DNA of 64,000 nucleotides, from positions 7,440 through 71,439 of the forward strand of contig JBDRQI010000003.1 of assembly GCA_043826355.1 (NCBI GenBank), read 5' to 3'. Positions 1 to 64,000 of the stretch are shown piece by piece. Numbering within the stretch: the first letter of the stretch is position 1; every line of letters begins with the position of its first letter. This DNA comes from Candidatus Omnitrophota bacterium (GTDB lineage: Bacteria > Ratteibacteria > UBA8468 > MWAK01). The position numbers were made by a program, and so were the translations under genes. The notes under the pieces were generated by a model. The model was not told where the DNA came from. It searched no databases and worked only from the letters and a program-made list of their open reading frames with translations.

Positions 1-562
1 GAAAGAAGTATCCCGGGCGATGTGGAAATTGATGAATTACAGTCTTAGACACGTAAAATGGCTAATTGAAGTTAAAGGAATCCATTTTGACGCTCTCTAC
101 TTTTCGGCCGACCTTTGCTACCGCAACGGCATGCTCTTTTCCCCGAAAATATACCGTGAACTGATTATGCCAATTCATCAGGAATATAAGCGATTTTGTG
201 CTGAACACAATATGTTCTTTATGCTGCATTGTGACGGCGATGTGCGGGAGTTTATTCCGCTGGTCATCGAATCTGGTTTCGACGCAATAGAACCTTTAGA
301 AGCAAGGGCTGGAAATGATGTCCGGGAGCTGAAAGCCCTGTACGGCGACCGGATTACTTTTTTCGGGAATATAAATGCGGATATAATAGCCAACGGCACG
401 AAAGAACAGATTCGGGAAGAGGTTATATCTAAAGTTAACGTAGCCAAACAAGGCGGGGGTTACATATATCACATAGACCACTCTGTTCCACCAACGATTA
501 GTCTTGACAATTATTCTTTTTTAATCAAAACGCTCAAAGAAGCAGCAAAGATTGTAAGATAA
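1..562 (+). CDS. Uroporphyrinogen decarboxylase (URO-D)/MtaA-like family protein, 5'-truncated by window edge
   Basis: ORF continues from before position 1; translated C-terminal half resembles URO-D/methylcobamide methyltransferase family fold (…HCDGDVREFIPL…FDAIEPLE… motif context). Family-level similarity by eye only. Confidence 0.55.
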   Translation, partial: KEVSRAMWKLMNYSLRHVKWLIEVKGIHFDALYFSADLCYRNGMLFSPKIYRELIMPIHQEYKRFCAEHNMFFMLHCDGDVREFIPLVIESGFDAIEPLEARAGNDVRELKALYGDRITFFGNINADIIANGTKEQIREEVISKVNVAKQGGGYIYHIDHSVPPTISLDNYSFLIKTLKEAAKIVR

Positions 563-686
563 ATACTTGAGTTCGGCACTTTCAAATTAGAATCACCCTG
601 TCTCAACTTTTCAAACAATCTTAAATATGGGCTTCTTATTTTCCGGGTATCCCTTATTGGCGGGGCAGGGGGGGGGTGACAAACAT

Positions 687-715
687 TTGACACAATAAAG
701 AAAATATAGTAACAT
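687..715 (+). promoter_or_regulatory. Putative sigma70-type promoter for 5S rRNA (TTGACA-N17-TAACAT)
   Basis: Perfect -35 hexamer TTGACA at ~687-692, 17-bp spacer, TAnnnT-type -10 ending ~10 nt before the 5S 5' end. A G9 homopolymer lies ~20 bp upstream (668-676). Confidence 0.35.
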
Positions 716-724
716 TATACTTGT

Positions 725-843
725 CCCTGGTGACTATAGCGAAAGGGCCACACCCGTTCCCATTCCGAATACGGTCGTTAAGCCTTTCTGCGCCAATGGT
801 ACTGCTCTGGATAACGGAGCGGGAGAGTAGGTCGTCACCGGGG
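725..843 (+). rRNA. rrf: 5S ribosomal RNA (unlinked to 16S/23S in this window)
   Basis: Sequence carries 5S loop-C/helix consensus stretch CACCCGTTCCCATTCCGAATACGG..GTTAAGC..GAGAGTAGG; terminal helix I pairs CCCTGGTGAC with GTCACCGGGG (10 bp incl. one G-U); followed by U-run (CATTTTTAT). Confidence 0.85.
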
Positions 844-953
844 GCATTTTTATATCAATCCGCCTTTATTCAACATCACATTCCATCGTATTTTTCTTCC
901 CTCTCTGTCGGTTTGCTTGCTGTCTTTTCCCATATTGAGTTATAATAAAAAGA

Positions 954-990
954 TTGGAGTTTTATAAATAGGTTGGAGTTTTATAAATAG
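954..990. repeat. Tandem direct repeat 2 x 18 bp (TTGGAGTTTTATAAATAG) separated by 1 nt, upstream of EF-G-like gene
   Basis: Exact duplication read directly in sequence 954-971 and 973-990. Confidence 0.6.
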
Positions 991-1036
991 AGCGTTTTTT
1001 CGGTTTTATTCTTTTCGCAATTACTCGGGAGAAAAG

Positions 1037-2965
1037 ATGCGCAGAATAAGGAACATCGGTTTCTTTGGGCAGGGCAAAAGCGGTAAAACCACTTTGATTG
1101 AAGCGCTGCTTTTAAAAGCCGGGTCCATTAACCGGGCCGGAAACATTGCAGACGGAAATACAACACTGGATTTTGACCCCGAAGAAGTAAAAAGGCAACT
1201 CAGTGTAAATCTGGCTCTCGGCCACCTGGATTGGAAAGACGTCCGAGTCAACCTGATCGATACACCCGGATACGCCGACTTTTGCGGAGAGGCAATTTCC
1301 GGAGCCGTTGCAGCCGATTTTGCCGTTATTACTGTTCCGGCGGATAGTGGTCCGGCAGTCGGCGCCGAACATGCCTGGAAATTAGTTTCCAAACTTAACC
1401 TGCCAACCATCTTTTTTTTAACCAAGGCAGATCTCAAGCCGGACGCCGGCGAAGAACTGGCAAACAAATTAAGTCAGAAATGGCAGGTCCGGATTGTGCC
1501 GGCAAATAACCGGCAGGCGCTGGTAGAGGTTGCTGCGGAAACAGATGAAGCAACGCTCGGCAAATATCTGGAAGAAGGCGCTCTTTCTTCGGAAGAGTTT
1601 AAATCCGGTCTGAAAAAAGCGATTATGGACCGTCAGGTATTTCCGCTTTTTACCGCGTCGGCAACCAAAGGGGACGGCCTGGCGGAGTTTCTTGACTTTA
1701 CGGTTGATTTTCTGCCGGAATACTCAGAACTACCGCCGATTCCATTCCAGGGGGAAGGTTTTTGCCTCCGTTCTGATTCAAATCCACTATTCCTCCGTGT
1801 TTTTAAGACAACCAGTGACCCTCACGTTGGCCGACTTTCCTATTTTAAAGTTGAATCCGGCATCCTTTCACATAACTCAACATTATTTAATATCAACCAC
1901 TCGGAAAAGGAACGCCTGGGACAATTTTTCTTTATTCAGGGCAAAAAACAGGAACCGGTGGAAAAAGGAGAGCCGGGTGATATTCTGGGCGTGGCCAAAT
2001 TAAACTATACCCATATCGGAGACACAATATCTGTTAACGGTCAGACAAAATCTTTTCCGGCGCTTAATTTCCCCAATTCCGCTATTTCGGTGTCGTTATC
2101 TCCCAAAGAAAAGGGGAACGAGGATAAATTAGGGGTTGCTTTCAACCGAATACTGGAAGAAGATCCGACTATTAAAATTCATCGGGATGCCGAAACCGGC
2201 GAAACGATTCTTTCCGGTATCGGCGACCTGCAACTTGACGTTTGGGTGAGCCGTCTGGCAAAACGTTTTAGTGCGGAAGTAGTTAAGGGTATCCCCAGAA
2301 TTGCTTACCGGGAAACGGTTACGGCGCCTGCCAGCGGTCAAGGAAAGTTTAAAAGACAGGCCGGCGGTCACGGCCAGTATGGTGACTGCTGGCTGAAGAT
2401 TGAACCTCTTACCCGGGGCGGCGGTTTTGAATTTGTAGACGCGGTTGTCGGCGGAGCCATTCCCAGGCAGTATATACCTTCAGTGGAAAAGGGCGTCCGG
2501 GAAGCAATGAACAAAGGCGTTCTGGCTAACTATCCGATGACCGATATCCGGGTTACCCTTTACGATGGTACATTTCATCCGGTGGATTCCTCGGACATTG
2601 CTTTTCAACTCGCCGGTTCTCTGGCGTTAAAAAAAGTGGCGTCGGAAGCAAAATCCGCCCTACTGGAACCGATTATGAACGTAGAAGTTATTGTACCCAA
2701 GGATTATGTTGGGGACATCATCGGAGACATAAACGGACGCCGGGGCAAAGTCTTAAGTATGGATACGGCCGAGGGTGAAAACCAGGTGGTTGTTACCCAG
2801 CTGCCCCTGGCTGAAATGGCCAATTACGCCACTTCGCTGCGTTCCCTGACCAGCGGACAGGCCAGTTACCAGGCAAACTTCTCTCATTATGAATTTGTCC
2901 CCTATCACATTTCGGAAAAGATTGTTAAGGAACGGGAAACGGCCAAGGGAGTTACGAAAGAATAA
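1037..2965 (+). CDS. Elongation factor G-like translational GTPase paralog with degenerate G-motifs
   Basis: 642 aa; EF-G domain order recognisable (G domain, domain II, III, IV GQYGDCWLKIEP…, V). P-loop GQGKSGKTT, G3 DTPGYADF (catalytic His replaced by Tyr), G4 TKAD instead of NKxD. Confidence 0.8.
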   Translation: MRRIRNIGFFGQGKSGKTTLIEALLLKAGSINRAGNIADGNTTLDFDPEEVKRQLSVNLALGHLDWKDVRVNLIDTPGYADFCGEAISGAVAADFAVITVPADSGPAVGAEHAWKLVSKLNLPTIFFLTKADLKPDAGEELANKLSQKWQVRIVPANNRQALVEVAAETDEATLGKYLEEGALSSEEFKSGLKKAIMDRQVFPLFTASATKGDGLAEFLDFTVDFLPEYSELPPIPFQGEGFCLRSDSNPLFLRVFKTTSDPHVGRLSYFKVESGILSHNSTLFNINHSEKERLGQFFFIQGKKQEPVEKGEPGDILGVAKLNYTHIGDTISVNGQTKSFPALNFPNSAISVSLSPKEKGNEDKLGVAFNRILEEDPTIKIHRDAETGETILSGIGDLQLDVWVSRLAKRFSAEVVKGIPRIAYRETVTAPASGQGKFKRQAGGHGQYGDCWLKIEPLTRGGGFEFVDAVVGGAIPRQYIPSVEKGVREAMNKGVLANYPMTDIRVTLYDGTFHPVDSSDIAFQLAGSLALKKVASEAKSALLEPIMNVEVIVPKDYVGDIIGDINGRRGKVLSMDTAEGENQVVVTQLPLAEMANYATSLRSLTSGQASYQANFSHYEFVPYHISEKIVKERETAKGVTKE

Positions 2966-2989
2966 TGGAGTTATGAAAAGAGGTGGGCT

Positions 2990-3739
2990 ATGAGCGGACA
3001 TTCCAAGTGGGCAAGCATCAAGCACAAAAAAGCGGCAACCGATGCGAAGAAAGGCAAAGCCTTTACCAAACTTATCCGCGAGATTATGATGGCGGCGCGC
3101 AACGGAGGCGGTAACTCTGACTCCAATTCCAGACTGCGCCTGGCTGTTGAAAAAGCGAAAGAAGAAAACATGCCGGCCGAAAATATCAAAAGAGCGATCC
3201 AGAAAGGAACCGGTGAAGGCAACGAAAACCAGATGGAAGAGATTTCCTACGAAGGATACGGTCCGGCCGGCGTGGCGATTAAACTTGACGTCGTTACCGA
3301 CAACAAGCGCCGCACCGCCTCGGAAATCCGGTCGGTTTTTTCTAAAAACAACGGGAATCTGGGCGAAGTAGGGTGCGTTTCCTGGATCTTTGAACGAAAG
3401 GGGCAGATTTCGATTCCCCGAACCGGAGCAGATGAAGACGCGCTCTTTACCCTGGCAATCGAATCCGGAGCGGAAGATGTTGTTTCGGAACCGGACTTTT
3501 TCCAGATATACACCCGGGCCGAAGACCTGGAAAAGGTAAAGAAATCCGTGGAGGCGGGCGGCATTAAGGTACAATCAGCGTTCTTTACGATGCAACCCAA
3601 AACAACAATCCGAATTGAAGGCAAAGATGCAGAACAACTTTTACGCCTGCTTGACGCCCTGGAAGACCACGACGACGTGCAAACGGTCTATTCCAACTTT
3701 GAAATTTCAGACGACCTTTTGGAAAAATTAAATATTTAG
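2990..3739 (+). CDS. yebC: YebC/PmpR family DNA-binding transcriptional regulator
   Basis: N-terminus MSGHSKWASIKHKKAATDAKKGK… is the hallmark YebC start; 249 aa typical length. Confidence 0.85.
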   Translation: MSGHSKWASIKHKKAATDAKKGKAFTKLIREIMMAARNGGGNSDSNSRLRLAVEKAKEENMPAENIKRAIQKGTGEGNENQMEEISYEGYGPAGVAIKLDVVTDNKRRTASEIRSVFSKNNGNLGEVGCVSWIFERKGQISIPRTGADEDALFTLAIESGAEDVVSEPDFFQIYTRAEDLEKVKKSVEAGGIKVQSAFFTMQPKTTIRIEGKDAEQLLRLLDALEDHDDVQTVYSNFEISDDLLEKLNI

Positions 3740-3780
3740 TGTAATTTACTGAAACGAGGACTATTTTTTTGCAACACTTC

Positions 3781-3912
3781 GCGTAATGTCAGCTGCAAAA
3801 CAAGCAATACGGAGGTTTGAGTATCCGGGGCTCGCCGGTTCTCCTGGCGAGAACACGGAGAGGCTCAAGCCGTAAGTTGCGTAGTTTTGTCTGATACGCA
3901 GAGTGTGTAGCA
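3781..3912 (+). ncRNA. Candidate structured RNA / repeat element, copy 1 (family shared with 46541-46740)
   Basis: Ends pair (UGUCAG..CAAAAC with GUUUUG..CUGAUA), internal hairpin CUCGCC/GGCGAG; homologous copy at 46.5 kb shows compensatory CUCACC/GGUGAG. Identity unknown. Confidence 0.3.
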
Positions 3913-3934
3913 AAAAAAACATCCGAGAGACCGA

Positions 3935-4423
3935 ATGATAGTGGCCGGATTTGACCCGGGACTGAACCGAACCGGTTTTGGAATTATCGAGAATTTAGCG
4001 CCGCTTTCGGTTCTGGGCTTCGGGGTAATTGCGCCCCGTGCCAGTAAAATTTTCGCGGAACGCTTATCCGAAATTTACGCCGGCGCCCGCCGGGTTCTGA
4101 AGGAGTATGCTCCGGACGTAATTGTGGTGGAAGAGATTTATTTTGCGAATAATCCCCAGACTACTCTTAAGATTGGGATTGTCCGGGGTCTTCTCTTTGC
4201 GGCGGCTCTGGAGCAAAAAATTGAAATCGCTTCCTTTTCGCCTGCGGAAGTAAAGATGGCGGTTGTCGGAAAAGGCAACGCCACCAAAGACCAGGTTGGT
4301 TTTCTGGTTGCCAGAATTTTGGGGATAAAAAAAGAAATTCCGGAAGACAGCGCAGACGCCCTGGCGGTTTCTCTTTGTTATCTCAGCCATCAAAAGTATA
4401 AGAGCAAATTATTGTTGGTGTAG
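3935..4423 (+). CDS. ruvC: Crossover junction endodeoxyribonuclease RuvC
   Basis: 162 aa, N-terminus MIVAGFDPGLNRTGFGII typical RuvC; followed by ruvA-ruvB. Confidence 0.9.
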   Translation: MIVAGFDPGLNRTGFGIIENLAPLSVLGFGVIAPRASKIFAERLSEIYAGARRVLKEYAPDVIVVEEIYFANNPQTTLKIGIVRGLLFAAALEQKIEIASFSPAEVKMAVVGKGNATKDQVGFLVARILGIKKEIPEDSADALAVSLCYLSHQKYKSKLLLV

Positions 4424-4504
4424 GGGAGGGGCTGTGCCCCTTCTCACAGTAGGACAGTCGTCTCGCTTGTCAAAACACGGGCGGGGATGTAACCCCGCCC
4501 CTAC
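4420..4504. repeat. GC-rich hairpin repeat element (GGGGAGGGG-type module plus second hairpin), upstream of ruvA
   Basis: gtaggggaggggctgtgcccc…cgggcggggatgtaaccccgcccctac; inverted termini GTAGGGG/CCCCTAC; related copy before leuC (61.26 kb) sharing tcgc(t/c)tgtcaaaa..cacggg and ending ctacaaa(a)atat immediately before the start codon. Confidence 0.55.
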
Positions 4505-4520
4505 AAAAATATTTTAATTT

Positions 4521-5099
4521 ATGTACGCCTATCTGCGCGGAAAATTAGCGGTTAAGAACCCGACCTCGGTAATCCTTGATTTGGCCGGCGTGGGTTACGA
4601 AGTGAGCATACCGCTTTCTACCTTCGACCATCTACCCGAAACGGGCGGCGAAGTTTTTCTTTATATTTACCCCTGCTACCGGCCGGAAAATATTACCCTT
4701 TGCGGTTTTGCCACCAAGGAAGAGAAACTGCTCTTCAACCTTCTTCTGGGGGTAAACGGCGTGGGTCCAAAACTCGGGCTGACCATCCTCTCCGGCACAA
4801 CCGCGGCTCACTTCCGGGATGCTATTATTTCCGGAGACGATAAGACACTCTGCGCTATTTCCGGTATCGGTAAAAAACTGAGCCAGCGCCTGATTACCGA
4901 ACTGAAAGACCAGATTATCAATCTGGAAGAATCTCTTTCCTCCGGTACGGAATCATCTCTGGAGAAAGAGGCGATTGGTGCCCTGGTAACACTGGGCTAT
5001 TCCCGCGCCAAAGCCTACAAAGCAGTTCAGGACGCAATGAATTCCAGGAAACCGGGTAGATTGGAACCGTTAATTAAAGAGGCCCTGAAACGGATTTAA
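4521..5099 (+). CDS. ruvA: Holliday junction branch migration protein RuvA
   Basis: 192 aa; MYAYLRGKL…VILDLAGVGYEV… canonical RuvA N-terminus; C-terminal domain present. Confidence 0.9.
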   Translation: MYAYLRGKLAVKNPTSVILDLAGVGYEVSIPLSTFDHLPETGGEVFLYIYPCYRPENITLCGFATKEEKLLFNLLLGVNGVGPKLGLTILSGTTAAHFRDAIISGDDKTLCAISGIGKKLSQRLITELKDQIINLEESLSSGTESSLEKEAIGALVTLGYSRAKAYKAVQDAMNSRKPGRLEPLIKEALKRI

Positions 5100-5172
5100 T
5101 GCAACGGTGTCATTCCCGCAGACAGCAAGCGGGAATCCATTTTAGTAGGTTTGATGTCATAATTGATTCCCG

Positions 5173-6216
5173 ATGGAAAAAAAACGGATTGACCTTACCG
5201 CACCCGATACTCTCCCCGAGGACACAAAGTATGATATCGCCCTGCGTCCGGTCAGCCTGGACGATTTTATCGGCCAGGATAAACTGAAACGAAATCTGAA
5301 AATTTTTATCCAGGCCGCATCCGAACGTAAGGACCCGCTTGACCACACGTTATTTTCCGGTCCGCCGGGTCTGGGTAAAACGACGCTGGCGCACATTATC
5401 GCTGCGGAAATGGGTGTAAAGATCAAAGCCACTTCCGGTCCCGCGATTGAACGCCCGGGAGACCTGGCCGGCCTGTTGACCAACCTTGGCCGTTCCGACG
5501 TAATCTTTATTGACGAAATACACCGGCTTAATCATACCGTAGAAGAATACCTGTACGGTGCGATGGAGGACTTTCACATTGATATTATGACTGGGGACGG
5601 TCCGCGCGCCAATTCCATCCGATTGACCCTGGAACCGTTTACCCTGCTCGGCGCCACCACCCGCGCCGGCCTTTTAACCGCGCCCCTGCGGTCCCGGTTC
5701 GGCATCAACCTGCGGCTGGATTATTATCCGTCGGACAACCTGGCGGCCATCGTGCGGCGCTCCGCCGGAATTCTCAAAGTTGTGATTGAAGACGGGGCCT
5801 CCGGAGAGATTGCCCGGCGCAGCCGCGGGACTCCCCGGATCGCCAACCGTCTTTTGCGCCGGGTGCGGGATTTCGCCCAGGTTTCCGGCGAGAAGATAAT
5901 CCGGCAGGAACTGGTTGTTTCGGCGCTGGACAGCATGGATGTCGACCGGTTCGGACTGGACGAGATGGATAAGCGTATTCTGGAGGTCATCATCCAAAAA
6001 TTTTCCGGAGGACCGGTAGGCGTTAAAACCCTTTCGGTAGCGGTCGGCGAAGAAGTGGATACCCTGGAGGAGATTTACGAACCGTTTCTGGTCAGGGAAG
6101 GATATTTGGAGCGGACCCTGAAAGGCCGCCTGGCAACACCCCGCGCTTATCAGCATCTTAATCTGGAAATTCCGAAGTCGTTGTCCGACCAGTCTAAACT
6201 TTTTAATAATACATAG
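5173..6216 (+). CDS. ruvB: Holliday junction branch migration ATPase RuvB
   Basis: 347 aa; Walker A GPPGLGKTTLA, AAA+ RuvB architecture. Confidence 0.95.
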   Translation: MEKKRIDLTAPDTLPEDTKYDIALRPVSLDDFIGQDKLKRNLKIFIQAASERKDPLDHTLFSGPPGLGKTTLAHIIAAEMGVKIKATSGPAIERPGDLAGLLTNLGRSDVIFIDEIHRLNHTVEEYLYGAMEDFHIDIMTGDGPRANSIRLTLEPFTLLGATTRAGLLTAPLRSRFGINLRLDYYPSDNLAAIVRRSAGILKVVIEDGASGEIARRSRGTPRIANRLLRRVRDFAQVSGEKIIRQELVVSALDSMDVDRFGLDEMDKRILEVIIQKFSGGPVGVKTLSVAVGEEVDTLEEIYEPFLVREGYLERTLKGRLATPRAYQHLNLEIPKSLSDQSKLFNNT

Positions 6217-6258
6217 TTATTATGCCGTTCTGAGCGTAAGCGAAAATCCCGTGGTAAC

Positions 6259-6282
6259 GTAGTGCGACTCTGTCAGGGTCGC
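6259..6282. repeat. REP-like palindromic repeat GTAGTGCGAC(T/C)CT(T/G)TCAGGGTCGC
   Basis: One of >=5 copies (6259, 7743, 9310, 62630, variant 11610); forms hairpin GCGACCCT-TTC-AGGGTCGC; generates a spurious MRLCQGRP N-terminal extension on the downstream ORF. Confidence 0.6.
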
Positions 6283-6294
6283 CCACAGAACACT

Positions 6295-7011
6295 ATGCTT
6301 TCAGCCGAAAATATTTTCAAGAGTTATCGCGACAAACCGGCGGTAAACGGTCTTTCCCTCGAGGTTAAAAAGGGTGAAATCGTAGGGCTTCTGGGACCAA
6401 ACGGCGCCGGCAAGACAACTACATTTTACCTTCTGATCGGCTGGCTCCGTCCGGACCGGGGAAATATCCGCCTGAACGATAAAGAGATAACGCGATTGCC
6501 GATGTACCGGCGGGCGAGGTTGGGCCTCGGTTATCTGCCGCAGGAACCATCGGTCTTCCGCAAATTGACCGTGGAAGATAACCTGACCGCGGTCCTTCAG
6601 TTTCAGCCGCTTTCGGCGAAAGAACAAAGAAAACGCCGGCTGGAAGTACTGGAAAAAATGGGGCTGACCGCGCTTTCAACGCAAATCGCCGGTACTCTCT
6701 CCGGCGGTGAACGCCGCAAGGTTGAGATTGCCCGCAGTCTTGTGCTTAACCCTTCGTACCTCCTGCTGGATGAACCGTTCAGCGGAATCGACCCGATTAC
6801 CATCGAAGATATCCGCGTGATTATCCGGAACCTGGCCCGCTCCGGCATCGGAATTTTGATTACCGACCACAACGTCCGCGAAACCCTGTCAATTACGGAC
6901 CGCTCCTATCTTGTTTTCCAGGGAAAAATTCTGATTTCCGGTTCCGGGCCGGAACTGGTAAACAATCCGGAAGCCAGGCGTTTTTACCTCGGCGAAACAT
7001 TTACTTTGTAG
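6295..7011 (+). CDS. lptB: ABC transporter ATP-binding protein, LptB-like (LPS export)
   Basis: Walker A GPNGAGKTT, signature LSGGERRKVEIARSL, ~240 aa LptB-size; true start taken at MLSAENIF downstream of the repeat-derived extension. Confidence 0.65.
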   Translation: MLSAENIFKSYRDKPAVNGLSLEVKKGEIVGLLGPNGAGKTTTFYLLIGWLRPDRGNIRLNDKEITRLPMYRRARLGLGYLPQEPSVFRKLTVEDNLTAVLQFQPLSAKEQRKRRLEVLEKMGLTALSTQIAGTLSGGERRKVEIARSLVLNPSYLLLDEPFSGIDPITIEDIRVIIRNLARSGIGILITDHNVRETLSITDRSYLVFQGKILISGSGPELVNNPEARRFYLGETFTL

Positions 7012-7055
7012 ATTTCTCTCTCGGGGGAGAGGGTGAAAGGTAAAGGGTAATTTCT

Positions 7056-7742
7056 GTGCATATTGGAATCATTATGGACGGGAACGGCCGCTGGGCTAAA
7101 AAGCGCGGCCGGCCGAGGATTTTTGGCCACAAAACCGGCGCGGACCGGATTGATGAAATCGTGCGCGCCTGTCCGGATTTAGGCGTCAAATATCTATCGC
7201 TTTACGCTTTTTCCACGGAGAACTGGAACCGGCCGGGAAAAGAAGTCGGTTTTTTGATTAAACTTTTCGCGGAAAAGATAAAGAAGAAAACGGCCGGGAT
7301 GAAGAAGGAAGGCGTCCGGGTTCTATTTTTAGGCGACCGGACCGCTTTTCCGGAAAACCTGCAGAGCTTGATGGCGTACTGTGAATCTGAAACCGCATCC
7401 GGCCGGAAAGTTAACGTGGCACTCTGCCTTAATTACGGAAGCCGGGATGAAATCGTAAGGGCGGCGCGCAGAATCAGCGAAGAGGTGCAGGCCGGAAAAC
7501 TGAAACCGTCACTGATTACCGAAAACCTCTTCAGCCAATATCTTGACACCCGGGAACTGCCGCCGCCGGATTTAATAATCCGCACCAGCGGAGAGTTGCG
7601 GTTATCCAACTTTTTCCTCTTTCAATCCGCCTACGCGGAGTTATATTTTACCCAAACCCTCTGGCCGGATTTCAGCACCGGGGAATTCGCTTCCGCGCTT
7701 GCTGAGTTAAAAAAACGGAAACGGCGTTTCGGAGACGTTTAG
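7056..7742 (+). CDS. uppS: Undecaprenyl diphosphate synthase
   Basis: HIGIIMDGNGRWA motif at N-terminus; 228 aa. Confidence 0.9.
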   Translation: MHIGIIMDGNGRWAKKRGRPRIFGHKTGADRIDEIVRACPDLGVKYLSLYAFSTENWNRPGKEVGFLIKLFAEKIKKKTAGMKKEGVRVLFLGDRTAFPENLQSLMAYCESETASGRKVNVALCLNYGSRDEIVRAARRISEEVQAGKLKPSLITENLFSQYLDTRELPPPDLIIRTSGELRLSNFFLFQSAYAELYFTQTLWPDFSTGEFASALAELKKRKRRFGDV

Positions 7743-7799
7743 TAGTGCGACCCTTTCAGGGTCGCCTGCAGGGGAGGGGTTCTGTCTCCTCCCGCACCT
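7743..7799. repeat. Composite repeat: REP-like module + GGGGAGGGG…CCTCCC hairpin module
   Basis: gtagtgcgaccctttcagggtcgc followed by ctgcaggggaggggttctgtctcctcccgc; creates spurious MRPFQGR… extension of dxr ORF. Confidence 0.6.
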
Positions 7800-7825
7800 T
7801 TTGTCAGTGCGTCCAAATAATTTTA

Positions 7826-9019
7826 ATGTTTGCTAAAAAACGAATTGTAATTCTCGGCTCCACCGGTTCCATCGGCTGCAGCACGCTGGCGGTTATCCGG
7901 CGTTTCCCGGAGCGGTTTAAGGTTGTGGGTCTTTCCGGACACAGCCGGGTCGGATTGCTGAAAAAACAGGCGGCTGAATTCAAGCCGGAGGCGGTCGCTT
8001 TAACCGGTACGGCGGTTTTCAACCGCGCCGTTTCAGTAAAAAAAAGTTTTACGGAAGGAACAAAATTACTCCTGGGAACCGACGGATTACGCCGGACGGT
8101 CTTCTGGCCGGAAGTGGACCTGGTGGTCCTGGCAATCCCTGGAACAGAATCGCTGATGCCGGCTTTCTGGGCCGTAGAATCAGGCGCAAACCTGGCGCTG
8201 GCCAGTAAGGAGGCGCTGGTAATGGCCGGCAGTCTCCTGACGGATAAAGCGAAGAGAGCCGGTGTTCAAATCATTCCGCTGGACAGCGAACATAATGCCG
8301 TTTTTCAAATCGTTTCCGCTTTTCCGGAACGAAGTATCAAAAAAATTTACCTTACCGCCAGCGGCGGTCCCTTCTGGCAAAAAAAGAAGGGGAAGGTGAA
8401 CCGGCAAAAGGTCCTGGCCCACCCGGTCTGGAAGATGGGTCGGAAAGTTACCGTTGACAGCGCGACGATGGTAAATAAGGCTCTGGAAATAATTGAGGCG
8501 CATTATCTTTTCGGTTTACCGCCGGAAAAAATCAAGGTTTTAATTCACCCGGAGGTTGCGGTCCACGGGATGGTTGAGTTTGACGATGGTTTCACCATGG
8601 CCAACCTTTCCGCACCGGATATGCGGCTTTCAATCGCCTCCGGGCTCTTCTGGCCGGAAAGACCGCCGGCCAGCCCAATATCTACTTCGCTTTCTCTGGG
8701 GAGCCTGGGTAAACTCACCTTTCACCGGCCGGCTCACCGCCAATTCCCGGCCTTGACTCTTGCTTACCGTATTCTGGAAAAGGGCGGCGGTTATCCGGCA
8801 ATCTTTTCGGTGGCTAACGAAGAAGCAGTTAATGCTTTCCTGAACGGATTGATTGAATTTGAAGGAATCCTGCCTCTGATAAAAAAAGTTCTGGAAAAAG
8901 AAGCGCCTTCTTCCCGGTTAACTCTTACCGAAGTACTGAAAATTTCCGAAGAGACCCGGCAACTCACCCGCTTTCTTTTAGGGATTCCCACTAACGCTGC
9001 AGGCTTTTTTTCGCAATGA
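7826..9019 (+). CDS. dxr: 1-deoxy-D-xylulose 5-phosphate reductoisomerase
   Basis: N-terminus KRIVILGSTGSIG (NADPH-binding), …LDSEHNAVFQ… motifs; start chosen at MFAKKRIV. Confidence 0.9.
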   Translation: MFAKKRIVILGSTGSIGCSTLAVIRRFPERFKVVGLSGHSRVGLLKKQAAEFKPEAVALTGTAVFNRAVSVKKSFTEGTKLLLGTDGLRRTVFWPEVDLVVLAIPGTESLMPAFWAVESGANLALASKEALVMAGSLLTDKAKRAGVQIIPLDSEHNAVFQIVSAFPERSIKKIYLTASGGPFWQKKKGKVNRQKVLAHPVWKMGRKVTVDSATMVNKALEIIEAHYLFGLPPEKIKVLIHPEVAVHGMVEFDDGFTMANLSAPDMRLSIASGLFWPERPPASPISTSLSLGSLGKLTFHRPAHRQFPALTLAYRILEKGGGYPAIFSVANEEAVNAFLNGLIEFEGILPLIKKVLEKEAPSSRLTLTEVLKISEETRQLTRFLLGIPTNAAGFFSQ

Positions 9020-9020
9020 A

Positions 9021-10274
9021 ATGACCCCTTACCATTCTTTGCCGCTCCAAAACATCTTCTCTTTTCTCAAGGATAAAGAACCTTTTGCGCTTCTGGAGAC
9101 CACCCGCTGCGACCCCGAAAACTTTCTTTCCTATATTTTTTATGAGCCGGATGGCAAGATTGAAATCAGCAATTATTCGGACCTGCCCCGGTTTTTCAAC
9201 CAGATAGAATCCTTTTTACGAAAAGGCTATTACCTGGCCGGATTCTTTTCTTACGAAGCCGGCAATTTCCTTAATGTAGGGGAGGGGCTACGAACCCTCC
9301 CGCTTTTACGTAGTGCGACCCTTTCAGGGTTGTCGTCTTTGTCTTTTCCCCTGGCCCGTTTTTATCTCTTCCGGAAACCGCTGGTATTTGACCACCGGTC
9401 CGGTCTTTTTCCCGGCAATTTCCAACCCGGAGGTTCGGAATTTCCCGAAAATTACACCCTGGAAAAACCCCGGCTCAACACCGGTTTTACGGAATACCAG
9501 AAGAACGTCGGCCGCATCAGAGAATTAATAAAAGCCGGAGACACTTACCAGGTCAACTATACCCTGAAATGCAACTTTAATTTCTCCGGTTCGCCTTTCG
9601 GCCTTTACCAAGACCTGCGGGAAAAACAGACGGTCGCTTATTCTGCTTTCATCAAAAACCGCGACTTTTCCCTGCTCTCTTTCTCTCCGGAACTATTTTT
9701 CCGCAAGGCCGGCCGGAAGATTATGGTCCGGCCGATGAAAGGCACCATCAGCCGGGGAAAAAATACCTGTCGGAACAGACAGCAAATGCAAATTTTGAAA
9801 CAGAGTCCCAAAGAACGTTCCGAAAACGTAATGATTGTTGACCTTTTGCGCAATGATTTAGGCCGGGTCTCCGAGGTGGGTACGGTCCGGACCGATTCGC
9901 TCTTTGATATTGAAGAATATGAAACACTTTTCCAGATGACTTCCACCATCTCCGGCATCCTGAGAGAAAACCTCTCTTTTGGGGAGTTATTTGAAGCCGT
10001 CTTCCCTTCCGGTTCGGTTACCGGCGCACCCAAAATAAGGACGATGGATATCATCCGGGAACTGGAAAAAGAGGCACGCGCCGTCTATACCGGAGCCTTG
10101 GGGATTTTCTTCCCGAACCGTGACGCAGTCTTTAACGTGGCTATCCGCACCCTTCGTATTACCGGGGAAGAAGGTGAAATGGGGGTCGGAAGCGGAATCA
10201 CCTTTGATTCCGATGCCGGGCGGGAGTATGAAGAGTGCAAACTGAAAGCGCTCTTTCTGACCAAAAAAATGTAA
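9021..10274 (+). CDS. pabB: Chorismate-binding enzyme, aminodeoxychorismate synthase component I-like (PabB/TrpE family)
   Basis: C-terminal chorismate-binding motifs (…SGSVTGAPKIRTMDII…YTGALGIF…); 417 aa; contains an in-frame repeat-element insertion (see 9286-9335). Confidence 0.65.
   Translation: MTPYHSLPLQNIFSFLKDKEPFALLETTRCDPENFLSYIFYEPDGKIEISNYSDLPRFFNQIESFLRKGYYLAGFFSYEAGNFLNVGEGLRTLPLLRSATLSGLSSLSFPLARFYLFRKPLVFDHRSGLFPGNFQPGGSEFPENYTLEKPRLNTGFTEYQKNVGRIRELIKAGDTYQVNYTLKCNFNFSGSPFGLYQDLREKQTVAYSAFIKNRDFSLLSFSPELFFRKAGRKIMVRPMKGTISRGKNTCRNRQQMQILKQSPKERSENVMIVDLLRNDLGRVSEVGTVRTDSLFDIEEYETLFQMTSTISGILRENLSFGELFEAVFPSGSVTGAPKIRTMDIIRELEKEARAVYTGALGIFFPNRDAVFNVAIRTLRITGEEGEMGVGSGITFDSDAGREYEECKLKALFLTKKM
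9286..9335. repeat. Composite GC-hairpin repeat (GGGGAGGGG module + REP-like module) located in-frame inside pabB-like CDS
   Basis: gtaggggaggggctacgaaccctcccgc…gtagtgcgaccctttcagggttgtcg; same modules as intergenic copies; encodes …VGEGLRTLPLLRSATLSGLSS… without stop. Confidence 0.6.
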
Positions 10275-10324
10275 CAAAACTGTCCTTTCCATGTCAAAAC
10301 TCCAACCTCGGCAAATTCCGCACC

Positions 10325-10475
10325 GCCGGACCCCTTTTCCAGCCGGTGTCGTGAGGAGGCAGCGGGCAGGGGTTTTCGTGCCGGAAGGGCACGAAAAGAG
10401 CGCCGACGAGCGTCAAGTGAAATAAATCCTCGCCGGGGATTGATGAACGTCCGGCTGGAAAAGGGGGTCTGGCAA
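10325..10475. repeat. MITE-like / structured element with 19-bp terminal inverted repeats in pabB-rseP spacer
   Basis: GGACCCCTTTTCCAGCCGG (10328-) pairs with CCGGCTGGAAAAGGGGGTC (10452-); internal hairpins GTGCC-GGAAG-GGCAC etc. Confidence 0.4.
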
Positions 10476-10545
10476 AGGTACGGTAATTCCGAGATGCTGA
10501 ATTTAGATTACAGAAAAACAGCCTAATATGGTAAAATAAATAGCT

Positions 10546-11619
10546 ATGACAGTTAACCTGATACATATCCTGGCGGTCGTCTTTATTTTTGGGGTATTAA
10601 TCATCTCCCACGAACTCGGTCATTTCTGGGCCGCCCGGAAATGCGGGGTGAGGGTGGAATTGTTTACTTTTGGCTTCGGACCGAAATTATTCGGTTTCAA
10701 ACGGGGAGACACCCTCTACCAGGTTGCCCTGATTCCGTTCGGCGGCGCGGTAAAATTGGCCGGGGAAGATGGTTACGGTAAAGAAGAACCGAAAGGCGAT
10801 GAATATTTTGCCAAACCGGCCGGAAAGCGCGCCCTGATTCTTATTATGGGTTCGCTGCATAACTTTATTCTGGGTTTCCTGGTCTTTGTGCTCGTCTTTA
10901 TCCTGGGGATACAGACGGTCAATTACCGGCAGCCGCTGGTGGGCGAAATACAACCCGGTTTTCCGGCTCAAAGCATTGGAATTAAAAGTGGGGATTTAAT
11001 CACCCGGGTCGCCGGCAAGAAGGTGACCGATTGGCTGACCCTGTCCAAAGAAATTCACCGGTACCCGGGTCAGGAAATTAACCTGGAGGTTCTTCGGGAA
11101 AAAGAGGTCCTGAATTTCAAAGTTACCCCGAAGAGCGAAACGATTAAAACCGCGCAAGGAGAAGAGACTGTCGGTTTAATCGGTATTATACCGGCCGCAA
11201 CCAGGGAAAAGTTTGGTATTATCCCGGCGCTCGGCCGGGCCGGCAAAGAGACATTCCGGGTGGCCGGACTTATCTTCTACTACCTGGGAAAACTATTCAC
11301 CCGCGAACTTTCCACCCGGGAACTGGCCGGTCCGGTAGGCATTGCCCAGATGACCGGGCAGTTTGTGCAAACCGGTTGGAGCGGTTTTCTTTACTTTCTG
11401 GCGCTTTTAAGCGTGAACCTTTCCATCGTAAACCTGTTCCCTTTCCCGATGCTTGACGGCGGGCACGTTGCCGGCGTGCTGATCGAGCGCATCCGGAAAC
11501 GCAAGCCCAGCCGACGTTTCCTGGAAATCTCCCAAACGATCGGATTTGGCCTGATAATCCTCCTGGCGCTCTTCGTTACCTATAACGACATTTTAAGAAT
11601 TTTTAGCAAGCGACCCTGA
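10546..11619 (+). CDS. rseP: RIP metalloprotease RseP (site-2 protease)
   Basis: HELGHFWAAR zinc motif, PDZ region, C-terminal LDGG motif; 357 aa. Confidence 0.85.
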   Translation: MTVNLIHILAVVFIFGVLIISHELGHFWAARKCGVRVELFTFGFGPKLFGFKRGDTLYQVALIPFGGAVKLAGEDGYGKEEPKGDEYFAKPAGKRALILIMGSLHNFILGFLVFVLVFILGIQTVNYRQPLVGEIQPGFPAQSIGIKSGDLITRVAGKKVTDWLTLSKEIHRYPGQEINLEVLREKEVLNFKVTPKSETIKTAQGEETVGLIGIIPAATREKFGIIPALGRAGKETFRVAGLIFYYLGKLFTRELSTRELAGPVGIAQMTGQFVQTGWSGFLYFLALLSVNLSIVNLFPFPMLDGGHVAGVLIERIRKRKPSRRFLEISQTIGFGLIILLALFVTYNDILRIFSKRP

Positions 11620-11638
11620 AAAAGGGGTCAGACTACGC
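11610..11638. repeat. Variant REP-like palindrome (reverse orientation) overlapping rseP stop codon
   Basis: gcgaccctgaaaaaggggtcagactacgc resembles reverse complement of GTAGTGCGACCCTTTCAGGGTCGC. Confidence 0.4.
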
Positions 11639-11649
11639 AATCTTATCTG

Positions 11650-12762
11650 ATGACTCGCCGAAAGAAAACCTCTCGTCCGGTTCAGGTTGGTACCCTGGTC
11701 ATTGGCGGCGGCGCCCCTGTTTCCGTCCAGGGGATGACCAAGACGAAGACCGCAGACCTTAAAAAAACGCTGAATCAAATCATTTCCCTGAAAGATGCCG
11801 GCGCGGAGATTATCCGCCTGGCGATACGCGACCGGGAAGATTTAATTGCGCTTGAATCCCTTCGGAAAAAGACCGCGCTGCCCCTGGTGGCCGATATTCA
11901 TTTCCAAAGCGAACTGGCTTTAGCCGCCATCAAAGCCGGTGCGGACAAAATCCGGCTTAACCCCGGAAACATCAAAAACCCGGAAGAACTGAAGAAGATT
12001 ACCAGAGAAGCAAAAAAGAGAGAAGTTGCCATCAGGGTCGGGGTTAATTCCGGTTCTTTGAATTTTCCCCCTCATCATGCCTCTCCCCACAGGGGAGAGG
12101 GAAACAAATCAGTTCTTGCCTGCGCCATGGTTTCCGCAGCCAAAAACTACCTGAAAATTTTTGAAGCCGAAGATTTCCAAAATTTAATCTTTTCCCTTAA
12201 GTCGTCTTCGGTCCGAACTACCATCCTGGCAAACCGCATATTCAGCCGGCAATTCGATTATCCCCTGCACCTGGGAATTACCGAATCGGGCCGGGGTAAT
12301 ATAGCCCTGGTCAAAAGCGCAATCGGCATCGGCGCTCTCCTGGAAGAAGGAATCGGCGACACGATCCGGGTATCCCTGTCCGAATCTCCGGAAGAAGAAA
12401 TTAGGGCCGGACGTCAGATTCTTCAGGCGCTGGGATTGAGATATTTTTACCCGGAAATTATCTCCTGTCCAACCTGCGGTCGTTGCCGGGTTAATCTTTT
12501 TGGAATCTTGCGAAAAGTGGAGGCCGGACTCAAAGGGCTGCCCGGTTATCCCCGGGATTATGCGGGACTCAAGGTTGCGGTAATGGGCTGTGAGGTTAAT
12601 GGCCCGGGTGAAGCCGCAGCCGCCGATATCGGCATTGCCGCCGGCCGCAAAACCGGTCTTCTTTTTGCAAAAGGAAGGAAGGTTGCCAGAACCAGCGAAA
12701 GAGAACTACCGTCCATCCTTTTGAGGGAAATTCTCAAATTGCGAAGAATACGCGGCAAATGA
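11650..12762 (+). CDS. ispG: 4-hydroxy-3-methylbut-2-en-1-yl diphosphate synthase (GcpE)
   Basis: …DIHFQ…, HLGITESG, C-terminal CPTCGRC Fe-S motif; 370 aa. Contains perfect palindrome CCTCTCCCC-aca-GGGGAGAGG at ~12080-12100 inside the CDS. Confidence 0.9.
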   Translation: MTRRKKTSRPVQVGTLVIGGGAPVSVQGMTKTKTADLKKTLNQIISLKDAGAEIIRLAIRDREDLIALESLRKKTALPLVADIHFQSELALAAIKAGADKIRLNPGNIKNPEELKKITREAKKREVAIRVGVNSGSLNFPPHHASPHRGEGNKSVLACAMVSAAKNYLKIFEAEDFQNLIFSLKSSSVRTTILANRIFSRQFDYPLHLGITESGRGNIALVKSAIGIGALLEEGIGDTIRVSLSESPEEEIRAGRQILQALGLRYFYPEIISCPTCGRCRVNLFGILRKVEAGLKGLPGYPRDYAGLKVAVMGCEVNGPGEAAAADIGIAAGRKTGLLFAKGRKVARTSERELPSILLREILKLRRIRGK

Positions 12763-12792
12763 TAAGATAATTTGCGGGAGGGTGCAAACATC

Positions 12793-13233
12793 ATGGAACA
12801 GGACTTACTTGCGTATGCCTGTAAACTTCTTGGCCAGCGGGCCTACACCCGCTTGAAAATGGCTCAGAAACTGGCTGGTAGAGGGGAACCGGAAAACGTG
12901 GAAACCGTTCTGGATAAACTGACGGAATCTGGTTATCTTGATGACCGGGATTTTGCCCGGGAGTACATCCGACAGCGATTAACTACCCGTCCTTCCGGCC
13001 GGCGGCTCCTGGAAATGAAACTAAGAACCAAAGGAATCTCAAAGACGGCAATCGGGGAAGTCCTTGATGAACTTGAACCGGAGGCGGAAGAAGCCGCAGC
13101 GCAAAGCCTGGCGACAAAAAAGGCGGCTGCCCTTAAAAACCTGGAACCGATAGTTCGAAAAAGACGTATTTTCCAGTTTTTGATAAACCGGGGTTTTTCG
13201 CCGGGAATTGCAGCAAAGTACTCAAATTTATAG
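12793..13233 (+). CDS. recX: Regulatory protein RecX
   Basis: …YLDDRDFAREYIRQRL… RecX repeat signature; ~150 aa; start position uncertain (12772 or 12793). Confidence 0.7.
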   Translation: MEQDLLAYACKLLGQRAYTRLKMAQKLAGRGEPENVETVLDKLTESGYLDDRDFAREYIRQRLTTRPSGRRLLEMKLRTKGISKTAIGEVLDELEPEAEEAAAQSLATKKAAALKNLEPIVRKRRIFQFLINRGFSPGIAAKYSNL

Positions 13234-13261
13234 TTTGATTTTATTAAAGTGAGGATATCCG

Positions 13262-15880
13262 GTGCAAAGTTTTGAAATAAGGCAAAAATATCTTGATTTT
13301 TTTAAGGAAAAAGGGCATACCGTTGTGCCGGGAATTTCCCTGATACCTCCGGAGGACCCGACATTACTGTTCACTTCGGCCGGAATGGTTCCCTTCAAGA
13401 ATTTCTGGACCGGTTCCGGTGAAATCCCGTATGTCCGGGCTGCGTCCTGCCAGAAATGCCTTCGGGCCGGCGGCAAAGACAGCGATTTGGATAATGTGGG
13501 TTTTGATTTTCGGCATAACACCTTTCTGGAAATGTTGGGTAATTTTTCTTTTGGAGACTATTTTAAAGAAGGCGCGATTGAATTTGCCTGGGAATTTCTG
13601 CTGCAACGCCTGAAACTGCCGGAAACAAATCTTTGGGTATCGGTTTACACCGAAGACCGGGAAGCGGTTGAAATCTGGAAAAAATACCTGCCGGATAAAC
13701 GGATTGTCCGGCTGGGCGCAAAAGATAATTTCTGGGGACCGGCCGGCGAAACCGGCGTTTGCGGTCCCTGTTCTGAAATATATTTTGACCGCGGTCCGGC
13801 TTTTTCCTGCGGGAAAATTTCCTGCAAACCGGGCTGTGATTGTGAAAAATACCTGGAGTTCTGGAACCTTGTTTTTCCCCAATTCAATAAAACCAAAAAC
13901 GGCGAACTTCTGCCTTTAAAGCGCCGCGGGATAGATACCGGAATGGGTCTGGAGCGAATTACCACACTGTGTCAAGGGGCTGAATCAAACTTTGACACCG
14001 ACCTGTTCCTGCCGATAATCAAAAAACTGGAAACGCTTTCCGGGATTATTTACCGGAAAAACAACGATACCCGGTCCGCTTTTCGCGCGGTAGTTGACCA
14101 TGTTCGCGCTTTAACCTTTACCATTGCGGAAAATATAGTTCCCGGTAACGAAGGAAGGGGATATGTCGTTCGCCGGATTTTGAGGCGGGCGGTGCAATTT
14201 TTGCAGGTGCTGCAGGTGGACAAACCGCTTCTTGCCGAACTCGTTCCCGAAGTTGTCCGGATAATGGGCGCATATTATCCGTATCTCCCGGAACGGGAGG
14301 GATTCGTCCGGGAAACGATTGCCGGCGAAGAAGACCGTTTTCTGAATCTTCTTTCAGAAAGCCGAACCCTTTTCAAGAGGTTCAAAACAGAATTTAAGGA
14401 TAAAACCCTGCCCGGCAAAATCGCTTTCCAACTTTACGACACCCACGGTCTTCCGCTGGACACAATCAAGGAAATCGCGGTTGAAAATGGCCTTTTTTTT
14501 GATGAAACCGGGTTTGAACTGGAAATGACCAGACAAAAAGCGGCCGGCCGCAAAGCTACCTCTTTTGATCTGATTGCCGACCGCAGTTGCCTGGCCGGGC
14601 TTTCACCCACCAAGTTTGTCGGTTACCAAACCGGTACTGCCCGGTCTTCCGTACTGGCAATTATCCCGGCTAAAAATAACCGGTATTCTCTGGTTTTATC
14701 GGAAACACCTTTTTACCCGGAACGGGGCGGACAGCAGGGAGATGCCGGAATAATCAGCGGGGACGGTTTTCGGTTTAATGTCTCGGAAACCAGGGTGGAC
14801 GAATCCGGCTTTATCCACCATCTGGGTTTATTCCAAAAAGGAACTGCGGTCAAGAATGACGCTGTAACCGCACAGGTGGATTCAGAAATACGCCAACAGA
14901 TTGCGGCAAACCATACCGCCACCCATCTTCTCCATTCGTCCCTGCGCCAAATTTTGGGTAACGAAGTAAAACAGGCCGGTTCCCTGGTGACGCCTGAATC
15001 GCTGCGTTTTGACTTTCTTTTTTCCGGAGAAATAGAACAAGAGAAACTTGGCAGCGTTGAAGAATTAGTTAATGAAAAAGTGCGGTCAAACCTGCCGGTG
15101 ACGATAACGGAAAAAGAATTAAAGGAAGCCATGGCCGAAGGCGCCATCGCTTTATTTACCGAAAAATACGGCGAAAAAGTCCGGGTAATCACCGCCGGTA
15201 ATTTCAGCAAAGAAGTTTGCGGCGGAACCCACCTTGATTACACCGGCGGCATCGGCCTCTGCCTGTTTGCCAGTTTCGCTTCGATCGGACAGGGGGTGAA
15301 ACGGATTGAAGCGGTTACCGGAAAAGCTGCCTATTCCCGGATAAAGGAACGGGAACGGCACCTTTTGGAACTGGCTGCCTGCCTGAAGGTGGAACCGGCC
15401 TTGATTCGCCTGGAAATAGAACGGCGCACGGAAGAACACCGGAAGCTGAAAATAAAATCCGACGCCTTTTTTTCCGCCTATCTCCACCGGGAGGCTGACA
15501 AAATAATCAAGGGCAAAAAATCTGTTGCCGGAATTAATCTTCTGACGACAACCCAGTTGTTGCTTTCACCGGAAGAGGCAAGGACTTTGATTGATTATCT
15601 TAAAAAAAAGTCTCCGGAAAGCGTCATACTGGTACTGCTTTCCGGAACGGATAAATCCCAAATTTTTCTGGGCTTAACTCCCGATATTATCCCCCGGGGT
15701 TTAAAAGCCAACGAAATCTTACGACAAGCCGCCGGGTTGCTGGGCGGTGGAGCAGGGGGCCGGGCCGATTTTGCCCAGGCCGGTTTGAAAGGGAGAGTAA
15801 ACCTGGAAGAAGCCGAAAAGACCCTGATAAAAATTTTGACAAATACTGATGGAAAACCCGGGCGGAACCACCACGGATAG
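13262..15880 (+). CDS. alaS: Alanine--tRNA ligase
   Basis: 872 aa; class II core, editing domain HTATHLLH and CGGTH motifs. Confidence 0.95.
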   Translation: MQSFEIRQKYLDFFKEKGHTVVPGISLIPPEDPTLLFTSAGMVPFKNFWTGSGEIPYVRAASCQKCLRAGGKDSDLDNVGFDFRHNTFLEMLGNFSFGDYFKEGAIEFAWEFLLQRLKLPETNLWVSVYTEDREAVEIWKKYLPDKRIVRLGAKDNFWGPAGETGVCGPCSEIYFDRGPAFSCGKISCKPGCDCEKYLEFWNLVFPQFNKTKNGELLPLKRRGIDTGMGLERITTLCQGAESNFDTDLFLPIIKKLETLSGIIYRKNNDTRSAFRAVVDHVRALTFTIAENIVPGNEGRGYVVRRILRRAVQFLQVLQVDKPLLAELVPEVVRIMGAYYPYLPEREGFVRETIAGEEDRFLNLLSESRTLFKRFKTEFKDKTLPGKIAFQLYDTHGLPLDTIKEIAVENGLFFDETGFELEMTRQKAAGRKATSFDLIADRSCLAGLSPTKFVGYQTGTARSSVLAIIPAKNNRYSLVLSETPFYPERGGQQGDAGIISGDGFRFNVSETRVDESGFIHHLGLFQKGTAVKNDAVTAQVDSEIRQQIAANHTATHLLHSSLRQILGNEVKQAGSLVTPESLRFDFLFSGEIEQEKLGSVEELVNEKVRSNLPVTITEKELKEAMAEGAIALFTEKYGEKVRVITAGNFSKEVCGGTHLDYTGGIGLCLFASFASIGQGVKRIEAVTGKAAYSRIKERERHLLELAACLKVEPALIRLEIERRTEEHRKLKIKSDAFFSAYLHREADKIIKGKKSVAGINLLTTTQLLLSPEEARTLIDYLKKKSPESVILVLLSGTDKSQIFLGLTPDIIPRGLKANEILRQAAGLLGGGAGGRADFAQAGLKGRVNLEEAEKTLIKILTNTDGKPGRNHHG

Positions 15881-16057
15881 AAACCGTGGTGCCGCGCTCC
15901 ATCTTCGGCGGAACCCGCCGAAGCACGTCCTCCTTCGCGGTGCGGACACTAGGTACCGAGGCGGCAAAGCCGCCTCACTTGCGTCCACGCTACGGCGGAC
16001 ACCCTAAGACGCATTCCTCCCCGGGCAGAGCCCGGGTCTTTCTGCGAAGGCGGGTGA
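15881..16057 (+). promoter_or_regulatory. GC-rich multi-hairpin leader/spacer upstream of sigma-factor gene
   Basis: Three perfect hairpins (CTTCGGCGG..CCGCCGAAG; GAGGCGGC..GCCGCCTC; CCCGGGC..GCCCGGG) closed by GUGCCGCG/CGCGGUGC pairing; GC far above flanks. Confidence 0.3.
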
Positions 16058-16867
16058 ATGGATGAAATAAAACTATTTACGCGGTTAAAGAAGGGCGACG
16101 AAAAGGCGCGGGAAGAGATTTTTAAGGCCCACCAAGCGCTGGTTGCTAAAATAGCCTGGAGTTATTCCAAAAAATCAACTCTTTCGGTTGAGGAAATGAT
16201 CGCCGAAGGATACGTCGGACTTCTGCAGGCGATTAATAAATTTGACCTGAAGAAGGCGAAATCGAAAGAAGTAAAGTTCGGTTCCTATGCTTTCTGGTGG
16301 ATAAAGCGTAATATTATCAGAGCATTGGTTAAAAAACAGTCAATTCTCTCTATTCCGGAAAATGTTTCGGAGATGGTGCATCGGTATAACCATTTTGCCG
16401 TAATTCTTACCCAGACCCTTGGCCGGGAACCAACCGGGATGGAAGTAAGAAAGCTCCTGACTCTTTCGGAACGGCAGCTGGCGAGCGTCAGCCGAAGCCG
16501 CGCCCTGAAAGTAGTCTCGCTGGACGAACAGATCTTTACCGATAATGAAAACGGTACTCTATCCGATATTATTCCAGCCGAAAATAAGGCGGATATCGAA
16601 AAAACCCTGGAGCATGGTGTCTTGATTGAAAAATATTTTTCGGTGCTCACTCCACTGGAAAAATCCGTGTTGAACCTCCGTTTCGGGCTTCAGGGTCAAC
16701 CGCAACTGACTTATCGGGAAATAGCGGAAAATTTTCAGGAGAAATTTAAGAAACCGTTTAGCCGTCAGCGCATTCACCAGATATTCCGCACCGCCCTTAA
16801 AAAGATAAAGGCGGGTAGGGATAAGGAGACAGACCGCAAATGGAAAAGGAAAAATGGCCAGGGCTGA
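16058..16867 (+). CDS. RNA polymerase sigma factor, sigma-70 family (group-3-like)
   Basis: Region 2 (…GYVGLLQAINKFD…FGSYAFWWIKRNI…) and region 4 HTH (…LTYREIAENF…SRQRIHQI…); 269 aa. Confidence 0.75.
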   Translation: MDEIKLFTRLKKGDEKAREEIFKAHQALVAKIAWSYSKKSTLSVEEMIAEGYVGLLQAINKFDLKKAKSKEVKFGSYAFWWIKRNIIRALVKKQSILSIPENVSEMVHRYNHFAVILTQTLGREPTGMEVRKLLTLSERQLASVSRSRALKVVSLDEQIFTDNENGTLSDIIPAENKADIEKTLEHGVLIEKYFSVLTPLEKSVLNLRFGLQGQPQLTYREIAENFQEKFKKPFSRQRIHQIFRTALKKIKAGRDKETDRKWKRKNGQG

Positions 16868-17358
16868 TTAGGAGTATTCCGGATTTTCCCCGAAAAGGAA
16901 TTATTTTCCGTGATATAACCCCTCTCTTAGGTGACGGAGATGCGTTCCGTTCCGTGGTAAGCCGGCTGGCAAGGGCCTGTCCGGTTGGAACCGAAATGGT
17001 AGCCGGCATTGAGGCGCGTGGTTTTATCTTTGCCGCCGCGGTAGCCAACCAATTAGGGGTTGGTTTCGTGCCGATCCGAAAAATCGGAAAACTTCCCTAC
17101 CGAACGGAAACGATTACCTATGACCTGGAGTACGGAACGGATACCATTGAGGTTCACCTGGATTCCCTGTCCAGAAAAAAAAATGTTGTCCTGATTGATG
17201 ACCTTTTAGCTACCGGCGGAACTGCTGCCGCGGCCTGCCGGCTTCTGGAAAAAGTAGGCGGCCGTGTTCTTAAGGCCGTTTTTCTGATCGAATTAGTTGA
17301 TCTTAAAGGGAGAACGAAGATACCTGACCGTGCTGTTTCCACCCTGCTGCAATTTTGA
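16840..17358 (+). CDS. apt: Adenine phosphoribosyltransferase
   Basis: …IRSIPDFPRKGIIFRDITPLL… and PRPP motif VVLIDDLLATGGTA; 172 aa. Confidence 0.9.
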   Translation: MEKEKWPGLIRSIPDFPRKGIIFRDITPLLGDGDAFRSVVSRLARACPVGTEMVAGIEARGFIFAAAVANQLGVGFVPIRKIGKLPYRTETITYDLEYGTDTIEVHLDSLSRKKNVVLIDDLLATGGTAAAACRLLEKVGGRVLKAVFLIELVDLKGRTKIPDRAVSTLLQF

Positions 17359-17383
17359 TTAAATCCAGGGGATGGGTTATAAT
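17355..17383 (+). promoter_or_regulatory. Putative sigma70 promoter TTGATT-N17-TATAAT for rpsF-ssb-rpsR-rplI operon
   Basis: Near-consensus -35 and perfect -10 with 17-bp spacer ~55 bp upstream of rpsF start. Confidence 0.45.
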
Positions 17384-17438
17384 ATTTATTTAAATTAAAC
17401 ACAGCGGACAAACGGAGATCCGATAAAAAGGGGGTGTA

Positions 17439-17750
17439 ATGGAACGAGATTATGAGGGATTTATGATTTTAGACCCCACCCTTTCCGAGGAAACGGTTGA
17501 AAAAGAGGCGACCAGGATAGCCGCTTCTTTTCCGGAAGGAAAGGCAACCTGTCAAAATCTGGGTAGGAAAAAATTTGCCTATCCGATCAAGAAACAGATT
17601 CAAGGTTATTATCTGCTCTGTAATTTCACGGCTGATGCTCAAAAAAGAACTGAATTGGAGCAGACACTGCGCGGTAATCCGGCACTTTTAAGATACCTGA
17701 TTATCCGGGCGCTGAGACCGAAGAAAAAGGATTTAAAGACACAGAATTAA
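17439..17750 (+). CDS. rpsF: 30S ribosomal protein S6
   Basis: 103 aa; conserved rpsF-ssb-rpsR-rplI synteny; N-terminal S6-like sequence. Confidence 0.8.
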   Translation: MERDYEGFMILDPTLSEETVEKEATRIAASFPEGKATCQNLGRKKFAYPIKKQIQGYYLLCNFTADAQKRTELEQTLRGNPALLRYLIIRALRPKKKDLKTQN

Positions 17751-17761
17751 GGAGGCAGGGA

Positions 17762-18214
17762 ATGTCGGTAAACATAAACCGCGTAATGCTGGCCGGTAAT
17801 TTAACCCGTGACCCGGAGATGCGTTTTACGCCTTCCGGTACCGCAGTTACCAACATAGGATTAGCCGTCAATAGAGAATATACAACCAAGGAAGGTGAGA
17901 AAAAAAAGGAAGTGGCGTTTGTCAGAATCGTTACCTGGGGCAGGCAAGCTCAAAGTTGCCAGGAACATCTCAAAAAAGGGAGCGCTATCCTGGTAGAGGG
18001 CAGACTGCAAAGCCGTTCCTGGGAAACAGCCGAAAAGGAAAAACGCAATACCCTGGAAGTAACCGCCGAAAGAGTTCATTTTTTAACTCGGTCAGACCGG
18101 TCAGGCTTTGCCGACCAGTCAAGCTTCGCCCAGACGAGCCGGCGAACTGAAGAGCAAACGATTGGAGAAGAAAACTTTGAATATGACGAACCAGAGGAAC
18201 AAAAAGAGGGGTAA
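17762..18214 (+). CDS. ssb: Single-stranded DNA-binding protein
   Basis: OB-fold N-terminus [29 protein letters not shown]…, acidic C-terminal tail (…[11 protein letters not shown]). Confidence 0.9.
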
Positions 18215-18446
18215 GAAAACAAAAAAGGCCAAGCGGTTTTTGATCGCCAAGAAATGCCGTTTTTGCGAAGCCGGTATTCTGGATATTGATTATAAAGACG
18301 CCGGAGCCCTGAGACGGCATCTTTCCAGCCGGGGCAAGATACTTGCGGCGCGATACACCGGAACCTGCGCCCGGCATCAGCGCAAACTGGGCGACGCTAT
18401 TAAACGCAGCCGTTACATGGCTCTCTTACCTTATATTGTTCGGTAA
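18183..18446 (+). CDS. rpsR: 30S ribosomal protein S18
   Basis: …KKCRFCEAG…[25 protein letters not shown]… S18 signature; start inferred at MTNQRNKK (overlaps ssb 3' end). Confidence 0.8.
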
Positions 18447-18622
18447 AAATTAACAGGAGCAAGGGACGCCGGAATAAAACTGCGCTGGGGTTAATTTATT
18501 TTCCCGGTGTGAGAAAATTTGAGTTCAGGTGTCTGCCTCGTAAAATAACGATGCGCACCAGACAAAACTCCGCAAACTTTTCCTCATCAGGCACCTTCGC
18601 TTAAACATTGAAAGGAGATATA

Positions 18623-19075
18623 ATGAAAGTAATCTTGAGAACCGGGGTTGCAAATTTAGGTGAAGCCGGAGAATTAAAAGAAGTAACGGGTGGATTCGCC
18701 CGCAATTTTCTTTTACCCCGGAAACTGGCTTATCCGGCTTCAAAAGCCGCGGAGAAACAAGTGGCAGAAGAACACCTGGCCAACGAACGCCGAACCATAA
18801 GGGAACACCGCACGCAACTGGAGCTGGCAAGTAAACTCAAAGATGTTTCCCTTACGCTTCAGGTTACGGCTGGAAGCGAAGAACAATTGTACGGTTCGGT
18901 CAGTGAGCGTGATATCGTAACCGCTCTGGCCGCGGAATATCAAATTAAACTGGAAGCAAAAGCGATTAAACTTGAGGAACCGATTAAACAGTTGGGCGTT
19001 TATAAGGTGCCGGTCCGGCTCAGTCCTGAAGTGGAAAGTACCATAACCGTGTGGGTTGTAAAGAACAGTGGATAG
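18623..19075 (+). CDS. rplI: 50S ribosomal protein L9
   Basis: MKVILRTGVANLGEAGELKEV…NFLLPRKLA canonical L9 N-terminus. Confidence 0.85.
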   Translation: MKVILRTGVANLGEAGELKEVTGGFARNFLLPRKLAYPASKAAEKQVAEEHLANERRTIREHRTQLELASKLKDVSLTLQVTAGSEEQLYGSVSERDIVTALAAEYQIKLEAKAIKLEEPIKQLGVYKVPVRLSPEVESTITVWVVKNSG

Positions 19076-20426
19076 CACTAATTCCAAAGAAACCCTTAAT
19101 TTACTGGAAGAACGCGTTCCACCCCACAACCTGGAAGCGGAGATGGCGCTTTTAGGCGCTATGCTCCTTTCGGAAGAAGCGCGCCTTCTGGCTATTGAAC
19201 AGGTACGAACCGGTTACTTCTACAAAAAAGCGAACAGTCGCATTTTTGAGGCAATCTGTAAACTTTTTGAAGCAAATCAGCCCTGTGACCTGGTAACCCT
19301 CACCGACCTTCTGAACCGGGAAAATATCCTGAAAGAATTGGGCGGCCCGGCCTATCTTGCCGGATTGATTGACCTGGTTCCTACCCCATCCAATATCGGC
19401 CAGTATATCAGGATAACCGAGGAACACTTCATTCGTCGTTCCCTGATTGACGGTTGTTCTAAAATCATCTCCAAAAGTTACCAGATGGCCGATGACGTGG
19501 ACGACCTCCTTGATGACTCCGAAAAGACAATTTTCCAGATTTCGGAAAGACAGAAACAGGATATCCTTCCCATTCGCCAACTGGTAACCCAGAGTTTTGA
19601 AACCCTGTCCAAGCTTTACCAGAATCGCGAACACCTCACCGGCCTGGGCACCGGCCTGGAAGAGTTGGATAAGATTACGGGCGGGTTTCAAAATTCCGAC
19701 CTGATCGTGCTTGCCTCCCGGCCGTCAATGGGGAAAACCTCCCTGGCCTGTTCAATAGCCCGTTTTCTGGTAGTGGAAAAGAAGGTTCCGGCGCTTTTCT
19801 TCAGTCTGGAGATGAGTTGCGACCAACTGGTGCAGCGAATGATCTGTTCCGAGGCCCGGGTAAATATTCGTGATTTCCGAAGCGGATTTACGAAAGAACC
19901 GGATTGGCCAAAGCTCACTTCGGCCGCTGGCAGATTAAGCGATTCGCTGCTTTACATTGATGATACACCCGGACTTTCCGCCCTGGAAATCAGGGCAAGG
20001 GCGCGGCGGATGGTTGCCAGAGAGAAAATCAAAATTGTTTTTGTTGATTACCTTCAATTAATAAGAGGACGGGGCAGAGTAGAAAATCGTCAGCAGGAGA
20101 TTACCGAAATTTCGTCCGGTTTGAAAAATATGGCCAAAGAATTGAAAATTCCCGTAGTGGCGCTTTCCCAGTTGTCGCGGGCGGTGGAGATGAGGGAAGA
20201 ACACCAGCCCCGGCTTTCGGACCTGCGGGAAAGCGGTTCTATTGAACAGGACGCGGACGTGGTCCTTCTCCTGGTTCGCGAAGAGCAGTATACACCAACC
20301 GAGGAAAACAAGGGAAAAGCAAAACTGATTGTAGCTAAACAGCGCAACGGGCCTACCGGTGAGATGGACCTTACTTTCCTTAAAGAATATACCCGTTTCG
20401 AAAACCCTTCTTACAGAATACCTTAA
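19068..20426 (+). CDS. dnaB: Replicative DNA helicase DnaB
   Basis: N-terminal …PPHNLEAEMALLGAML…, Walker A ASRPSMGKTSLA; 452 aa. Confidence 0.9.
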   Translation: MDSTNSKETLNLLEERVPPHNLEAEMALLGAMLLSEEARLLAIEQVRTGYFYKKANSRIFEAICKLFEANQPCDLVTLTDLLNRENILKELGGPAYLAGLIDLVPTPSNIGQYIRITEEHFIRRSLIDGCSKIISKSYQMADDVDDLLDDSEKTIFQISERQKQDILPIRQLVTQSFETLSKLYQNREHLTGLGTGLEELDKITGGFQNSDLIVLASRPSMGKTSLACSIARFLVVEKKVPALFFSLEMSCDQLVQRMICSEARVNIRDFRSGFTKEPDWPKLTSAAGRLSDSLLYIDDTPGLSALEIRARARRMVAREKIKIVFVDYLQLIRGRGRVENRQQEITEISSGLKNMAKELKIPVVALSQLSRAVEMREEHQPRLSDLRESGSIEQDADVVLLLVREEQYTPTEENKGKAKLIVAKQRNGPTGEMDLTFLKEYTRFENPSYRIP

Positions 20427-20445
20427 AGGGTTGACGCAGAATAAA

Positions 20446-21156
20446 ATGGTAGCCGTAATTATCGTGGCCGCAGGCAAGGGCGAACGTTTAGCGGCTGGCG
20501 TCGACAAACCGTTCATCAAGTTGAACGGCCGGCCAATCGTCTCTTACAGCTTATCCTTGTTTGAAGAAATAACGGAAATCTCTTCAATAATCCTGGTGGT
20601 TTCCGGAGAAAGGATGGCCGACGCCGCTGCTCTGGTTACCCGATGCGGTTTAAGTAAGGTTAGGAAAATAGCGATTGGCGGTGCCGTTCGGCAGGAATCG
20701 GTATTCAACGGTCTGGAAGCACTCCCCCTTACAACCCGGACCGTCCTGATTCACGATGCCGCCCGGCCCCTGGTTTCCAAAGATAAGGTCGTGCAATTAA
20801 TCGCCATGGGGGGTAAAATTGCAACTATTCCGGCTCTGCCGGTTTCCGATACACTCAAAGAAGTGAAAGGCGGATGTATCCTGCGCACACTTGACCGCCG
20901 GCATTTTTATGCGGTTCAAACACCCCAGGTCTTTCCGCGGGAGGTTATTCTGACCGCCTACCGGCAAGCAAAACGTTTCGGGACGGTCGGCACGGATGAT
21001 GCCGCGCTGGCCGAGGCCGCCGGTTTCCCGGTGCAAATTATCGAAGGCGAACGCACCAATATCAAAATTACCTACCCGGATGACCTTATTTACGCCGGGA
21101 TAATACTAAAATTGAAAAAACAAAAGCATAAGCACAAATTATCAAACACAGCTTAA
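20446..21156 (+). CDS. ispD: 2-C-methyl-D-erythritol 4-phosphate cytidylyltransferase
   Basis: MVAVIIVAAGKGERL… glycine-rich CTP-binding start; ~236 aa. Confidence 0.85.
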   Translation: MVAVIIVAAGKGERLAAGVDKPFIKLNGRPIVSYSLSLFEEITEISSIILVVSGERMADAAALVTRCGLSKVRKIAIGGAVRQESVFNGLEALPLTTRTVLIHDAARPLVSKDKVVQLIAMGGKIATIPALPVSDTLKEVKGGCILRTLDRRHFYAVQTPQVFPREVILTAYRQAKRFGTVGTDDAALAEAAGFPVQIIEGERTNIKITYPDDLIYAGIILKLKKQKHKHKLSNTA

Positions 21157-21203
21157 GACCGATAATCGTAGATACAGATTAAGGATCAGGTAATGCCAAA
21201 TTT

Positions 21204-21300
21204 GCCACGGAAACACGGAAAAGTTCAATTTAAATATTTTAATCTTTATTATTTAACTTAAAATATCTCTTTGTTTCGTGTTATTCCGTGCTTCCGTGGT
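21204..21300. repeat. 14-bp inverted repeat (CCACGGAAACACGG / CCGTGCTTCCGTGG) flanking ~55-bp AT-rich spacer upstream of queD
   Basis: Read directly; one mismatch; lies in ispD-queD intergenic region. Confidence 0.4.
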
Positions 21301-21344
21301 ATTTTTTTTAGTATCATCCGGATGTTTGCGTCCAAAATAATTTT

Positions 21345-21716
21345 ATGCCTTACTTAATTGAAGTCACGGGTGCTTTCAGCGCCGCCCATCAGTTGCGCGG
21401 TTACCGGGGAAAATGCGAACACCTTCATGGCCATAACTGGAAGGTGACCATAACGCTCTCGGCCAAAAAAATTGATAAAACAGGCCTGGCAATCGATTTC
21501 GGCGAAGTCAAACAGATGCTGTCCAAAATCACGCAAACAATGGACCACACCTTTTTAAACGAACATCCGTATTTTCAAAAATCAAATCCTTCCTCGGAGA
21601 ATATTGCCCGGTATGTTCACGATTCCGCGCGTTCTCTGCTTTCGAAAAAGAAGGTAAAAGTGGAATCGGTTGCGGTTTGGGAATCCGAAAAAACCAAAGC
21701 TGTTTATTCAGAATAA
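21345..21716 (+). CDS. queD: 6-carboxy-5,6,7,8-tetrahydropterin synthase
   Basis: 123 aa; …AAHQL…CEHLHGHNWKV… QueD/PTPS zinc motif. Confidence 0.85.
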   Translation: MPYLIEVTGAFSAAHQLRGYRGKCEHLHGHNWKVTITLSAKKIDKTGLAIDFGEVKQMLSKITQTMDHTFLNEHPYFQKSNPSSENIARYVHDSARSLLSKKKVKVESVAVWESEKTKAVYSE

Positions 21717-22393
21717 TGAAGAAGGCGGTAGTTCTTTTATCCGGCGGTCTTGATTCCACCACGGTCCTTTACTGGGCAAAGAAGCGACGTTACCAGGTGC
21801 TTCCGCTTGCCTTTGACTACGGACAACGTCACGGTAAAAAAGAACTTAGTGCCGCCAGAAAGATAGCCTGCCTGAATGAATTAAACTTAAAGGTTATCCG
21901 AATCAGTTTGCCCTGGAAGGGTAGCAGTCTGATTGATAAGAGTTGCCCCTTGCCACAGGTCTCTTCGGAGAAAGATATCGGCGGGGCAATTCCTTCAACC
22001 TACGTTCCGGGCCGAAACCTTATTTTTCTCGCCTTCGCCTTTTCCTACGCGGAGTCGGTTAACGCTTCCCTGGTCTTAATCGGCGCCAACAGCGTTGATT
22101 TTTCCGGATACCCTGATTGCCGGCCCCAGTTTTACCGCCTCCTGAATCGCCTCGCCCAGATCGGAACCAGAGCGGGCTGTGAAGGCCAGCGAATTCAGGT
22201 CATTACACCATTAATCTATCTCTCCAAAGTCAACATCATTCGCCTGGGGAAAAAATTAAAGGTTCCTTTCCGGTTCACCTGGTCCTGTTACGCGGGCAGA
22301 AAAAAACCATGCGGAAGATGCGACAGTTGTTTACTGCGCAGCCGGGGTTTTACAGAAGCCGGAATAAAAGACCCGCTTTTTTCCGGCAAATAG
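21716..22393 (+). CDS. queC: 7-cyano-7-deazaguanine synthase
   Basis: MKKAVVLLSGGLDSTT PP-loop; C-terminal Cys cluster CGRCDSC. Confidence 0.9.
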   Translation: MKKAVVLLSGGLDSTTVLYWAKKRRYQVLPLAFDYGQRHGKKELSAARKIACLNELNLKVIRISLPWKGSSLIDKSCPLPQVSSEKDIGGAIPSTYVPGRNLIFLAFAFSYAESVNASLVLIGANSVDFSGYPDCRPQFYRLLNRLAQIGTRAGCEGQRIQVITPLIYLSKVNIIRLGKKLKVPFRFTWSCYAGRKKPCGRCDSCLLRSRGFTEAGIKDPLFSGK

Positions 22394-22420
22394 ACCGATT
22401 GTATTCTTTCGCAACCCCTT

Positions 22421-23119
22421 ATGCGCACCGCTAAAATAAACGAACTGTTTTTTTCCGTTCAAGGGGAAGGTATCTTTATCGGCTATCCCCAGGTATTTGT
22501 CCGGTTTGCCGGTTGTAACCTGTCCTGCCGGTATTGCGATTTGCCGGAAACTCTCCCGGTAAAAAAAATCACCGCCCCGAAACTCATCGACCGCATTTTA
22601 ACTATTACCAAGGAAAAAGGAAGCGTTCATTCCGTTTCGTTGACCGGAGGTGAACCATTACTGCAAGCCGATTTTTTAAACGGTTTCCTTCCGCGTTTAA
22701 AACGAAGGAAGCTTCCGGTATACCTGGAAACCAACGGAACCTTGCCGGAGGAACTTAAAAAAATTGGGAAACAGCTCAATTTTATTGCGATGGACCTGAA
22801 AATTCCGAGTGCAACCGAACAGGCGTCTTGCTGGTGCGTACACCGTCATTTCCTGGAGGAATGTCAGCGTTTTCCAAGTCAAATATTCGTCAAGGTTGTG
22901 GTGACAAGCAATACCGATTCCAGCGAAATAAATCATGCCGCAAAACTGGTGCGTAAAATTAACGCGAAGATACCCCTGATAATCCAACCGGCATTAGATC
23001 GAAACGGAGAACCGGAAGTAAGCGGTCAAAAATTAACGCATCTTTTTCAGGCGGCCTTTAAGATTTTGTCAACCACCCGTCTTATTCCGCCGGTCCACCG
23101 GTTCCTCCGCCTGCCCTGA
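22421..23119 (+). CDS. queE: 7-carboxy-7-deazaguanine synthase (radical SAM)
   Basis: …FFSVQGEGIFIGYPQVFVRFAGCNLSCRYCD… QueE radical-SAM signature. Confidence 0.85.
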   Translation: MRTAKINELFFSVQGEGIFIGYPQVFVRFAGCNLSCRYCDLPETLPVKKITAPKLIDRILTITKEKGSVHSVSLTGGEPLLQADFLNGFLPRLKRRKLPVYLETNGTLPEELKKIGKQLNFIAMDLKIPSATEQASCWCVHRHFLEECQRFPSQIFVKVVVTSNTDSSEINHAAKLVRKINAKIPLIIQPALDRNGEPEVSGQKLTHLFQAAFKILSTTRLIPPVHRFLRLP

Positions 23120-23204
23120 ATTTGTGGTAAAATAGATGTAATTTAAGTTTTAGGGATTTTTGCGTTAATAATGTCTTGCCCAAAAAGAGATTATCACGAA
23201 CGAA

Positions 23205-23555
23205 ATGAAGCAATCCTATACGAGATTACCGCGCCAGCCGAAGTCTGACTCGCAAGACACATTCGGAAACGAGTATGGATGTTCTCAGACGCGATGGCAA
23301 TGCCGGCGCGACCAACACCGTTTTGTGGAGAAACAGATTAACCACTACGGCAACCGGGAAGAAGAGGGAATCTATCTTGTTCCCACGTACCTGAGCATCG
23401 ACCCTGTGTACGGTTTCACCCCGCAGGAAGTAAATGCAAACGCCCGGAGCAACTTCAAGGTAATGCGCATTACCGCGAACGGGGTCCATCCAGGAGTCGA
23501 GGGCTACCTGCAGATGGCCGACACTATTTACGGGTGGCTGAAGGGAATTTTTTAA
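23205..23555 (+). pseudogene. Possible C-terminal remnant of an SGNH/GDSL hydrolase
   Basis: C-terminal …ANGVHPGVEGYLQMADTIYGWL… resembles the DxxH catalytic block of SGNH hydrolases; no N-terminal GDS block and only 85 bp of upstream spacer. Confidence 0.3.
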
Positions 23556-23609
23556 TGGGTAGTGTCAAAAAATCAAACGAAAGGAAATGAAAAATAAAAG
23601 GAAACCGGC

Positions 23610-24562
23610 GTGATGAGGCAACATCTTCTAACAACAATTCGCGTGGCGGTAAGCAGCCTGCTTATCTTTTTAATGGTTGCGCCGGCTGCAAAAATCATAT
23701 CACCTGTTTTCCCGCTGGTTGATATCAGCGGTTTTTCGGAAATTATACGTAATACCGACAAGGGATTTCTTTTGCTCGCCGCCGTCTTTTCTCTTATTTC
23801 GGCGGTGATGCTGGCCTGGCGCTGGAAGATTGTTATCTTGAACAACAGACTCTCTTTCCCCTTTTTGCTGCGCCTGACCTTTATCGGTATGTTTTTTAAC
23901 AACTTTCTGCCCACCGGCGCCGGTGGGGATATCGTAAAGGGATATTATCTGTTGAAAGGCCGGGAGAAGAAATTGGACCTGGGTATCTCCATCTTTATAG
24001 ATCGCCTGATTGGAACGCTATCCATAATGACGATGGGTTTTGTCGCGTCTCTTTTTTTCCCGAACCTGCCCCGAGTTACCGTATATCTGATAGTTATTAT
24101 TTATATATCTATTCTCTTTTTTCTGCTCCTTTCCGCCTGGCCCGAACTGGGGAGGATTTTAGGGAAGGTTCTCTTTTTCCATACCTGGGGGAAACCGGCA
24201 GAATCAATCCGGCGCTTCTATTACGGATTACATAATTACCTGCAAAACCCCCGGCCATTATTGCAGGCGCTGCTGGTCTCTTTCGGCTGCCAATTACTCA
24301 TAATCGACGTAAATTATCTGGTTGCACTCGGCTTGAAGGCACCGGTGCCTTTGGGTTCCTTTTTTGTTTCCATTCCTTTAATCTGGTCGTTTGCCGCGGT
24401 GCCCTCGCTGGGTGGTCTCGGCGTCCGGGAAACCGGCTATCTTTTATTCTTTCAGGGCCGGATGGGCCGGGAAAATGCTTTTGCCCTGGCTTTAATTATA
24501 CTTGGTTTTTCACTTTTAAACAGCCTCATCGGCGGTTTAATCTATTTTTTGGGGGGTGGACA

Positions 24563-24581
<19 letters not shown>
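23610..24581 (+). CDS. UPF0104 / LPG-synthase-TM (flippase-like) family membrane protein
   Basis: Multi-TM protein with …FNNFLPTGAGGDIVKGYYL… motif typical of this family; start codon uncertain. Confidence 0.5.
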
Positions 24582-29032
<4,451 letters not shown>

Positions 29033-29033
<1 letters not shown>

Positions 29034-29120
29034 GGCGACCTTTACGGAAAATGCCAGAATGCCCCGTCCTGTGGACGGGGTTCTTCACTGCAACTATACG
29101 GGTTTCCTGGCTTTTTACAT
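29033..29120. repeat. Direct repeat copy B (degenerate duplicate of aminopeptidase 3' end) with embedded terminator
   Basis: gggcgaccttta[…hairpin…]ctgcaactatacgggtttcctggctttttacataaag aligns with copy A with ~4 mismatches. Confidence 0.6.
29062..29086 (+). terminator. Rho-independent terminator after lacZ
   Basis: CCCCGTCC-tgt-GGACGGGG stem followed by TTCTTC. Confidence 0.5.
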
Positions 29121-29132
29121 AAAGTAATTATT

Positions 29133-30188
29133 TCATTGCGCAGACGCGAAATTAGAGGATAAAACAAAATATTCTTTTAACTTTGACGCCTGAAGATTGT
29201 TGGAAATTCGAAGTTTCTGTTGCCGGCCGGAAATAAAGAAACGCCGCAAGTATTCAACCTCTTCGTAATCAACCCGGTAAGAAGTATCCATCAGACCACT
29301 GAGCGCCTGGCGTAAAATCTCGCGTTGCAGGGAAATGGGAAGAGATAAAAATTCCCGGCGGGGGATTTTATATCCCTCCGCTGCGTTTGTAGGGGCTCGA
29401 TTCATCGAGCCCGATGCGGGTCGCATGAATGCGACCCCTACATTATTAAAAAGACAGCGGGATTTTAAAAAATCAGCGGCCTGGCCGGAAATGTATTGGT
29501 AATCGGCGTTCAATATCTCGGCCATCCGAAAAAGGGCTCCCTTGATGTTGGGATTATACTCCGCAAGCAACGGCAATAGTTCCAGCCGGATACGGTTACG
29601 CTGAAATTTCTGGTCCAGGTTGGTCGCATCGCTGACAAACCGGTAATCTTTTTCCGCCAGAAATCCGGATATCTCAACCCGGCTTACAGAAAGCAGCGGC
29701 CGGATGAGATTGATTTTGGAACCGCTTGAAACAGGACGATAGGGTGTTATTCCGGAAAGACCCTGCAATCCTGTTCCGCGAATAAGGTGTAAAATAATTG
29801 TCTCGGCCTGGTCATCTAACTGGTGACCGGTCGCAATGGAATGACAGGAAAAATGGTCGGCGGTTTTTTTTAAAAAATCATAGCGCGCCTTCCGGGAAGC
29901 ATCCTCAGCCGCGCCCGGTTTCAAGGAACCTTTTCCGGCCAGAAACGGAACACGGTATTTGGCAGAGAGTTCCTTGCAGAAAACCGAATCATTTTCGGAA
30001 AACGGCCGGAGTCCATGGTCAAAATGCCCGGCAAAGAGACCGAATTTCAGGCGGGTTTGCCATACCCGCAAAAGATGGAAAAGACAGACTGAGTCCGGGC
30101 CCCCGGAAAACGCCAGGAGCACCCGATCCCCTTTTTTGACCAGGGAATGCTCGATAATATACGCTAAAACCTTATTTTGTATTTTCAT
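29133..30188 (-). CDS. tilS: tRNA(Ile)-lysidine synthetase
   Basis: PP-loop LLAFSGGPDSV, …GHQLDDQAET… motif; start inferred at MKIQNKVL abutting mutM stop; contains in-frame repeat insertion at 29389-29442. Confidence 0.8.
   Translation of the reverse strand: MKIQNKVLAYIIEHSLVKKGDRVLLAFSGGPDSVCLFHLLRVWQTRLKFGLFAGHFDHGLRPFSENDSVFCKELSAKYRVPFLAGKGSLKPGAAEDASRKARYDFLKKTADHFSCHSIATGHQLDDQAETIILHLIRGTGLQGLSGITPYRPVSSGSKINLIRPLLSVSRVEISGFLAEKDYRFVSDATNLDQKFQRNRIRLELLPLLAEYNPNIKGALFRMAEILNADYQYISGQAADFLKSRCLFNNVGVAFMRPASGSMNRAPTNAAEGYKIPRREFLSLPISLQREILRQALSGLMDTSYRVDYEEVEYLRRFFISGRQQKLRISNNLQASKLKEYFVLSSNFASAQ
29389..29442. repeat. 54-bp palindromic repeat element (GTAGGGG…two hairpins…CCCCTAC) inserted in-frame in tilS
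   Basis: gtaggggctcgattcatcgagcccgatgcgggtcgcatgaatgcgacccctac: hairpins GCTCGA-ttca-TCGAGC and GGGTCGCAT-gaa-TGCGACCC with inverted termini; translates to …VGVAFMRPASGSMNRAPT… in tilS frame. Confidence 0.6.
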
Positions 30189-30994
30189 ATCTGGCAGGAC
30201 GGGCAGAAATAGGTGGAACGGCTTCCGTCTTTTTGGACTCTGACCAGATTTCCGCAACATCGGCACGGCTGTCCTTTCCGCCGATAAACAAAAAGGCTGT
30301 TTTGGAATTTTCCGTAGCTGCCGTCCGGTTTCAGGTAATCCTGGATTGATGTCCCGCCTGCCTTGAGCGCTTCCTTAAGCGTTGATTTTATCGCCCGATA
30401 GAGTTTTTTTGTTTCGGCCGGCTGTAAAGCGGAGACCCTCCGGTCCGGATGAATGCCGGCCCGGAAAAGCGCCTCGGTCGCATAAATATTGCCCAGACCG
30501 GCTATTCTCTGCTGGTCAAGCAGAAACGTCTTGATACGACTGTTTTTCCCGAAGATGATCTGTTTCCAACATTCAAAGGTAAAATCGGGCGTCAAAGGTT
30601 CCGGACCTAAATTTAATTTTATTTCCGGGTCTTCACGGCGCAGGGTAAACCCGCCGAAACGCCGCAGGTCATGGTAATAAAGCCGGGACCCGTCCTGGAA
30701 CAAAAAAAGGACGTGATGGCGAATCTTGGGCTCCGATCCGGAAGAGTAGAGGAGTTGTCCGGAAAGTTTAAGGTGTACCTGAAGGTACAAGGACGGCTTG
30801 AGGTCAAAGATGAGGTATTTACCTCTGCGTCGGATATTACCAATTTCCCTGCCGATAATCTTTCGTTGAAAAAAAACCGGGGAAGTCTCTTTAATCAGTT
30901 TGGGAACCAGGATTTTTACTGCCTGAATTTTTTTACCGACTAAATCTTTAACCAATTGTCGGCGAATAGTCTCAACTTCCGGTAATTCCGGCAT
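30185..30994 (-). CDS. mutM: Formamidopyrimidine-DNA glycosylase
   Basis: Start MPELPEVE (catalytic Pro2/Glu3), C-terminal zinc finger CxxC…CxxC; ~269 aa from that start. Confidence 0.85.
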   Translation of the reverse strand: MPELPEVETIRRQLVKDLVGKKIQAVKILVPKLIKETSPVFFQRKIIGREIGNIRRRGKYLIFDLKPSLYLQVHLKLSGQLLYSSGSEPKIRHHVLFLFQDGSRLYYHDLRRFGGFTLRREDPEIKLNLGPEPLTPDFTFECWKQIIFGKNSRIKTFLLDQQRIAGLGNIYATEALFRAGIHPDRRVSALQPAETKKLYRAIKSTLKEALKAGGTSIQDYLKPDGSYGKFQNSLFVYRRKGQPCRCCGNLVRVQKDGSRSTYFCPSCQI

Positions 30995-30998
30995 AATA

Positions 30999-31436
30999 TT
31001 ACATCTCTTCCGTTTCTTTTTGGGGATAAGAAAGTTGATACCGCGAATCAAGATAATCCTGCAGAATTATCTGGGCGGAAAGGCGGTCAATTATATTCTT
31101 TCTTTTTTGACGGGAAAGGTCCGCGGAAAGGAGATAACGTTCCGCCAATTTACTGCTCAACCTTTCGTCCCACCTGGTTACCGCGCACCCGGTGATTTCC
31201 CGCAACTTCTCCATAAATCCGAGTATTGTCTTGGCCTGGGAACCCTCCTGATTATCCAGGGTTTTAGGCATGCCCACCACCAGCAGTTGCACCCGGTATT
31301 CCCGGATTATTTCCGGTATTTGTTTTTCCCATTGATTTTTGGGAATGACGGCCAGGCCCCGGGCCAGGGAACCATTTTCGTCGGAAATGGCCAGCCCGAT
31401 GGACCGGTGACCGTAATCAATTCCCAGGATTCGCAT
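30999..31436 (-). CDS. ruvX: Holliday junction resolvase-like protein RuvX/YqgF
   Basis: MRILGIDYGHRSIGLAISD… canonical YqgF N-terminus; 145 aa. Confidence 0.85.
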   Translation of the reverse strand: MRILGIDYGHRSIGLAISDENGSLARGLAVIPKNQWEKQIPEIIREYRVQLLVVGMPKTLDNQEGSQAKTILGFMEKLREITGCAVTRWDERLSSKLAERYLLSADLSRQKRKNIIDRLSAQIILQDYLDSRYQLSYPQKETEEM

Positions 31437-32259
31437 TTTTTATCGCCTCGGCTATCGCCAGGGCCCTTTTTACCTCCTTGACGTCATGTACCCGGAAGAT
31501 AGCGCCCCCGGATAAATAAGCGGTAACTACCGCGGCGATGGTGCCTTCCAGCCGTTCGTTAACCGCCAGACCGGTAATTTTGCCGATAAACGCTTTTCGG
31601 GAAGGACCCACCAGAATAGGCCGGGAAAGTTCCGCGAAATCATTAAGCCGCTTCAGGATGGTCAAATTATGCTCCGGGGTTTTGCCGAAACCGATGCCCG
31701 GGTCAATTACAATCTGTTCTTCGGAAACTCCGGATTTTTTTGCCTCGGCTATTTTTTCCGCCAGAAACTGCCTTATTTCCGCAATTACGTCCCGGTAAGA
31801 CGGATTCTCCTGCATGGTGGCGGGGGTTCCCTGCATGTGCATTAAAACTAAGCCGGACTTGTTCTCGGCAGCCAGTTCCAGAATGCGCCTGTCTTTTCCG
31901 GCCGTTATGTCGTTAATGATAGCAGCACCGGTTTTAAGCGCTTCCGCAGCCACCCTCGCTTTACAGGTATCCACGGAAACCGGAACCCGGGTTTTAGCGC
32001 AAATCTCTTCCAGAGCAGGCATCAATCTTTTCAATTCTTCTTCCTCAGAAACAGGAATGCTGCCGGGGCGGGTTGATACCGCGCCAATGTCGATGATATC
32101 AGCGCCTTCCTTTTCCATTAAAAAAGCATGTTCCAATGCTTTCTGGCGGGACGGGTATAAACCGTCTCCGGAAAAAGAATCAGGCGTCAGGTTTAAGATA
32201 CCCATAATCCTGGGCCGGGTAAGGTCAAAAACCGTATTTTTAATCAGCCAGTCAGGCAT
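31417..32259 (-). CDS. folP: Dihydropteroate synthase
   Basis: …IMGILNLTPDSFSGDG… pterin-binding signature; 280 aa. Confidence 0.9.
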   Translation of the reverse strand: MPDWLIKNTVFDLTRPRIMGILNLTPDSFSGDGLYPSRQKALEHAFLMEKEGADIIDIGAVSTRPGSIPVSEEEELKRLMPALEEICAKTRVPVSVDTCKARVAAEALKTGAAIINDITAGKDRRILELAAENKSGLVLMHMQGTPATMQENPSYRDVIAEIRQFLAEKIAEAKKSGVSEEQIVIDPGIGFGKTPEHNLTILKRLNDFAELSRPILVGPSRKAFIGKITGLAVNERLEGTIAAVVTAYLSGGAIFRVHDVKEVKRALAIAEAIKNANPGN

Positions 32260-33742
32260 GTTTTTGTTTTCGGGTTATCCTGGGGCCGGCCGGGGTGTCG
32301 TCGACGACGATGCCGCGTCCTTCAAGGTCTTTACGAATAACGTCAGATTTTGTAAAATCTTTCCTTTTGCGAGCCGTTTCCCTTTCCGAAATCAACCGCT
32401 CTTCTTCTGGGGTCAATTCCATCTTTTCTTCCCGTAAAATAGACAGAATATTGTCAATTTCTCTGACGTAACCGGAAATTAAGTCGCTCTCCGCTTTGCT
32501 TATCGCATCTTTTTCCACCTTCGGATTAAGCTCAGTAATCAGGTTGTGGAGCGAAGCCAGGCTTACCGTCATATTCAGGTCATCATCCAATCCTTCCTTA
32601 AACTCTTTCTTTGCCCGGGCAAGTCGTTCGGTTATTTCCGGGCTGGCTTTATCCTGGACAGGCGGGACGCCTGTCCAGTCTCTTGAATCAACGTTTATAA
32701 CCCTTCGGTAAAAATTTTGAATTCTTTCCACGGCATTCCGAGCGGCTGCCAAACCCTCCAGGGTGAAGTTCAAAGGGCTGCGGTAGTGGACGGAAAAGAG
32801 CAGGTACCGGATGGCTGTCGGGTCGTAACCTTTGTCAAGCAGGTCCCGCAGCGTAAAAAAGTTCCCTTTGCTCTTGGCCATCTTCTCGTTATTTACCAGG
32901 AGGTGGGCGCAGTGCAGAAAATAGCGGGCAAACGGTTTACCGTTGGCCGCCTCGCTCTGCGCAATTTCGTTTTCGTGGTGGGGAAAGATATTATCAACTC
33001 CGCCGGTATGGATATCAAGCGTTTCGCCCAGATACTTCATGCTCATCGCCGAACATTCTATGTGCCAGCCGGGACGGCCCCCATTCGCGCGGGATCCATC
33101 TCGTTCCATGTCGCCGGCGGATATAGGAAAACCGGTTTCAATATCGTATGACGGCTCGCCGGGCTTGCTCTTCTTCCAGAGCGCAAAATCCCGGACGTCT
33201 TCTTTTTCGTATTCGTCGCTTTCAGCGCGCGCGCCTTTTTTTAGAGCCAAAAGGTTTATCCCGGATAGTTTGCCGTAACCGGGAAAACGCTCGATGGAAA
33301 AATAGACTGAGCCGTCCTTCTCGTACGTATAACCTTTTTCGTTTAACTTTTTGATAATGGCAACCATTTCCGGGATATGCTCGGTGGCCCGAGGATATTT
33401 CGTTGGGTTTTTCCGGTTGGTAAAAATTCGCAGTTTATTGCAGTCATCAAAAAAAGCTTCTTCATAGCGCCGGGTATATTCGGTTAAGGATACATTTTCC
33501 TCAATACTGCGTTTGATAGTCTTGTCGTCTATGTCGGTGATGTTCATGATGTGATTGACGGCATACCCGCAATATTCCAGGTAGCGTTTCAGAATATCCT
33601 CAAAGATATAGGCGCGGAAGTTGCCGATATGGGCAAAGTCATAGACGGTCGGCCCGCAGGTATAGAGGCCGACCCGGCTGGGCTGAAGAGGCAGAAATTC
33701 CTCTTTTTTTCGTCTTAGCGTATTCCAGAATTGCAAGGCCAT
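32252..33742 (-). CDS. cysS: Cysteine--tRNA ligase
   Basis: HIGN motif (…CGPTVYDFAHIGNFR…), KMSKS (KMAKSKGN); 496 aa. Confidence 0.95.
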   Translation of the reverse strand: MALQFWNTLRRKKEEFLPLQPSRVGLYTCGPTVYDFAHIGNFRAYIFEDILKRYLEYCGYAVNHIMNITDIDDKTIKRSIEENVSLTEYTRRYEEAFFDDCNKLRIFTNRKNPTKYPRATEHIPEMVAIIKKLNEKGYTYEKDGSVYFSIERFPGYGKLSGINLLALKKGARAESDEYEKEDVRDFALWKKSKPGEPSYDIETGFPISAGDMERDGSRANGGRPGWHIECSAMSMKYLGETLDIHTGGVDNIFPHHENEIAQSEAANGKPFARYFLHCAHLLVNNEKMAKSKGNFFTLRDLLDKGYDPTAIRYLLFSVHYRSPLNFTLEGLAAARNAVERIQNFYRRVINVDSRDWTGVPPVQDKASPEITERLARAKKEFKEGLDDDLNMTVSLASLHNLITELNPKVEKDAISKAESDLISGYVREIDNILSILREEKMELTPEEERLISERETARKRKDFTKSDVIRKDLEGRGIVVDDTPAGPRITRKQKHA

Positions 33743-33747
33743 AAGCG

Positions 33748-35184
33748 TTATAAAGCGGTTTGCAGACGATGAAGCACTTTTTCCCTGCCCAATAAAGATA
33801 GCGTTTCAAAAAGGCCCGGTCCCACCGTTTGCCCGGTTACGGCCACCCGCAGCGGGTGAAAAACCGCACTTGTCTTCAGGTTTTGACCCGTACAGTAATC
33901 ACGAATGATTTTCTCCAGATTGACCGTAGAAAAATCGGCCTCTTTTTTCAGCAGTTGGTTTACGTCGGTCAGTATTTTCCCCGCGCCTTCTTTTTGCAAA
34001 ATTTTTACCTTTGCCTTAGCATCATATTCAACCTCTTCCTTCAGAAATATCTTGGCTGCTTCCGGTAAATCGGAAAATTTCTTAACGCGTTCACCCATTA
34101 CGGTAATAACCCGGGCAAGATATTCCCTTTCTTCCGGAAGAACCGTCTCGGAAATCAGGCCGGCCTCCCGCAGAAAAGGCAGGCTTAAATCAACCAACCG
34201 GCTTAAATCCGCCTTATGGAAGTAAAGTCCGTTCATCCAGGTCAATTTTGCCAGGTCAAAGATGGCCGCTCCCTCTTTGCAGCGTTCCAGGCTGAATTCT
34301 TGAATTAATTCGGCCGGCGTGAATATTTCCTTGTCTTCGGTGGTCCCCCAACCCAGAAGCGCCAGATAGTTAAAGACCGCTTCCGGCAGAAACCCCTGGA
34401 TTCTCAGTTCGCGCAGTGAGGTGGCGCCGTGCCTTTTGGAAAGACGGCTGCCATCCGGACCAAGGGTCATGGCCATGTGGGCAAAAAAAGGCGGTGTTTT
34501 ACCGAATGCTTCAAAAAGAAGTATGTGCCGGGGTGTGTTGGAAATATGGTCTTCACCGCGGAATACGTGCGTTATTTCCATGGTAATATCGTCCAGGACA
34601 ACTGCAAAATGAAAGGCCGGTTTTCCGTCCGATTTCATGATTATCAGGTCACCCATCAAAGCGGTATCAAAAGTAATCTCTCCGCGGATTAAATCATTAA
34701 AGGTGACTTTTCTTTCCGGCAACCGGAATCGGACGACCGGTTTCCGGCCTTCTTTTTCAAAAGCGGCTTTCTGTTCCCCGGTAAGCGAGCGGCAGCGGTT
34801 ATCATAGCGTGGGCTTTCCTTCCGCTGCATCTGCGCCTGGCGCATTGCCTCCAGTTCCTCCGGCGCGCAGTAACAGAAATAGGCCTTTTCCTCTTTCAGC
34901 AAACGCTGTGCTGCCTCTTGATATATTTCCAGGCGTTCCGACTGTCGGTAGGGATTGAAAAGACCGCCTATATCCGGGCCTTCGTCCCAATCCAGGCCCA
35001 GCCAGGTCAGGTCCTCTAAAATTATTTTTTCATATTCCGGCTTGCTTCGTTCCGGGTCAGTATCCTCAATGCGTAAAATGAAAGAACCCTTATTCTTGCG
35101 CGCCAGAAGGTAATTAAAAAGTGCAGTTCTGGCGTTTCCGATATGCAGGTATCCGGTTGGACTCGGCGCAAACCTTACTCTCAT
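33748..35184 (-). CDS. gltX: Glutamate--tRNA ligase
   Basis: MRVRFAPSPTGYLHIGNART HIGH motif, KLSKR (RLSKRHG); 478 aa. Confidence 0.95.
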   Translation of the reverse strand: MRVRFAPSPTGYLHIGNARTALFNYLLARKNKGSFILRIEDTDPERSKPEYEKIILEDLTWLGLDWDEGPDIGGLFNPYRQSERLEIYQEAAQRLLKEEKAYFCYCAPEELEAMRQAQMQRKESPRYDNRCRSLTGEQKAAFEKEGRKPVVRFRLPERKVTFNDLIRGEITFDTALMGDLIIMKSDGKPAFHFAVVLDDITMEITHVFRGEDHISNTPRHILLFEAFGKTPPFFAHMAMTLGPDGSRLSKRHGATSLRELRIQGFLPEAVFNYLALLGWGTTEDKEIFTPAELIQEFSLERCKEGAAIFDLAKLTWMNGLYFHKADLSRLVDLSLPFLREAGLISETVLPEEREYLARVITVMGERVKKFSDLPEAAKIFLKEEVEYDAKAKVKILQKEGAGKILTDVNQLLKKEADFSTVNLEKIIRDYCTGQNLKTSAVFHPLRVAVTGQTVGPGLFETLSLLGREKVLHRLQTAL

Positions 35185-35194
35185 TATTTCCCCC

Positions 35195-35340
35195 AGGTAT
35201 TGAAAATTTAACCGCAGAGCACGCAGAGCACGCCGAGAATTACTAAAGATAAAGGTTAAATATTATTACTGTTTTTTCTTCAAGTTTTCTTTCTTGCTTC
35301 GTACTTCTCTGCGGACTCAGCGGTCTCTGCGGTGCATCTT
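35195..35340. repeat. Imperfect inverted repeat (…CCGCAGAGCACGCAGAGCACGCC… / …CTCTGCGGACTCAGCGGTCTCTGCGGTGC…) flanking AT-rich spacer between gltX start and ispF stop
   Basis: Read directly; same architecture (GC-rich IR arms, ~60-70 bp AT-rich centre) as elements at 21.2 kb and 38.2 kb. Confidence 0.35.
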
Positions 35341-35343
35341 TTA

Positions 35344-35820
35344 TTATTTTACAGAACCCAAAGTAACGATTGCGAATGAAGAAATTGCCTGTCCTTTTCC
35401 GACTTCAGCCAGACCTTCGTTGGTTTTAAATTTGACACCGACCATTTCCGTACCTATCTTCAAAGCACCGGCTATTCCGGCTTGTATCTCGCCCCGAAAA
35501 GGGGAGAGGGAGGGTTGCTGGCAGACCAACACGGTATCTACCTGTTTAACCTTCATCCTTTTCCGAACGGCTATCCTTCTGGTTCTTTCCAACAACTCCA
35601 GACCGGAAATTCCTTTCCACCTGGGGTCGGTATCCGGAAAATGAACTCCGATATCCCCGAAAGCCATTGCGCCCAGTATCGCGTCGGCGATGGCGTGGCA
35701 AAGCACGTCTCCGTCGCTATAACCTAACGGCCCTTTGGCAAACGGAATCTTTACCCCGGCGATAACCAGCGGTCTTCCTTTAACCAGGCGGTGGATATCC
35801 GAACCGATTCCTATTCTCAT
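35344..35820 (-). CDS. ispF: 2-C-methyl-D-erythritol 2,4-cyclodiphosphate synthase
   Basis: MRIGIGSDIHRL…, …GYSDGDVLCHAIADAILGA… zinc/motif blocks; 158 aa. Confidence 0.9.
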   Translation of the reverse strand: MRIGIGSDIHRLVKGRPLVIAGVKIPFAKGPLGYSDGDVLCHAIADAILGAMAFGDIGVHFPDTDPRWKGISGLELLERTRRIAVRKRMKVKQVDTVLVCQQPSLSPFRGEIQAGIAGALKIGTEMVGVKFKTNEGLAEVGKGQAISSFAIVTLGSVK

Positions 35821-35830
35821 AAAAGATATG

Positions 35831-36382
35831 TTACGGTTTAAAAAGTTTGGAATCTTTTTTTATCGTCTTAAAATAATTAAGTAATTCTTCGGCTATTTCG
35901 GGTGAATCAATCAGTAAATTCGCTTCCCAATTTTTGCTAAGAGAGTAGTACGCCCAATTGGTGCTGCCCAGAAGGACCAGCCGCCGGTCAACCACTAAAA
36001 ATTTGGCGTGCAGGGTTTTTTGGGGGTTGTCAAGGTATACCCTAACTTTACCTTTAGCTAATTTCGGGGCGACCTCTAGATTGTAAGCACTGTTATCTTC
36101 GTTATAATTTTTTGACTGCTCCAGGCACACTTCAACATTTATGCCTCTCTTGGCGGCCAGAATCAACCCGTCAATTAAAAGATTGGAAGGACTTTGAGGG
36201 TATTTCGGGTAATAACGAATTTCAAAAACGGCGAAATTAATCGATTCTTTAGCCCCCTCAATTGCCTTCAAAGCCGCCGGGTAATACTGCCTGTCAAGGA
36301 TTACCTTAACCGACTCGGCTTGAATCCTAACCGGATTGAAGGCAAATGCGAGAAAAAAGAACAGCCAGAAAAATCTTTTCAT
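35831..36382 (-). CDS. Secreted phospholipase-D-family (HKD) nuclease-like protein
   Basis: N-terminal hydrophobic signal peptide; single HKD motif …LHAKFLVVD…GSTNW… as in Nuc-type PLD endonucleases; 183 aa. Confidence 0.55.
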   Translation of the reverse strand: MKRFFWLFFFLAFAFNPVRIQAESVKVILDRQYYPAALKAIEGAKESINFAVFEIRYYPKYPQSPSNLLIDGLILAAKRGINVEVCLEQSKNYNEDNSAYNLEVAPKLAKGKVRVYLDNPQKTLHAKFLVVDRRLVLLGSTNWAYYSLSKNWEANLLIDSPEIAEELLNYFKTIKKDSKLFKP

Positions 36383-37206
36383 TGATATTGACGAATCATT
36401 TTAGTCAGGTCAACCTTTCCTTCGTAAAGCGCTTTACCGATAATGATTCCTTTAAGGTTGGGCACATTTAGCTGAACCAGCCGGGCAATATCTTCTTCGC
36501 CGCCGATGCCGCCGGCGGCAATCAGCGAAATTTTCGGTACGGCCAGCGCCAGTTGTTGCATTCCCGCCACATCCGGGCCCAGCAAGGTGCCGTCCTGTTC
36601 AACCGAGGTAACGACCATCTGACGAAAACCGAACTCCTGGAAATTTTCAGCCATCTTTTCCGGCCGGGGCGGCAGGGTTAACTCCCAGCCGCTTATCGCC
36701 ACCGCGCCCTTTTTGCAATCCAGACCGATGATTACTTTTTCAATAAGTTTGGCACGTACTATGTCCTGGATAAGGCTGGAGTAGGGCAGGTCAACTTCAA
36801 CGATAAAATCACCCAGTGATTTGGGGTAATTAATCTTAAGACGTTCTTCGTTAATCTTGATTGCGTCCAGCATCGCGGCTGTTCCCAGAATGACGTAATC
36901 AACCCCCCACCCCAGCAAGCGTTGTATCTCATCTATTGTCCGGATACCGCCCCCCACTTCTACCTGAAGATTAAACCGTTTTTTCTCCTTCAGAAGTTCC
37001 AATAGAATCGGGTCTTCTTCCAACGGGCGCAGCCCTTCCCGGGCCGCGCCCAAAAAAACAAGGTGAATACGCTGCGCCCCGGATTCGGCATATTTCCGGA
37101 ACGTTTCCCCGGGGGAAAGACCGTAGTCGGTTACCTGCTGATAATTACCTTGAGTCAGACGCACTAGCCGTTTTTCCAAAATGTCAATTGCCGGAATAAT
37201 CAGCAT
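36379..37206 (-). CDS. hisA: HisA/PriA-type phosphoribosyl isomerase ((beta/alpha)8 barrel)
   Basis: MLIIPAIDI…, …VGGGIRT…, …IILGTAA… blocks; no other his genes in window. Confidence 0.65.
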   Translation of the reverse strand: MLIIPAIDILEKRLVRLTQGNYQQVTDYGLSPGETFRKYAESGAQRIHLVFLGAAREGLRPLEEDPILLELLKEKKRFNLQVEVGGGIRTIDEIQRLLGWGVDYVILGTAAMLDAIKINEERLKINYPKSLGDFIVEVDLPYSSLIQDIVRAKLIEKVIIGLDCKKGAVAISGWELTLPPRPEKMAENFQEFGFRQMVVTSVEQDGTLLGPDVAGMQQLALAVPKISLIAAGGIGGEEDIARLVQLNVPNLKGIIIGKALYEGKVDLTKMIRQYQ

Positions 37207-38177
37207 AGATTCAGACCCTCCACGATTAATTCTATCTCCGGATATAAAACCGGCTTAGCCAGATTAACCGAAGGAAAACGGACACTGTCTTTTCCGGTAA
37301 TAACTAAAAAATCCGCCTCTTTCAAAGGAATTTTTTGTATCTCCTGCGCCGAATAAAAATGATGGTCGGCGAAAAGAGAAGCCCCGACTACCAAAATTCC
37401 TGTTTTTTTCATTTTTTTGATAAAACTCTGCGGGTCGCCGATTGCGGCGCAGAGCCATACCTTTTTGCCGGCCATGCCTTCAAGCGATACTGATTCTCCG
37501 GATAAAGAACGAAATCTCCGGTAATGATAATGACTTTTAACCACTGACGCCTTCGGATTAAACCTAATCAGTTCCTTCCGAAAACTATCCGACTCTTTTT
37601 CGCTAACCAGGTCTGTTTGATTAAGCCAGACAAGATCGGCCCGGCGAATATTGGCTAACGGCTCCCGCAAAGGCCCGGCCGGCAAGAGACGGCCGTTTCC
37701 CAAACGGCTAGCGCAATTAAAGACCAGGATATTATAATCGCGGTGCAGGCGCAGGGCGTGGAAAGCGTCGTCCAAAATAATTACTTCGGCGCCAAACTTT
37801 TCACAGGCAACCTGCGCCTGAACCTCGCGGCGCCGACCCGACAGAACCGGGATACCGGGCAGGTTTTGCGCCAGAAGATAGGCCTCGTCTCCGGCCTGCC
37901 GTATGTCTGTTAAGATACTCCTTCCGTCGGAAACGACCAGACCTTCACGACTGCCGCTGACACCATGACTGATAACCGCCACCCGCTTTCCTTGTCCGCG
38001 AAAATAATTAGCCAGGTACTGGGTGACGGTAGTCTTTCCGGTTCCACCCGTGGTAATATTACCTACGCTGACCACCAGAGCCGGAACCCGGACTTTTTCC
38101 AAAAATCCTTTCTGATAAAGAAGCCGCCGGGTCTCCGAAAATAAATAGTACAGCGGTGTTAAAAAAGTTAGCATCAA
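37200..38177 (-). CDS. lpxK: Tetraacyldisaccharide 4'-kinase
   Basis: Walker A …VSVGNITTGGTGKTT…; 325 aa. Confidence 0.8.
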   Translation of the reverse strand: MMLTFLTPLYYLFSETRRLLYQKGFLEKVRVPALVVSVGNITTGGTGKTTVTQYLANYFRGQGKRVAVISHGVSGSREGLVVSDGRSILTDIRQAGDEAYLLAQNLPGIPVLSGRRREVQAQVACEKFGAEVIILDDAFHALRLHRDYNILVFNCASRLGNGRLLPAGPLREPLANIRRADLVWLNQTDLVSEKESDSFRKELIRFNPKASVVKSHYHYRRFRSLSGESVSLEGMAGKKVWLCAAIGDPQSFIKKMKKTGILVVGASLFADHHFYSAQEIQKIPLKEADFLVITGKDSVRFPSVNLAKPVLYPEIELIVEGLNLC

Positions 38178-38327
38178 TATTCATTGGGACGCAGATTACC
38201 GCAGATAATCGCGGATACGGATTTAAAGACTATTTTTAGAGAATTACTAAGAAACACTTTAAAAAAATATCATTTAGCATTATCCGGTCATCTGCGTACT
38301 GTTTTAATTTCTTAGTAATCTGCATCC

Positions 38328-39551
38328 TCAAAAAAGCGTTGGCTGCTTTATGACGGATTCCGGCATTATTTCAACTTTGCCGAATTCGCCGTCGTAACCG
38401 GGTTCCACTTTAACCCGGCCCCGGCGCACCGAAATGATGGCGGCTGCTATCTCCGGTTCCACCTTGTTTTCAATCTCCGATTCCGATAATGAAAGCAGAA
38501 TTTCAAACTCCGGCGCCAGGCTGCTGACCAGTTTCCGGTATTTCTCTTTAACCACCGGGCTGTCCACCGGTCTCTTCAGGACAAAAGCGATAATCTGGTC
38601 AAGGGGCACCATTCGTCGAAAAGGAACACTGCTCTCCGGAACGGTGCCTTCCGGCCGGTCCGCTAATTCTACGACCCGGTGCAGTACGCCGACGGTGACC
38701 TTCCGGCCGCAAACCGGACAAAGATTTTTGCCCGCAATGGCTTTTTCCGGCGGAAGGGAAGATTTGCAAAAGCGATGTCCGTCATAGTGATATTTCCCCT
38801 CTTCCGGAAAATACTCCACGGTATACAGGAATCTTTCCTTATCTTTTGTTTTCAGAACGTCAACAATTTCGCGGTAATCAAGAGCTTTGCTGAAAACGTT
38901 AACTTCCCGGCCAATTTTGGCCGGTGAATGAGCGTCGGAATTTGATATCAGAGAGTAGGCATCCAAACACGAAAGCCGCCAATTCATCGCCGGGTCGCTG
39001 GAAAGACCGGTCTCCAGGGCAAATACTTCCGATAATCTTTTGGGAAAACAATCTTCGATCCGGTCAAAACCACTGTTGGAGCCAAACAGAGAGAAATGAG
39101 GAGTCCAGATATGGGCCGGGACCACAAAACCGACCTCGGCGGCATCTTTTACCCGGCCAATCAGGTCATCCGCGGAAAGCTGCAGCATCGGACGTCCATC
39201 GGAACCAAGGCTGCCGTAGGCGGCAAGTTTCAACGAAAGCCGCTCAGCTGCTTCCAGGTCAGGCAAAAAGATAACATTGTGTATTCTTTTGATGGAATTA
39301 CGGCTGGGGAAAATATTGCATACCTCAGCGGTCAGGATAAACCGGAGCCCCCGGTAAGCATAAATCCCGTCTGCGGCCGGTTGCAGCTTTTTTCTCAGTT
39401 CCTGAAACCAGACCGGATGGGTAAAATCCCCGGTTCCTACCAGGGATATTCCTTTTTCCTGGGCCGCCTGGGCCAGATGCTCCAGGTCCATATTCAGGCT
39501 GGTAGCACGGGAATATTTAGAATGAATATGAAAATCAGCGATGAAAGACAT
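38328..39551 (-). CDS. PHP-domain protein with internal zinc ribbon, EndoQ-like (TIGR00375-type)
   Basis: N-terminal …ADFHIHSKYSRATS… PHP metal-binding block, …GTGDFTHP…, CPVCGRKV zinc-finger; 407 aa. Confidence 0.5.
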   Translation of the reverse strand: MSFIADFHIHSKYSRATSLNMDLEHLAQAAQEKGISLVGTGDFTHPVWFQELRKKLQPAADGIYAYRGLRFILTAEVCNIFPSRNSIKRIHNVIFLPDLEAAERLSLKLAAYGSLGSDGRPMLQLSADDLIGRVKDAAEVGFVVPAHIWTPHFSLFGSNSGFDRIEDCFPKRLSEVFALETGLSSDPAMNWRLSCLDAYSLISNSDAHSPAKIGREVNVFSKALDYREIVDVLKTKDKERFLYTVEYFPEEGKYHYDGHRFCKSSLPPEKAIAGKNLCPVCGRKVTVGVLHRVVELADRPEGTVPESSVPFRRMVPLDQIIAFVLKRPVDSPVVKEKYRKLVSSLAPEFEILLSLSESEIENKVEPEIAAAIISVRRGRVKVEPGYDGEFGKVEIMPESVIKQPTLF

Positions 39552-40026
39552 GGCTTAATTCGTCGTAAAGCGCATCCAGAGAATCCGGCAGGGATTTGAT
39601 GCCGCTGACCGCCGGCATAAAATTGGTATCTCCAGCCCAGCGGGGAATGACGTGTACGTGAAGATGACCGGCGATTCCGGCGCCGGCTGCCTTACCCATA
39701 TTAAGACCGACATTTAAACCTTCCGGTTTCAGCGTTTTCTTCAATCCCTCATTTGCCATTTTAATCAGAGAGAATAGTTCCTTCGCTTCTTCCGATTTCA
39801 GTACCGACAGGTCTTTCAAGTGCCGGTTGGGAAGAACCATCAGGTGTCCGTTATTATAGGGAAAACGGTTTAAAATTATGAACGCGCCCGCACCACGGAA
39901 AACAATCAGGTTCTTCCGGTCATCATTTTCCCGTATCACCCGGCAGAATAGACATGCCTTATCTTTGTTGGGCTGAATTACGTAACCCTTGCGCCAGGGA
40001 GCCCAAAGTACATTATTTTCTTTAGC
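39535..40026 (-). CDS. HIT-family (histidine triad) protein
   Basis: …GHLHVHVIPR… histidine triad; start inferred at MAKENNVLW. Confidence 0.8.
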   Translation of the reverse strand, partial: AKENNVLWAPWRKGYVIQPNKDKACLFCRVIRENDDRKNLIVFRGAGAFIILNRFPYNNGHLMVLPNRHLKDLSVLKSEEAKELFSLIKMANEGLKKTLKPEGLNVGLNMGKAAGAGIAGHLHVHVIPRWAGDTNFMPAVSGIKSLPDSLDALYDELSHVFHR

Positions 40027-40132
40027 CATTATTGAAAGATATAATACAACAAATCCGGACAAAACGCAAAACGAATTTTCTTGACTTTTTTGACGGAAAA
40101 AGGTATATTTTAGCGATTACGCAGGGATTGAC

Positions 40133-40203
40133 GCGGGGTTAGTTTAGTGGTAAAACTACAGCCTTCCAAGCTGTTAATGAGGGTTCGATTCCCTCACCCC
40201 GCT
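40133..40203 (+). tRNA. tRNA-Gly (anticodon UCC)
   Basis: Cloverleaf: acceptor GCGGGGT/ACCCCGC, D-arm GTTT-AGTGGTA-AAAC, anticodon stem ACAGC/GCTGT with loop CTTCCAA, T-arm GAGGG-TTCGATT-CCCTC, discriminator T; no encoded CCA; 3' end overlaps pdxA stop by ~10 nt. Confidence 0.85.
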
Positions 40204-41147
40204 CTGAAAGAAAGGCGCAGAGCTAGTTTAATTGCCGCTTCCATGCTGCGGCTATCCGCGCGATTTTTGTAGGCCAGACCGAATGCCGTACCGTGGTCCG
40301 GACTGGTACGGATAAAAGGCAGGCCAACGGTAATATTAACTCCCCGGTCAAAATAGAGCGCCTTAAACAAAGGCAGAATCTGGTCGTGGTAGGCGGATAC
40401 CATCAGTTGAAACCCTCCCTGGCAATAAATACGGTAAGCGGAATCGGCCGGAACCGGTCCGGAAATATTCAGACCTTCTTTTAACAATAACTCCGTAGCC
40501 GGTTTAAAAATGGTCTTCTCTTCTTTTCCGAGGCAGCCTCCTTCGCCGGCGTGAGGATTCAAACCGCAAATCAGAATTTTTGGATTTTTGATTCCCAGGC
40601 TGGACTTTAAAAAACGGTTGGCAAGCTTCACCTTACGGAAAATCAGATCCGCGGTTATCTTCCGGGAAACATCGGAGAGAGAAAGATGGGCGGTCAGAAG
40701 AATGAAGCGAAATTTTCCGGCTGAAAAGAGCATTCCATAATCGGCAATGCCGAATTTTTCCGCCAGAACCTCGGTATGGCCGCAGAATTTGAAACCGGCC
40801 AGATTAATCGCTTCTTTGGAAACCGGAGCGGTAACCAATGCTTGAATTTTGCCGCTTTTCAAAAAAGAGATTGCATCCGAAAAATATCCGTAAGCGGCCT
40901 TTCCGGTTAAGGAGTTGACCTCTCCGACGGTAAATGTCCGGGTGTTGATTATTCCGGAGCTGATAACTGCAACGCCTTTTGGCACCGCCAACCGGGTACG
41001 CTTCAAAACCGGTCCGTCTCCGAAAAGCAAAAATTTTGTCTCCGGACCGGCTTTAATACCGGCCAGCGCTTTTAACGTAACCTCCGGACCGATGCCGGCT
41101 GGGTCACCAATAGTAATACCTAAAGAGATTTCAGTCCGCTTCCTCAA
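40194..41147 (-). CDS. pdxA: 4-hydroxythreonine-4-phosphate dehydrogenase
   Basis: …LGITIGDPAGIGPEV…, …HAGEGG…, …TSPDHGTAF… PdxA blocks; 317 aa. Confidence 0.85.
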   Translation of the reverse strand: MRKRTEISLGITIGDPAGIGPEVTLKALAGIKAGPETKFLLFGDGPVLKRTRLAVPKGVAVISSGIINTRTFTVGEVNSLTGKAAYGYFSDAISFLKSGKIQALVTAPVSKEAINLAGFKFCGHTEVLAEKFGIADYGMLFSAGKFRFILLTAHLSLSDVSRKITADLIFRKVKLANRFLKSSLGIKNPKILICGLNPHAGEGGCLGKEEKTIFKPATELLLKEGLNISGPVPADSAYRIYCQGGFQLMVSAYHDQILPLFKALYFDRGVNITVGLPFIRTSPDHGTAFGLAYKNRADSRSMEAAIKLALRLSFRAG

Positions 41148-41964
41148 AGTAATATTTTATCTCTGTTTTCGTTCTTAAATTGTTTATCAGTTCCTGGTAA
41201 GCAGTTATATATTTTTCGCGGAAAAGAAGTTGTTTTGCTTTCAGGGCGAAAGAAAAAGAATCAAAATCGGCCGGTTGCTTTATTTCCGTAATTTTAAAGA
41301 TGACATAGGTATCGTTAAAAAAGACAACCTGCGAAAATTCCCCAACCGCTAAACCGCTTATCGCCCCCTGGATCTGTTCGGAAAGTTCCGGAAAAGAGAT
41401 AAAGCCAAGGTCCTTCATTCTCTCTTCGATAGCGGAATGTTTTTCCGGAATCTCCGCGCGGGTGGCAAAAACGGCTTCCGAAAGACGCAAGTCGCTCTTC
41501 TGCCGCATTAGTTCATCGTGGTGATCATGCAGATAAACTTCTAATTCCTTCGGGTTAACTCTGATTTTAGCTAAAATTTCTGCCTGGATGAAAAGGCGCA
41601 CCATAATCTGTCGTTCGATGCGGCGGCGCAGGACGGTAGGGGTCAACGATTCATCCTTAAGGCGCTGATAAAAACGGACCGGGTCCGGGAAAAGACGCAT
41701 AATTCGTTCATACTCACCATCGACATCTTTTTGAGAAACTTCCATTTTTTGTTTTTTGGCTTCTAAAAAAATCAGGCGTTCTTCAACCAGTCTTTCGACG
41801 GCCGCTTTTCGGGATTCGCCGGATTGAATAATGTCCTGAAGATCGGTTGAGGTTATCACCTCATCGCCCACCCGGACCAGCGAAATTTCGGACCGGCAGA
41901 TGACCGGGAAAAATAAAGAAACAATAAGCAAGACTGTATAAATTTTAGAATTCCATTTTTTCAA
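41131..41964 (-). CDS. SurA N-terminal-domain periplasmic chaperone-like protein
   Basis: Signal peptide then SurA_N-like segment (…VGDEVITSTDLQD…ERLIFLEAKK…); no clear PPIase motif. Confidence 0.5.
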   Translation of the reverse strand: MKKWNSKIYTVLLIVSLFFPVICRSEISLVRVGDEVITSTDLQDIIQSGESRKAAVERLVEERLIFLEAKKQKMEVSQKDVDGEYERIMRLFPDPVRFYQRLKDESLTPTVLRRRIERQIMVRLFIQAEILAKIRVNPKELEVYLHDHHDELMRQKSDLRLSEAVFATRAEIPEKHSAIEERMKDLGFISFPELSEQIQGAISGLAVGEFSQVVFFNDTYVIFKITEIKQPADFDSFSFALKAKQLLFREKYITAYQELINNLRTKTEIKYYFEEAD

Positions 41965-42847
41965 GGTTGGCCTCCATCGTCTTAATTTTGGATTTTGCCC
42001 TCAGGCTGACCAGAAAATCCTTAAAATTCTTTTCGCCGTACTTGCTGTACATAATCTTTTTAAGCAGCGGGGTGGACTCTTCATAACTCAGCTGGCGGCT
42101 GGGAATGTTCTGCCCGGCCATCAAGATGTAATATCCGGCTTCGGTCGATATGGGCGGACTGACCTGTCCCGGTGACAGCGAAAAAGCAACCCGGGCCAAT
42201 CGCTCCGACAATTTACCTTCACGCACAAAACCAAGGTCTCCGCCCCGGCTCTTACTCGGCGCTTCGGAATATTTGCGCGCCAGGTCTTCAAAACTTTCCC
42301 CCTTGCGGTGCCGGTCGCCGATATTTTCCGCAGTCTTCAGGTCGCTCACCATTATTTCGTACAGATGGATGCTGGCCGGTTGAATAAAATCCATCGGATG
42401 TGATTGATAGTATTGGCGCATATCTTTTTCCGGGATGTCCGGATTTTCCAGTATCTCTTTTTGCACATACTCCTGAACTACAAAATCTTTTCTTAATTCT
42501 TCCAACCGTTTTTCAATATCGCGGTTCCGGGCGTAACCGCTGCGCCTGGCCTGCTGATAAACCAATTCCCGGTCAATCAAATCCTGCAGAAACTGGCTGC
42601 GGTTGCCTGTTACGTACGCCTGATAGAACTCCGGAACCGCGGCCATCTGTTTTCTAAAATCGGAAACCCGGATCCGGTGACCATCAACCACCGCCAGGGT
42701 CAAATCCTGACTGCGCTTTTCCATAATTGTCTTTACCGCCACACCCGCAATCGCAAACACAGTCAGGGCCGCAACTACAATCAAAAGCAACCGTTGTTTC
42801 TTCAGCCACCACACCTTTAACTGCTTTAGAATAATTTCAATCTTCAT
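41945..42847 (-). CDS. PpiC-type peptidyl-prolyl cis-trans isomerase (SurA/PrsA-like)
   Basis: N-terminal TM anchor, SurA_N-like region, C-terminal parvulin block (…GGDLGFVREGKL…GQVSPPISTEAGYYIL…). Confidence 0.6.
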   Translation of the reverse strand: MKIEIILKQLKVWWLKKQRLLLIVVAALTVFAIAGVAVKTIMEKRSQDLTLAVVDGHRIRVSDFRKQMAAVPEFYQAYVTGNRSQFLQDLIDRELVYQQARRSGYARNRDIEKRLEELRKDFVVQEYVQKEILENPDIPEKDMRQYYQSHPMDFIQPASIHLYEIMVSDLKTAENIGDRHRKGESFEDLARKYSEAPSKSRGGDLGFVREGKLSERLARVAFSLSPGQVSPPISTEAGYYILMAGQNIPSRQLSYEESTPLLKKIMYSKYGEKNFKDFLVSLRAKSKIKTMEANLEKMEF

Positions 42848-42951
42848 CTTATCTCCTTTTTCAAATAATATGCAAAGTGAGCAATCCTAAAATGACCATA
42901 TTACCTTTACGCGTTTTAGAATTGTCTGTTTTTGTTGTTATTTCCTCACAC

Positions 42952-43215
42952 TTACTCGATTTTCCAGGACAAAAACTTCCGACGCTTGCGGCCCCGATCG
43001 TAAACCGTCGTAATCTTCTTTTCCGCCAGGACCTCCTTCTCTTCTATTTTACCATTTCCATTGAAATCTTCAACACTCTGACCGGTAACCGTAATGCGAA
43101 AAACATTGCTGCGTACCGTTACCAGGTTGCTGATGCGGCGATAAACCAGTTCCCGCTCGTCATCCTCGTCAATCGTCTTTATCGTCGTCTTTAAGGTTAT
43201 AGCCCCACAAAGAGT
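42952..43215 (-). pseudogene. Out-of-frame C-terminal continuation of gspK-like gene (frameshift region)
   Basis: Minus-strand frame shifted by 1 relative to 43169..45034 stays open for ~72 codons past the annotated stop (…RELVYRRISNLVTVRSNVFRITVTGQ…), resembling GspK C-termini; no Met-initiated ORF of its own. Confidence 0.45.
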
Positions 43216-45034
43216 TCAGTTTTGGAACCGCGGCGCCGATGTCCAAATGCGGCCGCCCAGCTACAATTTTCTTGGCTTCTTCTATCCCGATGAAGGGGAG
43301 GGTGGTCAAGACCAAAATCGGCGCGGTATTAATGTTGATTCGGGCCGGCGCCGGTAAAGCTACCGGCTCGGAAACCGTAAAGATATCCTGGGTTTTAAGG
43401 TCCGGACCGGCTTGCCGCCAGAGATTGATTGTCCGCCACTCCCGCATCTGGTGGATATTACCCAATTCACCGACCTGAGAGAACGGTCTGTTTTTAATCA
43501 GAAAATGGCCGGGCCAGTTTATTCGGTTGACCTCCAGGCCTATTTCGGGCAGGAAAAGCGCATTTTGTTTACCCGGAGAAGCCGGACCGGGAAACCAGTC
43601 AAAAAGACCGCTCATCCTGGGGTCGTTCTTCTGTTTGGTTATCTTTCCGTAAAAATCCGGGCCGTAATTGGTACTCTCAATCGTGTTGCCTTTTTCGTCA
43701 GACAAAATCAACCGGGAACCCAGGATGGGCAGACCCGCGAACTCTTCATATTGTTCGCAACCTTTCGGTATAGAGTCAAAAAAAGGAATGACGACCACCT
43801 CCGGCGGCCAGGAGGCGAAATTGATTGATATCCGGAGGGCAAACCGGTCGCCGACGGTGTAGTAACCGCCGCCGGAAATCCGGGCCTCTTTTTTGAGCAT
43901 AACCGAAAATAAGTTGCCAACATCAATCTTCCACCCTCCGATAAAAATGGACTCGGGGTAAGGATTGAAGAGTTCCAGAAACTCACCTTTGCTCCACCAG
44001 AAGGTAAGCACGCTTCCGGTCCATCTTTCTTCAAGGTCCGGAGCCGCTTCCACTTCGTTAAAATACGGCGTTCTTTCCAATCCGTAATAGGTGTTATTGT
44101 CCGAGTCCGTGTCTTGGGTGGGCAGGGAATCTGAGTCCCGATAATCCCGAATGTTTACCGCCAGCTGGCAGAGCTGGGCTTCGCTGGTAAAACCGCAGCG
44201 CCGCAAACCTTCTTTAATTTCGTTGATTGACGCCCGGTTAAGGTTGATGCGCGGCCGGCCTTCGGAATCAATGTTTTTATCATACGAAAAAATGGTGACC
44301 AGATTTTTAACCTTTTCGTAGATTTCCGGTCCAACGCCGGCAACCCCTTTCAGGTCTTCCGGAGAAAAAAAGGGGCGGTCGTCGCCGCGCGCGCCGGTTT
44401 CCGCAAATTCATCCGGCTCGTTGATACCTTCGCCCGGTTCGTCGAAAATACCGTCGCCGTCGTTGTCTATCCCGTCTGCCGTTAAAAAAAAGTTGTCGGA
44501 ATCATCATCGCCGGGTCCGCCCGGCAGACCGTTGGGGCCGTAGCGGTAAAGGCAGACGTTCCGGGCCGTTTCCAGACTGAAACCCGGCAGATTGCCCGGA
44601 GAGATTTCGTTCACCTTCCAACCCTCATTAACACCCTGGTATCCGTTTCGGGAAATATTTCCCGCCGCATTAAGGTGGACCTTGGCAGATTCATCCTCCA
44701 CCAGAACGGCGTATCTTCCGACAATCCGGCCTCTTTTTTTAACTAAAATCCAACGGCTGTCGGCCGAGCCGTCGGTATCGTTGTCCACCTCGTCTCCGAT
44801 GAAATCACGGCGCCACGATTCATCGTAATGGTCAACGGTCGGGTCATCGTTCTGCAGGCGCAGGAGGGCCTCGGCCACGCCGGCTTCAGCCATCTCTTTT
44901 GCTTTCACTTCCTGAAGATTAAAAACGGCGATTCTGGCTCCGGTGCGTCCCAGGATCAGGTAGGTCACGGTAGCCGCCAAAAAAAGCGCCAGCAGACCGA
45001 TAACCAAAATAAGCACATCGCCCCGTTTGTTCAT
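43169..45034 (-). CDS. gspK: T2SS minor pseudopilin GspK-like protein (enlarged, with Asp/Gly-rich DxDGD repeats)
   Basis: N-terminus MNKRGDVLILVIGLLALFLAA… (GspK-type, lacks Glu5); last gene of gspG-H-I-J-K series; 621 aa before frameshift. Confidence 0.6.
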   Translation of the reverse strand: MNKRGDVLILVIGLLALFLAATVTYLILGRTGARIAVFNLQEVKAKEMAEAGVAEALLRLQNDDPTVDHYDESWRRDFIGDEVDNDTDGSADSRWILVKKRGRIVGRYAVLVEDESAKVHLNAAGNISRNGYQGVNEGWKVNEISPGNLPGFSLETARNVCLYRYGPNGLPGGPGDDDSDNFFLTADGIDNDGDGIFDEPGEGINEPDEFAETGARGDDRPFFSPEDLKGVAGVGPEIYEKVKNLVTIFSYDKNIDSEGRPRINLNRASINEIKEGLRRCGFTSEAQLCQLAVNIRDYRDSDSLPTQDTDSDNNTYYGLERTPYFNEVEAAPDLEERWTGSVLTFWWSKGEFLELFNPYPESIFIGGWKIDVGNLFSVMLKKEARISGGGYYTVGDRFALRISINFASWPPEVVVIPFFDSIPKGCEQYEEFAGLPILGSRLILSDEKGNTIESTNYGPDFYGKITKQKNDPRMSGLFDWFPGPASPGKQNALFLPEIGLEVNRINWPGHFLIKNRPFSQVGELGNIHQMREWRTINLWRQAGPDLKTQDIFTVSEPVALPAPARININTAPILVLTTLPFIGIEEAKKIVAGRPHLDIGAAVPKLNSLWGYNLKDDDKDD

Positions 45035-45036
45035 AA

Positions 45037-45675
45037 TCAGTTATTTTTAATTTCAAAAACCGCGTGATAGTTGCGGCGAAAAACCTGGCCCTCAGAGGAC
45101 TTCTGCCCTGACAGTTGAAAATCCAGGAAGACCGCCTTCGGAAGGGTTCCCTTTTCCGGGCCTTCCCCGGAGCTGTCCCAGGCTGGCCGCGGCTCGTTTC
45201 CGTCAAAGTAGGAAAAACGAAATTTTGTAACGCCGCCGGAAAGTGGCTGGCTCCCGGTTTTGCCGGAAACCGAAAAAATTTTCGGACCGGCTCCGGCCCT
45301 TTCCTCGGCAACATATACCGCGTTTTCCTTTTCTTCCCAAAAGATGTTTATCCGGGCAAAATCGGTCTTCTTTTCGTTCCCCGGAAGCAGGGCGCAAAAA
45401 GATATCTTTTCCGGACCCCCGGAAAATTTCAGCTCTGCGCCGCCGCCATCCGTTAAAACGGCGCCCGGCACAAGCCGGTTTAAAAAGGCGGTCAGGTTCC
45501 GGGCCTCAATTTGAGCGGATGCTTCCGATTCGCCCCGGAACCAGCTGCGGCTGGCCGTGCGCAGGAGAAGCAGGCATCCGCCGACAATGACCAACAGCAG
45601 AAAAGAAGCAATCAGCAATTCCAGCAAACTGAAGCCGGATTTCATTTCAGGCCGGCTAAGATTTTTGCGCGTCAT
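45037..45675 (-). CDS. gspJ: T2SS minor pseudopilin GspJ-like
   Basis: Prepilin-type N-terminus …KSGFSLLELLIASFLLLVI…; position in operon. Confidence 0.55.
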   Translation of the reverse strand: MTRKNLSRPEMKSGFSLLELLIASFLLLVIVGGCLLLLRTASRSWFRGESEASAQIEARNLTAFLNRLVPGAVLTDGGGAELKFSGGPEKISFCALLPGNEKKTDFARINIFWEEKENAVYVAEERAGAGPKIFSVSGKTGSQPLSGGVTKFRFSYFDGNEPRPAWDSSGEGPEKGTLPKAVFLDFQLSGQKSSEGQVFRRNYHAVFEIKNN

Positions 45676-46028
45676 TTTTTGACGAATCTTGTTTCAAAAG
45701 TTTCCTTCTCTTCTTTGCCGCCTTCCTTCCAATAAACGTCAAGCGAGACAAAATACATCCCGCCGTCTTTTTCTATTGCCGCCGTCCACCGGAATCCGTC
45801 CAGATCCTCTCCGGAAATTTCCGCCGGGGGAGGCGGGCTGTCCTCCCCGGAATAACGAACCCGGATTAAAGAAATTTCTTTTTCGGCTATCGCGGCGGCC
45901 CGGCTGTAAAAAACCGTCTGGCTTACCGCCTGGTGGCCGGAAGGCATCAGGGAAAGGATTGAGATAATCCCGGTCGCAAAAATGACCAGGGCTATGATAA
46001 CCACCAGGAGGGAATATCCGTTCTTCAT
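45672..46028 (-). CDS. gspI: T2SS minor pseudopilin GspI-like
   Basis: MKNGYSLLVVIIALVIFATG… prepilin-type N-terminus; 118 aa. Confidence 0.55.
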   Translation of the reverse strand: MKNGYSLLVVIIALVIFATGIISILSLMPSGHQAVSQTVFYSRAAAIAEKEISLIRVRYSGEDSPPPPAEISGEDLDGFRWTAAIEKDGGMYFVSLDVYWKEGGKEEKETFETRFVKK

Positions 46029-46483
46029 TCTATCTTAACCTTGCCGGTCAGGTTATACAGGATTATCCTGTGTTTCCGGCCGGTACGCTCGTCTTTGACG
46101 ACCATTGAACCGGAAACACCGAACAGCCCTCCGTCCGGTCGGAAAATAATGGGAGGAAAGTTGCTGGAAAACGAAACGATGCGTATTCCATCCGGGAGTT
46201 TTTCCTCCCGGCCGATTTTTTCTCCGGTTTTCACATTATTGATGCGCAGGGTATCTCCGGTGCGGCTGATCAGCACTTCAAAATTATTGCGGTCCTTGAT
46301 CGCCTGGAAGCGCGCCAGATTAAGGGTTTGTTTTACCGTCAAACAGGCTAACTTAAGCTCCCTTTCCTTCTGATGACGCAGAAATTGAGGCAACGTTCCC
46401 CAGATTAAACAAACCGTCAGAAACAATACAACCAGCGCCTCAATCAAACTAATCCCTCTTTTCCTCTTCATTTTTCCAAACAC
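46025..46483 (-). CDS. gspH: T2SS minor pseudopilin GspH-like
   Basis: …KRGISLIEALVVLFLTVCLI… prepilin-type N-terminus; 152 aa. Confidence 0.55.
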   Translation of the reverse strand: MFGKMKRKRGISLIEALVVLFLTVCLIWGTLPQFLRHQKERELKLACLTVKQTLNLARFQAIKDRNNFEVLISRTGDTLRINNVKTGEKIGREEKLPDGIRIVSFSSNFPPIIFRPDGGLFGVSGSMVVKDERTGRKHRIILYNLTGKVKIE

Positions 46484-46540
46484 TTGTGTAATATGTCGTT
46501 TTTCTTCAAGCTTGGGTGTCTGGTTCGTAAAACTTCACGG

Positions 46541-46740
46541 AGTGTCAGCTACAAAACAAGCAGGACGGAGAGGTGAGTATCCGGGGCTCACCTGTAATCT
46601 AGGTGAGAGCCCGGCCAGCAACTGACCCACTTCCGTCTCTTCGGCGTATGGCCGGGACAAGTGTTGTTCTCAACACGGAGAGGCTCGCCTCGCAGTTGCG
46701 CAGTTTTGTCTGACATGCAGGGCGTTTCACGGACCAGACA
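46541..46740 (+). ncRNA. Candidate structured RNA / repeat element, copy 2 (extended variant of 3781-3912) inside gspG-gspH spacer
   Basis: Shares 5' GUGUCAGCUACAAAACAAGCAGGACGGAG, central GAGUAUCCGGGGCUC and AACACGGAGAGGCUC, and 3' GUUGCGCAGUUUUGUCUGACAUGCAG with copy 1; ~70-nt extra internal arm. Confidence 0.3.
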
Positions 46741-46748
46741 CCCAAGTG

Positions 46749-47186
46749 CTACCAATTGCCAATATCATCCTCAGTCCCTCTTTTCCGGTCCGGTCCGCAG
46801 GAAAAGAGCAAAAAAGGCGCTGATTGATGTACTTGCTGCGGGTATTGATACTGGTAGGGTTCTTTCCACGGATCCAACAGTTCTCCGGCCTGAAGGTCTT
46901 TTTCCTTAAAACGCAGATAGGGACCTTTCCAACGGGGGTTTTCGGTTTCCCCGATCAGGACACTTAACACTTCCCGGAAGGTACCGGAATGGGTCGGATA
47001 ATCGCCGAAATCGGTTTCGTACAGGGAAAGGGCTGTTTCAAGCGCAATGATGGTTGCCTGGACTTTGGTGAACAACCCTCTCTGTCTTGCTTTTTGGCTG
47101 GCCGGTAAAACAAGACCGGCCAGAATGGCTCCGATGGCTACAACGATCAGTGTCTCCAGCAGGGAAAAACCTCTGCGATTAACCAC
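46749..47186 (-). CDS. gspG: T2SS major pseudopilin GspG
   Basis: …RRGFSLLETLIVVAIGAILAGL… with Glu5 after predicted cleavage; 145 aa. Confidence 0.85.
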   Translation of the reverse strand: MVNRRGFSLLETLIVVAIGAILAGLVLPASQKARQRGLFTKVQATIIALETALSLYETDFGDYPTHSGTFREVLSVLIGETENPRWKGPYLRFKEKDLQAGELLDPWKEPYQYQYPQQVHQSAPFLLFSCGPDRKRGTEDDIGNW

Positions 47187-48459
47187 CGGACATACTCATG
47201 GCAAGTGTAATAAGCGGCATAAAGAGAGAGACAACGATAAATCCGACCACGCCACCCATAAATACGATTAGAATTGGTTCAATCATCGAGGCAAGCGCTT
47301 CCACCGCGCGGTCCACTTCCTCTTCGTAGGCATCAGCCACCTTGTCCAGCATCGCATCCAGTGTACCGGTTTCCTCACCCACGGCCACCATGTTGATCAA
47401 CATTGGCGGAAAAACAGCAGTTTTAATCATCGGGTTACTCACACCGGCGCCTTCCTTTACCTCATCATGTACTTTTCCAATCGCTTGGCTGACCACCTGA
47501 TTGCCGACTGTTTCCCGCACAATTTCGAAAGCGGTTAAAATGGGAACACCGCTGGTAATTAAGGTTGCCAGTGTCCGAGCAAATCTGGCGATGATGGTTT
47601 TATATGTCACCGGTCCGGCCAGCGGGATTTTAAGTTTGGCCGAATCAATCATATACCGGGTGGTAGGAATACGTAAGAGAATCCGGTAAGCAATAACTAT
47701 TACGATGAGTATCAAGATACCAAGCCAGAGACGGGTGGTTAAAAATCCGCTTAAAAAGATCAGGAAACGAGTGGGAGGCGGCAGCGCCCCGGCTTCAAAA
47801 TCTTGAAATATGGTCACAAATACCGGCACGATCTTTAACATAATAAACGCGACGATACCGGTAGCAACAATTACGATTACCGTCGGATACGCCATGGCCG
47901 CCTTTATCTTCCCCCGCAACTTTGCGTCCTTTTCCGCAAATTCCGCCAGGCGGTTTAAGACGCTATCCATGGAACCGCTGCTTTCACCGGCCCGAACCAT
48001 TGCGATGTAAATGCGCGGAAAACTTTTGGGGTGTTTCGCCATCGCCTGGGAAAGAAGCGCTCCCTGTTCTACCTCGGCTGCCAGACTTTCTACAACCGTA
48101 GCCGCACCTCCTTTCTGCTGGTCTCTGATGGTACGCAAAGCACGCAACAATGCAAGCCCGGAACTTAAAAGAGTTGCTAACTGCCGGGTAATAACTGCCA
48201 GAACTTTTGTTTTGATTACGGCGCCGCCGAAGGAGAAAGAGAGAGAAAAACCGCTCTTTTTTGCCTTTACCGCCGGCCCGGACGCTGCTGTCCTTCCCGC
48301 GGCGGGCGCCGGTTTATTTGCTCTCGTTTCGGCTAAATCGGAAAGGGTCAAGCCCCGTTCCTTGAGGACGGTAATCGCCGCCTGCAGTCCTTCGGATTCA
48401 ACCGTACCGGAAACAATCTTCCCTTTTCCATCAAAACCGCTGTATTTGAAGGTTCCCAT
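47179..48459 (-). CDS. gspF: T2SS/T4P inner-membrane platform protein GspF/PilC
   Basis: 426 aa; two GspF repeats, three TM segments. Confidence 0.85.
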   Translation of the reverse strand: MGTFKYSGFDGKGKIVSGTVESEGLQAAITVLKERGLTLSDLAETRANKPAPAAGRTAASGPAVKAKKSGFSLSFSFGGAVIKTKVLAVITRQLATLLSSGLALLRALRTIRDQQKGGAATVVESLAAEVEQGALLSQAMAKHPKSFPRIYIAMVRAGESSGSMDSVLNRLAEFAEKDAKLRGKIKAAMAYPTVIVIVATGIVAFIMLKIVPVFVTIFQDFEAGALPPPTRFLIFLSGFLTTRLWLGILILIVIVIAYRILLRIPTTRYMIDSAKLKIPLAGPVTYKTIIARFARTLATLITSGVPILTAFEIVRETVGNQVVSQAIGKVHDEVKEGAGVSNPMIKTAVFPPMLINMVAVGEETGTLDAMLDKVADAYEEEVDRAVEALASMIEPILIVFMGGVVGFIVVSLFMPLITLAMSMSGG

Positions 48460-48570
48460 AAATATTCAGCATACAGCATACAGTAAACGGTAGGACAAGG
48501 GGAAAAATCATTCTTTAAATGTCTTAAGTTTTTCCCCGCATACTATGCTACTTTATGCTGTCTACTGCCC

Positions 48571-50280
48571 TTACGCGTAACCATGAATTTCATGACTAAC
48601 TTCACTGATAGTCGTTATTCCCTTCAAAATTTTTTCCTGGCCGTCCAACGTCATGGTGTGCATTCCTTGTTCTACGGCCTTTTTCCGGATTTCACTCAGT
48701 GGTTTTCGGGCGATAACCATTGCCCATAATTCCTCATTAGGCACCAGGACTTCGAAAAGGGCGGTTCTGCCCCGAAATCCGCCTTTACAACGCGTGCAGC
48801 CCTTAGGTTGATAAAATTTTTGGTCTTTGACCTTTTCCGGCTTAAAACCAACCTCCGTCAATTCTAACTCTTTTGGCGTATATTCCAACTTGCATTCCGG
48901 ACAAAGTGTTCGCACCAGGCGCTGTCCGATAATACCAATAATTGTGGAAGAAAGGAGGTAGGGTTCAATCGTCATATCCATTAACCGGGTAATCGCACTG
49001 GGCGAATCGTTGGTGTGCAGGGAGGAAACTACCAAGTGTCCGGTCAAACTGGCCTGAATAGCGATTTCCGCTGTTTCCAAATCCCGAATTTCTCCCACAA
49101 AAATAATATCCGGATCCTGCCGCAGAATAGAACGCAGACAAGAAGAAAAGGTAAGCCCGATCTTTTCCCTGATCGGAACCTGGATGGCGCCGGGTAAAAG
49201 ATACTCCACCGGGTCTTCGGTTGTAATCAATTTGATATCCGGCGAGTTAAGCTCTTTAAGAGACGCATAAAGGGTGGTGGTCTTTCCGCATCCGGTAGGA
49301 CCGGTTGCCAGAATAATTCCTTGCGGTACCTTAATCAGGTTTTCAATCTTTTCCTGGTCATCGGGATGCAGTCCGATGTTATCCAAGCGGAAATCAACCC
49401 GGGTCCGGTCCAGGACGCGCACCGCCAGACATTCCCCGAAAACCGTCGGAACCGTAGAAAGACGCAGGTCAAGGTCCCGACCGCCCGTATGAAATTCCAG
49501 CCGGCCGTCCTGGGGAAGCCGCCTTTCCGAAATATCCATTCCGGACATAATCTTGAACCGACAGAAAAGCCCGAAAGCCAAATCCTTGTACGGGTGAACC
49601 AGGTCGTAGAGTTTTCCATCCACGCGGTAACGCACCCGGAAATCGTTTTCGAAAGGTTCCAGATGTATATCGCTGGCATTGTCCTTGCATACCTGAAGAA
49701 GAATTACGTTAAAAAGGCTGGTAACCGGCGGCTGGTTAGCCAATTCTTCCAGGGTGGAAACGTCGGTTATTTGGTCGGTGCCGGCTTTTACTCCAAGGTC
49801 AACGTCCGTCTCTGCGAAATAACTCATGATTTCGTTGATGGACATTGTTTCCCGGCCGTAATATTTCTCCAGGGCGGCATCAAGTTCTTTCGGGTCAGCC
49901 AGCACCATTTTTACATTTCGACCAAGGGTAAAACGAATGTTTTCCTGGACAAAATCGTTTAAAACATCGTTAACTGCAAGGATAACTGTATCCCGGCCTT
50001 CCTGTCCCACCGGCAGAATTTGGTAGGTCTTCGCAATGACGGCCGGAATTAATTTGATTATGTTCGGCGGGATATCTTTTTTGGCAAGTTCAATCGTTTC
50101 TATACCGCTCTGAACCGAAAGCACCCGGCGCAGGACATTTTCATCCACAAAATGAAGGTCAACCAGGGTCCGTCCCAGGAATTTTCCGGTGCGTTGCTGC
50201 TCTTCTAAAGCAACCCGCAGCCGCTCCTCGGATAACAGGTTCATCTCCTTCAAAACTTGACCTAAAAGTTTTCTAGCCAT
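48571..50280 (-). CDS. gspE: T2SS/T4P assembly ATPase GspE/PilB family (copy 2)
   Basis: GspE_N-type N-domain, Walker A GPTGCGKTT, Asp/His boxes, tetracysteine CPECK…CTRC; 569 aa. Confidence 0.85.
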   Translation of the reverse strand: MARKLLGQVLKEMNLLSEERLRVALEEQQRTGKFLGRTLVDLHFVDENVLRRVLSVQSGIETIELAKKDIPPNIIKLIPAVIAKTYQILPVGQEGRDTVILAVNDVLNDFVQENIRFTLGRNVKMVLADPKELDAALEKYYGRETMSINEIMSYFAETDVDLGVKAGTDQITDVSTLEELANQPPVTSLFNVILLQVCKDNASDIHLEPFENDFRVRYRVDGKLYDLVHPYKDLAFGLFCRFKIMSGMDISERRLPQDGRLEFHTGGRDLDLRLSTVPTVFGECLAVRVLDRTRVDFRLDNIGLHPDDQEKIENLIKVPQGIILATGPTGCGKTTTLYASLKELNSPDIKLITTEDPVEYLLPGAIQVPIREKIGLTFSSCLRSILRQDPDIIFVGEIRDLETAEIAIQASLTGHLVVSSLHTNDSPSAITRLMDMTIEPYLLSSTIIGIIGQRLVRTLCPECKLEYTPKELELTEVGFKPEKVKDQKFYQPKGCTRCKGGFRGRTALFEVLVPNEELWAMVIARKPLSEIRKKAVEQGMHTMTLDGQEKILKGITTISEVSHEIHGYA

Positions 50281-50304
50281 TTTTTTTGTGGGGTCCCTTG
50301 TACT

Positions 50305-51399
50305 TTATACTTTGGGTGGTGGCGCTGTTTCCTGGTCAACCGATAACATGCGTTTTTCCAACTGTTCTCCATCATAAGAGGCTTCAGCTGCCTCATGGCG
50401 AGTTATTATACCCCGGAAATACGCTTCCAGTAAAGACTGGTCCATAGTTTTCATACCATGCTTCATTCCGGTTTGAATTTCAGAGACGATCCGATAAGTT
50501 TTCTTTTCCCGGATGAGGTTGGCGATAGCCGCCGTGGCAACCATTATTTCGTAAACCGCGATGCGTCCCTTTTTGTCAGACCGGGCCAAAAGCTGCTGTG
50601 AAACAACCGCTAAAATGGAAGCCGAAAGCATTACCCGAATCTGCTCCTGTTCTTCGATGGGAAACGATTCCACAATACGGTCAACGGTGCGGGAGGCGCC
50701 GGTAGTGTGCAGAGTCGCAAAAACAAGGTGCCCGGTTTCGGCCGCAGTTATCGCCGCTCGAATCGTTTCGGTATCGCGCATTTCACCAACCAAAAATACA
50801 TCCGGATCCTGCCGCAGGCCTCTTCTTAAACCCTCGGAAAAATTTGGCAGGTCAACACCCAATTCCCGTTGGGAAATAATAGATTTTTTATGTTGGTGGT
50901 AATATTCAATCGGGTCTTCAACGGTAATAATGTGCCGGTCCATCGTTTCGTTAATGTGGTTGATCATGGTTGCCAACGTGGTGGTTTTTCCGCAACCGGT
51001 CGGACCGGTTATCAAAAAAAGCCCCCGGGGCCGGCTCAAAAGCTCAACTACTTTTGGACCAAGACCCAGATATTCAAAAGAATAGAATTTATACGGAATA
51101 AGCCGCAGGGAAATTGCAATTTCGCCTTTCTGCCGATAAACAGCCACCCGGAACCGGGCCAGGTCCTTAAAAGCGAATCCGAAATCGGTGCTGCCGACTT
51201 TCGCCAACTCTTCCTGGTGTTGATGGGAAGTAATTGATTTCATATAGCCAACGGTGTCTTCCGGGGTGAGCGGCTCCTGGTCCATATTCACCAAACTGCC
51301 ATGCAACCGCATCGTCGGTGGACGGTGAGAGTGAATATGCAAATCGGATCCATCCTCCTTAATAATTCGCGTCAGTAGTTCGTCTAACGGCAAAGCCAT
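50305..51399 (-). CDS. pilT: Twitching-motility-type retraction ATPase PilT
   Basis: 364 aa, no N-terminal GspE_N domain, Walker A GPTGCGKTT, PilT-typical C-terminus. Confidence 0.8.
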   Translation of the reverse strand: MALPLDELLTRIIKEDGSDLHIHSHRPPTMRLHGSLVNMDQEPLTPEDTVGYMKSITSHQHQEELAKVGSTDFGFAFKDLARFRVAVYRQKGEIAISLRLIPYKFYSFEYLGLGPKVVELLSRPRGLFLITGPTGCGKTTTLATMINHINETMDRHIITVEDPIEYYHQHKKSIISQRELGVDLPNFSEGLRRGLRQDPDVFLVGEMRDTETIRAAITAAETGHLVFATLHTTGASRTVDRIVESFPIEEQEQIRVMLSASILAVVSQQLLARSDKKGRIAVYEIMVATAAIANLIREKKTYRIVSEIQTGMKHGMKTMDQSLLEAYFRGIITRHEAAEASYDGEQLEKRMLSVDQETAPPPKV

Positions 51400-51423
51400 A
51401 TTTCCTCCTTTTTCCGCAATCCC

Positions 51424-53130
51424 CTAGTCCAGCCCGGTAGCCGAAATCACTTCGTCGTAAGTAGTTATCCCTTTTTTTACCTTAATTAATCCGTCTTCAC
51501 CCATAGTGCGCATACCGGAACGGCGGGCGGCGAGCCTTATTTCACTGCTGGGTGCTTTACGCAAAACCAACTGTCGTATTTCATCGTTTACAATAAAGAT
51601 TTCAAATATTCCTTTTCGGCCGCGGAAACCGGTATTGTTGCAACTTTCACAACCACCGGGTCGGCAGACGTCAACCTTTTCATCCGGTCCTATTCTCAAA
51701 ATTTCTTTCTCTGCCTCGGTCGGCTGATCGTGAACTTTACAGGAGGGACAGAGGATTCGGACCAGGCGCTGGGCCATCACACCCTGAAGCGAAGAAGCCA
51801 CCAGAAAAGGCGCGGTTCCAAGGTCAATCAACCGGGTGGCGGCTGCGGTGGCATCATTGGTGTGTAACGTGGAAAAAACCAGGTGGCCGGTCAGGGCGGC
51901 GCGTAAAGCGATATCCGCCGTTTCGAAATCACGAATCTCACCAACCAGGATTACATCCGGCGCCTGACGCAAAAGGCTGCGCAGAATCAAGGAAAAAGTC
52001 AGACCTATTTCGGTCCGCACCGGGGTTTGATTAATTCCTTCGATCTGGTATTCAACCGGTTCTTCCACGGTCATAAGTTTACGGTCTGTGGTGTTAAGCG
52101 ATGAGAGTGAAGTATAAAGAGTCGTTGTCTTACCGCTTCCGGTTGGCCCGGTTACCAGAACGATTCCTCCGGAATAACGGAGTAATTCGTTCCACTTTGC
52201 TTCATCTTCGGTCAAAAATCCCAGCTGGTTCATGTTTAGCAACATTGAACTTTTATCCAGGATTCTCATTACGATGCTCTCACCGTAAATCCCCGGCAAA
52301 GAACTGACTCGCAAATCAATCTGCCGACCGCCGGCCCGAATCATAATCCGGCCGTCTTGAGGCAACCGTTTTTCGGCCAGGTCCATTCCCGCCATCAGTT
52401 TAAACCGGGCAATTAAAGAACTCTGGAGAATACGCGGTGGGCTGATGGTTTCGTGAAGAACGCCGTCAATCCGGTAACGAATCCGGAACAGATCCTCCAG
52501 AGGTTCAACGTGAATATCGCTGGAACGTTTGTTGAGGGCATCGGTAATAATTGCGTTTGCCAACCGGATGACCGGTGCCTCCATAGCATCTTCCTGTCCT
52601 TCTTGTGGCTTGCCGACCGCAGTGAGGCTTTCTTCATTAACTTCTCCGGTATAACCCTTGTCCACCTTCCCTAAAATAGAAATAAAATCTTCTTTTTCCA
52701 GGCCGTAAAACTTACCTAAAAAAGTTTTAATGCTCTCGCTGTCGGTAATTTCCAGCTTTAGCTTAGTCACGTTCAGGAAGATTTTCAGGTTGTCAATAAC
52801 CAGGTAGTTTAACGGTTCATCGGTTGCTAAAACCAGCGTTTCGCCATCAAGTTCAATCGGCACAACATGGTGCTCCCGGGCAAAACTGGAGGTCACTTTT
52901 TCAATAACATCCGGGGGTATTTCGGAAAAAGCCAGCGGCGCCGGGGTTATTCCGATCTGAGACAATAAAGAAACACTGGATCCTGACCCGGCAAGGTAGC
53001 CCAAATCATTCAACACCTTCTTGATCGACCCGGATTTCCGCAACTGCTCTTTGACTGCCGCATCTATCTGCTTACGGTTTAAAAATCCGATATTTTCAAT
53101 AACCCGGAGAATTTTGCTGGCGGTATGCAT
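51424..53130 (-). CDS. pilB: T2SS/T4P assembly ATPase GspE/PilB family (copy 1)
   Basis: 568 aa; GspE_N N-domain, Walker A GPTGSGKTT, tetracysteine CPSCK…CESC. Confidence 0.85.
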   Translation of the reverse strand: MHTASKILRVIENIGFLNRKQIDAAVKEQLRKSGSIKKVLNDLGYLAGSGSSVSLLSQIGITPAPLAFSEIPPDVIEKVTSSFAREHHVVPIELDGETLVLATDEPLNYLVIDNLKIFLNVTKLKLEITDSESIKTFLGKFYGLEKEDFISILGKVDKGYTGEVNEESLTAVGKPQEGQEDAMEAPVIRLANAIITDALNKRSSDIHVEPLEDLFRIRYRIDGVLHETISPPRILQSSLIARFKLMAGMDLAEKRLPQDGRIMIRAGGRQIDLRVSSLPGIYGESIVMRILDKSSMLLNMNQLGFLTEDEAKWNELLRYSGGIVLVTGPTGSGKTTTLYTSLSSLNTTDRKLMTVEEPVEYQIEGINQTPVRTEIGLTFSLILRSLLRQAPDVILVGEIRDFETADIALRAALTGHLVFSTLHTNDATAAATRLIDLGTAPFLVASSLQGVMAQRLVRILCPSCKVHDQPTEAEKEILRIGPDEKVDVCRPGGCESCNNTGFRGRKGIFEIFIVNDEIRQLVLRKAPSSEIRLAARRSGMRTMGEDGLIKVKKGITTYDEVISATGLD

Positions 53131-53180
53131 AATATTATTTAATGGTAATTGTTTATTTTTGTCAAGACCCAGGTGTCATT

Positions 53181-54854
53181 TCACATTCGTTCCGGCGCGT
53201 ATACATTAAGCAAGAAAAGTCCTTTCTTTAAAACACTCGCTAAACCTGAAACCAGCGACAACCGGGCCAGGGACAGGTTTGCATCGGGACCGACTATTTG
53301 GCAACGTTGGTAATACTGGTGGAAGGTTTTTACCAGCGCAAGAAGGTAAGTCAGCAGGATTTGCGGCTCCAAATTTTGCGCCGCCATTAGAACCGACGGG
53401 CCAAATCGGCTTAGCGTTAACATTAACTCCAACTCCTCCGGTTCCTGAAGTAAACTTAAATCAATCTTTTCCGGGTCAAGGCTGACACCGGGCATCTTTT
53501 CCTGCTGATACCGGAAGATGGAGGTGATGCGCGCCGTCGCATACTGCAGGTAAAAAACGGGGTTTTCGGCGGAATCCTTTTTGGCCAGCTGCAGATCAAA
53601 ATCAAGGTGGCTATTGGCTTTCCGGGAGAGAAAGAAAAACCTGGTCACGTCCGGGGACAATTCTTCCGTTAAAACAGAAAGGGGTAAAAATTCTCCCCGG
53701 CGTGTTGACATTTTCAATTTTTCCTCACCCCGAAAGAGGGTTGTTAACTGAACAATAACAATCTTGATTTTCTCCGGGTTAAAACCTAAAAAGGAAACGC
53801 CTGCTTTTAAACGGCTCATATAACCATAATGGTCCGGACCCCAAAGATTTATAATCAGGTCATATCCTTTTTGAAACTTAACCCGATGGTACGCCAAATC
53901 CGGAGCCAGGTAAGTATACGAACCGTCTTTCTTGCGTAAAACCCGGTCTTTATCGTCACCGAAAGGAGTGGTCTTCAGGAAAAGAGCGCCTTCGGAAACA
54001 TAGGTCACGCCCAACTTTTCCAAAATGCGTAGAGTTTCCAGAACCAGACCCTGTTCGGTCAACTCACGCTGGCTCTGATACGAGTCAAAAACAACCCCGA
54101 AATTAAGCAAGTCGCGCTTGATAACTTTCAGAATTTCCTGTATTGCCGCCCGGCTAAAAAATTCAGGCTCCTTCTCCTTTACGGCCGAGCCGAATTCCGA
54201 TACCAGTTTCTGCGCGATGGAAACCAGGTATTCACCCTGGTAACCATCTTCCGAAATCCGCAGTTCTTCCCCGGAAAGCATCCGACAGCGAACCTTCAGG
54301 GATTCACCCAGAAGGTCGATTTGGCGGCCTTCGTCATTCAGGTAATATTCTTTGGTGACCTGGTAACCGCTGTGGGACAGGATTCGGCCGAGCGCCTCAC
54401 CAAAAGCAGCCTGTCTTCCGTGGGCGATCGTCAGGGGTCCGGTCGGGTTTGCGCTTACAAATTCCAATAAGACTTTTTTACCCTGACCAATATCTGCAAC
54501 ACCGGCTTCATTATTTTCAATAATTAACCTCAACTCCTCCTGCAACGCTTTCGGATTAAGGTGAAAATTCAGAAAAACAGGAAGAACAACGTCAATTTTT
54601 TTTATAAACAAACAACCCCGGTTTTTTAAAACTGTGCCCAGCGCATGGGAAAATTCCCGAAACAATCTCTCCCGCGGCAGGGTAGAGGGTATCCGGCTCA
54701 GAATCGGAGTGCAGTACTCTCCGTATCCTCTTTCCCGGGGAATGGTAACGTCATTCTTTTGTACTAAATAATCTTGCGTAAAAATTTCCTTCCTGCGAAA
54801 AATATCAACCGTTTCCTGCAAAGCATCCGCCAGTTGTTGAATTATATCGGTCAT
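53181..54854 (-). CDS. argS: Arginine--tRNA ligase
   Basis: 557 aa; class I HIGH-region (…ANPTGPLTIAHGR…), anticodon-binding DALR C-terminus. Confidence 0.9.
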   Translation of the reverse strand: MTDIIQQLADALQETVDIFRRKEIFTQDYLVQKNDVTIPRERGYGEYCTPILSRIPSTLPRERLFREFSHALGTVLKNRGCLFIKKIDVVLPVFLNFHLNPKALQEELRLIIENNEAGVADIGQGKKVLLEFVSANPTGPLTIAHGRQAAFGEALGRILSHSGYQVTKEYYLNDEGRQIDLLGESLKVRCRMLSGEELRISEDGYQGEYLVSIAQKLVSEFGSAVKEKEPEFFSRAAIQEILKVIKRDLLNFGVVFDSYQSQRELTEQGLVLETLRILEKLGVTYVSEGALFLKTTPFGDDKDRVLRKKDGSYTYLAPDLAYHRVKFQKGYDLIINLWGPDHYGYMSRLKAGVSFLGFNPEKIKIVIVQLTTLFRGEEKLKMSTRRGEFLPLSVLTEELSPDVTRFFFLSRKANSHLDFDLQLAKKDSAENPVFYLQYATARITSIFRYQQEKMPGVSLDPEKIDLSLLQEPEELELMLTLSRFGPSVLMAAQNLEPQILLTYLLALVKTFHQYYQRCQIVGPDANLSLARLSLVSGLASVLKKGLFLLNVYAPERM

Positions 54855-55204
54855 AATTTCTTCGATTCCGTCTTTAAGCTGTCCAGGATCTCTTCCACTT
54901 TTTCCACCCGGAGCAGTTCTTCATCCAGGACGAATTCAATCTCCGGTTGAAAACGCAGGCGAAGATTGCGAGCCAGGGCGCGTTTTAGTGTCGGTTTGTT
55001 CTGCGTCAATATCTTTTCGGCCTGAATGCGTTCCACCTCGCTCCCGATGGAAGTAAAATAAACCCTGGCGTTACGTAAATCCGCAGAGATGGTAACCTGG
55101 GTAATGTTTATCTTCCATCCTTCAGGGTCCGGTATTTCCTTTTGGAGAGATTCCGCCAGAATGCGGTGAATTTTGCCGGCTACTCTTAACGGTCTGTGCT
55201 TCAT
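54851..55204 (-). CDS. rbfA: Ribosome-binding factor A
   Basis: 117 aa; …RVAGKIHRILAE… and …VTISADLRNARVYF… RbfA KH-like blocks. Confidence 0.8.
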   Translation of the reverse strand: MKHRPLRVAGKIHRILAESLQKEIPDPEGWKINITQVTISADLRNARVYFTSIGSEVERIQAEKILTQNKPTLKRALARNLRLRFQPEIEFVLDEELLRVEKVEEILDSLKTESKKL

Positions 55205-55386
55205 TTTAATGCCAATTTAAAAACAGCCACAAAGTACGGCGAAAGTTATCAAGGATTTTAAACCCTGCGCCTGTATGCCTTTTTTTGTTCTTCACTATGT
55301 GCCTCAATATCTTTGTGCCTAACTTATTTCCCTTTTGTTTGATTATTATAGTATAATTTAAGTGATTTTGACAAAAGAAAACGGCT

Positions 55387-57483
55387 ATGAAAAAAAGAAT
55401 CCTAAGAGAGATAGCGGCTTTTGCATATGGCACCATCGGTCTTTTCTTAATCATCTCGCTGTTTTCTTACTCGGCCTTTGACCCCACTTTTTCCTTCTTC
55501 ACCAACTATCCGGTCAGCTTCGCGCCCCAGAACCTGGGAGGTTACGCCGGTTCGTTTCTGGCCGGTTTTCTCCTGAATATCTTTGGTTGGCCGGCCTTTC
55601 TTTTTCCGATTGCCCTATTCTTTTACGCCTATCAAACCTATCAAAAAGAAGAAGTTGTTCCGCCGGAACGGGTCGTCTTCGTCTGTCTCGCGGTAATTAT
55701 TGCCGGCGGGCTTCTGGGTCATCTTGCCGATCCGGTGATTTTGGAAAACTTGACACCGTCCGGAAGAAACTTTGCCTCTTTTCCGGCCGGCGGAATTCTG
55801 GGTTATTTTCTGGCCGAACACGGGAGAAACCTCTTTGGAAAAACCGGCCTGGTAATTATTCTTCTGGCGGCTTTAATTGTTCTGCTTTCCGTAACCTTCA
55901 ACATCCCTCTTTCCCGATTCAAACGGAAATTTCAATTCGAAAGCACCATCCGGCCAGCAATAAAAAAAGAGGGTTTAATAGAAAAAGAACCGGTTTTTGT
56001 GCCGGCGACAAAACTGGAAGCGCCGAAGGTCAATCCGTCAAAAATACGCGCCCGGAAGGAACGTGACAAAAAGCGGGAGGAAACGCCGACCGCCATAACG
56101 CCTGTTTCCACCATCTTCACCCTGCCAACCCCGGACATTCTTTCTCCGGTTGTTTCCGAAGAACAGGCCAATCTTGACCTTGACCGTTATCGGAGCGTAA
56201 TTGAAGATACTATCGCGGATTTTGGAATTATGGTAAAAGTAGTGGAATGCAACCAGGGACCCACCATCACGATGTTTGAACTGGAACTTTCGCCCGGGGT
56301 CATGCCGCAGCGCATCGTCAGCCTTTCTGATAATCTGGCAATGGCTTTGCGGGCAACCAGCGTACGCGTAGTGCCGCTGCCCGGAAAATCTACCCTGGGC
56401 GTAGAGGTCCCCAACCCTAAAATGTCCATCGTCCAAATATCGGAAATAATCACCGCGCCGGAGTTCGTCCAGCACCGTTCCAAACTGGCCCTGGCCCTGG
56501 GAAAAGATACGCTTGGCCGGCCGCTGGTCGCGGATCTGCGCAATATGCCCCATCTTTTGATTGCCGGCGCCACCGGCAGCGGCAAAAGCGTCTGTCTGAA
56601 CAGTCTTTTACTCTCCCTTCTTTTCCGGACCACTCCGGAAGAAACCCAGTTCCTGCTCATCGACCCGAAAATGGTGGAAATGACCATTTACCGGGATATT
56701 CCGCACCTGCTTCTCCCGGTCATTACGGAAACTAAAAGCGCCATTGAGGCCCTGAAATGGATGGTGGGGGAAATGGAAAGGCGCTACCGGCTCTTTTCCC
56801 AGAACAATGCCCGCAGTATCGATATTTATAACAACCGTGAAGTGGAGCGTATTCCATATATTGTAGTGGTGGTAGACGAACTGGCCGATTTAATCACGAC
56901 AGCACGCACCGATGTAGAGTTAAGCATCATTCGGCTTTCCCAGTTAGCGCGTTCCGCCGGTATCCACCTCATTATCGCAACCCAGCGGCCTTCGGTTAAT
57001 GTCATTACCGGAGTAATCAAAGCCAATTTCCCGGTCCGAATCGCTTTTCAGGTAGCCTCCAAAGTTGACAGCCGGACCATTCTCGATGCTAACGGCGCCG
57101 AAAAACTTCTGGGGCGAGGGGATATGCTTTACCTTTCGCCGGCCGGGCTCCATCCCACCAGGGCTCAAGGTTGTTACCTGCCGGATTCCGAAATTGAAAA
57201 GGTAAGCGAATTCTGGAAAAAACAAGGCAAGGGTCCCACCTATGATTTGGATTTTATCCGGGAGAGCAACGGGGAAGAAGGCTCCGAACAATTTACCGGT
57301 GAAGACCCGCTTTTTAAAGAAGCGGTTCAGATTGTCCTGACACACCAGTCCGCTTCCATTTCGCTCCTGCAAAGAAGGCTTAAGATTGGTTTTAACCGCG
57401 CCGCCCGACTGATTGAGGAGATGGAAAGCCAGGGTATTGTGAGTCCGTACCGAGACGGCAAGCCACGGGAAATCCTCCGTTGA
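55387..57483 (+). CDS. ftsK: DNA translocase FtsK/SpoIIIE
   Basis: N-terminal TM domain, motor domain Walker A AGATGSGKS, C-terminal gamma winged-helix; 698 aa. Confidence 0.9.
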   Translation: MKKRILREIAAFAYGTIGLFLIISLFSYSAFDPTFSFFTNYPVSFAPQNLGGYAGSFLAGFLLNIFGWPAFLFPIALFFYAYQTYQKEEVVPPERVVFVCLAVIIAGGLLGHLADPVILENLTPSGRNFASFPAGGILGYFLAEHGRNLFGKTGLVIILLAALIVLLSVTFNIPLSRFKRKFQFESTIRPAIKKEGLIEKEPVFVPATKLEAPKVNPSKIRARKERDKKREETPTAITPVSTIFTLPTPDILSPVVSEEQANLDLDRYRSVIEDTIADFGIMVKVVECNQGPTITMFELELSPGVMPQRIVSLSDNLAMALRATSVRVVPLPGKSTLGVEVPNPKMSIVQISEIITAPEFVQHRSKLALALGKDTLGRPLVADLRNMPHLLIAGATGSGKSVCLNSLLLSLLFRTTPEETQFLLIDPKMVEMTIYRDIPHLLLPVITETKSAIEALKWMVGEMERRYRLFSQNNARSIDIYNNREVERIPYIVVVVDELADLITTARTDVELSIIRLSQLARSAGIHLIIATQRPSVNVITGVIKANFPVRIAFQVASKVDSRTILDANGAEKLLGRGDMLYLSPAGLHPTRAQGCYLPDSEIEKVSEFWKKQGKGPTYDLDFIRESNGEEGSEQFTGEDPLFKEAVQIVLTHQSASISLLQRRLKIGFNRAARLIEEMESQGIVSPYRDGKPREILR

Positions 57484-57486
57484 TTT

Positions 57487-58113
57487 CTACGGAATATTTT
57501 CTAAATCAAACACGAAATCCAGTGGTGCCTCCTCTGGTTTTATGATCCGCAAAGTAATTTTACCCTTATCCGATAATATATCGGCCGAAAAATATAACTT
57601 TTGCTGACTGAATATCATATATTCTCTTGCCATGTCATACCCCCGGTGAAATGTCTCAAGAATCGGGACCTCCCGGTCATCTTTCAAAATCACCGCCTTG
57701 TAATCACGGTCAAAAAAGTCATTCATGCTGTAAAGGGTAACTTCAAAATAAGGTTCTTTGTGTTTTTCCGCGCAAAGACGACAGATAACTTCGGTATCCA
57801 TCTCAGAATTATCCCTGGCCGAGTTTCGGGCCATCAAAGCCAGACAGTAATAAGGCGTAAAAATGGTCGCGCTTCCCTTGCCGTGGTCGTAACCCAAAAA
57901 GACGGTCCAGGGTTTTTTAAAATCAACCAGTAAATCGTCTTTGTGTTTTTTCCCATAATCAATTGCCGCGCTGATTTCTGCGGCGATCATTGCGGGGGGC
58001 ACATTCGGCGCCGTGGCGATCTCTTTTTTAACGGATTTTTTATGCGCCAGAATAGCCACCAGCACTCCTGCAATCACAACTGTAATAATCACCGTTAACC
58101 ATCTTATTTTCAT
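57487..58113 (-). CDS. Hypothetical membrane-anchored protein
   Basis: Single N-terminal TM (…WLTVIITVVIAGVLVAILA…), no recognised motif; convergent with ftsK, co-directional with cca. Confidence 0.4.
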   Translation of the reverse strand: MKIRWLTVIITVVIAGVLVAILAHKKSVKKEIATAPNVPPAMIAAEISAAIDYGKKHKDDLLVDFKKPWTVFLGYDHGKGSATIFTPYYCLALMARNSARDNSEMDTEVICRLCAEKHKEPYFEVTLYSMNDFFDRDYKAVILKDDREVPILETFHRGYDMAREYMIFSQQKLYFSADILSDKGKITLRIIKPEEAPLDFVFDLENIP

Positions 58114-59525
58114 CCCTCCTCCAATTTTTGCGCGGGCAATAAAACAAATCGCTTTTTTTCGCTTACCAGATACTTTTTCAAATCACGTTTCCGGTTGGGA
58201 ATTTCACCCTCTAAAACCAGGCGTTCCAGCTCCGATTTAACCTTGCCTACCAACGGACCGGCTTTAATCTCCAATAATTTCATGATTTCGTTACCGTTAA
58301 TAGCCAGGCTAAAGACCGCGGTCCGCTGTTCCTTTTTCCATTCCCGGATCTTGTTTTCCAAATCGGCTATGTCGGCCAGACCTTTGCGGACTTTTCCTTC
58401 GTTGTTACTGGTCAGGTCCGCGGCGGCTAAAACAAAAAGGCTTTTCAGGTCTTTACCGCAATCTTTGACCAGGTGGTTTATCGCCCGCTTGCTGGCGCCT
58501 TCTTCATTTACTCCGGCGCCGGCCAGATAATGGGGTCGAAGATGAAGTTCGATCAATTTATAAACTTTTTCCCGGACCGGATTTCCGATATTGAACCGCC
58601 GCGTCACCTCCAGCCAGATTCTGGCGCCCTTAATTGGATGGTCATGAAAAGCCCAGCCTTCTCCCGGAATAAACTGCTGGGTAACCGGCTTGCCGACATC
58701 ATGAAAGAGCGCGGCCAACCGGGTAGTCAAGTCCTTCGTCCGACGGCTGACCCGGTCCAGAACAATCAGGGTGTGGCGGAAAACATCCTTGCAATTGCGG
58801 TCATCGGCCGCCACTACGTTCTTCAGGTTTTCAATCTCCGGCAAAATCAGCGGTAAAAGTTGCAGATGGTCCAGCAAAACTATGCCGGCGGCCGGCTGCG
58901 GTATATCCATGGTCCGCAAAAACTCATCGGCAATTCGTTCCCGGCTCACAATCTTCAGGCGCTCCCGGTTACGGATTATCGCCGCTTCGGTCTGAGGATG
59001 AATTACAAAATTCAAACGGCTGGCAAAACGAACTGCCCGCAACATCCGCAAAGGGTCATCAAAAAAAGTCTTGTCCGGATCAATTGGCGTCCGGAGTATC
59101 TTGGCCTTAATGTCTTCCCGACCCGCAAACAAATCAATCATCTTTCCGTCTTTCAGCGAAAGAGCAAGGGCGTTGATGGTAAAATCCCGCCGTTTCAGGT
59201 CATCTGTCAGTTCGGAGGCGACAATTTTCGGTTTCCGGGAATGAACCAGGTAACTCTCTTTGCGGCAGGTAGCAAACTCCAAGGTTATTTTTCCGCTCTG
59301 AAGCATGGCCGTTCCGAAGCGGCTGTAAAAGATCGGCGGTTTCAGGGAAAGAAGTTTCGCCACTTTTCCGGCAAAGATAATGGCGTCGCCTTCAATCACA
59401 AAATCAAGGTCATGGCAGGCGCGGTGCAGAATCCGGTCGCGCAGATAACCGCCGACCAGATAGACCGGCCAGTTACCCTTTTTTGCTAAATCCGAAACGG
59501 CGGCGATTATCTCTTTTTCCGTCAT
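58110..59525 (-). CDS. cca: CCA-adding tRNA nucleotidyltransferase / poly(A) polymerase family with HD domain
   Basis: …PVYLVGGYLRDRIL… pol-beta head, …AALFHDVGKP… HD motif; 471 aa. Confidence 0.85.
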   Translation of the reverse strand: MTEKEIIAAVSDLAKKGNWPVYLVGGYLRDRILHRACHDLDFVIEGDAIIFAGKVAKLLSLKPPIFYSRFGTAMLQSGKITLEFATCRKESYLVHSRKPKIVASELTDDLKRRDFTINALALSLKDGKMIDLFAGREDIKAKILRTPIDPDKTFFDDPLRMLRAVRFASRLNFVIHPQTEAAIIRNRERLKIVSRERIADEFLRTMDIPQPAAGIVLLDHLQLLPLILPEIENLKNVVAADDRNCKDVFRHTLIVLDRVSRRTKDLTTRLAALFHDVGKPVTQQFIPGEGWAFHDHPIKGARIWLEVTRRFNIGNPVREKVYKLIELHLRPHYLAGAGVNEEGASKRAINHLVKDCGKDLKSLFVLAAADLTSNNEGKVRKGLADIADLENKIREWKKEQRTAVFSLAINGNEIMKLLEIKAGPLVGKVKSELERLVLEGEIPNRKRDLKKYLVSEKKRFVLLPAQKLEEG

Positions 59526-59689
59526 ATCTTAATATTATACAACACTTTCCAAAGGATGCACTAAGGAAGTAGAAACAAATGCGCCGGGTTGAGAACTACA
59601 CTCGTCCCGGCCATTCGCCGAAGAAACAAAGAGGGTGCAACATCTGGCAGGGTTGAATTCGGCTCTCCGGGTATGTTAAAATGTGAAAC

Positions 59690-61210
59690 ATGGGACGTTT
59701 AATTAGAATTTTTGATACCACTTTACGGGATGGCGAGCAATCGCCGGGTGCAAGTCTCACCGTAGCAGACAAAATACGCATCGCCCGGCAGCTGGAACAC
59801 CTCGGCGTTGACGTTATTGAAGCCGGTTTTCCCATCTCTTCGCCGGGTGATTTCCAGTCAGTGCGGGAAGTGGGAAAGATAATTAAAAAATGCCAGGTGG
59901 CTGCGCTGGCGCGCGCCTTGCCGCAGGACATTGACGCCGGACTTAAAGCCCTGGAAACTGCGGTCAAACCCAGACTTCACGTTTTTCTGGCCACTTCCAA
60001 AATTCACCGTCAGTATAAATTAGGCAAAGCCAAGTCAGAAATTTTACGAATTGCCGTGGAAGCGGTCAGCCGCGCCCGAAAAGGTATTGCGGATGTGGAA
60101 TTTTCTCCGGAAGACGCCACCCGCACCGAACCGGAATTCCTCCTGGAAGTTGCCGAAGCGGCGGCGGAAGCCGGCGCCGGAACCATCAACATACCGGATA
60201 CCGTCGGTTACACGGTTCCGGAAGAATTCGGAAAATTAATCGTTTTCCTGCGCAGCCGTCTTGACAAAAAAATTCGGATAAGCGTTCATTGCCACAATGA
60301 CCTTGGTCTGGCGGTCGCCAACAGTTTAGCGGCCCTGGCCGCCGGCGCCGATCAGGTTGAAGTGGCCGTCAACGGCATTGGCGAACGGGCCGGCAACGCC
60401 TCGCTGGAAGAGGTTGCGGTCGGTCTTCACGTCCGGCGCGATTCCTGGAAATTGAAGATTAACATCAACCTCGCGGAAATTTACCGCACCAGTCGGCTGG
60501 TCAGTAACCTGACCGGCCTAATCGTCCAGCGAAACAAGGCGGTTGTCGGTGAAAACGCGTTTGCCCACGAGGCCGGCATCCACCAGGATGGAATCCTGAA
60601 AGACCGCCGGACCTATGAAATAATAGAACCGGCGCTAATCGGCGTCCCGGAAAGCGTGCTGGTTTTAGGCAAACATTCCGGACGGCACGCCCTGGCAAAC
60701 CGGTTGCTCCGGCTCGGTTACCGGCTCAAAGATACCGAATTGCAAAAGATATTTATTCGCTTCAAGGAATTGGCGGATAAGAAGAAGGAGGTTAACGACC
60801 AGGACCTGGTAGCGCTGATGGAAGAGGTCCTGATGCCTCTAACCGAAGTATATACCCTGGATTATCTTTCCACTGCGTCCGGAACCAATACCGTTCCTAT
60901 GGCCACGGTCCGTCTGAAAAAAGGCAAGGAAATTCTACAGGCGGTTTCCTCCGGCGACGGACCGGTGGATGCCGCCTGTCATGCGGTCGACCAGTTGACC
61001 GGTATTTCGGCGCGGCTGACCGATTACCGCATTACCGCGGTGACCGGAGGCAAAGATGCGCTCGGAGAGGCTTCCCTGAAGATTGTTATTGATGACCGGG
61101 AAATACCGGGCCGGGCGGTAAGCACCGACATCATTGAAGCCAGCGTCAAGGCATACCTGAATGCGGTTAACCGACACCTTCAAAACAAGCGCATTAGCGC
61201 CAAACAGTAG
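59690..61210 (+). CDS. leuA: 2-isopropylmalate synthase
   Basis: …DTTLRDGEQSPG…, HxH metal motif (…SVHCHNDLGLA…), C-terminal LeuA regulatory domain; 506 aa. Confidence 0.9.
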   Translation: MGRLIRIFDTTLRDGEQSPGASLTVADKIRIARQLEHLGVDVIEAGFPISSPGDFQSVREVGKIIKKCQVAALARALPQDIDAGLKALETAVKPRLHVFLATSKIHRQYKLGKAKSEILRIAVEAVSRARKGIADVEFSPEDATRTEPEFLLEVAEAAAEAGAGTINIPDTVGYTVPEEFGKLIVFLRSRLDKKIRISVHCHNDLGLAVANSLAALAAGADQVEVAVNGIGERAGNASLEEVAVGLHVRRDSWKLKININLAEIYRTSRLVSNLTGLIVQRNKAVVGENAFAHEAGIHQDGILKDRRTYEIIEPALIGVPESVLVLGKHSGRHALANRLLRLGYRLKDTELQKIFIRFKELADKKKEVNDQDLVALMEEVLMPLTEVYTLDYLSTASGTNTVPMATVRLKKGKEILQAVSSGDGPVDAACHAVDQLTGISARLTDYRITAVTGGKDALGEASLKIVIDDREIPGRAVSTDIIEASVKAYLNAVNRHLQNKRISAKQ

Positions 61211-61259
61211 GATAGGCGTCCTCATTCGCTAAAATTTCGGCGGACAAGTCTCGCCTGTC

Positions 61260-61354
61260 AAAATGCACGGGAGGGGCTATGTCCGCCTCCCGCGGGCTGA
61301 GTTTCACCAAGTCCGCCTCTGGCGGGTGGGGATTTAAATCCCGCTTCTACAAAT
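61260..61354. repeat. GC-hairpin repeat element (GGGAGGGG…CCTCCC + two further hairpins) in leuA-leuC spacer
   Basis: gggaggggctatgtccgcctccc, ccgcctctggcgg, ggggatttaaatcccgc; homologous to 4420-4504 element; ends cttctacaaatATG. Confidence 0.55.
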
Positions 61355-62620
61355 ATGACACTTACCGAAAAAATTCTGGCAAAAAAAGCGGGGCGCTTGG
61401 AACTCAAACCGGGCGAATTCGTATTGGTTGACGTTGACCTGGGTTTCGCCAACGACCTGACCGGACCGCCGGCCATCAAGGAATTTGAGAAGTATGGAAA
61501 CAAGGTATTTGCTCCGGAAAAAGTAGCTCTGATTCCGGACCATTTTACTCCCTGCAAAGATATTGACAGCGCCGGTCTGGTCAGGATACTGCGCGAATTC
61601 AGCCTTAAACAGAATATCAGCCGGTTTTACGAAATCGGCCGGATGGGCGTAGAACACGCGCTCCTGCCGGAAGAAGGGCTGATTCTGCCCGGAACAATAG
61701 TCATCGGCGCGGACAGCCATACCTGCACCCACGGTGCGCTCGGCGCCTTCGCCACCGGCGTTGGAAGCACCGACCTGGCTTTCTTTCTCCTGACCGGTAA
61801 GGCCTGGTTCCGGGTTCCGGAAACGATTGCCGTGGAATTTTCCGGAAAATTACCGGAATGGGTCGGCGGTAAAGATTTAATCCTTTATCTTATTTCCAAA
61901 ACCGGGGTGGACGGCGCTCGTTATAAAGCTTTTGAATTTATCGGTCCGGTCATTTCCCGTCTTCCGGTTGATGACCGCTTCTCCATGTGCAACATGGCAA
62001 TTGAAGCCGGTGCTAAAAACGGCATCATCGCGCCGGACAGCATAACCCTGGATTACTTGCGCCAGGTAAATCCGGTCTGGGTTAACAGCCACTCCGATTT
62101 TACGCTGAGCCCGGACTCCGGAGCCGTCTATTCGAAAAAAATAGAAATAGATGTTTCCAAACTGGAACCGTTTGTGGCTGCGCCTGATCTGCCTTCAAAC
62201 GGTTACCCCGTTTCCCAACTTTCCGGCGTCAAGCTTGACCAGGTTCTAATCGGCTCCTGCACCAACGGAAGAATTTCGGACTTAAAGATAGCGGCCGGAA
62301 TACTGAAAGGAAAGAAGGTGTCAAAAGACCTGCGTCTGATTGTCATTCCGGCCACTCAAAAAATCTGGCAGGAAGCCTTGGACCAGGGTTACCTGAACAC
62401 GTTTGTTAAGTGCGGCGCAGCAGTGAGTACGCCAACCTGCGGACCGTGCCTGGGCGGACACATGGGCGTACTGGCCGAAGGAGAAGTGGCGCTTTCAACC
62501 ACCAACCGCAACTTTGTCGGCCGGATGGGGCATCCCGGAAGCAAGGTCTATCTTTCTTCGGCGTCCGTAGCAGCCGCCAGTGCCCTAACCGGCCGGATTA
62601 CCCATCCCTCCGAAGTGTAA
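61355..62620 (+). CDS. leuC: 3-isopropylmalate dehydratase large subunit (short, archaeal-type LeuC/HACN)
   Basis: 421 aa; aconitase-family Cys ligands (…CTNGR…, …CGPCLG…). Confidence 0.85.
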   Translation: MTLTEKILAKKAGRLELKPGEFVLVDVDLGFANDLTGPPAIKEFEKYGNKVFAPEKVALIPDHFTPCKDIDSAGLVRILREFSLKQNISRFYEIGRMGVEHALLPEEGLILPGTIVIGADSHTCTHGALGAFATGVGSTDLAFFLLTGKAWFRVPETIAVEFSGKLPEWVGGKDLILYLISKTGVDGARYKAFEFIGPVISRLPVDDRFSMCNMAIEAGAKNGIIAPDSITLDYLRQVNPVWVNSHSDFTLSPDSGAVYSKKIEIDVSKLEPFVAAPDLPSNGYPVSQLSGVKLDQVLIGSCTNGRISDLKIAAGILKGKKVSKDLRLIVIPATQKIWQEALDQGYLNTFVKCGAAVSTPTCGPCLGGHMGVLAEGEVALSTTNRNFVGRMGHPGSKVYLSSASVAAASALTGRITHPSEV

Positions 62621-62629
62621 TGCGCCAGC

Positions 62630-62706
62630 GTAGTGCGACCCTTTCAGGGTCGCTTTGTTAGAACAGGCGTTTTGTATGTAAAAATGCAGGGGAGGGGCTA
62701 TGTCCC
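62630..62706. repeat. Composite repeat: REP-like module + GGGGAGGGG-ctatgt-CCCCTCCC hairpin in leuC-leuD spacer
   Basis: gtagtgcgaccctttcagggtcgc … aaaatgcaggggaggggctatgtcccctccc; creates spurious MRPFQGR… extension on leuD ORF. Confidence 0.6.
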
Positions 62707-62719
62707 CTCCCAAAAAATT

Positions 62720-63223
62720 ATGAAATTACAAGGCAAAACCTGGAAATTCGGTGACAATATCAACACCGACCTGATTATTCCGGCACGGTACATGACCGCT
62801 TACGAAGCCGCGGAACTCGGCAAACACTGTATGGAGGATGCCGACCCGGAATTTTCAAGAAAAATAGCGCCCGGAGATATTGTCGTCGCCGGAGAAAATT
62901 TCGGCTGCGGTAGCAGCCGGGAGCATGCGGTCCTGGCTTTGAAAGGCGCCGGCATCTCCGCAATAATCGCGAAATCATTTGCGCGCATCTTCTTCCGCAA
63001 CGCCATTAATACCGGACTGCCGATTATCGAATCACCGGAAGCCGCGTCCGCGATTAAAGAAGGAACTGAAATCATAATTGACCTGACTGCCGGACAGATT
63101 GAAGACCGAAGCGAAAACCAACATTTTACAATCAAAGAATTTCCGGAATTCTTAACCGAAATCGTGGAAAACGGAGGACTTTTAAAATGGGCGACCAGAA
63201 AAAAAAAGGAACCTACAAAATAG
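62720..63223 (+). CDS. leuD: 3-isopropylmalate dehydratase small subunit
   Basis: MKLQGKTWKFGDNINTDLIIPARY… typical LeuD start; ~167 aa. Confidence 0.85.
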   Translation: MKLQGKTWKFGDNINTDLIIPARYMTAYEAAELGKHCMEDADPEFSRKIAPGDIVVAGENFGCGSSREHAVLALKGAGISAIIAKSFARIFFRNAINTGLPIIESPEAASAIKEGTEIIIDLTAGQIEDRSENQHFTIKEFPEFLTEIVENGGLLKWATRKKKEPTK

Positions 63224-64000
63224 GCGTCATACCCGGAGACGGAGTAGGGCCGGAGATAATTCGGGAAGGATTAAAAGTTTTGGAAGCGGTCAGACAAAAA
63301 TTCTCCCTTAAATTTGAATTGGTCAATTACGACTTTGGCGGAGAACGCTATCTGAAGACCGGCGAAATTCTGCCGGACAGCGCGCTTGAGGAGTTTCGGA
63401 AACTGGACGCTATCTACCTGGGAGCGGTTGGCCACCCGGACGTAAAGCCCGGCATCCTGGAACACGGTCTGCTTTTGAAACTGCGTTTTACGCTTGACCA
63501 GTACATAAACCTGAGGCCGGTCAAACTCTATCCCGGAGTCTGGACGCCTATCAAAGATAAAGGCCCGGAACAGATAGACTACGTCGTAGTGCGTGAAAAT
63601 ACCGAAGGCGCCTACACCGGAATGGGCGGTTGTTTCAAAAAAGGGACGCCGGATGAGATTGCGGTCCAGGAAGACGTCAACACCCGTAAAGGTGTGGAAC
63701 GTTGCATCCGTTACGCCTACAAGGTCTGCCGGCGCCGTAACCGGATGAAAAAAATAACCTGCTGCGATAAAGCCAACGTCCTGACTTACGCCGGAGACCT
63801 CTGGCGCCGGACCTTTGTTGACGTGGGCCGGGAATTTCCTGGCATCAAACAGGATTATGCTTTTGTGGACGCCACCACGATGTGGATGATTAAAAATCCG
63901 GAATGGTTTGACGTAATCGTCACCAGCAATATGTTCGGGGACATCATCACCGACCTGGCCGCGGTAACCCAGGGCGGCCTGGGAATCGCCGCCGGCGGGA
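63186..64000 (+). CDS. leuB: 3-isopropylmalate dehydrogenase (3'-truncated by window edge)
   Basis: …[15 protein letters not shown]… NAD-binding start; runs off window end; overlaps leuD by ~38 bp through an A9 tract. Confidence 0.75.

Follow-up and report, generated by a model that had tools for sequence, protein, structure and literature searches.

The reading frame at positions 1037-2965 of the stretch of Omnitrophota DNA analysed here (64 kb; the window) encodes a protein with the build of elongation factor G (EF-G) and an unusual set of GTPase motifs. This raises the question of whether its catalytic centre has degenerated, or whether such motifs are normal for the family to which it belongs. 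EFG II, an ancient and widely distributed additional copy of elongation factor G, normally accompanies the canonical factor. We conclude that the protein is almost certainly a member of the EFG II (EF-G2) family in an uncultured Omnitrophota bacterium. Judged by sequence comparison, its unusual motifs are the normal EFG II signature and no private decay.

The EF-G2 gene, its motifs and its family

The gene is an open reading frame on the forward strand with an ATG start, preceded by a GGGAG ribosome-binding site at 1027-1031, and encodes 642 aa. Pfam analysis identified all five EF-G modules: GTP_EFTU (aa 3-227), EF-G_D2 (255-333), EFG_III (345-416), EFG_IV (420-539) and EFG_C (542-627). An AlphaFold2 model (pLDDT 88, pTM 0.79) matched ribosome-bound EF-G structures with TM-scores of up to 0.93, and EF-G-2 and EF-G2 structures as well. 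In this predicted structure, which is of high confidence, the five-domain fold is intact. The features of the gene are as follows.

1037..2965, + strand: EF-G2 (EFG II-type) elongation factor G paralog, 642 aa (ORF, NF009381, Pfam, AlphaFold2, dN/dS)
1067..1093, + strand: G1 (P-loop) GQGKSGKTT, aa 11-19 (sequence and homolog alignment)
1193..1207, + strand: G2 (switch I) RQLSV, aa 53-57, instead of RGITI (sequence and homolog alignment)
1259..1282, + strand: G3 (switch II) DTPGYADF, aa 75-82 (sequence and homolog alignment)
1421..1432, + strand: G4 TKAD, aa 129-132 (sequence and homolog alignment)
1436..1627, + strand: shortened G' subdomain, aa about 134-197 (HMM alignments, DSSP of the model)
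1658..1666, + strand: G5 SAT, aa 208-210 (sequence and homolog alignment)
2363..2386, + strand: domain IV loop-I tip GGHGQYGD, aa 443-450 (sequence; same as the Thermus thermophilus EF-G-2 tip)

The motifs named in the original prediction were found exactly as described, with GQGKSGKTT beginning at aa 11, DTPGYADF at aa 75, TKAD at aa 129 and GQYGD at aa 446. Tyr79 (nt 1271-1273) occupies the catalytic His position of switch II. In the P-loop, Gln12 and Lys14 stand where AHIDAGKTT has His and Asp, and Gly11 and Leu20 are of the EFG II type; Gly16 and Leu25, in the numbering of the 1WDT structure, are type-I EFG II positions (PMC3150367). Ser56 of RQLSV occupies the Mg-coordinating Thr position, and the motif as a whole fits the relaxation of RGITI to xxxSx that is a defining EFG II trait (PMC3150367). 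TKAD keeps the Lys and the guanine-specificity Asp, with Thr for Asn. The nucleotide-binding determinants are all kept, namely the P-loop GxxxxGKT, Ser56 for Mg2+, DxxG, the G4 Lys and Asp, and the G5 SA.

A full EF-G architecture had been claimed for the protein. This held for the five domains, but not for the G' subdomain. Relative to T. thermophilus EF-G the G' insertion lacks about 46 residues, and relative to T. thermophilus EF-G-2 about 41; HMM alignments pass over residues 142-212 of the former protein and 142-202 of the latter. Helices alone remain in G', as determined by DSSP of the AlphaFold2 model. The acidic, L7/L12-contacting G' helix ETDEATLGKYLEEG is kept, with E168 invariant and D170 and D171 nearly so, as is the tip of domain IV.

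Comparison of the whole protein with NCBIfam models gave 763 bits for NF009381 (EFG II), above its cut-off of 583, and 543 bits for TIGR00484 (canonical EF-G), below its equivalog cut-off of 659.4. The best model for T. thermophilus EF-G-2 is likewise NF009381 (810 bits). Scores were below cut-off for the Bacteroidetes EF-G2 model NF058620 (484 against 1000 bits) and the EF-G-like EF-G2 model NF009377 (532 against 890). Tet-type protection proteins, BipA, LepA and RF3 were excluded, as their NCBIfam scores lay far under the cut-offs. The canonical signature DTPGH / RGITI / AHxDxGKT is absent, these motifs reading DTPGY, RQLSV and GQGKSGKT. All six type-I EFG II residues of Margus et al. 2011 (Gly16, Leu25, Ser61, Thr291, Gly333 and Lys/Arg352, 1WDT numbering; PMC3150367) are found in the protein, as G11, L20, S56, T258, G302 and K321. 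At the type-II EFG II positions (D216, V250, L264, K471, K472, E513 and G603), the protein keeps D170, K439 and E484, and carries Arg for K472, Leu for V250, Phe for L264 and Ser for G603.

In a neighbour-joining tree of Kimura distances, with canonical EF-G represented by two sequences only and spdEFG and Tet sequences left out, the split between the Escherichia coli and T. thermophilus EF-G pair and all other sequences was recovered in 200/200 bootstraps. The protein thereby groups with T. thermophilus EF-G-2, away from canonical EF-G. The model scores, the tree and a position outside the str operon, described below, all agree with the prediction of an EF-G paralog that is not the canonical factor.

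Conservation and genomic neighbourhood

Analysis of the closest homologs showed Tyr at the switch-II His position in 120/120. In an alignment of 56 sequences (44-92% identity), Tyr79 and 68 other positions were invariant. A scan of reference genomes with the EF-G2 protein turned up relatives as close as 92% identity; among the 84 EFG II genes from reference genomes, the switch-II residue was Tyr in 47, Asp in 31 and Phe in 6, and His in none, and the GQYGD tip was present in 79. Within the Omnitrophota, orthologs of 671 aa keep the canonical GQYGH tip, and sister species of the clade have TKSE in G4.

The reading frame is unbroken in all relatives. Over the whole protein, dN/dS against orthologs was 0.084 and 0.099; within the G core it was 0.076-0.10, so that constraint there is as strong as elsewhere in the protein. 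The G' subdomain is the least constrained part (0.2-0.39). Conservation is highest in domain IV and lowest in G', as described for EFG II (PMC3150367). These substitution patterns show strong purifying selection, the G domain included, and point to an intact and functional gene. The description of the motifs as degenerate was not borne out, given the invariant Tyr79, the purifying selection on the G core and the residue states shared with 1WDT. Between the window and one related locus (L004), identity was 52% for EF-G2 and 61% for RuvB; by this measure the EF-G2 gene evolves no slower than RuvB, unlike canonical EF-G.

The genes and sites around the EF-G2 gene are as follows.

726..843, + strand: orphan 5S rRNA gene, about 190 nt 5' of the EF-G2 gene (Rfam RF00001, 91.8 bits)
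941..946, + strand: TATAAT box, with TTGCTG at 917-922 and an 18-nt spacer, in the 5S-EF-G2 interval (alignment of the window with loci L006 and L002)
2990..3739, + strand: yebC (TACO1/YebC family), 24 nt 3' of the EF-G2 gene (ORF, Pfam on orthologous loci, synteny)
3935-4423, + strand: ruvC (ORF, orthologous loci, tblastn)
4521-5099, + strand: ruvA (ORF, orthologous loci, tblastn)
5173-6216, + strand: ruvB (ORF, orthologous loci, tblastn)

The EF-G2 gene had been described as standing alone next to an unlinked 5S rRNA gene. The 5S gene is real, and no 16S or 23S rRNA gene was found in the whole 64-kb window, but the EF-G2 gene is not alone, as yebC and ruvCAB adjoin it from 24 nt downstream. 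The order EF-G2-yebC-ruvC-ruvA-ruvB, on one strand, is kept in all loci of Omnitrophota relatives examined, and a URO-D-family gene is also among the neighbours. The str operon context (rpsL-rpsG-fusA-tuf) was not found at the EF-G2 gene, nor at its counterparts in relatives.

The 5S gene lies in the same position in L006 and L002, the closest relatives. It is preceded by a promoter-like TTGACA-17-TAACAT at 687-715 and followed by a T-run. The TATAAT box does not vary between the window, L006 and L002, and with TTGCTG would be a candidate promoter of the EF-G2 gene itself. No terminator-like site was scored between the 5S and EF-G2 genes, and an Rfam search of the spacer for regulatory RNA at E <= 1 gave the 5S alone. 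Given the T-run and the conserved TATAAT box, separate transcription of the two genes is at least as likely as joint transcription.

Comparison with characterized EF-G proteins

The founding EFG II structure is that of T. thermophilus EF-G-2 (TTHA1498, PDB 1WDT/2DY1), with the motifs GHAGSGKTT, DAPGYGDF, TKLD and GGHGQYGD. Both proteins match NF009381 and group against canonical EF-G, and they share the Gly that opens the P-loop, the Leu after GKTT, DxPGY, TKxD and GGHGQYGD. The fold is alike (E 2.9e-74, TM 0.82 against the query model). Identity, however, is about 35%, and the Omnitrophota protein differs in having Ser rather than Thr at the G2 position, Gln12 and Lys14 rather than His and Gly in the P-loop, and a G' subdomain about 41 residues shorter; activity has been reported for the Thermus protein. 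Against canonical Thermus EF-G, domains II-V of the query reached 433 bits, more than the 421 bits of the entire query against Thermus EF-G-2. Because of the low identity and the closeness of domains II-V to canonical EF-G, orthology to Thermus EF-G-2 is not claimed, only membership of the subfamily.

Mycobacterium smegmatis EF-G2 (PDB 9K0Z/9K10), a non-essential second EF-G (bioRxiv 10.64898/2026.05.25.727771), shares the replacement of His by Tyr, the G4 Asn to Thr change and the loss of RGITI, with a similar fold (TM 0.89 against the query model). It differs in belonging to another NCBIfam model (NF009377; query 532 bits, below 890), in its full-length G' and 709 aa, and in its G1 and G5, which are more degenerate than the intact GxxxxGKT and SA of the query. 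Bacteroides thetaiotaomicron EF-G2 (FusA2, BT2167; PDB 7UVP/8DMF), an alternative, non-essential factor (PMC10294740), was the best PDB match to the query G domain (126.5 bits) and likewise lacks the catalytic His. Unlike the query, it has Ser at the His position, NQLD in G4 and 718 aa, and its own model, NF058620, gives the query 484 bits, below 1000. Canonical EF-G (EFG I, fusA) shares the five domains and the fold, with 433 bits for domains II-V against the Thermus protein. From it the query differs in Tyr for His, RQLSV for RGITI and P-loop G for A, in its sub-threshold TIGR00484 score, in its place outside the str operon and in its short G'.

Traits specific to the Omnitrophota lineage are the G' shortened by about 41-46 residues, Gln12/Lys14 and the synteny 5S-EF-G2-yebC-ruvCAB. 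Thermus EF-G-2 is no close relative, and function is not simply transferable to this protein from it or from the other EF-G2 proteins studied.

GTP hydrolysis and cellular role

Taken as a whole, the explanation that we somewhat favour is that of an EF-G2-family auxiliary factor which binds GTP and has weak or absent ribosome-stimulated hydrolysis. The protein would bind GTP and dock in the factor-binding site of the ribosome as EF-G does. An invariant Tyr replaces the switch-II His, and the residues that frame this His are changed too (Ile and Asp of AHIDAGKT, Gly and Ile of RGITI). With this substitution and the altered P-loop and switch-I frame, ribosome-stimulated hydrolysis would be weak or absent. 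Such a protein may translocate slowly and without hydrolysis or, alternatively, stabilize a ribosome state under energy or nutrient limitation. A hydrolysis-independent or low-energy role is the one reported for mycobacterial and Bacteroides EF-G2 (bioRxiv 10.64898/2026.05.25.727771; PMC10294740). An auxiliary role is also suggested by the absence of a str operon, by evolution no slower than that of RuvB and by the domain IV/G' conservation pattern, and translocation was considered unlikely as the main function of EF-GII by Atkinson 2015 (PMC4342817).

Published biochemistry bears on the mechanism from both sides: Thermus EF-G-2 is reported to hydrolyse GTP and to translocate, the mycobacterial and Bacteroides proteins to be without ribosome-stimulated GTPase. 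In M. smegmatis EF-G2, where Tyr98 stands for His88 and Thr for the G4 Asn, ribosome-dependent GTPase is minimal; Tyr98 faces away from the gamma-phosphate, and mycobacterial EF-G1 loses nearly all GTPase activity when it carries H88Y (bioRxiv 10.64898/2026.05.25.727771). B. thetaiotaomicron EF-G2, which is induced when carbon is limiting, supports translation independent of GTP (PMC10294740). For T. thermophilus EF-G-2, GTPase activity, both intrinsic and ribosome-dependent, and activity in poly(Phe) assays are reported in spite of its Tyr and TKLD (as cited in PMC3150367 and bioRxiv 10.64898/2026.05.25.727771). The predicted GTPase impairment thus fits the mycobacterial and Bacteroides proteins but conflicts with the active Thermus one, and Tyr alone is no proof of lost hydrolysis. 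Since this literature is split, an impaired GTPase with a non-canonical role is plausible, though unproven, and the low-GTPase mechanism in itself stands evenly balanced.

The alternative that survives best, though it is the less likely, is that the Omnitrophota protein resembles T. thermophilus EF-G-2 in being fully active, both as a GTPase and as a translocase; its Tyr switch II would then provide alternative catalysis, and it would serve as a second and perhaps condition-specific EF-G. The activity attributed to the Thermus protein with DAPGY, TKLD and GQYGD, in the reports as cited, is its main precedent, and the kept acidic G' helix is consistent with it. The invariance of Tyr79 and the low G-core dN/dS would be just as compatible with a catalytic centre that works in a different way. 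It is weakened by the near-inactive H88Y mutant and the minimal activity of the Tyr98-bearing M. smegmatis protein, by the additional absence of Ile and Asp from the P-loop and of the RGITI residues, and by the loss of about 41-46 G' residues.

It is very improbable that EF-G2 is the only EF-G of its genome, performing all translocation and recycling without the catalytic His. A tblastn search with the protein matched only itself in the 64-kb window, and no second EF-G or other translational GTPase was found there or in 87 related loci (about 1.2 Mb); these loci, of about 20 kb each, say nothing on whole genomes. Vertical inheritance across the Omnitrophota with synteny kept, and the canonical-type GQYGH tip of the 671-aa orthologs, would also suit a sole factor. 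Against this, in a survey of 305 genomes a lone EF-G was always EFG I, and EFG II always occurred with another EF-G (PMC3150367). The place of the gene outside the str operon and its divergence, as fast as that of RuvB or faster and unlike canonical EF-G, also argue against it. An Omnitrophota lineage without canonical fusA, in which an EF-G with Tyr in switch II and a truncated G' were the sole translocase and recycling factor, would be an important finding, but we regard it as highly unlikely. If true, it would break the rule of EFG II always having a companion EF-G, and it would show that bacteria can manage routine translation in the absence of the catalytic histidine. A weaker and likewise speculative variant is that EF-G2 forms a phylum-conserved module for difficult translation with the adjacent translation factor YebC.

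A Tet(M)/Tet(O)-type ribosomal protection protein, or a similar antibiotic-displacing factor, is more doubtful still: it shares the domain plan, but the weak match to tet_protect (NF012153; 252.8 bits) is far under the cut-off of 775, scores were lower again for Tet(M/W/O/S) (172 bits), Tet(M) (138), Tet(Q) (114) and also Otr(A), and the context is chromosomal, housekeeping and vertically conserved. A decaying duplicate with an eroding GTPase centre, which the non-canonical residues in G1 to G4, the short G' and the TKSE of sister species might suggest, is the least credible reading and is rejected on dN/dS of about 0.08-0.10, G core included, and the residues invariant over 56 sequences, with the unbroken frame in all relatives and the high-confidence predicted fold also against it.

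The EFG II family has already been described, and what is new here is its Omnitrophota member. The locus provides a calibration point, in that the lack of the catalytic His, with TKxD and a GQYGD tip, is a hallmark of EFG II/EF-G2 and not the mark of a one-off degenerate GTPase. Roles differ within EF-G2: the Thermus protein is active, the mycobacterial one is without GTPase and linked to stress, and the Bacteroides one acts independently of GTP hydrolysis and is required to colonise the gut. The Omnitrophota clade represents a naturally minimised EF-G2, with a helix-only G', an altered P-loop and, in sister species, TKSE in G4. This minimised version could help to ask which parts of the G domain EF-G2 really needs.

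Subfamily assignment of the EF-G-like protein

The EF-G-like gene was delimited as follows.

1037-2965, + strand: EF-G2 ORF, ATG start, 642 aa

The ORF has a GGGAG ribosome-binding site 6 nt upstream. String searches of the translation located all four motifs where the original prediction had reported them: GQGKSGKTT at aa 11, DTPGYADF at aa 75, TKAD at aa 129 and GQYGD at aa 446. The full EF-G architecture it had described was recovered in that the Pfam domains GTP_EFTU, EF-G_D2, EFG_III, EFG_IV and EFG_C occur in order, but the G' insertion is shortened. An AlphaFold2 model based on 56 homologs was confident (mean pLDDT 88.2, pTM 0.79) and superposed on ribosome-bound EF-G structures with TM ≤0.93. 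Annotation assigns the nearest relatives to Candidatus Omnitrophota or Ratteibacteria MAGs; the best reference-genome match is JAHJUB010000141.1 (92% identity), and the identical protein is encoded on a 5.6-kb Logan contig of run SRR26275510.

Comparison with EF-G family HMMs, proposed as a check in the original prediction, showed that the protein passes NF009381 and fails both TIGR00484 and tet_protect.

Scores of the protein against NCBIfam models
NF009381 (PRK12740.1-5, "elongation factor G" subfamily): 763 bits, cut-off 583
TIGR00484 (canonical EF-G): 543 bits, cut-off 659.4
NF009377: 532 bits, cut-off 890
Bacteroidetes EF-G2 model: 484 bits, cut-off 1000
tet_protect: 253 bits, cut-off 775

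TypA, LepA and RF3 identities were rejected, with scores far lower still. NF009381 is also the best match of Thermus thermophilus EF-G-2, at 810 bits. For the G domain alone, the nearest structure was Bacteroides thetaiotaomicron EF-G2 (7UVP/8DMF, 126.5 bits), followed by T. thermophilus EF-G-2 (1WDT, 114 bits), with canonical EF-G just below both at 111 bits.

Margus, Remm and Tenson defined EFG II by a relaxed G2 motif (RGITI to xxxSx), poorly conserved domains I-III, and six positions conserved otherwise than in EFG I, the canonical EF-G (PMC3150367). Alignment with 1WDT showed that all six diagnostic positions are present (G11, L20, S56, T258, G302 and K321); of seven further "type II" positions, four agree, counting Arg at K472, and three differ (Leu for V250, Phe for L264 and Ser for G603). 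A neighbour-joining tree was built from the protein, 28 homologs, Thermus EF-G-2, Thermus EF-G and E. coli EF-G (sequence checked). The two canonical factors split from all others, Thermus EF-G-2 included, in 200/200 bootstraps, and a clade of 641-642-aa proteins was recovered equally often. The protein is thus a member of a family described in 2011, with three structurally solved members.

Conservation of the altered motifs

The original interpretation was half right. That the gene is a paralog, probably with a non-canonical role, stands; motif degeneracy does not, as conservation among homologs and the states in 1WDT identify the changes as a family signature rather than decay. The full 1WDT sequence reads GHAGSGKTTL, DAPGYGDF, VTKLDK and, at the domain IV tip, GGHGQYGD, so G3, G4 and the tip, out of the four "degenerate" motifs, have the same state in Thermus EF-G-2. 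The Gly-for-Ala at the P-loop start is also common to both proteins. Tyr follows DxPG in 120/120 closest database homologs, and Tyr79, at the position of the switch-II catalytic His, is among 69 invariant columns of a 56-sequence alignment (44-92% identity). In 84 EFG II-type genes of reference genomes spread over many phyla, the residue at this position was Tyr in 47, Asp in 31, Phe in 6 and never His.

Against the 92% and 87% orthologs, dN/dS was 0.084 and 0.099 overall, 0.076-0.10 in the G-domain core and 0.2-0.39 in the G' remnant. Domain IV was the most conserved part at greater distance (85% and 74% identity, versus 70% and 52% overall). The rate at which the protein diverges is similar to that of YebC and a little above that of RuvB.

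Loci L013-L087 comprise EFG II genes from WOR-3, Acidobacteriota, Desulfobacterales and other groups; besides the Tyr, Asp or Phe at the switch-II His position, their G4 varies too, with NQxD, NKLK, NKAS and others. The Asp-type and Phe-type groups seem not to be discussed in the EF-G2 literature cited here. The P-loop of Omnitrophota EFG II proteins reads GxxKSGKT, with Lys (Lys14 here, 1076-1078) at a site that in EF-G and EF-Tu is a conserved Asp adjoining the catalytic centre and that in other EFG II groups is Gly, Gln or Asp.

GTP hydrolysis and the shortened G' subdomain

Three features set the 641-642-aa clade (the protein and homologs P0001-P0007) apart from the 666-674-aa Omnitrophota orthologs: a G' about 29 residues shorter, Thr for Asn in G4, and a GQYGD rather than GQYGH tip. 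HMM alignment placed residues 133 to 159 where Thermus EF-G has 141 to 213, and 136 to 157 where Thermus EF-G-2 has 141 to 203; the shortened stretch is modelled as helices only. This minimised G' is the sole distinctive trait of the protein, which comes from a poorly studied phylum. In the 70%-identity branch (P0003-P0006; fetched loci L002 10001-11926 and L009 9118-11031), G4 reads TKSE, replacing the guanine-specificity Asp with Glu, a substitution suggesting that nucleotide specificity may be altered or relaxed in this clade.

The nucleotide-binding determinants are all present and constrained: P-loop GxxxxGKT, the switch-I Ser for Mg2+, DxxG, the G4 Lys and Asp, and SA in G5. The acidic G' helix facing L7/L12 is conserved in the 56-sequence alignment (E168 invariant, D170 and D171 nearly so), and conservation extends to the positively charged loop that precedes the domain IV tip (K439 invariant, and R440). 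The protein would probably bind GTP and sit at the EF-G site of the ribosome.

The literature on GTP hydrolysis by EF-G2 is split. Mycobacterium smegmatis EF-G2, a stress-specific factor, has Tyr98 for His88, pointing off the gamma-phosphate, and Thr for the G4 Asn; its ribosome-dependent GTPase activity is minimal, and H88Y nearly abolishes that of EF-G1 (bioRxiv 10.64898/2026.05.25.727771). B. thetaiotaomicron EF-G2 supports GTP-independent translation and is strongly induced under carbon limitation (PMC10294740). Atkinson considers translocation unlikely as the main function of EF-GII (PMC4342817). An active GTPase is a doubtful reading here, one that would follow the example of T. thermophilus EF-G-2, for which GTPase activity, both intrinsic and ribosome-dependent, and poly(Phe) activity are reported (as cited in PMC3150367 and bioRxiv 10.64898/2026.05.25.727771) despite the same Tyr and TKLD. 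Our protein, in addition, has neither the P-loop Ile and Asp nor the Gly and Ile of RGITI, residues that frame the catalytic His in EF-G, and much of its G' is gone. For this reason we favour, at about even odds, weak or absent ribosome-activated hydrolysis; the role may be slow, hydrolysis-independent or state-stabilising, under energy limitation.

Genomic context in the Omnitrophota

Features around the gene and elsewhere in the window
20-562, + strand: C-terminal part of a URO-D-family protein
from 687: conserved TTGACA-17-TAnnAT box before the 5S gene
726-843, + strand: 5S rRNA gene
941-946: conserved TATAAT between the 5S gene and the EF-G2 ORF
954-990: tandem repeat (period 19) of an 18-nt unit in the EF-G2 leader
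1037-6216: EF-G2, yebC, ruvC, ruvA, ruvB
47179-53130, - strand: a T2SSF-family gene, then three consecutive T2SSE/PilB-type ATPase genes (568, 363 and 567 aa)

The gene had been described as alone beside an unlinked 5S gene. The 5S gene is there, but yebC starts 24 nt downstream of EF-G2. Apart from the 5S gene, the 64 kb window contains one RNA gene, a tRNA-Gly; no 16S or 23S was found there or within 10 kb in L002, the ~70% relative. The orphan 5S, ~190 nt upstream of EF-G2, is kept in L006 (the ~92% relative, 65-182) and L002 (9668-9784), an adjacency that persists down to 70% protein identity. The repeat unit, TTGGAGTTTTATAAATAG, is single-copy in L006, and an Rfam search of the 5S-EF-G2 spacer gave no match. 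On the matching Logan contig (L001 83-2338), two tandem URO-D-family genes precede the 5S gene.

A search of the window and of 87 related loci (~20 kb per genome) found no further translational GTPase; a str operon is also absent from the window. That this is the sole EF-G of its genome is very improbable, because in 305 genomes a single EF-G was always EFG I and EFG II always accompanied another EF-G (PMC3150367), and because the divergence and conservation profile fits the EFG II pattern, not that expected for a sole canonical EF-G. Otherwise the window carries ordinary housekeeping genes (uppS, dxr, rseP, ispG, alaS, dnaB, argS, ftsK, cca, leuA, leuC), together with 47179-53130, which resembles a type IV pilus or type II secretion cluster in which the ATPase gene is triplicated.

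The order EF-G2, yebC, ruvC, ruvA, ruvB, ABC ATPase occurs in every fetched Omnitrophota locus, with a BFN-domain gene after EF-G2 in some, though not in the window; EF-G2-yebC-ruvCAB loci span 92% to 42% identity (L002-L012). EFG II loci of other phyla do not show this order, so EF-G2 is an old gene of the phylum, inherited vertically. Current papers describe YebC as a translation factor serving proline-rich stretches (PMC12234827, PMC11990639). Thus, the two translation factors may be co-expressed, or the linkage may merely reflect the old yebC-ruvC pairing.

Follow-up and report, generated by a model that had tools for sequence, protein, structure and literature searches.

Structured elements at two gene junctions

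Between yebC (2990-3739) and ruvC (3935-4423), the window, a 64,000-nucleotide stretch of Candidatus Omnitrophota DNA, carries a structured element on the forward strand. The whole inserted segment spans 3731-3930, as delimited by alignment with the empty sites of three relatives (L053, L054 and L052), by the open reading frames (ORFs) and by Pfam. It consists of an unpaired 5' leader (AATATTTAGTGTAATTTACTGAAA, 3731-3754), the counterpart of the T-rich (T)TAGTTTTTCTTC leader found in most copies, and one long hairpin (3755-3927) supported by folding, the consensus structure, pair counts and a covariance model. A second copy occupies approximately 46486-46748 of the same strand, with the leader GTGTAATATGTCGTTTTTCTTC at 46486-46507 and the long hairpin at 46508-46748. 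This copy is antisense to the gsp operon: both flanking genes, gspH (46025-46483) and gspG (46749-47186), are on the reverse strand, and the 3' end of the hairpin is 1 nt from the gspG stop codon. The predicted start of gspH is the GTG at 46483; the conserved N-terminus MKRKRG begins at an ATG (complement of 46469-46471), which leaves a spacer of about 36 nt between gene start and hairpin.

The ORFs and Pfam bear out the contexts given by a first-pass annotation, namely yebC, element and ruvC for copy 1, and gspG, antisense element and gspH for copy 2. That annotation rightly called the element structured and drew both copies too short, the hairpins reaching the limits given above with a leader in addition. 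The blocks it described as shared are present at both loci on direct sequence check, and the window contains exactly two instances each of GAGTATCCGGGGCTC and AACACGGAGAGGCTC, all of them perfect matches. Run on the window with filters off, the covariance model of the core returns 124.8 bits (3780-3904) and 36.1 bits, the next best match reaching 14.9 bits. The initial count of two holds for core-bearing copies only; a third copy, with its core deleted, lies at 18523-18602 of the reverse strand.

Across the family, a unit of 180-245 nt comprises the unpaired T-rich leader of about 20 nt, sometimes preceded by TCGYTTTA, and a single long irregular hairpin of 175-240 nt. The outer arms run from GCGAGG on the 5' side to CCGAGC on the 3' side, and the tandem G-A that most copies hold there is replaced by Watson-Crick pairs in four copies. 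Located at 3755-3777 / 3905-3927 in copy 1 and at 46511-46533 / 46724-46746 in copy 2 (91% complementary), these arms of about 23 bp are very different in sequence between the two copies and complementary inside each; over the whole family they form unrelated types, and the leader stays unpaired outside the 5' arm. Inward from the arms follow a conserved internal loop (CUUCRCGGA / GCAGNGY; 3778-3787 / 3896-3904 in copy 1), P2 (GWCAG/CUGRC; 3788-3792 / 3891-3895), P3 (CAAAAC/GUUUUG or CAAGAC/GUCUUG; 3795-3801 / 3884-3890), P4 (3804-3806 and 3809-3810 / 3876-3880), a hypervariable P5 of 8 bp (3814-3821 / 3864-3871), P6 (UCCG/CGGA; 3824-3827 / 3856-3859) and the terminal hairpin P7 (3831-3836 / 3846-3851), all on the forward strand. 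The core is asymmetric, its 3' strand being unlike its 5' strand, and its internal-loop sequences are near-invariant.

The ORF list holds no frame of at least 60 amino acids inside copy 1 or copy 2, and a short ORF was rejected on the stop codons in the frames read by eye. A reading as an intrinsic terminator was likewise rejected because no U-tract follows the hairpin on either strand. Within the leader, a TAnnnT-like box (TAGTTT/TATTTT/TAATTT-like) is conserved 6-10 nt before the hairpin base; its distance is fairly constant, and the fresh insertion between yebC and ruvC also carries it. The leaders have no conserved -35 element, and a promoter scan of copy 2 returned nothing.

Elsewhere in the window, an AT-rich spacer (21098-21319, about 29% GC) contains a 31-nt inverted repeat with CCACGGAAACACGGAA / TTCCGTGCTTCCGTGG arms and a folding z of -3.5. 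It matches one conserved block with 3 mismatches and was considered as a family copy, yet proved to be an unrelated spacer. At 35198-35346, a 49-nt inverted repeat (71% complementary) with a tandem GCAGAGCAC motif lies mostly in a spacer, overlapping the end of the ORF at 33748-35184 and the start of an ispF-like ORF (35344-35820).

Compensatory changes and the folding strand

The two window copies differ by paired substitutions that the first-pass annotation had already picked out. GUCAG faces CUGAU in copy 1 (G-U pair) and CUGAC in copy 2 (G-C pair), and the internal hairpin reads CUCGCC/GGCGAG in copy 1 and CUCACC/GGUGAG in copy 2, a double change that swaps G-C for A-U. Compared with shuffled sequences, folding gives z values of -7.8 for copy 1 and -7.2 for copy 2. 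The covariation check with additional copies that the annotation had proposed gives a strong signal, not one of simple decay. With 22 copies aligned by MAFFT, the consensus from RNAalifold holds 49 pairs, and double changes occur in 29. In the named structure of 62 pairs, 91.1% of the cells pair and 36 pairs have changed on both sides; P6, for example, goes from U-A to G-C in two copies (L028b and L047a). None of 500 column shuffles reaches any of five measures, and sliding the 3' partner by 1-3 columns as a control lowers pairing to 30-44%. The two conserved blocks doubled as search patterns, so their invariance is in part an ascertainment effect; the blocks carry 0-2 changes in six pattern-independent copies (L028b, L047a, L047b, L049a, L049b and the L052 copy), L049b excepted.

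Compensatory substitutions keep the hairpin in being. The view that the element is simply a repeat in decay, or an inverted repeat arisen by chance, whose structure is unconstrained would fit the one copy that has lost its core and the mismatched arm types of another (L028a, below). The fraction of cells that pair, the double-changed pairs, the shuffles, the slid controls and a folding z of about -7 all speak against it, leave this explanation a negligible probability and rule out a repeat that decays without any structure.

RNA folding energy is lower on the element's plus strand in 22 of 22 copies, by a mean of 12 kcal/mol, and with DNA parameters the plus strand of copy 1 is also the more stable one. 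Core pairs include 41 G-U against 12 A-C, half of the core excess coming from two positions; in the outer arms the two strands are balanced (23 vs 24). The plus strand is thus favored as the folding strand, though not proven, with RNA and single-stranded DNA indistinguishable in these data.

Members of the family

At both loci, cmscan against Rfam 15 assigns no family, either at the gathering threshold or at E<=10, where only chance snoRNA matches of 14-17 bits appear. RNase P, SRP, 6S, tmRNA, riboswitches, ribozymes and HEARO are accordingly absent from the assignments, in keeping with the first-pass annotation, which had matched the element to none of RNase P, SRP, tmRNA, 6S and the common riboswitches. 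Over the whole window, gathering thresholds yield only 5S rRNA and one tRNA.

Copies were collected by two pattern scans, by nhmmer of the fetched loci and by look-ups of neighboring genes, to a total of 25 distinct copies from Omnitrophota and Ratteibacteria MAGs and from metagenomes. The 5' pattern, scanned over species-representative genomes, found 4 loci in two Candidatus Omnitrophota MAGs and one Candidatus Ratteibacteria MAG, and the 3' pattern found 16 loci in metagenomes; all 20 are short forms. Further copies came from nhmmer on the fetched DNA and on DNA reached through GspG and RuvC homologues. In viral contigs, 25 matches to one 15-mer were set aside as chance because none carried the second block, and plasmid and phage collections gave no match. 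Absent from Rfam and from the searched literature on structured or non-coding RNA of Omnitrophota/Omnitrophica, in which nothing relevant was found, the family is previously undescribed.

Filled and empty junctions

In L053, L054 and L052, whose RuvC proteins are respectively 92%, 88% and 84% identical to that of the window, yebC and ruvC overlap by ATGA and have no element between them. Aligned with these sites, 3731-3930 of the window is a 200-nt insert in place of CAAG. This single clean filled/empty pair displays no target duplication and no conserved target, and 4 nt are lost. In most copies a TA lies 0-3 nt from the 3' end, and the flanks are AT-rich. L052 has its own copy between an ABC-ATPase gene and uppS, ending in GGAGCGC 4 nt before the uppS start, and in the window the same two genes are separated by a 44-nt spacer without element. 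The gspG/gspH junction is filled in five genomes (the window, L028, L046, L047 and L049); in L050, whose GspG is 64% identical, the two genes abut without element, stop and start sharing a base (TAGTG). The junction 3' of a gspK-like gene is filled in L028, L047 and L049 and empty in the window, where a supposed decayed remnant at the gspK/surA junction (42850-42960) was withdrawn, its alignment scores falling inside the shuffle null.

The first-pass annotation had left the choice between a novel small RNA and a structured mobile element. Filled and empty orthologous sites directly support the mobile branch. A use of the element as RNA in addition would have in its favor the better folding of the plus strand in 22 of 22 copies and the G-U excess of the core.

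A Logan contig of the same organism (L001 1-64) has its start within copy 1 and marks a break of the assembly at the repeat. The RuvC-bearing contigs of relatives are mostly very short.

Variant copies, decay and turnover

The core-deleted copy at 18523-18602 (reverse strand; nhmmer E 0.01-0.035; alignment score 47, with shuffles giving 20.5 +/- 4) lies 5 nt from the start of an rplI-like ORF (18608). In it, TTGCGGAGTTTTGTCTG and the 3' arm follow directly on the 5' arm, and the near-repeats GCGGAGT and GCGTAGT bound the deletion. In this respect the family behaves partly as decaying repeats. The extra arm of copy 2, first put at about 70 nt, measures 64 nt (46608-46671, forward strand) and is inserted between P7 and AACACGG. 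It defines a long form, recurs at the same position in L028a and L041, and was not found outside the element in the fetched sequence. A second kind of extra arm, at a different site, is the 29-nt hairpin CCCTTTCC...GGAAAGGG of L049b (L049 14400-14440, in a minus-strand copy at 14327-14537), which sits inside the otherwise invariant AACACGGAGAGGCUC block. L028a (L028 1903-2146, minus strand) combines a 5' arm of the GGGTGTTCTGGTTCG type with a 3' arm of the GCAAAAGAGACA type, a mismatch that may stem from recombination between family members or from an assembly chimera.

Directly upstream of six full copies, orphan segments made of leader and 5' arm follow a period of about 54 nt (L029 3060-3115, L030 ~4860-4915, L032 5078-5123, L035 ~1215-1270, L046 ~845-900 and L052 13085-13136). 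They are always cut near GCGGAGT/P2, and their arm type differs from that of the adjoining full copy; among the copies, no orphan 3' arm was seen.

Copies at the same locus in different genomes are 66-82% identical, and pairs from different loci reach 89-92%: the gspG/gspH copy L047a is 89% identical to the gspK/surA copy L028b of another genome, and L046 is 92% identical to L030. Since likeness across loci thus exceeds likeness at the same locus for some pairs, copies at a site have been replaced or the site has been hit repeatedly. Paralogues within one genome are about 71-74% identical, several old sub-lineages coexisting per genome. The element is multi-copy and dispersed; it inserts at gene junctions where close relatives lack it, is replaced at occupied sites, and decays through internal deletion.

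Position relative to genes

The 3' end lies at most 6 nt from a gene boundary in about 16 of 20 informative copies. Its distance to the stop codon of a convergent gene is -1 to +4 nt in 14 copies, which represent eight independent sites; the two copies in sense orientation end 4-6 nt ahead of a start codon. Most copies are antisense within an operon and immediately adjoin a stop codon; it is on the element's 5' side that spacers, orphan arms and small REP-like hairpins have built up. On the minus strand, 15 of 24 copies have an NTAG 0-4 nt away, 8 of 24 having GTAG, and some of these are host stop codons. TAG on this strand also adjoins a tRNA and is absent at the fresh yebC/ruvC insertion.

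In L038, 3 nt separate the 3' end of the element from that of a convergent tRNA-Glu. In L030 (4527-4666) and L044 (178-307), a segment of 130-140 nt, missing from L038, separates the 3' end of a tRNA (tRNA-Lys and tRNA-Glu) from the element. Both segments start with a duplicate of the tRNA's last ~20 nt and contain GCTCCTTAATC; they may represent another small element that targets tRNA 3' ends.

At approximately 29000-32000 of the window, the genes switch from plus to minus strand and the cumulative GC skew reaches its maximum, an inverted pair of REP-like units lying at 29389-29441. This region could be the replication terminus, or the skew could be a mere effect of the change in coding strand. 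Copy 1 lies to the left of the flip in GC skew and gene strand near 29-32 kb and copy 2 to its right, and both fold on the plus strand. Orientation set by replication was therefore rejected.

At yebC/ruvC, the leader gives yebC a new end (..KLNI*, stop TAG at 3737-3739), and the 3' end of the element places GAGAG 6 nt before the ruvC ATG (3935). Judged by its sequence, the 3' end of the sense copies (GAGAG/GGAGCG) is Shine-Dalgarno-like, so that with the stop codon of the leader, formerly overlapping genes can stay expressed. Such features are what a cis-acting mRNA element serving the flanking genes would bring, be it an intercistronic stabilizer, a processing site or a modulator of translation. 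The closeness of the element to gene boundaries fits this role as well. REP and ERIC elements can have such effects, and mRNA stability is affected by repeats at gene 3' ends (PMC3184786). In most copies, however, the better-folding strand is antisense to the host mRNA, the neighboring genes are unrelated across copies, close relatives do without the element at the same junction (yebC/ruvC), and the hairpin lacks a U-tract on either strand. A cis-acting function as the explanation of the element has a slim chance of being right, and such a role in the mRNA is likely a side effect at most.

The same elements might instead be small RNA genes with a host function, trans-acting or cis-antisense, driven by a promoter of their own in the leader (the TAnnnT box) and spread by duplication or recombination. 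Covarying stems around near-invariant internal loops, the greater stability of the plus strand in every copy compared, and a leader box that keeps a near-constant distance and travels with the fresh insertion would all suit such genes, as would the sub-lineages common to several genomes, the coexistence of old sub-lineages and the occupation of gspG/gspH in five genomes. This explanation is weakened by the lack of a conserved -35 element, of any promoter in the scan of copy 2 and of a terminator, and further by presence and absence between close relatives, by swapping at a locus and by the decay of copies. Antisense placement in operons, flush to stop codons, is moreover unusual for independent small RNA genes. 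We regard it as unlikely and yet as a serious rival.

REP-like hairpins and the search for a partner enzyme

The 18 window ORFs tested are housekeeping genes and include no transposase, reverse transcriptase, Cas protein or RAYT. A tblastn search of about 240 kb of fetched sequence with an IS200 TnpA query, an insensitive search, gave no match. Wherever flanks are annotated, the copies adjoin housekeeping genes, which are unrelated between copies, and no tnpB, iscB or IS110 gene stands beside the element.

Small REP-like units are present in the same DNA. Each consists of a 7-bp GC-rich hairpin followed by (A/C)CTAC, which on the other strand reads as GTAG plus a palindrome. In the window they are located at 4480-4504 (+), 7742-7765 (-), 29389-29441 (the inverted pair), 62630-62653 (-) and 62691-62710 (-), and elsewhere at L028 ~6070-6130, L032 5120-5215 and L047 9360-9410. 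The (A/C)CTAC tail is carried by five of about 25 distinct GC-rich hairpins in the window, far above chance. Other genomes carry the same three or four unit types, which often form tandem arrays immediately 5' of the element, in its orientation. GTAG-type REPs go with RAYT transposases, which makes a RAYT a candidate enzyme for the element.

A further explanation is that the elements are guide or scaffold RNAs of an RNA-guided transposon, similar to omega-RNA or bridge RNA, in the form of protein-less derivatives served in trans. A conserved structured scaffold of about 180 nt within a mobile unit, unlike ends, no target duplication at yebC/ruvC and a 3' end that always abuts flanking host sequence are compatible with this. 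Rfam gives no match, HEARO included, no tnpB, iscB or IS110 lies beside copies whose flanks were seen, and the variable parts are base-paired stems rather than open target-reading loops, all of which renders it very improbable. Likenesses to an integron attC, a retron msr/msd, a CRISPR repeat or tracrRNA, 6S RNA and the hairpin ribozyme were considered and rejected, since no gene for a reverse transcriptase, an integrase or a Cas protein adjoins the element and Rfam lends them no support.

A probable lineage-specific family of structured mobile repeats

The preferred reading, to which we assign a probability of roughly 0.6, is that the copies form a lineage-specific family of structured mobile repeats that are non-autonomous and owe their movement in trans to an enzyme that we infer. 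Propagation would involve recognition of the hairpin of one strand, with a single-stranded hairpin as the intermediate. The intermediate would most likely be single-stranded DNA handled by a HUH/RAYT-like or IS200/IS605-like enzyme, to which the adjacent co-oriented GTAG-type REP hairpins, the unlike ends and the lack of target duplication at yebC/ruvC point; an RNA intermediate would be the alternative. In a different version, the core would be a working RNA that drives its own spread as a ribozyme, as a template or primer for reverse transcription, or as a protein-recruiting scaffold. The near-invariant loops, the consistent plus-strand preference, the promoter-like leader box, the flush 3' ends and the orphan 5' segments suggest this version, which we nevertheless consider distinctly unlikely.

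To our knowledge, next to nothing has been learned of the mobile DNA and non-coding RNA of the uncultured phyla Omnitrophota and Ratteibacteria. The family offers a clean, strongly covarying structured repeat that splits overlapping genes yet brings a stop codon and an end resembling a ribosome-binding site, and it marks assembly break points. Several old sub-lineages survive side by side and displace each other at shared junctions, which makes the family usable for studying target choice. If the partner enzyme were found, the family would help to define a hairpin-recognizing transposition system outside the well-studied Proteobacteria. Should the core prove to be an active RNA, the interest would be much wider, the element being then a new kind of RNA-structured bacterial mobile element rather than a DNA-level MITE or REPIN.

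Comparison with known systems

With classical MITEs the element shares its short length, the lack of an ORF, its multiple copies and its dispersal over unrelated loci in several genomes; terminal inverted repeats conserved among copies, a further trait of MITEs, are not found. ERIC has longer variants with internal insertions of about 70 bp, which the 64-nt extra arm resembles. ERIC and Correia-type repeats are imperfect palindromes of about 100-160 bp that lie between genes, often at gene 3' ends, are co-transcribed and affect mRNA fate (PMC3184786). They have conserved terminal inverted repeats and TA target duplications, whereas the element has arms that differ wholly from copy to copy, a leader that stays unpaired beyond the 5' arm and, at yebC/ruvC, no target duplication. 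PATEs of the IS200/IS605 group with omega-RNA are similar in their unlike ends, strand-specific hairpins and protein-less derivatives, and they make no target duplication, just as none is visible at yebC/ruvC; the element differs in having no separate hairpin at each end, no adjacent tnpA/tnpB and no match to HEARO or any other Rfam family.

In logic, the closest system is that of the REPINs, which are hairpins with a 5' single-stranded tail that undergo compensatory changes and are mobilized in trans (PMC3116915). Like them, the element is non-autonomous, multi-copy and extragenic, with a hairpin, an unpaired 5' tail and compensatory changes (PMC3116915). GTAG-type REP hairpins moreover occur in the same genomes, beside the element. 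Unlike a REPIN, it is a single hairpin of 175-240 nt and not two inverted REPs with a short spacer, internal loops are conserved in its core, whose 3' and 5' strands are dissimilar, GTAG stands beside only 8 of 24 copies, and the 18 window ORFs include no RAYT. Its 180-245 nt are about twice the usual size of a REPIN.

In behavior, bcr1 of the Bacillus cereus group is the closest analogue, being about 155 bp long, varying in position between strains and carrying compensatory changes at the RNA level (PMC3184786). Compared by description only, bcr1 differs in belonging to another phylum, in having 5-bp direct repeats at its ends and in being transcribed. In conclusion, because the terminal inverted repeats conserved in classical MITEs are missing, the one clean filled/empty pair displays no target duplication and the build is not that of a REP doublet, the element is placed among structured interspersed mobile repeats, in no named family.

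Follow-up and report, generated by a model that had tools for sequence, protein, structure and literature searches.

The hairpins that recur within and between the genes of the window, the whole 64-kb stretch of DNA analyzed here, are very probably non-autonomous GTAG-tagged REPs that are recognized by a RAYT encoded elsewhere in the genome. They share a common anatomy, carry a GTAG tag that is not randomly placed, show compensatory changes in their stems, vary in presence and type between orthologous sites of related genomes, and lie directly beside a RAYT gene in a relative that is syntenic with the window. We infer that this genome, too, encodes a RAYT and that the enzyme actually mobilizes the hairpins. 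REPs of this kind are already known, while the family and its host lineage are new.

Each REP is a small, GC-rich hairpin whose 5' head, GTAG or GCAG, stays unpaired, and the RAYT, an HUH/Y1 enzyme related to IS200 TnpA, is predicted to recognize it as a single-stranded DNA hairpin and presumably nicks and rejoins it. The Omnitrophota lineage of the window has many hairpin types with nothing but the head in common; they accumulate just 3' of stop codons and between the genes of operons, singly, as head-to-tail mixed pairs (A+B) or as heads-outward inverted pairs. Where the reading frame stays open, they remain within genes as added peptides in surface loops or linkers, as in pabB and tilS. The REP-like nature proposed in a preliminary description of this DNA is borne out, the hairpins having the make-up by which GTAG-tagged REPs are defined. 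That description had missed the GTAG/GCAG head common to both of its modules, the RAYT link, the REP dimer that lies in frame within tilS, and how fast REPs turn over from one relative to another.

GTAG-headed hairpins of the window

Searching the 64-kb window with the module A consensus GTAGTGCGACCCTTTCAGGGTCGC, with up to three mismatches allowed, returned four matches, all on the + strand, where 100 shuffles gave an expectation of 0 (Table 1). All copies have the GTAG head, and the substitutions in the copies at 6259 and 9310 become G-U wobbles on the sense strand. The preliminary description had counted at least five palindromes, including a reverse variant on the rseP stop. Four copies and one decayed reverse copy on the - strand stand behind this count; the exact coordinates do not, several of the positions given for the repeats being off by 1-13 nt although the copies themselves exist. 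The decayed copy at 11610-11636 has an intact module A as its ortholog in the relative L194.

Table 1. Hairpin elements of the window, with position, strand, and context
Element	Position	Strand	Context
Module B	4420-4445	+	Imperfect 3' arm; ruvC stop supplied by the TAG of its GTAG head; left dimer member
Degenerate GTAG-GACAG...CTGTC-type hairpin	4449-4471	+	Between the two members of the 4420-4504 dimer
Module B' (GGGGCGGGG variant), GTAG-GGGCGGGG-ttacat-CCCCGCCC	4479-4504	-	Right dimer member, ruvC-ruvA spacer
Module A, GTAGTGCGACTCTGTCAGGGTCGC	6259-6282	+	2 mismatches; ruvB-lptB spacer, 12 nt 5' of the true lptB start at 6295
Module A	7742-7765	+	0 mismatches; abuts the uppS stop TAG at 7740-7742
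Module B, GCAG-GGGAGGGG-ttctgt-CTCCTCCC	7768-7793	+	Head-to-tail with the 7742 module A
Module B	9276-9301	+	In frame within pabB, encodes VGEGLRTLP
Module A	9310-9333	+	2 substitutions; in frame within pabB, encodes RSATLSGL
Decayed module A	11610-11636	-	+ strand reads GCGACCCTGAAAAAGGGGTCAGACTAC; rseP stop TGA in the loop region
Heads-outward dimer, GTAGGGGCTCGATTCATCGAGCCC-gatgc-GGGTCGCATGAATGCGACCCCTAC (GTAGGGGCTCGATTCATCGAGCCC / GTAGGGGTCGCATTCATGCGACCC)	29389-29441		In frame within tilS
Degenerate GTAG-headed hairpins, GTAGGATAGGCGTCCTC then GGACAAGTCTCGCCTGTC	61207-61259	+	leuA stop supplied by the TAG of a GTAG head
Module B variant, GCAC-GGGAGGGG-ctatgtcc-GCCTCCC	61265-61291	+	leuA-leuC spacer
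GTAG-headed hairpin, GTAGAAGCGGGATTTAAATCCCC...	61311-61350	-	4 nt 5' of the leuC start
Module A	62630-62653	+	0 mismatches; 9 nt past the leuC stop; absent from the same spacer of L197
Module B, GCAG head	62686-62711	+	Stem holds a GGAGG Shine-Dalgarno-like motif, then ATG in the loop

Module B takes the form (T)G[T/C]A[G/C]-GGGAGGGG-loop-CC(C)CTCCC, or in short G[T/C]AG-GGGAGGGG-loop-CCCCTCCC, and has five copies in the window, all on the + strand, with one further GGGGCGGGG variant. The unpaired head 5' of its stem is GTAG or GCAG, and GCAC in one copy. For neither module A nor module B would any copy be expected by chance. At least six hairpins of the B kind had been claimed, of which these five and the GGGGCGGGG variant remain; the hairpin at 12080 belongs to another repeat family, having no GTAG head and a different stem (CCTCTCCCC-aca-GGGGAGAGG), and lies within a variable in-frame region of ispG composed of CCTCTCCCC/GGGGAGAGG repeats. 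The statement that several module types are joined in either order agrees with the window, where A precedes B at 7742 and 62630 and B precedes A at 9276. This variable order, together with spacings of 2, 8, and 32 nt, rules out a fixed A+B composite unit.

Beyond A and B the window contains at least four further hairpin types, all of them GTAG- or GCAG-headed. A scan for such hairpins recovered GTAGGACAG...CTGTC-like copies at 4449 and ~61243, and the degenerate hairpins at 61207-61259 have an intact counterpart, GTAGGACAGGCGTCCCGCCTGTC, in L089. Modules B and B' at 4420-4504 form a heads-outward dimer. Among the 26 perfect GC-rich hairpins of the window (stem of at least 7 bp, loop of 3-9 nt), seven have GTAG at a distance of 0-1 nt from the stem, where ~0.8 would be expected by chance, and GCAG occupies this place in one more. 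In total there are ~15 GTAG hairpins in the 64 kb, 11 of them extragenic, with stems of 7-9 bp and loops of 3-8 nt. Related MAGs hold several to many copies. The hairpins are stable, with folding energies of -11 to -21 kcal/mol where a module stands alone, -28 to -36 kcal/mol in composites, and z about -2 to -5.4. An unrelated element of 150-190 nt has a copy at 46.5 kb.

The stems vary by paired substitution. Candidates were collected by the frame GTAG-N-GCG....CGC alone, leaving the inner stem unfiltered, and the inner four pairs of the resulting 260 sequences were ACCC/GGGT in 173 (a count biased by how the loci were fetched), AGGC/GCCT in 36, AACC/GGTT in two, ACCT/AGGT in two, and GCCC/GGGC in one, with no mixed stem arms among the 260. 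The ortholog of the 6259 copy in the ruvB-lptB spacer of L124 carries a compensatory change from A-T to G-C, giving the stem GCGGCCCT/AGGGCCGC. These patterns point to selection on stem structure, with the hairpin itself as the conserved feature. Following a G[T/C]AG-GG head, 57 perfect-stem types were found in the sampled loci. The earlier proposal of a repeat family depended on further copies elsewhere, and these clearly exist: among the matches listed, over 118 stretches from genomes contain the degenerate 20-nt core of module A, and over 120 from metagenomes contain the exact 24-mer.

Turnover between relatives, in-frame copies, and gene calls

The PabB protein of the window has 100% identity to P0001, which NCBI lists for a 'Candidatus Omnitrophota bacterium' MAG. 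Orthologous loci could be compared at two depths. The contigs L121, L122/L123, and L124 encode PabB proteins ~77-80% identical to that of the window and have in common with it the gene order yebC-ruvCAB-lptB-uppS-dxr-pabB-rseP-ispG-recX-alaS, while closer metagenome relatives at 85-93% nucleotide identity are provided by L197 (matching 52.4-64 kb of the window), L134 (matching 18.6-31.4 kb), L202, and L194. The uppS-dxr spacer holds A+B in the window and A'+B in L122, and no REP in L121, where the genes overlap, or in L124, where the spacer is 13 nt long. Both the leuA-leuC and the leuC-leuD spacers contain wholly different repeats in L197, with flanks that are 89-93% identical. Conversely, the B+B' dimer of the ruvC-ruvA spacer is found in the recX-alaS spacer of L122, and the 29389 dimer recurs in L121 between EF-G and yebC and, in inverted form, in a different spacer of L197. 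Relatives with flanks about 80-93% identical carry different REPs, or none, in orthologous spacers, and because the content differs between genomes this close, REP turnover must be fast. The pattern is that of mobile or rapidly replaced elements and not of conserved gene-specific regulators.

The same replacement extends into reading frames. The B+A composite at 9276-9333, which the preliminary description had placed between dxr and pabB, lies inside the pabB open reading frame (9021-10274), where it encodes in frame the peptide VGEGLRTLPLLRSATLSGL, residues 86-105. No insert occurs at this site in homologs that are 59-63% identical (P0009-P0011) or in the more distant P0024, P0031, and P0040, and all PabB relatives at 77-81% identity have one, with differing peptides. 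At the DNA level four genomes have the junction aat/aagGTAGGGG in common and differ in the hairpin bodies that follow it. An AlphaFold model of PabB, with a mean pLDDT of 79.7, has only two low-confidence segments, the longer of which covers residues 87-105, and residues 86-105 are regarded as a low-confidence loop. In tilS (29133-30266, - strand) the dimer at 29389-29441 encodes NVGVAFMRPASGSMNRAPT, an insert situated in the linker from the PP-loop domain to the C-terminal domain, and the L134 ortholog has a module B (NVGEGLRPLP) at the same junction. Such related contigs, with their fast REP turnover and one in-frame site reused repeatedly, are useful material for studying how REPs spread. 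We regard turnover at fixed in-frame sites as modestly interesting, and the consequences for annotation as clear and practical.

These consequences begin with gene starts. It had been noted that the repeats create spurious N-terminal extensions, and indeed the open reading frames from 6262, 7745, and 62633 begin inside REPs, the module A copies at 6259 and 62630 supplying the GTG starts at 6262 and 62633. The true starts of lptB and dxr are placed at 6295 and 7826 because the resulting lengths, 238 and 397 aa, match those of orthologs. For leuD, the public call (gene 1388-1927 of Logan contig L001, corresponding to the window from 62684 onward) starts in module B and gives 179 aa, its ATG at 62684-62686 overlapping the GCAG head just 5' of the stem; the true start is taken as 62720, giving 167 aa. 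Here the stem-loop of module B mimics a Shine-Dalgarno sequence followed by ATG. Stop codons are affected as well: the TAG of a GTAG head terminates ruvC (4421-4423) and leuA (61208-61210), and the TGA of rseP lies inside a REP. These REPs thus add false N-termini, supply stops, insert peptides into pabB and tilS, and break assemblies of Omnitrophota MAGs, and gene calling in such lineages would benefit if GTAG hairpins were masked.

A candidate enzyme and other readings of the hairpins

No RAYT/Y1 gene was found in the 64-kb window, either by phmmer with E. coli RayT or with a jackhmmer profile against six-frame open reading frames, and no TnpB or TnpA is present there. Since the window has no RAYT gene, the cognate enzyme is seen in relatives only. 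A profile search of the fetched loci recovered Y1_Tnp genes directly beside the hairpin. The most informative is P0168, at 3001-3468 of L245 (contig JAPLMK010000117.1), which comes from the same Omnitrophota MAG (GCA_026387085.1) as L106 and as L124, the contig syntenic with the window. One hairpin, GTAGCGCGACCCTTTCAGGGTCGC, ends 5 nt before the ATG of this gene and another, GCGACCCTGAAAGGGTCGCACTAC, overlaps its stop codon, with more A and A' copies and a tRNA-Ala upstream. On NCBIfam NF047646 (REP_Tyr_transpos, cutoff 80) the protein P0168 reaches 107.1 bits, and it can be aligned through its HUH and Tyr motifs to E. coli RayT, with 28% identity over 92 aa. The locus is a textbook REPtron, a RAYT bracketed by inverted module A copies.

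Further RAYT genes lie beside these REPs in L161, L189, L204, L158, and L247. Those of L158, L204, and L247 (P0122, Ignavibacteria) score 104-117 bits on NF047646 and have module A or variants of it on their flanks, while those of L161 and L189 are decayed and still bracketed by module A; the RAYT copy in L023 is decayed as well. Because several of the RAYTs adjacent to module A have decayed, their current activity is uncertain. Members of this RAYT clade occur in Zixibacteria, WOR-3, Omnitrophota, anammox Planctomycetes, Elusimicrobiota, and further groups. We know of no demonstration in vivo, for any species, of REP transposition driven by a RAYT, cleavage and rejoining having been reported in vitro only.

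E. coli REPs are known stabilizers of mRNA, and a reading of the hairpins as host RNA elements that block 3'-5' exonucleases, set processing sites, or tune translation, and are kept for this role and not through mobility, is one that we consider unlikely. All intergenic A and B copies of the window lie in the sense orientation within strings of co-directional genes, 0-45 nt past stops. The RNA hairpins are stable, module B pairs its GGAGG motif with CCUCC, and the substitutions in the copies at 6259 and 9310 read as G-U wobbles in the sense strand. A sense bias of 48:27 is also seen across loci. In a survey of 154 exact module A copies, based on crude gene calls, 75 lay between co-directional genes (48 sense, 27 antisense), 17 between convergent and eight between divergent genes, 18 inside called open reading frames, and 36 at contig edges. 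A strict dependence on orientation, as expected for an element acting as RNA only, is excluded by a bias of just 64% sense; of those between co-directional genes 36% run antisense, and copies that fall between convergent or divergent genes or within reading frames speak against this role too. The unconserved content of orthologous spacers in close relatives argues against gene-specific regulation, and the same elements flank RAYT genes.

Two narrower RNA identities were also considered. Intrinsic termination was rejected for the intergenic copies at 6259, 7742/7768, and 62630/62686, none of which is followed by a T-run; the copies inside pabB and the antisense copy at 4479-4504 alone were flagged as terminators, with weak tails. 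At gathering score, Rfam matched 5S rRNA and tRNA-Gly alone in the window and none of the hairpins, for which reason they are assigned to no known RNA family. An RNA role is compatible with the REP explanation as a secondary, co-opted effect. The mild 48:27 bias toward sense may reflect a degree of transcript-level selection in addition to mobility, and effects on transcripts, such as 3'-end protection or the decoupling of neighboring genes, are plausible side-effects by analogy with E. coli REPs.

It is very improbable that the hairpins are instead remnants or MITEs of an insertion sequence of the IS200/IS605 type, independent of any RAYT. The same 20-nt hairpin, lacking the GTAG head, does flank IS200-type TnpA genes in Acidobacteriota and Flavobacteriales that score 64-66 bits on NCBIfam NF033573 (cutoff 55), and inverted pairs of it, with no gene between them, are numerous in Pyrinomonadaceae. 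Against this, the head is present on the copies of the window and on all those of Omnitrophota, Zixibacteria, and Ignavibacteria, and the enzymes beside GTAG-headed copies reach 104-117 bits on NF047646 and only 26-34 bits on NF033573 (cutoff 55). The orientation of the hairpin relative to the gene is, moreover, opposite to that at IS200-type loci, and the window lacks both TnpB and TnpA.

We give equally little credence to the hairpins being binding sites for chromosomal proteins, such as gyrase, IHF, or other nucleoid factors, kept for chromosome organization: the analogy with E. coli BIMEs (mentioned in PMC3733652) is the one argument in its favor, nothing in the sequence points there, and 57 perfect-stem types fit poorly with one protein that recognizes a duplex sequence. 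That the copies are artefacts of assembly, chimeras or collapsed repeats, a possibility raised in the preliminary description, can practically be dismissed: contigs do tend to break at copies, but the Logan contig L001, assembled independently, matches 61297-64000 with 100% identity, an interval in which the copies at 62630 and 62686 lie, orthologous copies occur in other samples and with other assemblers, and the in-frame copies keep the frames of pabB and tilS open. Contig L001 itself breaks directly past the module B variant at 61265-61291.

Comparison with known systems

Rickettsia palindromic elements (RPE) resemble the copies in pabB and tilS in being palindromes that lie in frame in genes and add a peptide at tolerant sites. 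Most are ~100-150 bp and have no known link to a RAYT, in contrast to the inserts described here, which are GTAG REPs of 26-58 bp; the short RPE-4 and RPE-6 are exceptions that Di Nocera equated with REPs (PMC3733652).

IS200/IS605 elements belong to the same enzyme superfamily (Pfam Y1_Tnp) and follow the same logic of DNA-hairpin recognition, and the 20-nt hairpin recurs in identical form on the flanks of IS200-type genes from other phyla. They differ in that the enzymes beside the GTAG-headed copies score as RAYTs, that the hairpin orientation is reversed, that there is no TnpB partner, and that the copies here are gene-less. Around IS200-type TnpA genes of other phyla this common hairpin, GTGCGACCCTTTCAGGGTCG, lacks the GTAG head, and its orientation to the gene is the opposite one. 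The similarity of those IS200-type enzymes to RAYTs is just remote. Since identity over 20 nt is unlikely to arise by convergence, capture of the hairpin or common descent are both possible.

Switches of REP class at orthologous RAYT genes have already been described (Nunvar et al. 2013, PMC3686654). A more speculative reading, which we think doubtful, is that hairpin bodies are exchangeable cassettes at fixed GTAG junctions, HUH enzymes swapping or capturing modules by site-specific cleavage and rejoining. It draws on pabB in four genomes, on tilS, and on the uppS-dxr spacer, where the 5' junction (aatGTAGGGG or the same position) is kept and the body differs, as well as on the occurrence of GTGCGACCCTTTCAGGGTCG as the cognate flank of RAYT and IS200-type enzymes in at least six phyla. 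Such cassette swapping, if true, would also take place inside essential genes, generating hypervariable protein loops.

The REPIN-RAYT system of Pseudomonas (Bertels and Rainey 2011, PMC3116915) has heads-outward inverted doublets like those at 4420-4504 and 29389-29441, and in both systems the same doublet turns up at non-orthologous sites in relatives. Modules A and B, unlike REPINs, are mostly single or head-to-tail. The window's elements were not classed as REPINs. A REPIN, proposed to be the unit that replicates, consists of two near-identical inverted REPs at a fixed spacing, and such doublets outnumber singletons; in the window's doublets the members are of different types, and copies of A and B for the most part stand alone or in head-to-tail mixed pairs spaced by 2, 8, and 32 nt, an arrangement that counts against the explanation favored here.

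With the REP/BIME elements of E. coli and their RayT (TnpA-REP, yafM) the present system has in common a GTAG head followed by an imperfect palindrome and a Y1/HUH enzyme with conserved HUH and Tyr motifs, encoded by a gene that has inverted REPs on both sides. In hairpin sequence the two systems are unrelated, the stems here are shorter and simpler, with 8 bp of perfect pairing and a loop of 3-5 nt, and the co-resident hairpin types are far more numerous.

The GTAG superfamily of REPs was defined by a GTAG tag and a palindrome with stems of 6-13 bp (Di Nocera, De Gregorio and Rocco 2013, PMC3733652). Its members form several families per genome, occur as head-head, tail-tail, and head-tail dimers beside the 3' ends of open reading frames, and include in-frame intragenic copies of 20-30 aa as well as N-terminal extensions of reading frames that are probably untranslated (PMC3733652). 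The superfamily, which includes families of the PVC bacteria Opitutus terrae and Rhodopirellula baltica, matches the window in its head, sometimes degenerate and here GCAG or GCAC, in GC-rich stems (7-9 bp here) with short loops, in the coexistence of several families, and in head-head and head-tail dimers. It also matches in the location of copies near the 3' ends of open reading frames, in-frame copies, spurious N-termini, and RAYT genes flanked by REPs. The hairpin sequences of the window are absent from the supplements of PMC3733652 and from every relevant paper of the literature searched, in which no paper joined Omnitrophota with REPs. Two features set the present elements apart from the superfamily as described: mixed head-to-tail A+B pairs are prominent here and head-tail dimers are rare in most described families, and the host belongs to the uncultured phylum Omnitrophota. 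The known range of the REP-RAYT system thereby grows by an uncultured phylum related to the PVC group, in which the repertoire of hairpins is unusually rich.

REP insertion at and within genes

The short GC-rich hairpins with an unpaired 5' GTAG head (REPs) supply the TAG stop codons of ruvC (window 4421-4423) and leuA (61208-61210) from that head, and the stop codon of rseP (11617-11619) also lies within a REP. Because all three stop codons are provided by or contained in REPs, we conclude that REP insertion has reshaped ruvC, leuA and rseP at their 3' ends.

The hypervariable segment of ispG is composed of CCTCTCCCC/GGGGAGAGG-type hairpins read in frame, giving peptides such as SPQRGEGKGEG, and is 19-54 residues shorter in the window than in the syntenic relatives L121, L122 and L124. 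Untagged hairpins resembling those of ispG occupy the lptB-uppS spacer (7012-7055). A second in-frame intragenic insertion, not listed in the preliminary description, is the REP dimer of tilS, where the close metagenome relative L134 carries a different REP type at the same junction. Past alaS lies a 177-nt spacer holding four perfect GC-rich hairpins (15869-16036); this spacer is missing from L121, L122 and L124, in which the sigma-factor gene directly abuts alaS.

Coordinates of features in the window and in the comparison loci (L-numbers)
Feature	Locus	Position	Strand	Remarks
5S rRNA gene	window	726-843		near window start; ordinary
tRNA-Gly(TCC) gene	window	40133-40204		ordinary
ispG ORF	window	11650-12762		hypervariable in-frame segment at 12060-12100
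tilS ORF	window	29133-30266	-	REP dimer at 29389-29441
Decayed RAYT gene	L161	3349-3687		internal deletion; REPs still on both sides
Decayed RAYT gene	L189	2108-2440		internal deletion; REPs still on both sides
Decayed RAYT gene	L023	1548-2090		in-frame stop
GTGCGACCCTTTCAGGGTCG element	L049	1290-1810		
GTGCGACCCTTTCAGGGTCG element	L015	6545-7134		
GTGCGACCCTTTCAGGGTCG hairpin	L021, L026			
GTGCGACCCTTTCAGGGTCG hairpin	L002, L010, L034, others			many Pyrinomonadaceae loci
GTCATTCCCGC-N9-GCGGGAAT hairpin	window	5107-5140		ruvA-ruvB spacer
GTCATTCCCGC-N9-GCGGGAAT hairpin	L121			ruvB-lptB spacer
GTCATTCCCGC-N9-GCGGGAAT hairpin	L122, L124			downstream of ispG
150-190-nt element, copy 1	window	3762-3934	+	
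150-190-nt element, copy 2	window	46518-46700	+	
150-190-nt element	L121	14290-14446		
150-190-nt element	L122	7850-8013		
150-190-nt element	L124	888-1052		

Transposase genes and headless hairpins

The REP-associated tyrosine transposase (RAYT) genes adjoining module A, one of the REP types, are frequently decayed. The RAYT gene of L023 has one module A copy ~120 nt upstream and is itself bordered by another hairpin, GGAGTGCATCAGCTTGCTGATGC. The REP cluster upstream of the Omnitrophota RAYT gene of L245 contains a tRNA-Ala(CGC) gene (2768-2840).

In Acidobacteriota and Flavobacteriales, the hairpin GTGCGACCCTTTCAGGGTCG, identical over 20 nt and without the GTAG head, flanks both sides of IS200-type TnpA genes; it also occurs as inverted pairs with no gene, followed by a CCGGGGGCGTTGCCCCCGG hairpin. 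This headless element is a separate, cross-phylum element with the same hairpin. A further dispersed family lacking the head, GTCATTCCCGC-N9-GCGGGAAT, has a related GTCATTGCGAGC...GCAATC type in L121 and the closer relative L197.

A dispersed element with a predicted RNA fold

A conserved element of 150-190 nt has two copies in the window and occupies different spacers in related genomes. It matches no Rfam family, even at E<=1; RNAalifold predicts a rod-like fold of 43 pairs, of which 16 show compensatory changes. The element may be a small RNA of unknown type or a divergent relative of 6S RNA.

Follow-up and report, generated by a model that had tools for sequence, protein, structure and literature searches.

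Probable GTAG-Type REP Hairpins Carried in Frame by Housekeeping Genes of an Uncultivated Omnitrophota Clade

In-Frame Hairpin Repeats in a pabB-Like Gene and tilS

The hairpin repeats embedded in tilS and in a pabB-like gene of an Omnitrophota bacterium are most probably GTAG-type REP units that were spread by a REP-associated tyrosine transposase (RAYT) and have been retained in gene loops under selection for reading frame. These copies lie in a 64-kb stretch of contig, hereafter called the window, whose intergenic spacers carry related units (Table 1). An earlier note on this DNA had claimed that repeat modules of the spacers also occur inside the coding sequences of the pabB-like gene, tilS, and ispG without breaking the frame, and we find all three genes to be in frame across their repeats.

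Table 1. Repeat units and their host genes in the window.
Feature	Position	Strand	Details
Inverted REP pair	4420-4443, 4477-4504	+, -	ruvC/ruvA spacer; the ruvC stop codon (4421-4423) coincides with TAG in the first GTAG head
Module B copy	6259-6282	+	Spacer ruvB/ABC ATPase gene; 3 mismatches
Module B and A-like unit	7742-7765, 7767-7793	+	Spacer uppS/dxr; A-like unit has a GCAG head
pabB-like host gene	9021-10274	+	Aminodeoxychorismate synthase component I-like; Chorismate_bind domain, residues 157-409
Module A REP unit	9276-9301	+	GTAGGGGAGGGGCTACGAACCCTCCC; GTAG and GGGAGGG stem, 8-nt loop; encodes VGEGLRTLP
Module B REP unit	9310-9332	+	GTAGTGCGACCCTTTCAGGGTTG; GTAGTGCGACCCT-TTC-AGGGTTG; encodes RSATLSGL
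Degenerate inverted module B	11610-11636	-	Spacer rseP/ispG
ispG (GcpE) host gene	11650-12762	+	
ispG partial nested palindrome	12067-12100	+	Outer left arm CCCCCTCA (12067-12074) and inner palindrome (12080-12100); encodes ...ASPHRGE...
tilS host gene	29133-30188	-	351 aa, PP-loop domain; insert is residues 249-266
tilS doublet, unit 1	29389-29412	+	GTAGGGGCTCGATTCATCGAGCCC
tilS doublet, unit 2 (inverted)	29418-29441	-	GTAGGGGTCGCATTCATGCGACCC
A-like unit	61264-61290	+	Upstream of leuC; degenerate head GCAC
Module B and A-like unit	62630-62653, 62685-62711	+	Spacer leuC/leuD

Modules A and B of the pabB-like gene together constitute residues 86-104 of the protein (VGEGLRTLPLLRSATLSGL). Both modules had correctly been placed inside the gene and in frame, but the range given for them, 9286-9335, cuts off the GTAG with which module A is headed, and the true span is 9276-9332. 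The copies in the window are decaying, in that the right arm of module A is shortened and the stem of module B contains a G-T pair. Three PabB orthologues with 58-63% identity (P0009-P0011) have 17 residues where the window protein has 28, and the repeat segment is absent from them. Alignments of the PabB-like protein with PabB entries in the PDB begin at residue 108 or beyond, downstream of the insert.

The element in tilS occupies 29389-29441 and reads GTAGGGG...CCCCTAC, with two perfect 8-bp hairpins. Its inverted termini, hairpins, and preserved frame are as first described, with the end corrected from 29442 to 29441; the codons cover 29388-29441 and, on the minus strand, encode VGVAFMRPASGSMNRAPT. 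Paired in opposite orientation, the two units make up a REPIN-like doublet, which as RNA folds with a z-score of -7.35 and a GUAGG/CCUAC closing stem. The insert sits between the linker helix and the C-terminal domain of TilS. The site is filled in most close TilS orthologues, with repeat families that differ among relatives as they do at the pabB site, and in one orthologue with 77% identity (P0129) the site is empty.

Because orthologues without these segments exist, the segments are insertions. An orthologue indel coincident with the repeat was found for pabB-like, tilS, and ispG alike, and in none of the orthologues compared did we see the same peptide in a relative that lacks the repeat.

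Purifying selection acts on the host genes outside the inserts (dN/dS 0.16-0.22 overall). With the insert left out, values are 0.17-0.19 for the pabB-like gene, 0.19-0.22 for tilS, and 0.16-0.20 for ispG. Judged by their sequences, the interrupted genes appear to be functional; an uninterrupted second copy of tilS, pabB, or ispG may be present elsewhere in the genome. The inserts are predicted to form disordered loops. In the AlphaFold model of the PabB-like protein (pLDDT 87.8), the main stretch with values below 50 is residues 89-105, with a short second one at 330-333, and in the TilS model (pLDDT 89.8) residues 250-269 are the only internal stretch below 50.

A Separate Palindrome Family in ispG

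The repeat in ispG had likewise been noticed from the window sequence, and the palindrome at 12080-12100 is indeed perfect and in frame within the gene. It is 21 nt long, with the structure CCTCTCCCC-ACA-GGGGAGAGG. The window IspG is longer than the proteins of PDB entries 3noy and 4mwa by 7 residues, which equals 21 nt, and relatives have 21 and 36 further residues at the same spot, all of them palindromes.

Since this palindrome has no GTAG head, its family is distinct from modules A and B, and we ruled out the candidate assignment of the ispG repeat as a copy of module A. It is part of a nested palindrome with the layout CCCCCTCACC-n4-CCTCTCCCC-n3-GGGGAGAGG-n4-GGTGAGGGGG, of which 21 copies occur across 15 related loci. 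Within the window it is a single copy, with 0.02 expected by chance. No RAYT was found as a mobilizer for this family in the window and the related loci. The ispG insert nonetheless behaves like the GTAG REPs, though derived from a second, non-GTAG family.

Copies in the Window and in Related Loci

Modules A and B and both tilS units share the GTAG head, followed by a stem of 7-8 bp and a loop of 3-8 nt. Module B has four copies in the window (starting at 6259, 7742, 9310, and 62630), compared to none expected in 100 shuffles, and module A-like units start at about 4419, 7767, about 9275, 61264, and 62685. Outside the pabB-like gene, every copy of the two modules lies between genes (ruvC-ruvA, ruvB-ABC ATPase, uppS-dxr, rseP-ispG, before leuC, and leuC-leuD). 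The window holds about 13 units in total, 9 of them intergenic. A search of the whole window against Rfam at gathering thresholds returned only 5S rRNA and tRNA, leaving the repeats without a match.

Across the window and related loci (884 kb), we counted 571 GTAG-hairpin units that belong to many stem families with a common GTAG head. In related loci, module B is often followed by an inverted GTAGTGCGAGGCTTTCAGCCTCGC. In the L119 orthologue of the rseP/ispG module B copy, another element is inserted in the loop. Genes that carry REPs in relatives also include leuS, polA, hypD, folC, and a queE-like gene, and many unrelated proteins are affected. The exact 23-mer of module B occurs in MAGs labelled as at least several phyla among the matches listed, and this count of phyla, like the module copy numbers across genome contigs, is a lower bound.

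A RAYT Flanked by Module B

RAYTs are HUH/Y1 tyrosine transposases related to the TnpA proteins of IS200/IS605. A sister Omnitrophota MAG (L103) carries a 155-aa open reading frame that matches the NCBIfam model NF047646, “REP-associated tyrosine transposase,” with 107 bits (cut-off 80), and that also matches Pfam Y1_Tnp. This gene is bracketed by inverted copies of module B, one located about 10 nt or less upstream of the start codon and the other overlapping the stop codon. Three further loci (L127-L129) encode RAYT homologues with 84, 63, and 56% identity, again flanked by a module B-type REP.

A candidate for the transposase envisaged in the earlier note as a means of mobilizing the repeats was located for module B, in relatives. 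In the window itself, a scan for the HUH...Y..NP motif and tblastn with 60 RAYT homologues revealed none; elsewhere these searches gave the complete gene in L103 and one truncated gene in L071. For the GTAGGGG-headed families, which include module A and the tilS doublet, no RAYT was found in either place.

We favor a model in which a RAYT would act in trans to spread non-autonomous REP units. Single-stranded REP in its folded form is reported to be processed by TnpA-REP, in a study that also analyzes what the GTAG motif does; work on TnpA-REP and mobility covers Escherichia coli, Stenotrophomonas, and Marinomonas (Corneloup et al. 2021, PMC8266576). By analogy with the E. coli enzyme, the RAYT would bind and cut the folded single strand beside GTAG, and rejoining of the cognate REP may follow. 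Most copies would land or survive in intergenic sites, and a minority would land in surface loops of housekeeping enzymes. Copies in genes would persist because their length is a multiple of 3, their frame is free of stops, and the 7-20 extra residues make a tolerated disordered loop.

Reading Frame and Turnover at Occupied Loops

RAYT-driven mobility, with selection as the sole filter for reading frame, is what we infer from these data. It had been proposed that the in-frame copies imply either strong selection for insertions of length 3n or a dedicated insertion mechanism. When REP-bearing spacers were compared, the length difference was divisible by 3 in 5 cases out of 11 and so showed no bias to 3n, which means that selection explains the preserved frames without a special mechanism. 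REP units are also strongly depleted from open frames: 24 of 179 units in the clade (13%) lie in long open frames, compared to about 61% of random positions, and the other 155 lie outside them, where about 39% would be expected, although these percentages come from biased samples because loci were picked for containing module B. In Zixibacteria, the corresponding count is 0 of 98. It is therefore sufficient to assume selection for insertions that are 3n in length, free of stops, and placed in tolerant loops, and the second half of the proposal is not needed. The GTAG head can be read as GTA-G.. or.GT-AG., whereas the third frame yields a TAG stop.

Among close relatives (75-83% identity), the REP family found at a given codon position varies, which identifies these loops as hot spots of turnover. 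At the pabB site, all 8 orthologues with 75-80% identity are occupied, with at least 5 distinct repeat-derived peptides, examples being VGEGL.., VGAPFMAPAGRINATPT, VGQASRLS, and CPPKPW. A loop with a resident REP would become a target for other families, for singlets and doublets, and for nested insertions at the same codon in relatives. The cause would most likely be insertion of one REP next to another, or recombination or conversion among REP copies.

The latter possibility can be extended to an alternative in which recombination, gene conversion, template switching between dispersed palindromes, or hairpin-promoted replication slippage accounts for most of the origin and turnover of the segments, with a transposase needed for seeding at most. 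Between filled and empty sites, in tilS and queE-like alike, sequence has been replaced rather than cleanly inserted, with no target-site duplication. Because clean borders are lacking, transposition and recombination or conversion are not distinguishable from the junctions. Past a constant “AAT/AAG GTAGGGG” junction the stems vary among relatives, elements are nested in the loops of other elements, and the window ispG resembles the product of a deletion between direct copies of the inner palindrome, two of which are present in L119 and L120. However, for a REP to enter a previously empty loop (L125 tilS compared to the others, or the window QueE-like gene compared to L073), sequence from elsewhere is still needed, and the clade has RAYT genes flanked by cognate REPs. 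We consider turnover mainly by these routes rather unlikely, and it is compatible with RAYT-driven spread rather than exclusive of it.

Another possibility is that the inserts have been co-opted, either at the RNA level (mRNA stability, translation pausing, or co-translational folding) or as a new surface loop of the protein. The hairpins are largely intact within the coding sequence, and the full occupancy of the pabB site in close relatives and the frequent occupancy of the tilS site could be understood in this way; functional effects of REP-tagged proteins have been speculated upon (PMC3733652). However, the peptide at a site is entirely different among relatives, one close TilS orthologue does without any, disorder is predicted for the segments, the window pabB copies are decaying, and many unrelated proteins carry REPs. 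These observations make co-option improbable.

The last alternative, that the segments are ancestral protein with a chance likeness to repeats, or that the reading frames are pseudogenes or artefacts of MAG assembly, has in its favor only that the sequence comes from a MAG, and we reject it as extremely improbable given the absence of the segments from orthologues, the exact or near-exact module B matches where none are expected, the low dN/dS, the occupation of the same sites in several independent assemblies, and an identical PabB protein encoded in an independent Logan assembly.

Implications of Translated REPs

REPs are “extragenic” by name, and cases in which they are translated within housekeeping enzymes show how a selfish DNA hairpin can lengthen a conserved protein and leave it working. 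The clade offers a rich natural series of TilS, PabB-like, and IspG loops that are empty or hold singlets, doublets, or nested elements, in genomes that are about 80-90% identical. This series could be used to study how REPs and RAYTs choose their targets and to map insertion-tolerant loops of essential enzymes. It could also alert annotators that such protein segments in MAGs are derived from repeats.

Inheritance of REPIN-RAYT systems is described as mostly vertical. We tentatively raise the possibility that surface loops of essential enzymes serve as heritable landing pads, where a RAYT inserts beside a resident GTAG hairpin (REP-into-REP homing), such that palindromic repeats become the main source of protein-length variation in this lineage, while in parallel the module B/RAYT pair spreads horizontally. 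Horizontal spread of this pair, if true, would contrast with the vertical pattern.

Comparison With Known Repeat Systems

The likeness to MITEs and to the RPEs of Rickettsia that had been suggested from the window sequence is in part well chosen. RPEs are an apt analogy, with in-frame elements and conserved host genes, but the pabB-like and tilS elements are of the GTAG REP/REPIN type and lack the terminal inverted repeats and target-site duplication of MITEs. As with MITEs, the repeats are small, non-autonomous, and structured, and they occasionally extend or interrupt open reading frames. MITEs measure 70-300 bp, have terminal inverted repeats of 15-30 bp, and are mobilized by transposases that recognize those repeats (PMC3733652). 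In contrast, the units described here are single hairpins of 23-26 nt with a GTAG head, and filled and empty sites lack the duplication of a target.

RPEs share with these units the presence of in-frame palindromic repeats in housekeeping genes and the existence of both coding and non-coding copies. RPE-1 units are longer, at about 100-150 bp, and the bacteria that carry RPEs are alphaproteobacteria with an obligate intracellular life. Our units measure 23-26 nt, or 53 nt for the doublet, and have a GTAG head; RPEs are set apart by description, so that the likeness is functional only. RPEs have been called “protein-coding palindromes” in functional housekeeping genes and are thought to be located at the protein surface (Ogata et al.; Claverie & Ogata, cited in PMC3733652). 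The same source assigns the short rickettsial intragenic repeats RPE-4 and RPE-6 to the CGTC super-family, which is not known to have a transposase of its own.

The closest agreement is with GTAG REP/REPIN-RAYT systems. Shared features are the GTAG head with a short GC stem-loop and many stem families per genome (the ispG palindrome, with no GTAG, falls outside), inverted dimers (the tilS doublet and the pair at 4420-4504), a mostly intergenic distribution near the ends of open reading frames, a RAYT bracketed by its cognate REP (here for module B only, in relatives), and a minority of units or dimers in frame in known genes, adding about 8-30 residues. Di Nocera et al. (2013, PMC3733652) reported intragenic GTAG REPs from Opitutus terrae as well as from other species, with emphasis on replication and repair genes as hosts, and with tRNA synthetases and DNA polymerase I also listed. 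Both intragenic GTAG REPs and the RPEs of Rickettsia are already on record (PMC3733652), and no new kind of element is represented here. Different REP families at one loop in close relatives are not described in the portions of PMC3733652 and PMC8266576 available to us. Compared to the known GTAG REPs, the present ones differ in their host, an uncultivated Omnitrophota clade in whose window no RAYT lies, and in the genes occupied, which are tilS, pabB-like, and ispG in the window and leuS, polA, hypD, folC, and queE-like in relatives. The behavior itself is known but rare, and in this clade it recurs at the same protein loops.

Repeat Units in Coding Sequences and Spacers

Domain matches (Chorismate_bind, PP-loop, and GcpE/IspG) establish that the pabB-like, tilS, and ispG genes, named in an earlier note as hosts of in-frame repeats, are real. 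The window has a G+C content of 49%; for its PabB-like and TilS proteins, NCBI has 100% identical entries labeled "MAG: Candidatus Omnitrophota bacterium" from an 82-kb contig. Both modules assigned to the pabB-like gene lie within it and are translated as residues 86-104 (VGEGLRTLPLLRSATLSGL), but the start proposed for them (9286) cuts off the GTAG head of module A. The tilS doublet, described previously as a 54-bp element, contains both hairpins, is translated as VGVAFMRPASGSMNRAPT, and has an RNA fold of -33 kcal/mol (z = -7.35). The palindrome reported in ispG is likewise present; it occurs once within the window and carries no GTAG head.

The pabB and tilS units share a plan comprising GTAG, a gap of 0-2 nt, a GC-rich stem of 7-8 bp, and a loop of 3-8 nt, and inverted pairs are common among GTAG units. 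This anatomy identifies them as GTAG-type REPs, with REPIN/BIME dimers among them (PMC3733652). In a scan of a genome collection, the exact module B 23-mer matched more than 118 loci, in which GTAG-hairpin units with many different stems are abundant (571 units in the 884 kb formed by the window, these loci, and four orthologue loci). An inverted partner, GTAGTGCGAGGCTTTCAGCCTCGC, often follows module B.

Positions of features (in the window unless another locus is named)
Feature	Position	Strand	Detail
pabB-like gene	9021-10274		Chorismate_bind domain at residues 157-409
Module A, pabB-like gene	9276-9301		GTAGGGGAGGGGCTACGAACCCTCCC
Module B, pabB-like gene	9310-9332		GTAGTGCGACCCTTTCAGGGTTG
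ispG (GcpE/IspG)	11650-12762
ispG palindrome	12080-12100		perfect 9-3-9
tilS ORF	29133-30266	minus	PP-loop domain of TilS; NCBI protein start 30188
tilS doublet	29389-29441		two perfect 8-bp hairpins, inverted, GTAG head on each
ORF with tail insertion	17762-18214		orthologue in L120/L124 has Pfam SSB domain
QueE-like ORF	22421-23119		ETLP, no REP, at ~22500
QueE-like gene, L073	4060-4083		module B in frame (RSATLSGSP)
REP head at ruvC stop	4420-4423
uppS stop codon	7740-7742
ruvA-ruvB spacer repeat	5108-5138		TGTCATTCCCGC...GCGGGAATCC
Structured element	3760-3935		ends directly before ruvC start codon
Structured element, second copy	46524-46746		64-nt insertion
Structured element, L120	7835-8012		upstream of uppS
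Structured element, L119	14262-14452		upstream of alaS
5S rRNA gene	726-843		92 bits

The window holds four copies of module B at three or fewer mismatches (none in 100 shuffles) and five module A-like units. As the earlier note held, these modules also populate intergenic spacers: all window copies except the two pabB units are intergenic, located between ruvC and ruvA, ruvB and an ABC ATPase gene, uppS and dxr, and leuC and leuD, as well as upstream of leuC. The rseP-ispG spacer contains a degenerate inverted module B. The ruvC gene ends at the TAG within the GTAG head of a REP, and the last base of the uppS stop codon is already the start of the REP that follows; thus, REPs abut or define gene 3′ ends.

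Spacers also contain other elements. A palindromic repeat fills the window ruvA-ruvB spacer, is missing from that of L039, and has copies in five other loci of relatives (L026, L036, L086, L102, and L110); a related repeat, TGTCATACCCGCGGACTGTGTCCGCC..., adds 12 residues to the IspG C-terminus in L120. A structured mobile element of ~175-190 nt occupies different spacers in different relatives, and the window lacks it upstream of both uppS and alaS. It adopts a rod-like fold in which 19 of 57 pairs exhibit compensatory changes (RNAalifold, three copies), and it has no Rfam match. No 23S rRNA match was found in the 725 nt upstream of the 5S rRNA gene within the window; this gene may be unlinked from the rRNA operon.

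Turnover at Single Sites

Alignment with orthologues reveals length differences coincident with the repeats in all three genes, as had been anticipated. All eight PabB orthologues at 75-80% identity carry extra residues from one shared (N/K)-V-G position, whose GTA GGG codons form the REP head. In place of the window peptide, relatives encode VGAPFMAPAGRINATPT and VGGGFIRPAGRINATP (both REPIN doublets), VGQASRLS (from GTAGGACAGGCGTCTCGCCTGTC), or segments containing CPPKPW. The distance from SYE(A/T)G to PLARF is 17 residues in orthologues at 58-63% identity, 28 in the window, and 44 in one relative, and the insert differences are borne out unit by unit in the DNA of three relatives (L119, L120, and L122). 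At the tilS site, close orthologues carry the window peptide, VGAPFMAPAGLINRTPT, VGEGLRPLP, VGAGLHPRP, or ISPPPLRGKMKVGG. The site is empty in a TilS at 77% identity (P0129), whose source MAG also carries the transposase locus L103 considered below. Window IspG is 7 residues (21 nt) longer than the solved structures 3noy and 4mwa precisely at the palindrome, which is the core of a nested element, CCCCCTCACC-n4-CCTCTCCCC-n3-GGGGAGAGG-n4-GGTGAGGGGG; in two relatives, the same palindromes add another 21 and 36 residues at this point.

Recurrence at one codon is best explained either by insertion of a REP next to a resident one or by copies recombining with each other. Filled and empty sites (tilS and the QueE-like gene) differ by replacement without a clean insertion, a pattern compatible with either process.

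The host genes appear to be functional. Outside the inserts, dN/dS is 0.16-0.22 versus relatives for all three genes. All genomes compared are MAGs, and an identical PabB protein occurs in an independent Logan assembly. In the AlphaFold model of TilS (mean pLDDT 89.8), only one internal stretch falls below 50, namely residues 250-269, which lie after the linker helix and before the C-terminal domain's first strand. The PabB model (mean 87.8) has its main such stretch at 89-105 and a short one at 330-333. Both long stretches coincide with the REP-encoded residues.

Frame Preservation

The earlier note proposed strong selection for insertions of 3n length or a dedicated insertion mechanism. Neither the units (23-26 nt) nor the tilS doublet (53 nt) have lengths divisible by three. 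Of 11 comparisons between window spacers and those of relatives with differing REPs, 5 show a length difference that is a multiple of three. Two forward frames read through GTAG, and the third meets a TAG stop. Given these observations, random insertion into tolerant loops followed by a frame filter would be sufficient to explain frame preservation, and no dedicated mechanism is needed.

Generality in the Clade

Across 38 syntenic genes (9,892 aligned residues) compared between the window and four relatives, we counted differences in length of 4 or more residues, whether internal or C-terminal. Those derived from repeats affect pabB, two adjacent ispG sites, and tilS, and, in one relative each, IspD, the LpxK C-terminus, and the IspG C-terminus. 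The IspD insert of L123 (63 nt in frame, 21 aa, GTTGAGAACTACACTCGTCCCTGCC...) resembles REP-adjoining sequence in L037, and the LpxK C-terminus of L126 is replaced by a REPIN that has an element of its own, VGAPFTCPPKPWRRRMATPT, nested in it. Differences not derived from repeats comprise 5 aa in Fpg, 4-6 aa in pabB, the EF-G C-terminus, and two short ORFs, and a 17-residue non-palindromic insertion, relative to L124, in the C-terminal tail of an SSB, which is among the few large indels of the syntenic block without a repeat origin.

Further genes are affected in relatives. Module B lies directly after the CxxxCxxC motif of a QueE-like radical-SAM gene. The nested palindrome is in frame in genes for LeuRS, PolA (three times), HypD, FolC, a GH38 mannosidase, and a PMT-like glycosyltransferase (L057, L076, L011/L040, L105, L072, and L118; relatives JAHJUB, JBAZEZ, and CAZBFL). 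The glycosyltransferase gene additionally has two in-frame occurrences of module B plus module A.

Long open frames (600 nt or more, extending 150 nt or more to either side of the unit) contain 24 of 179 GTAG units in this Omnitrophota clade and 0 of 98 in Zixibacteria (Fisher p = 2e-5), compared with ~61% of random positions, in a biased sample of loci chosen for carrying module B. Therefore, REPs are strongly counter-selected in genes, and a sizeable minority survives in this clade. The contig JBAZEZ010000002 (L120/L124, "Candidatus Ratteibacteria") shares at least 40 kb of synteny with the window at 79-89% nucleotide identity and hence falls in the clade of the window's own MAG; either the "Ratteibacteria" or the "Omnitrophota" label is probably wrong.

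A Candidate Transposase

Screening all fetched DNA for the HUH...Y..NP signature yielded one ORF, in L103 (JAPLMK010000117, a sister Omnitrophota MAG), which scores 107 bits on NCBIfam NF047646 "REP-associated tyrosine transposase" (RAYT; cut-off 80) and matches Pfam Y1_Tnp. It is bracketed by inverted module B copies, one ~10 nt or less upstream of the start and the other overlapping the stop codon. Three homologues (L127, L128, and L129, at 84, 63, and 56% identity) are flanked by nearly unchanged REPs. These flanks indicate that module B is the predicted cognate REP of a RAYT clade. Thus, a candidate for the mobilizing transposase sought by the earlier note exists for module B in relatives, but none lies within the 64-kb window, and none for the GTAGGGG-headed families or for the non-GTAG palindrome family of ispG was found in the fetched DNA. 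A close relative (L071) has a truncated RAYT.

Among the matches listed for the exact module B 23-mer, MAG labels include Omnitrophota, Zixibacteria, Ignavibacteria, Terriglobales/Terriglobia, Planctomycetales, Phycisphaerales, and "Ratteibacteria." This breadth, together with a flanking REP that is near-constant down to 56% RAYT identity, points to horizontal spread or else to RAYT and REP being very strongly co-conserved, with the caveat that MAG labels may be wrong and contamination is possible.

Comparison with Known Systems

According to Di Nocera et al. (PMC3733652), REPs fall into GTAG and CGTC super-families, the former linked to RAYTs, and TnpA-REP recognition of folded single-stranded REP is described by Corneloup et al. 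(PMC8266576). Module B displays the testable defining features of the GTAG REP/RAYT system. The likeness to Rickettsia palindromic elements (RPEs) proposed earlier holds for behavior but probably not for kinship: the window repeats work alike but are probably unrelated, and RPEs are taken as the CGTC counterpart (PMC3733652). No paper on such inserts emerged from a literature search combining Omnitrophota with palindromic repeats. Intragenic GTAG REPs as such are already described in PMC3733652, which reports REPs "located inside genes," gives Opitutus terrae the highest GTAG numbers, and finds mostly dimers encoding 20-30 residues. What is new here is the turnover at one site among close relatives and the wide range of housekeeping genes affected.
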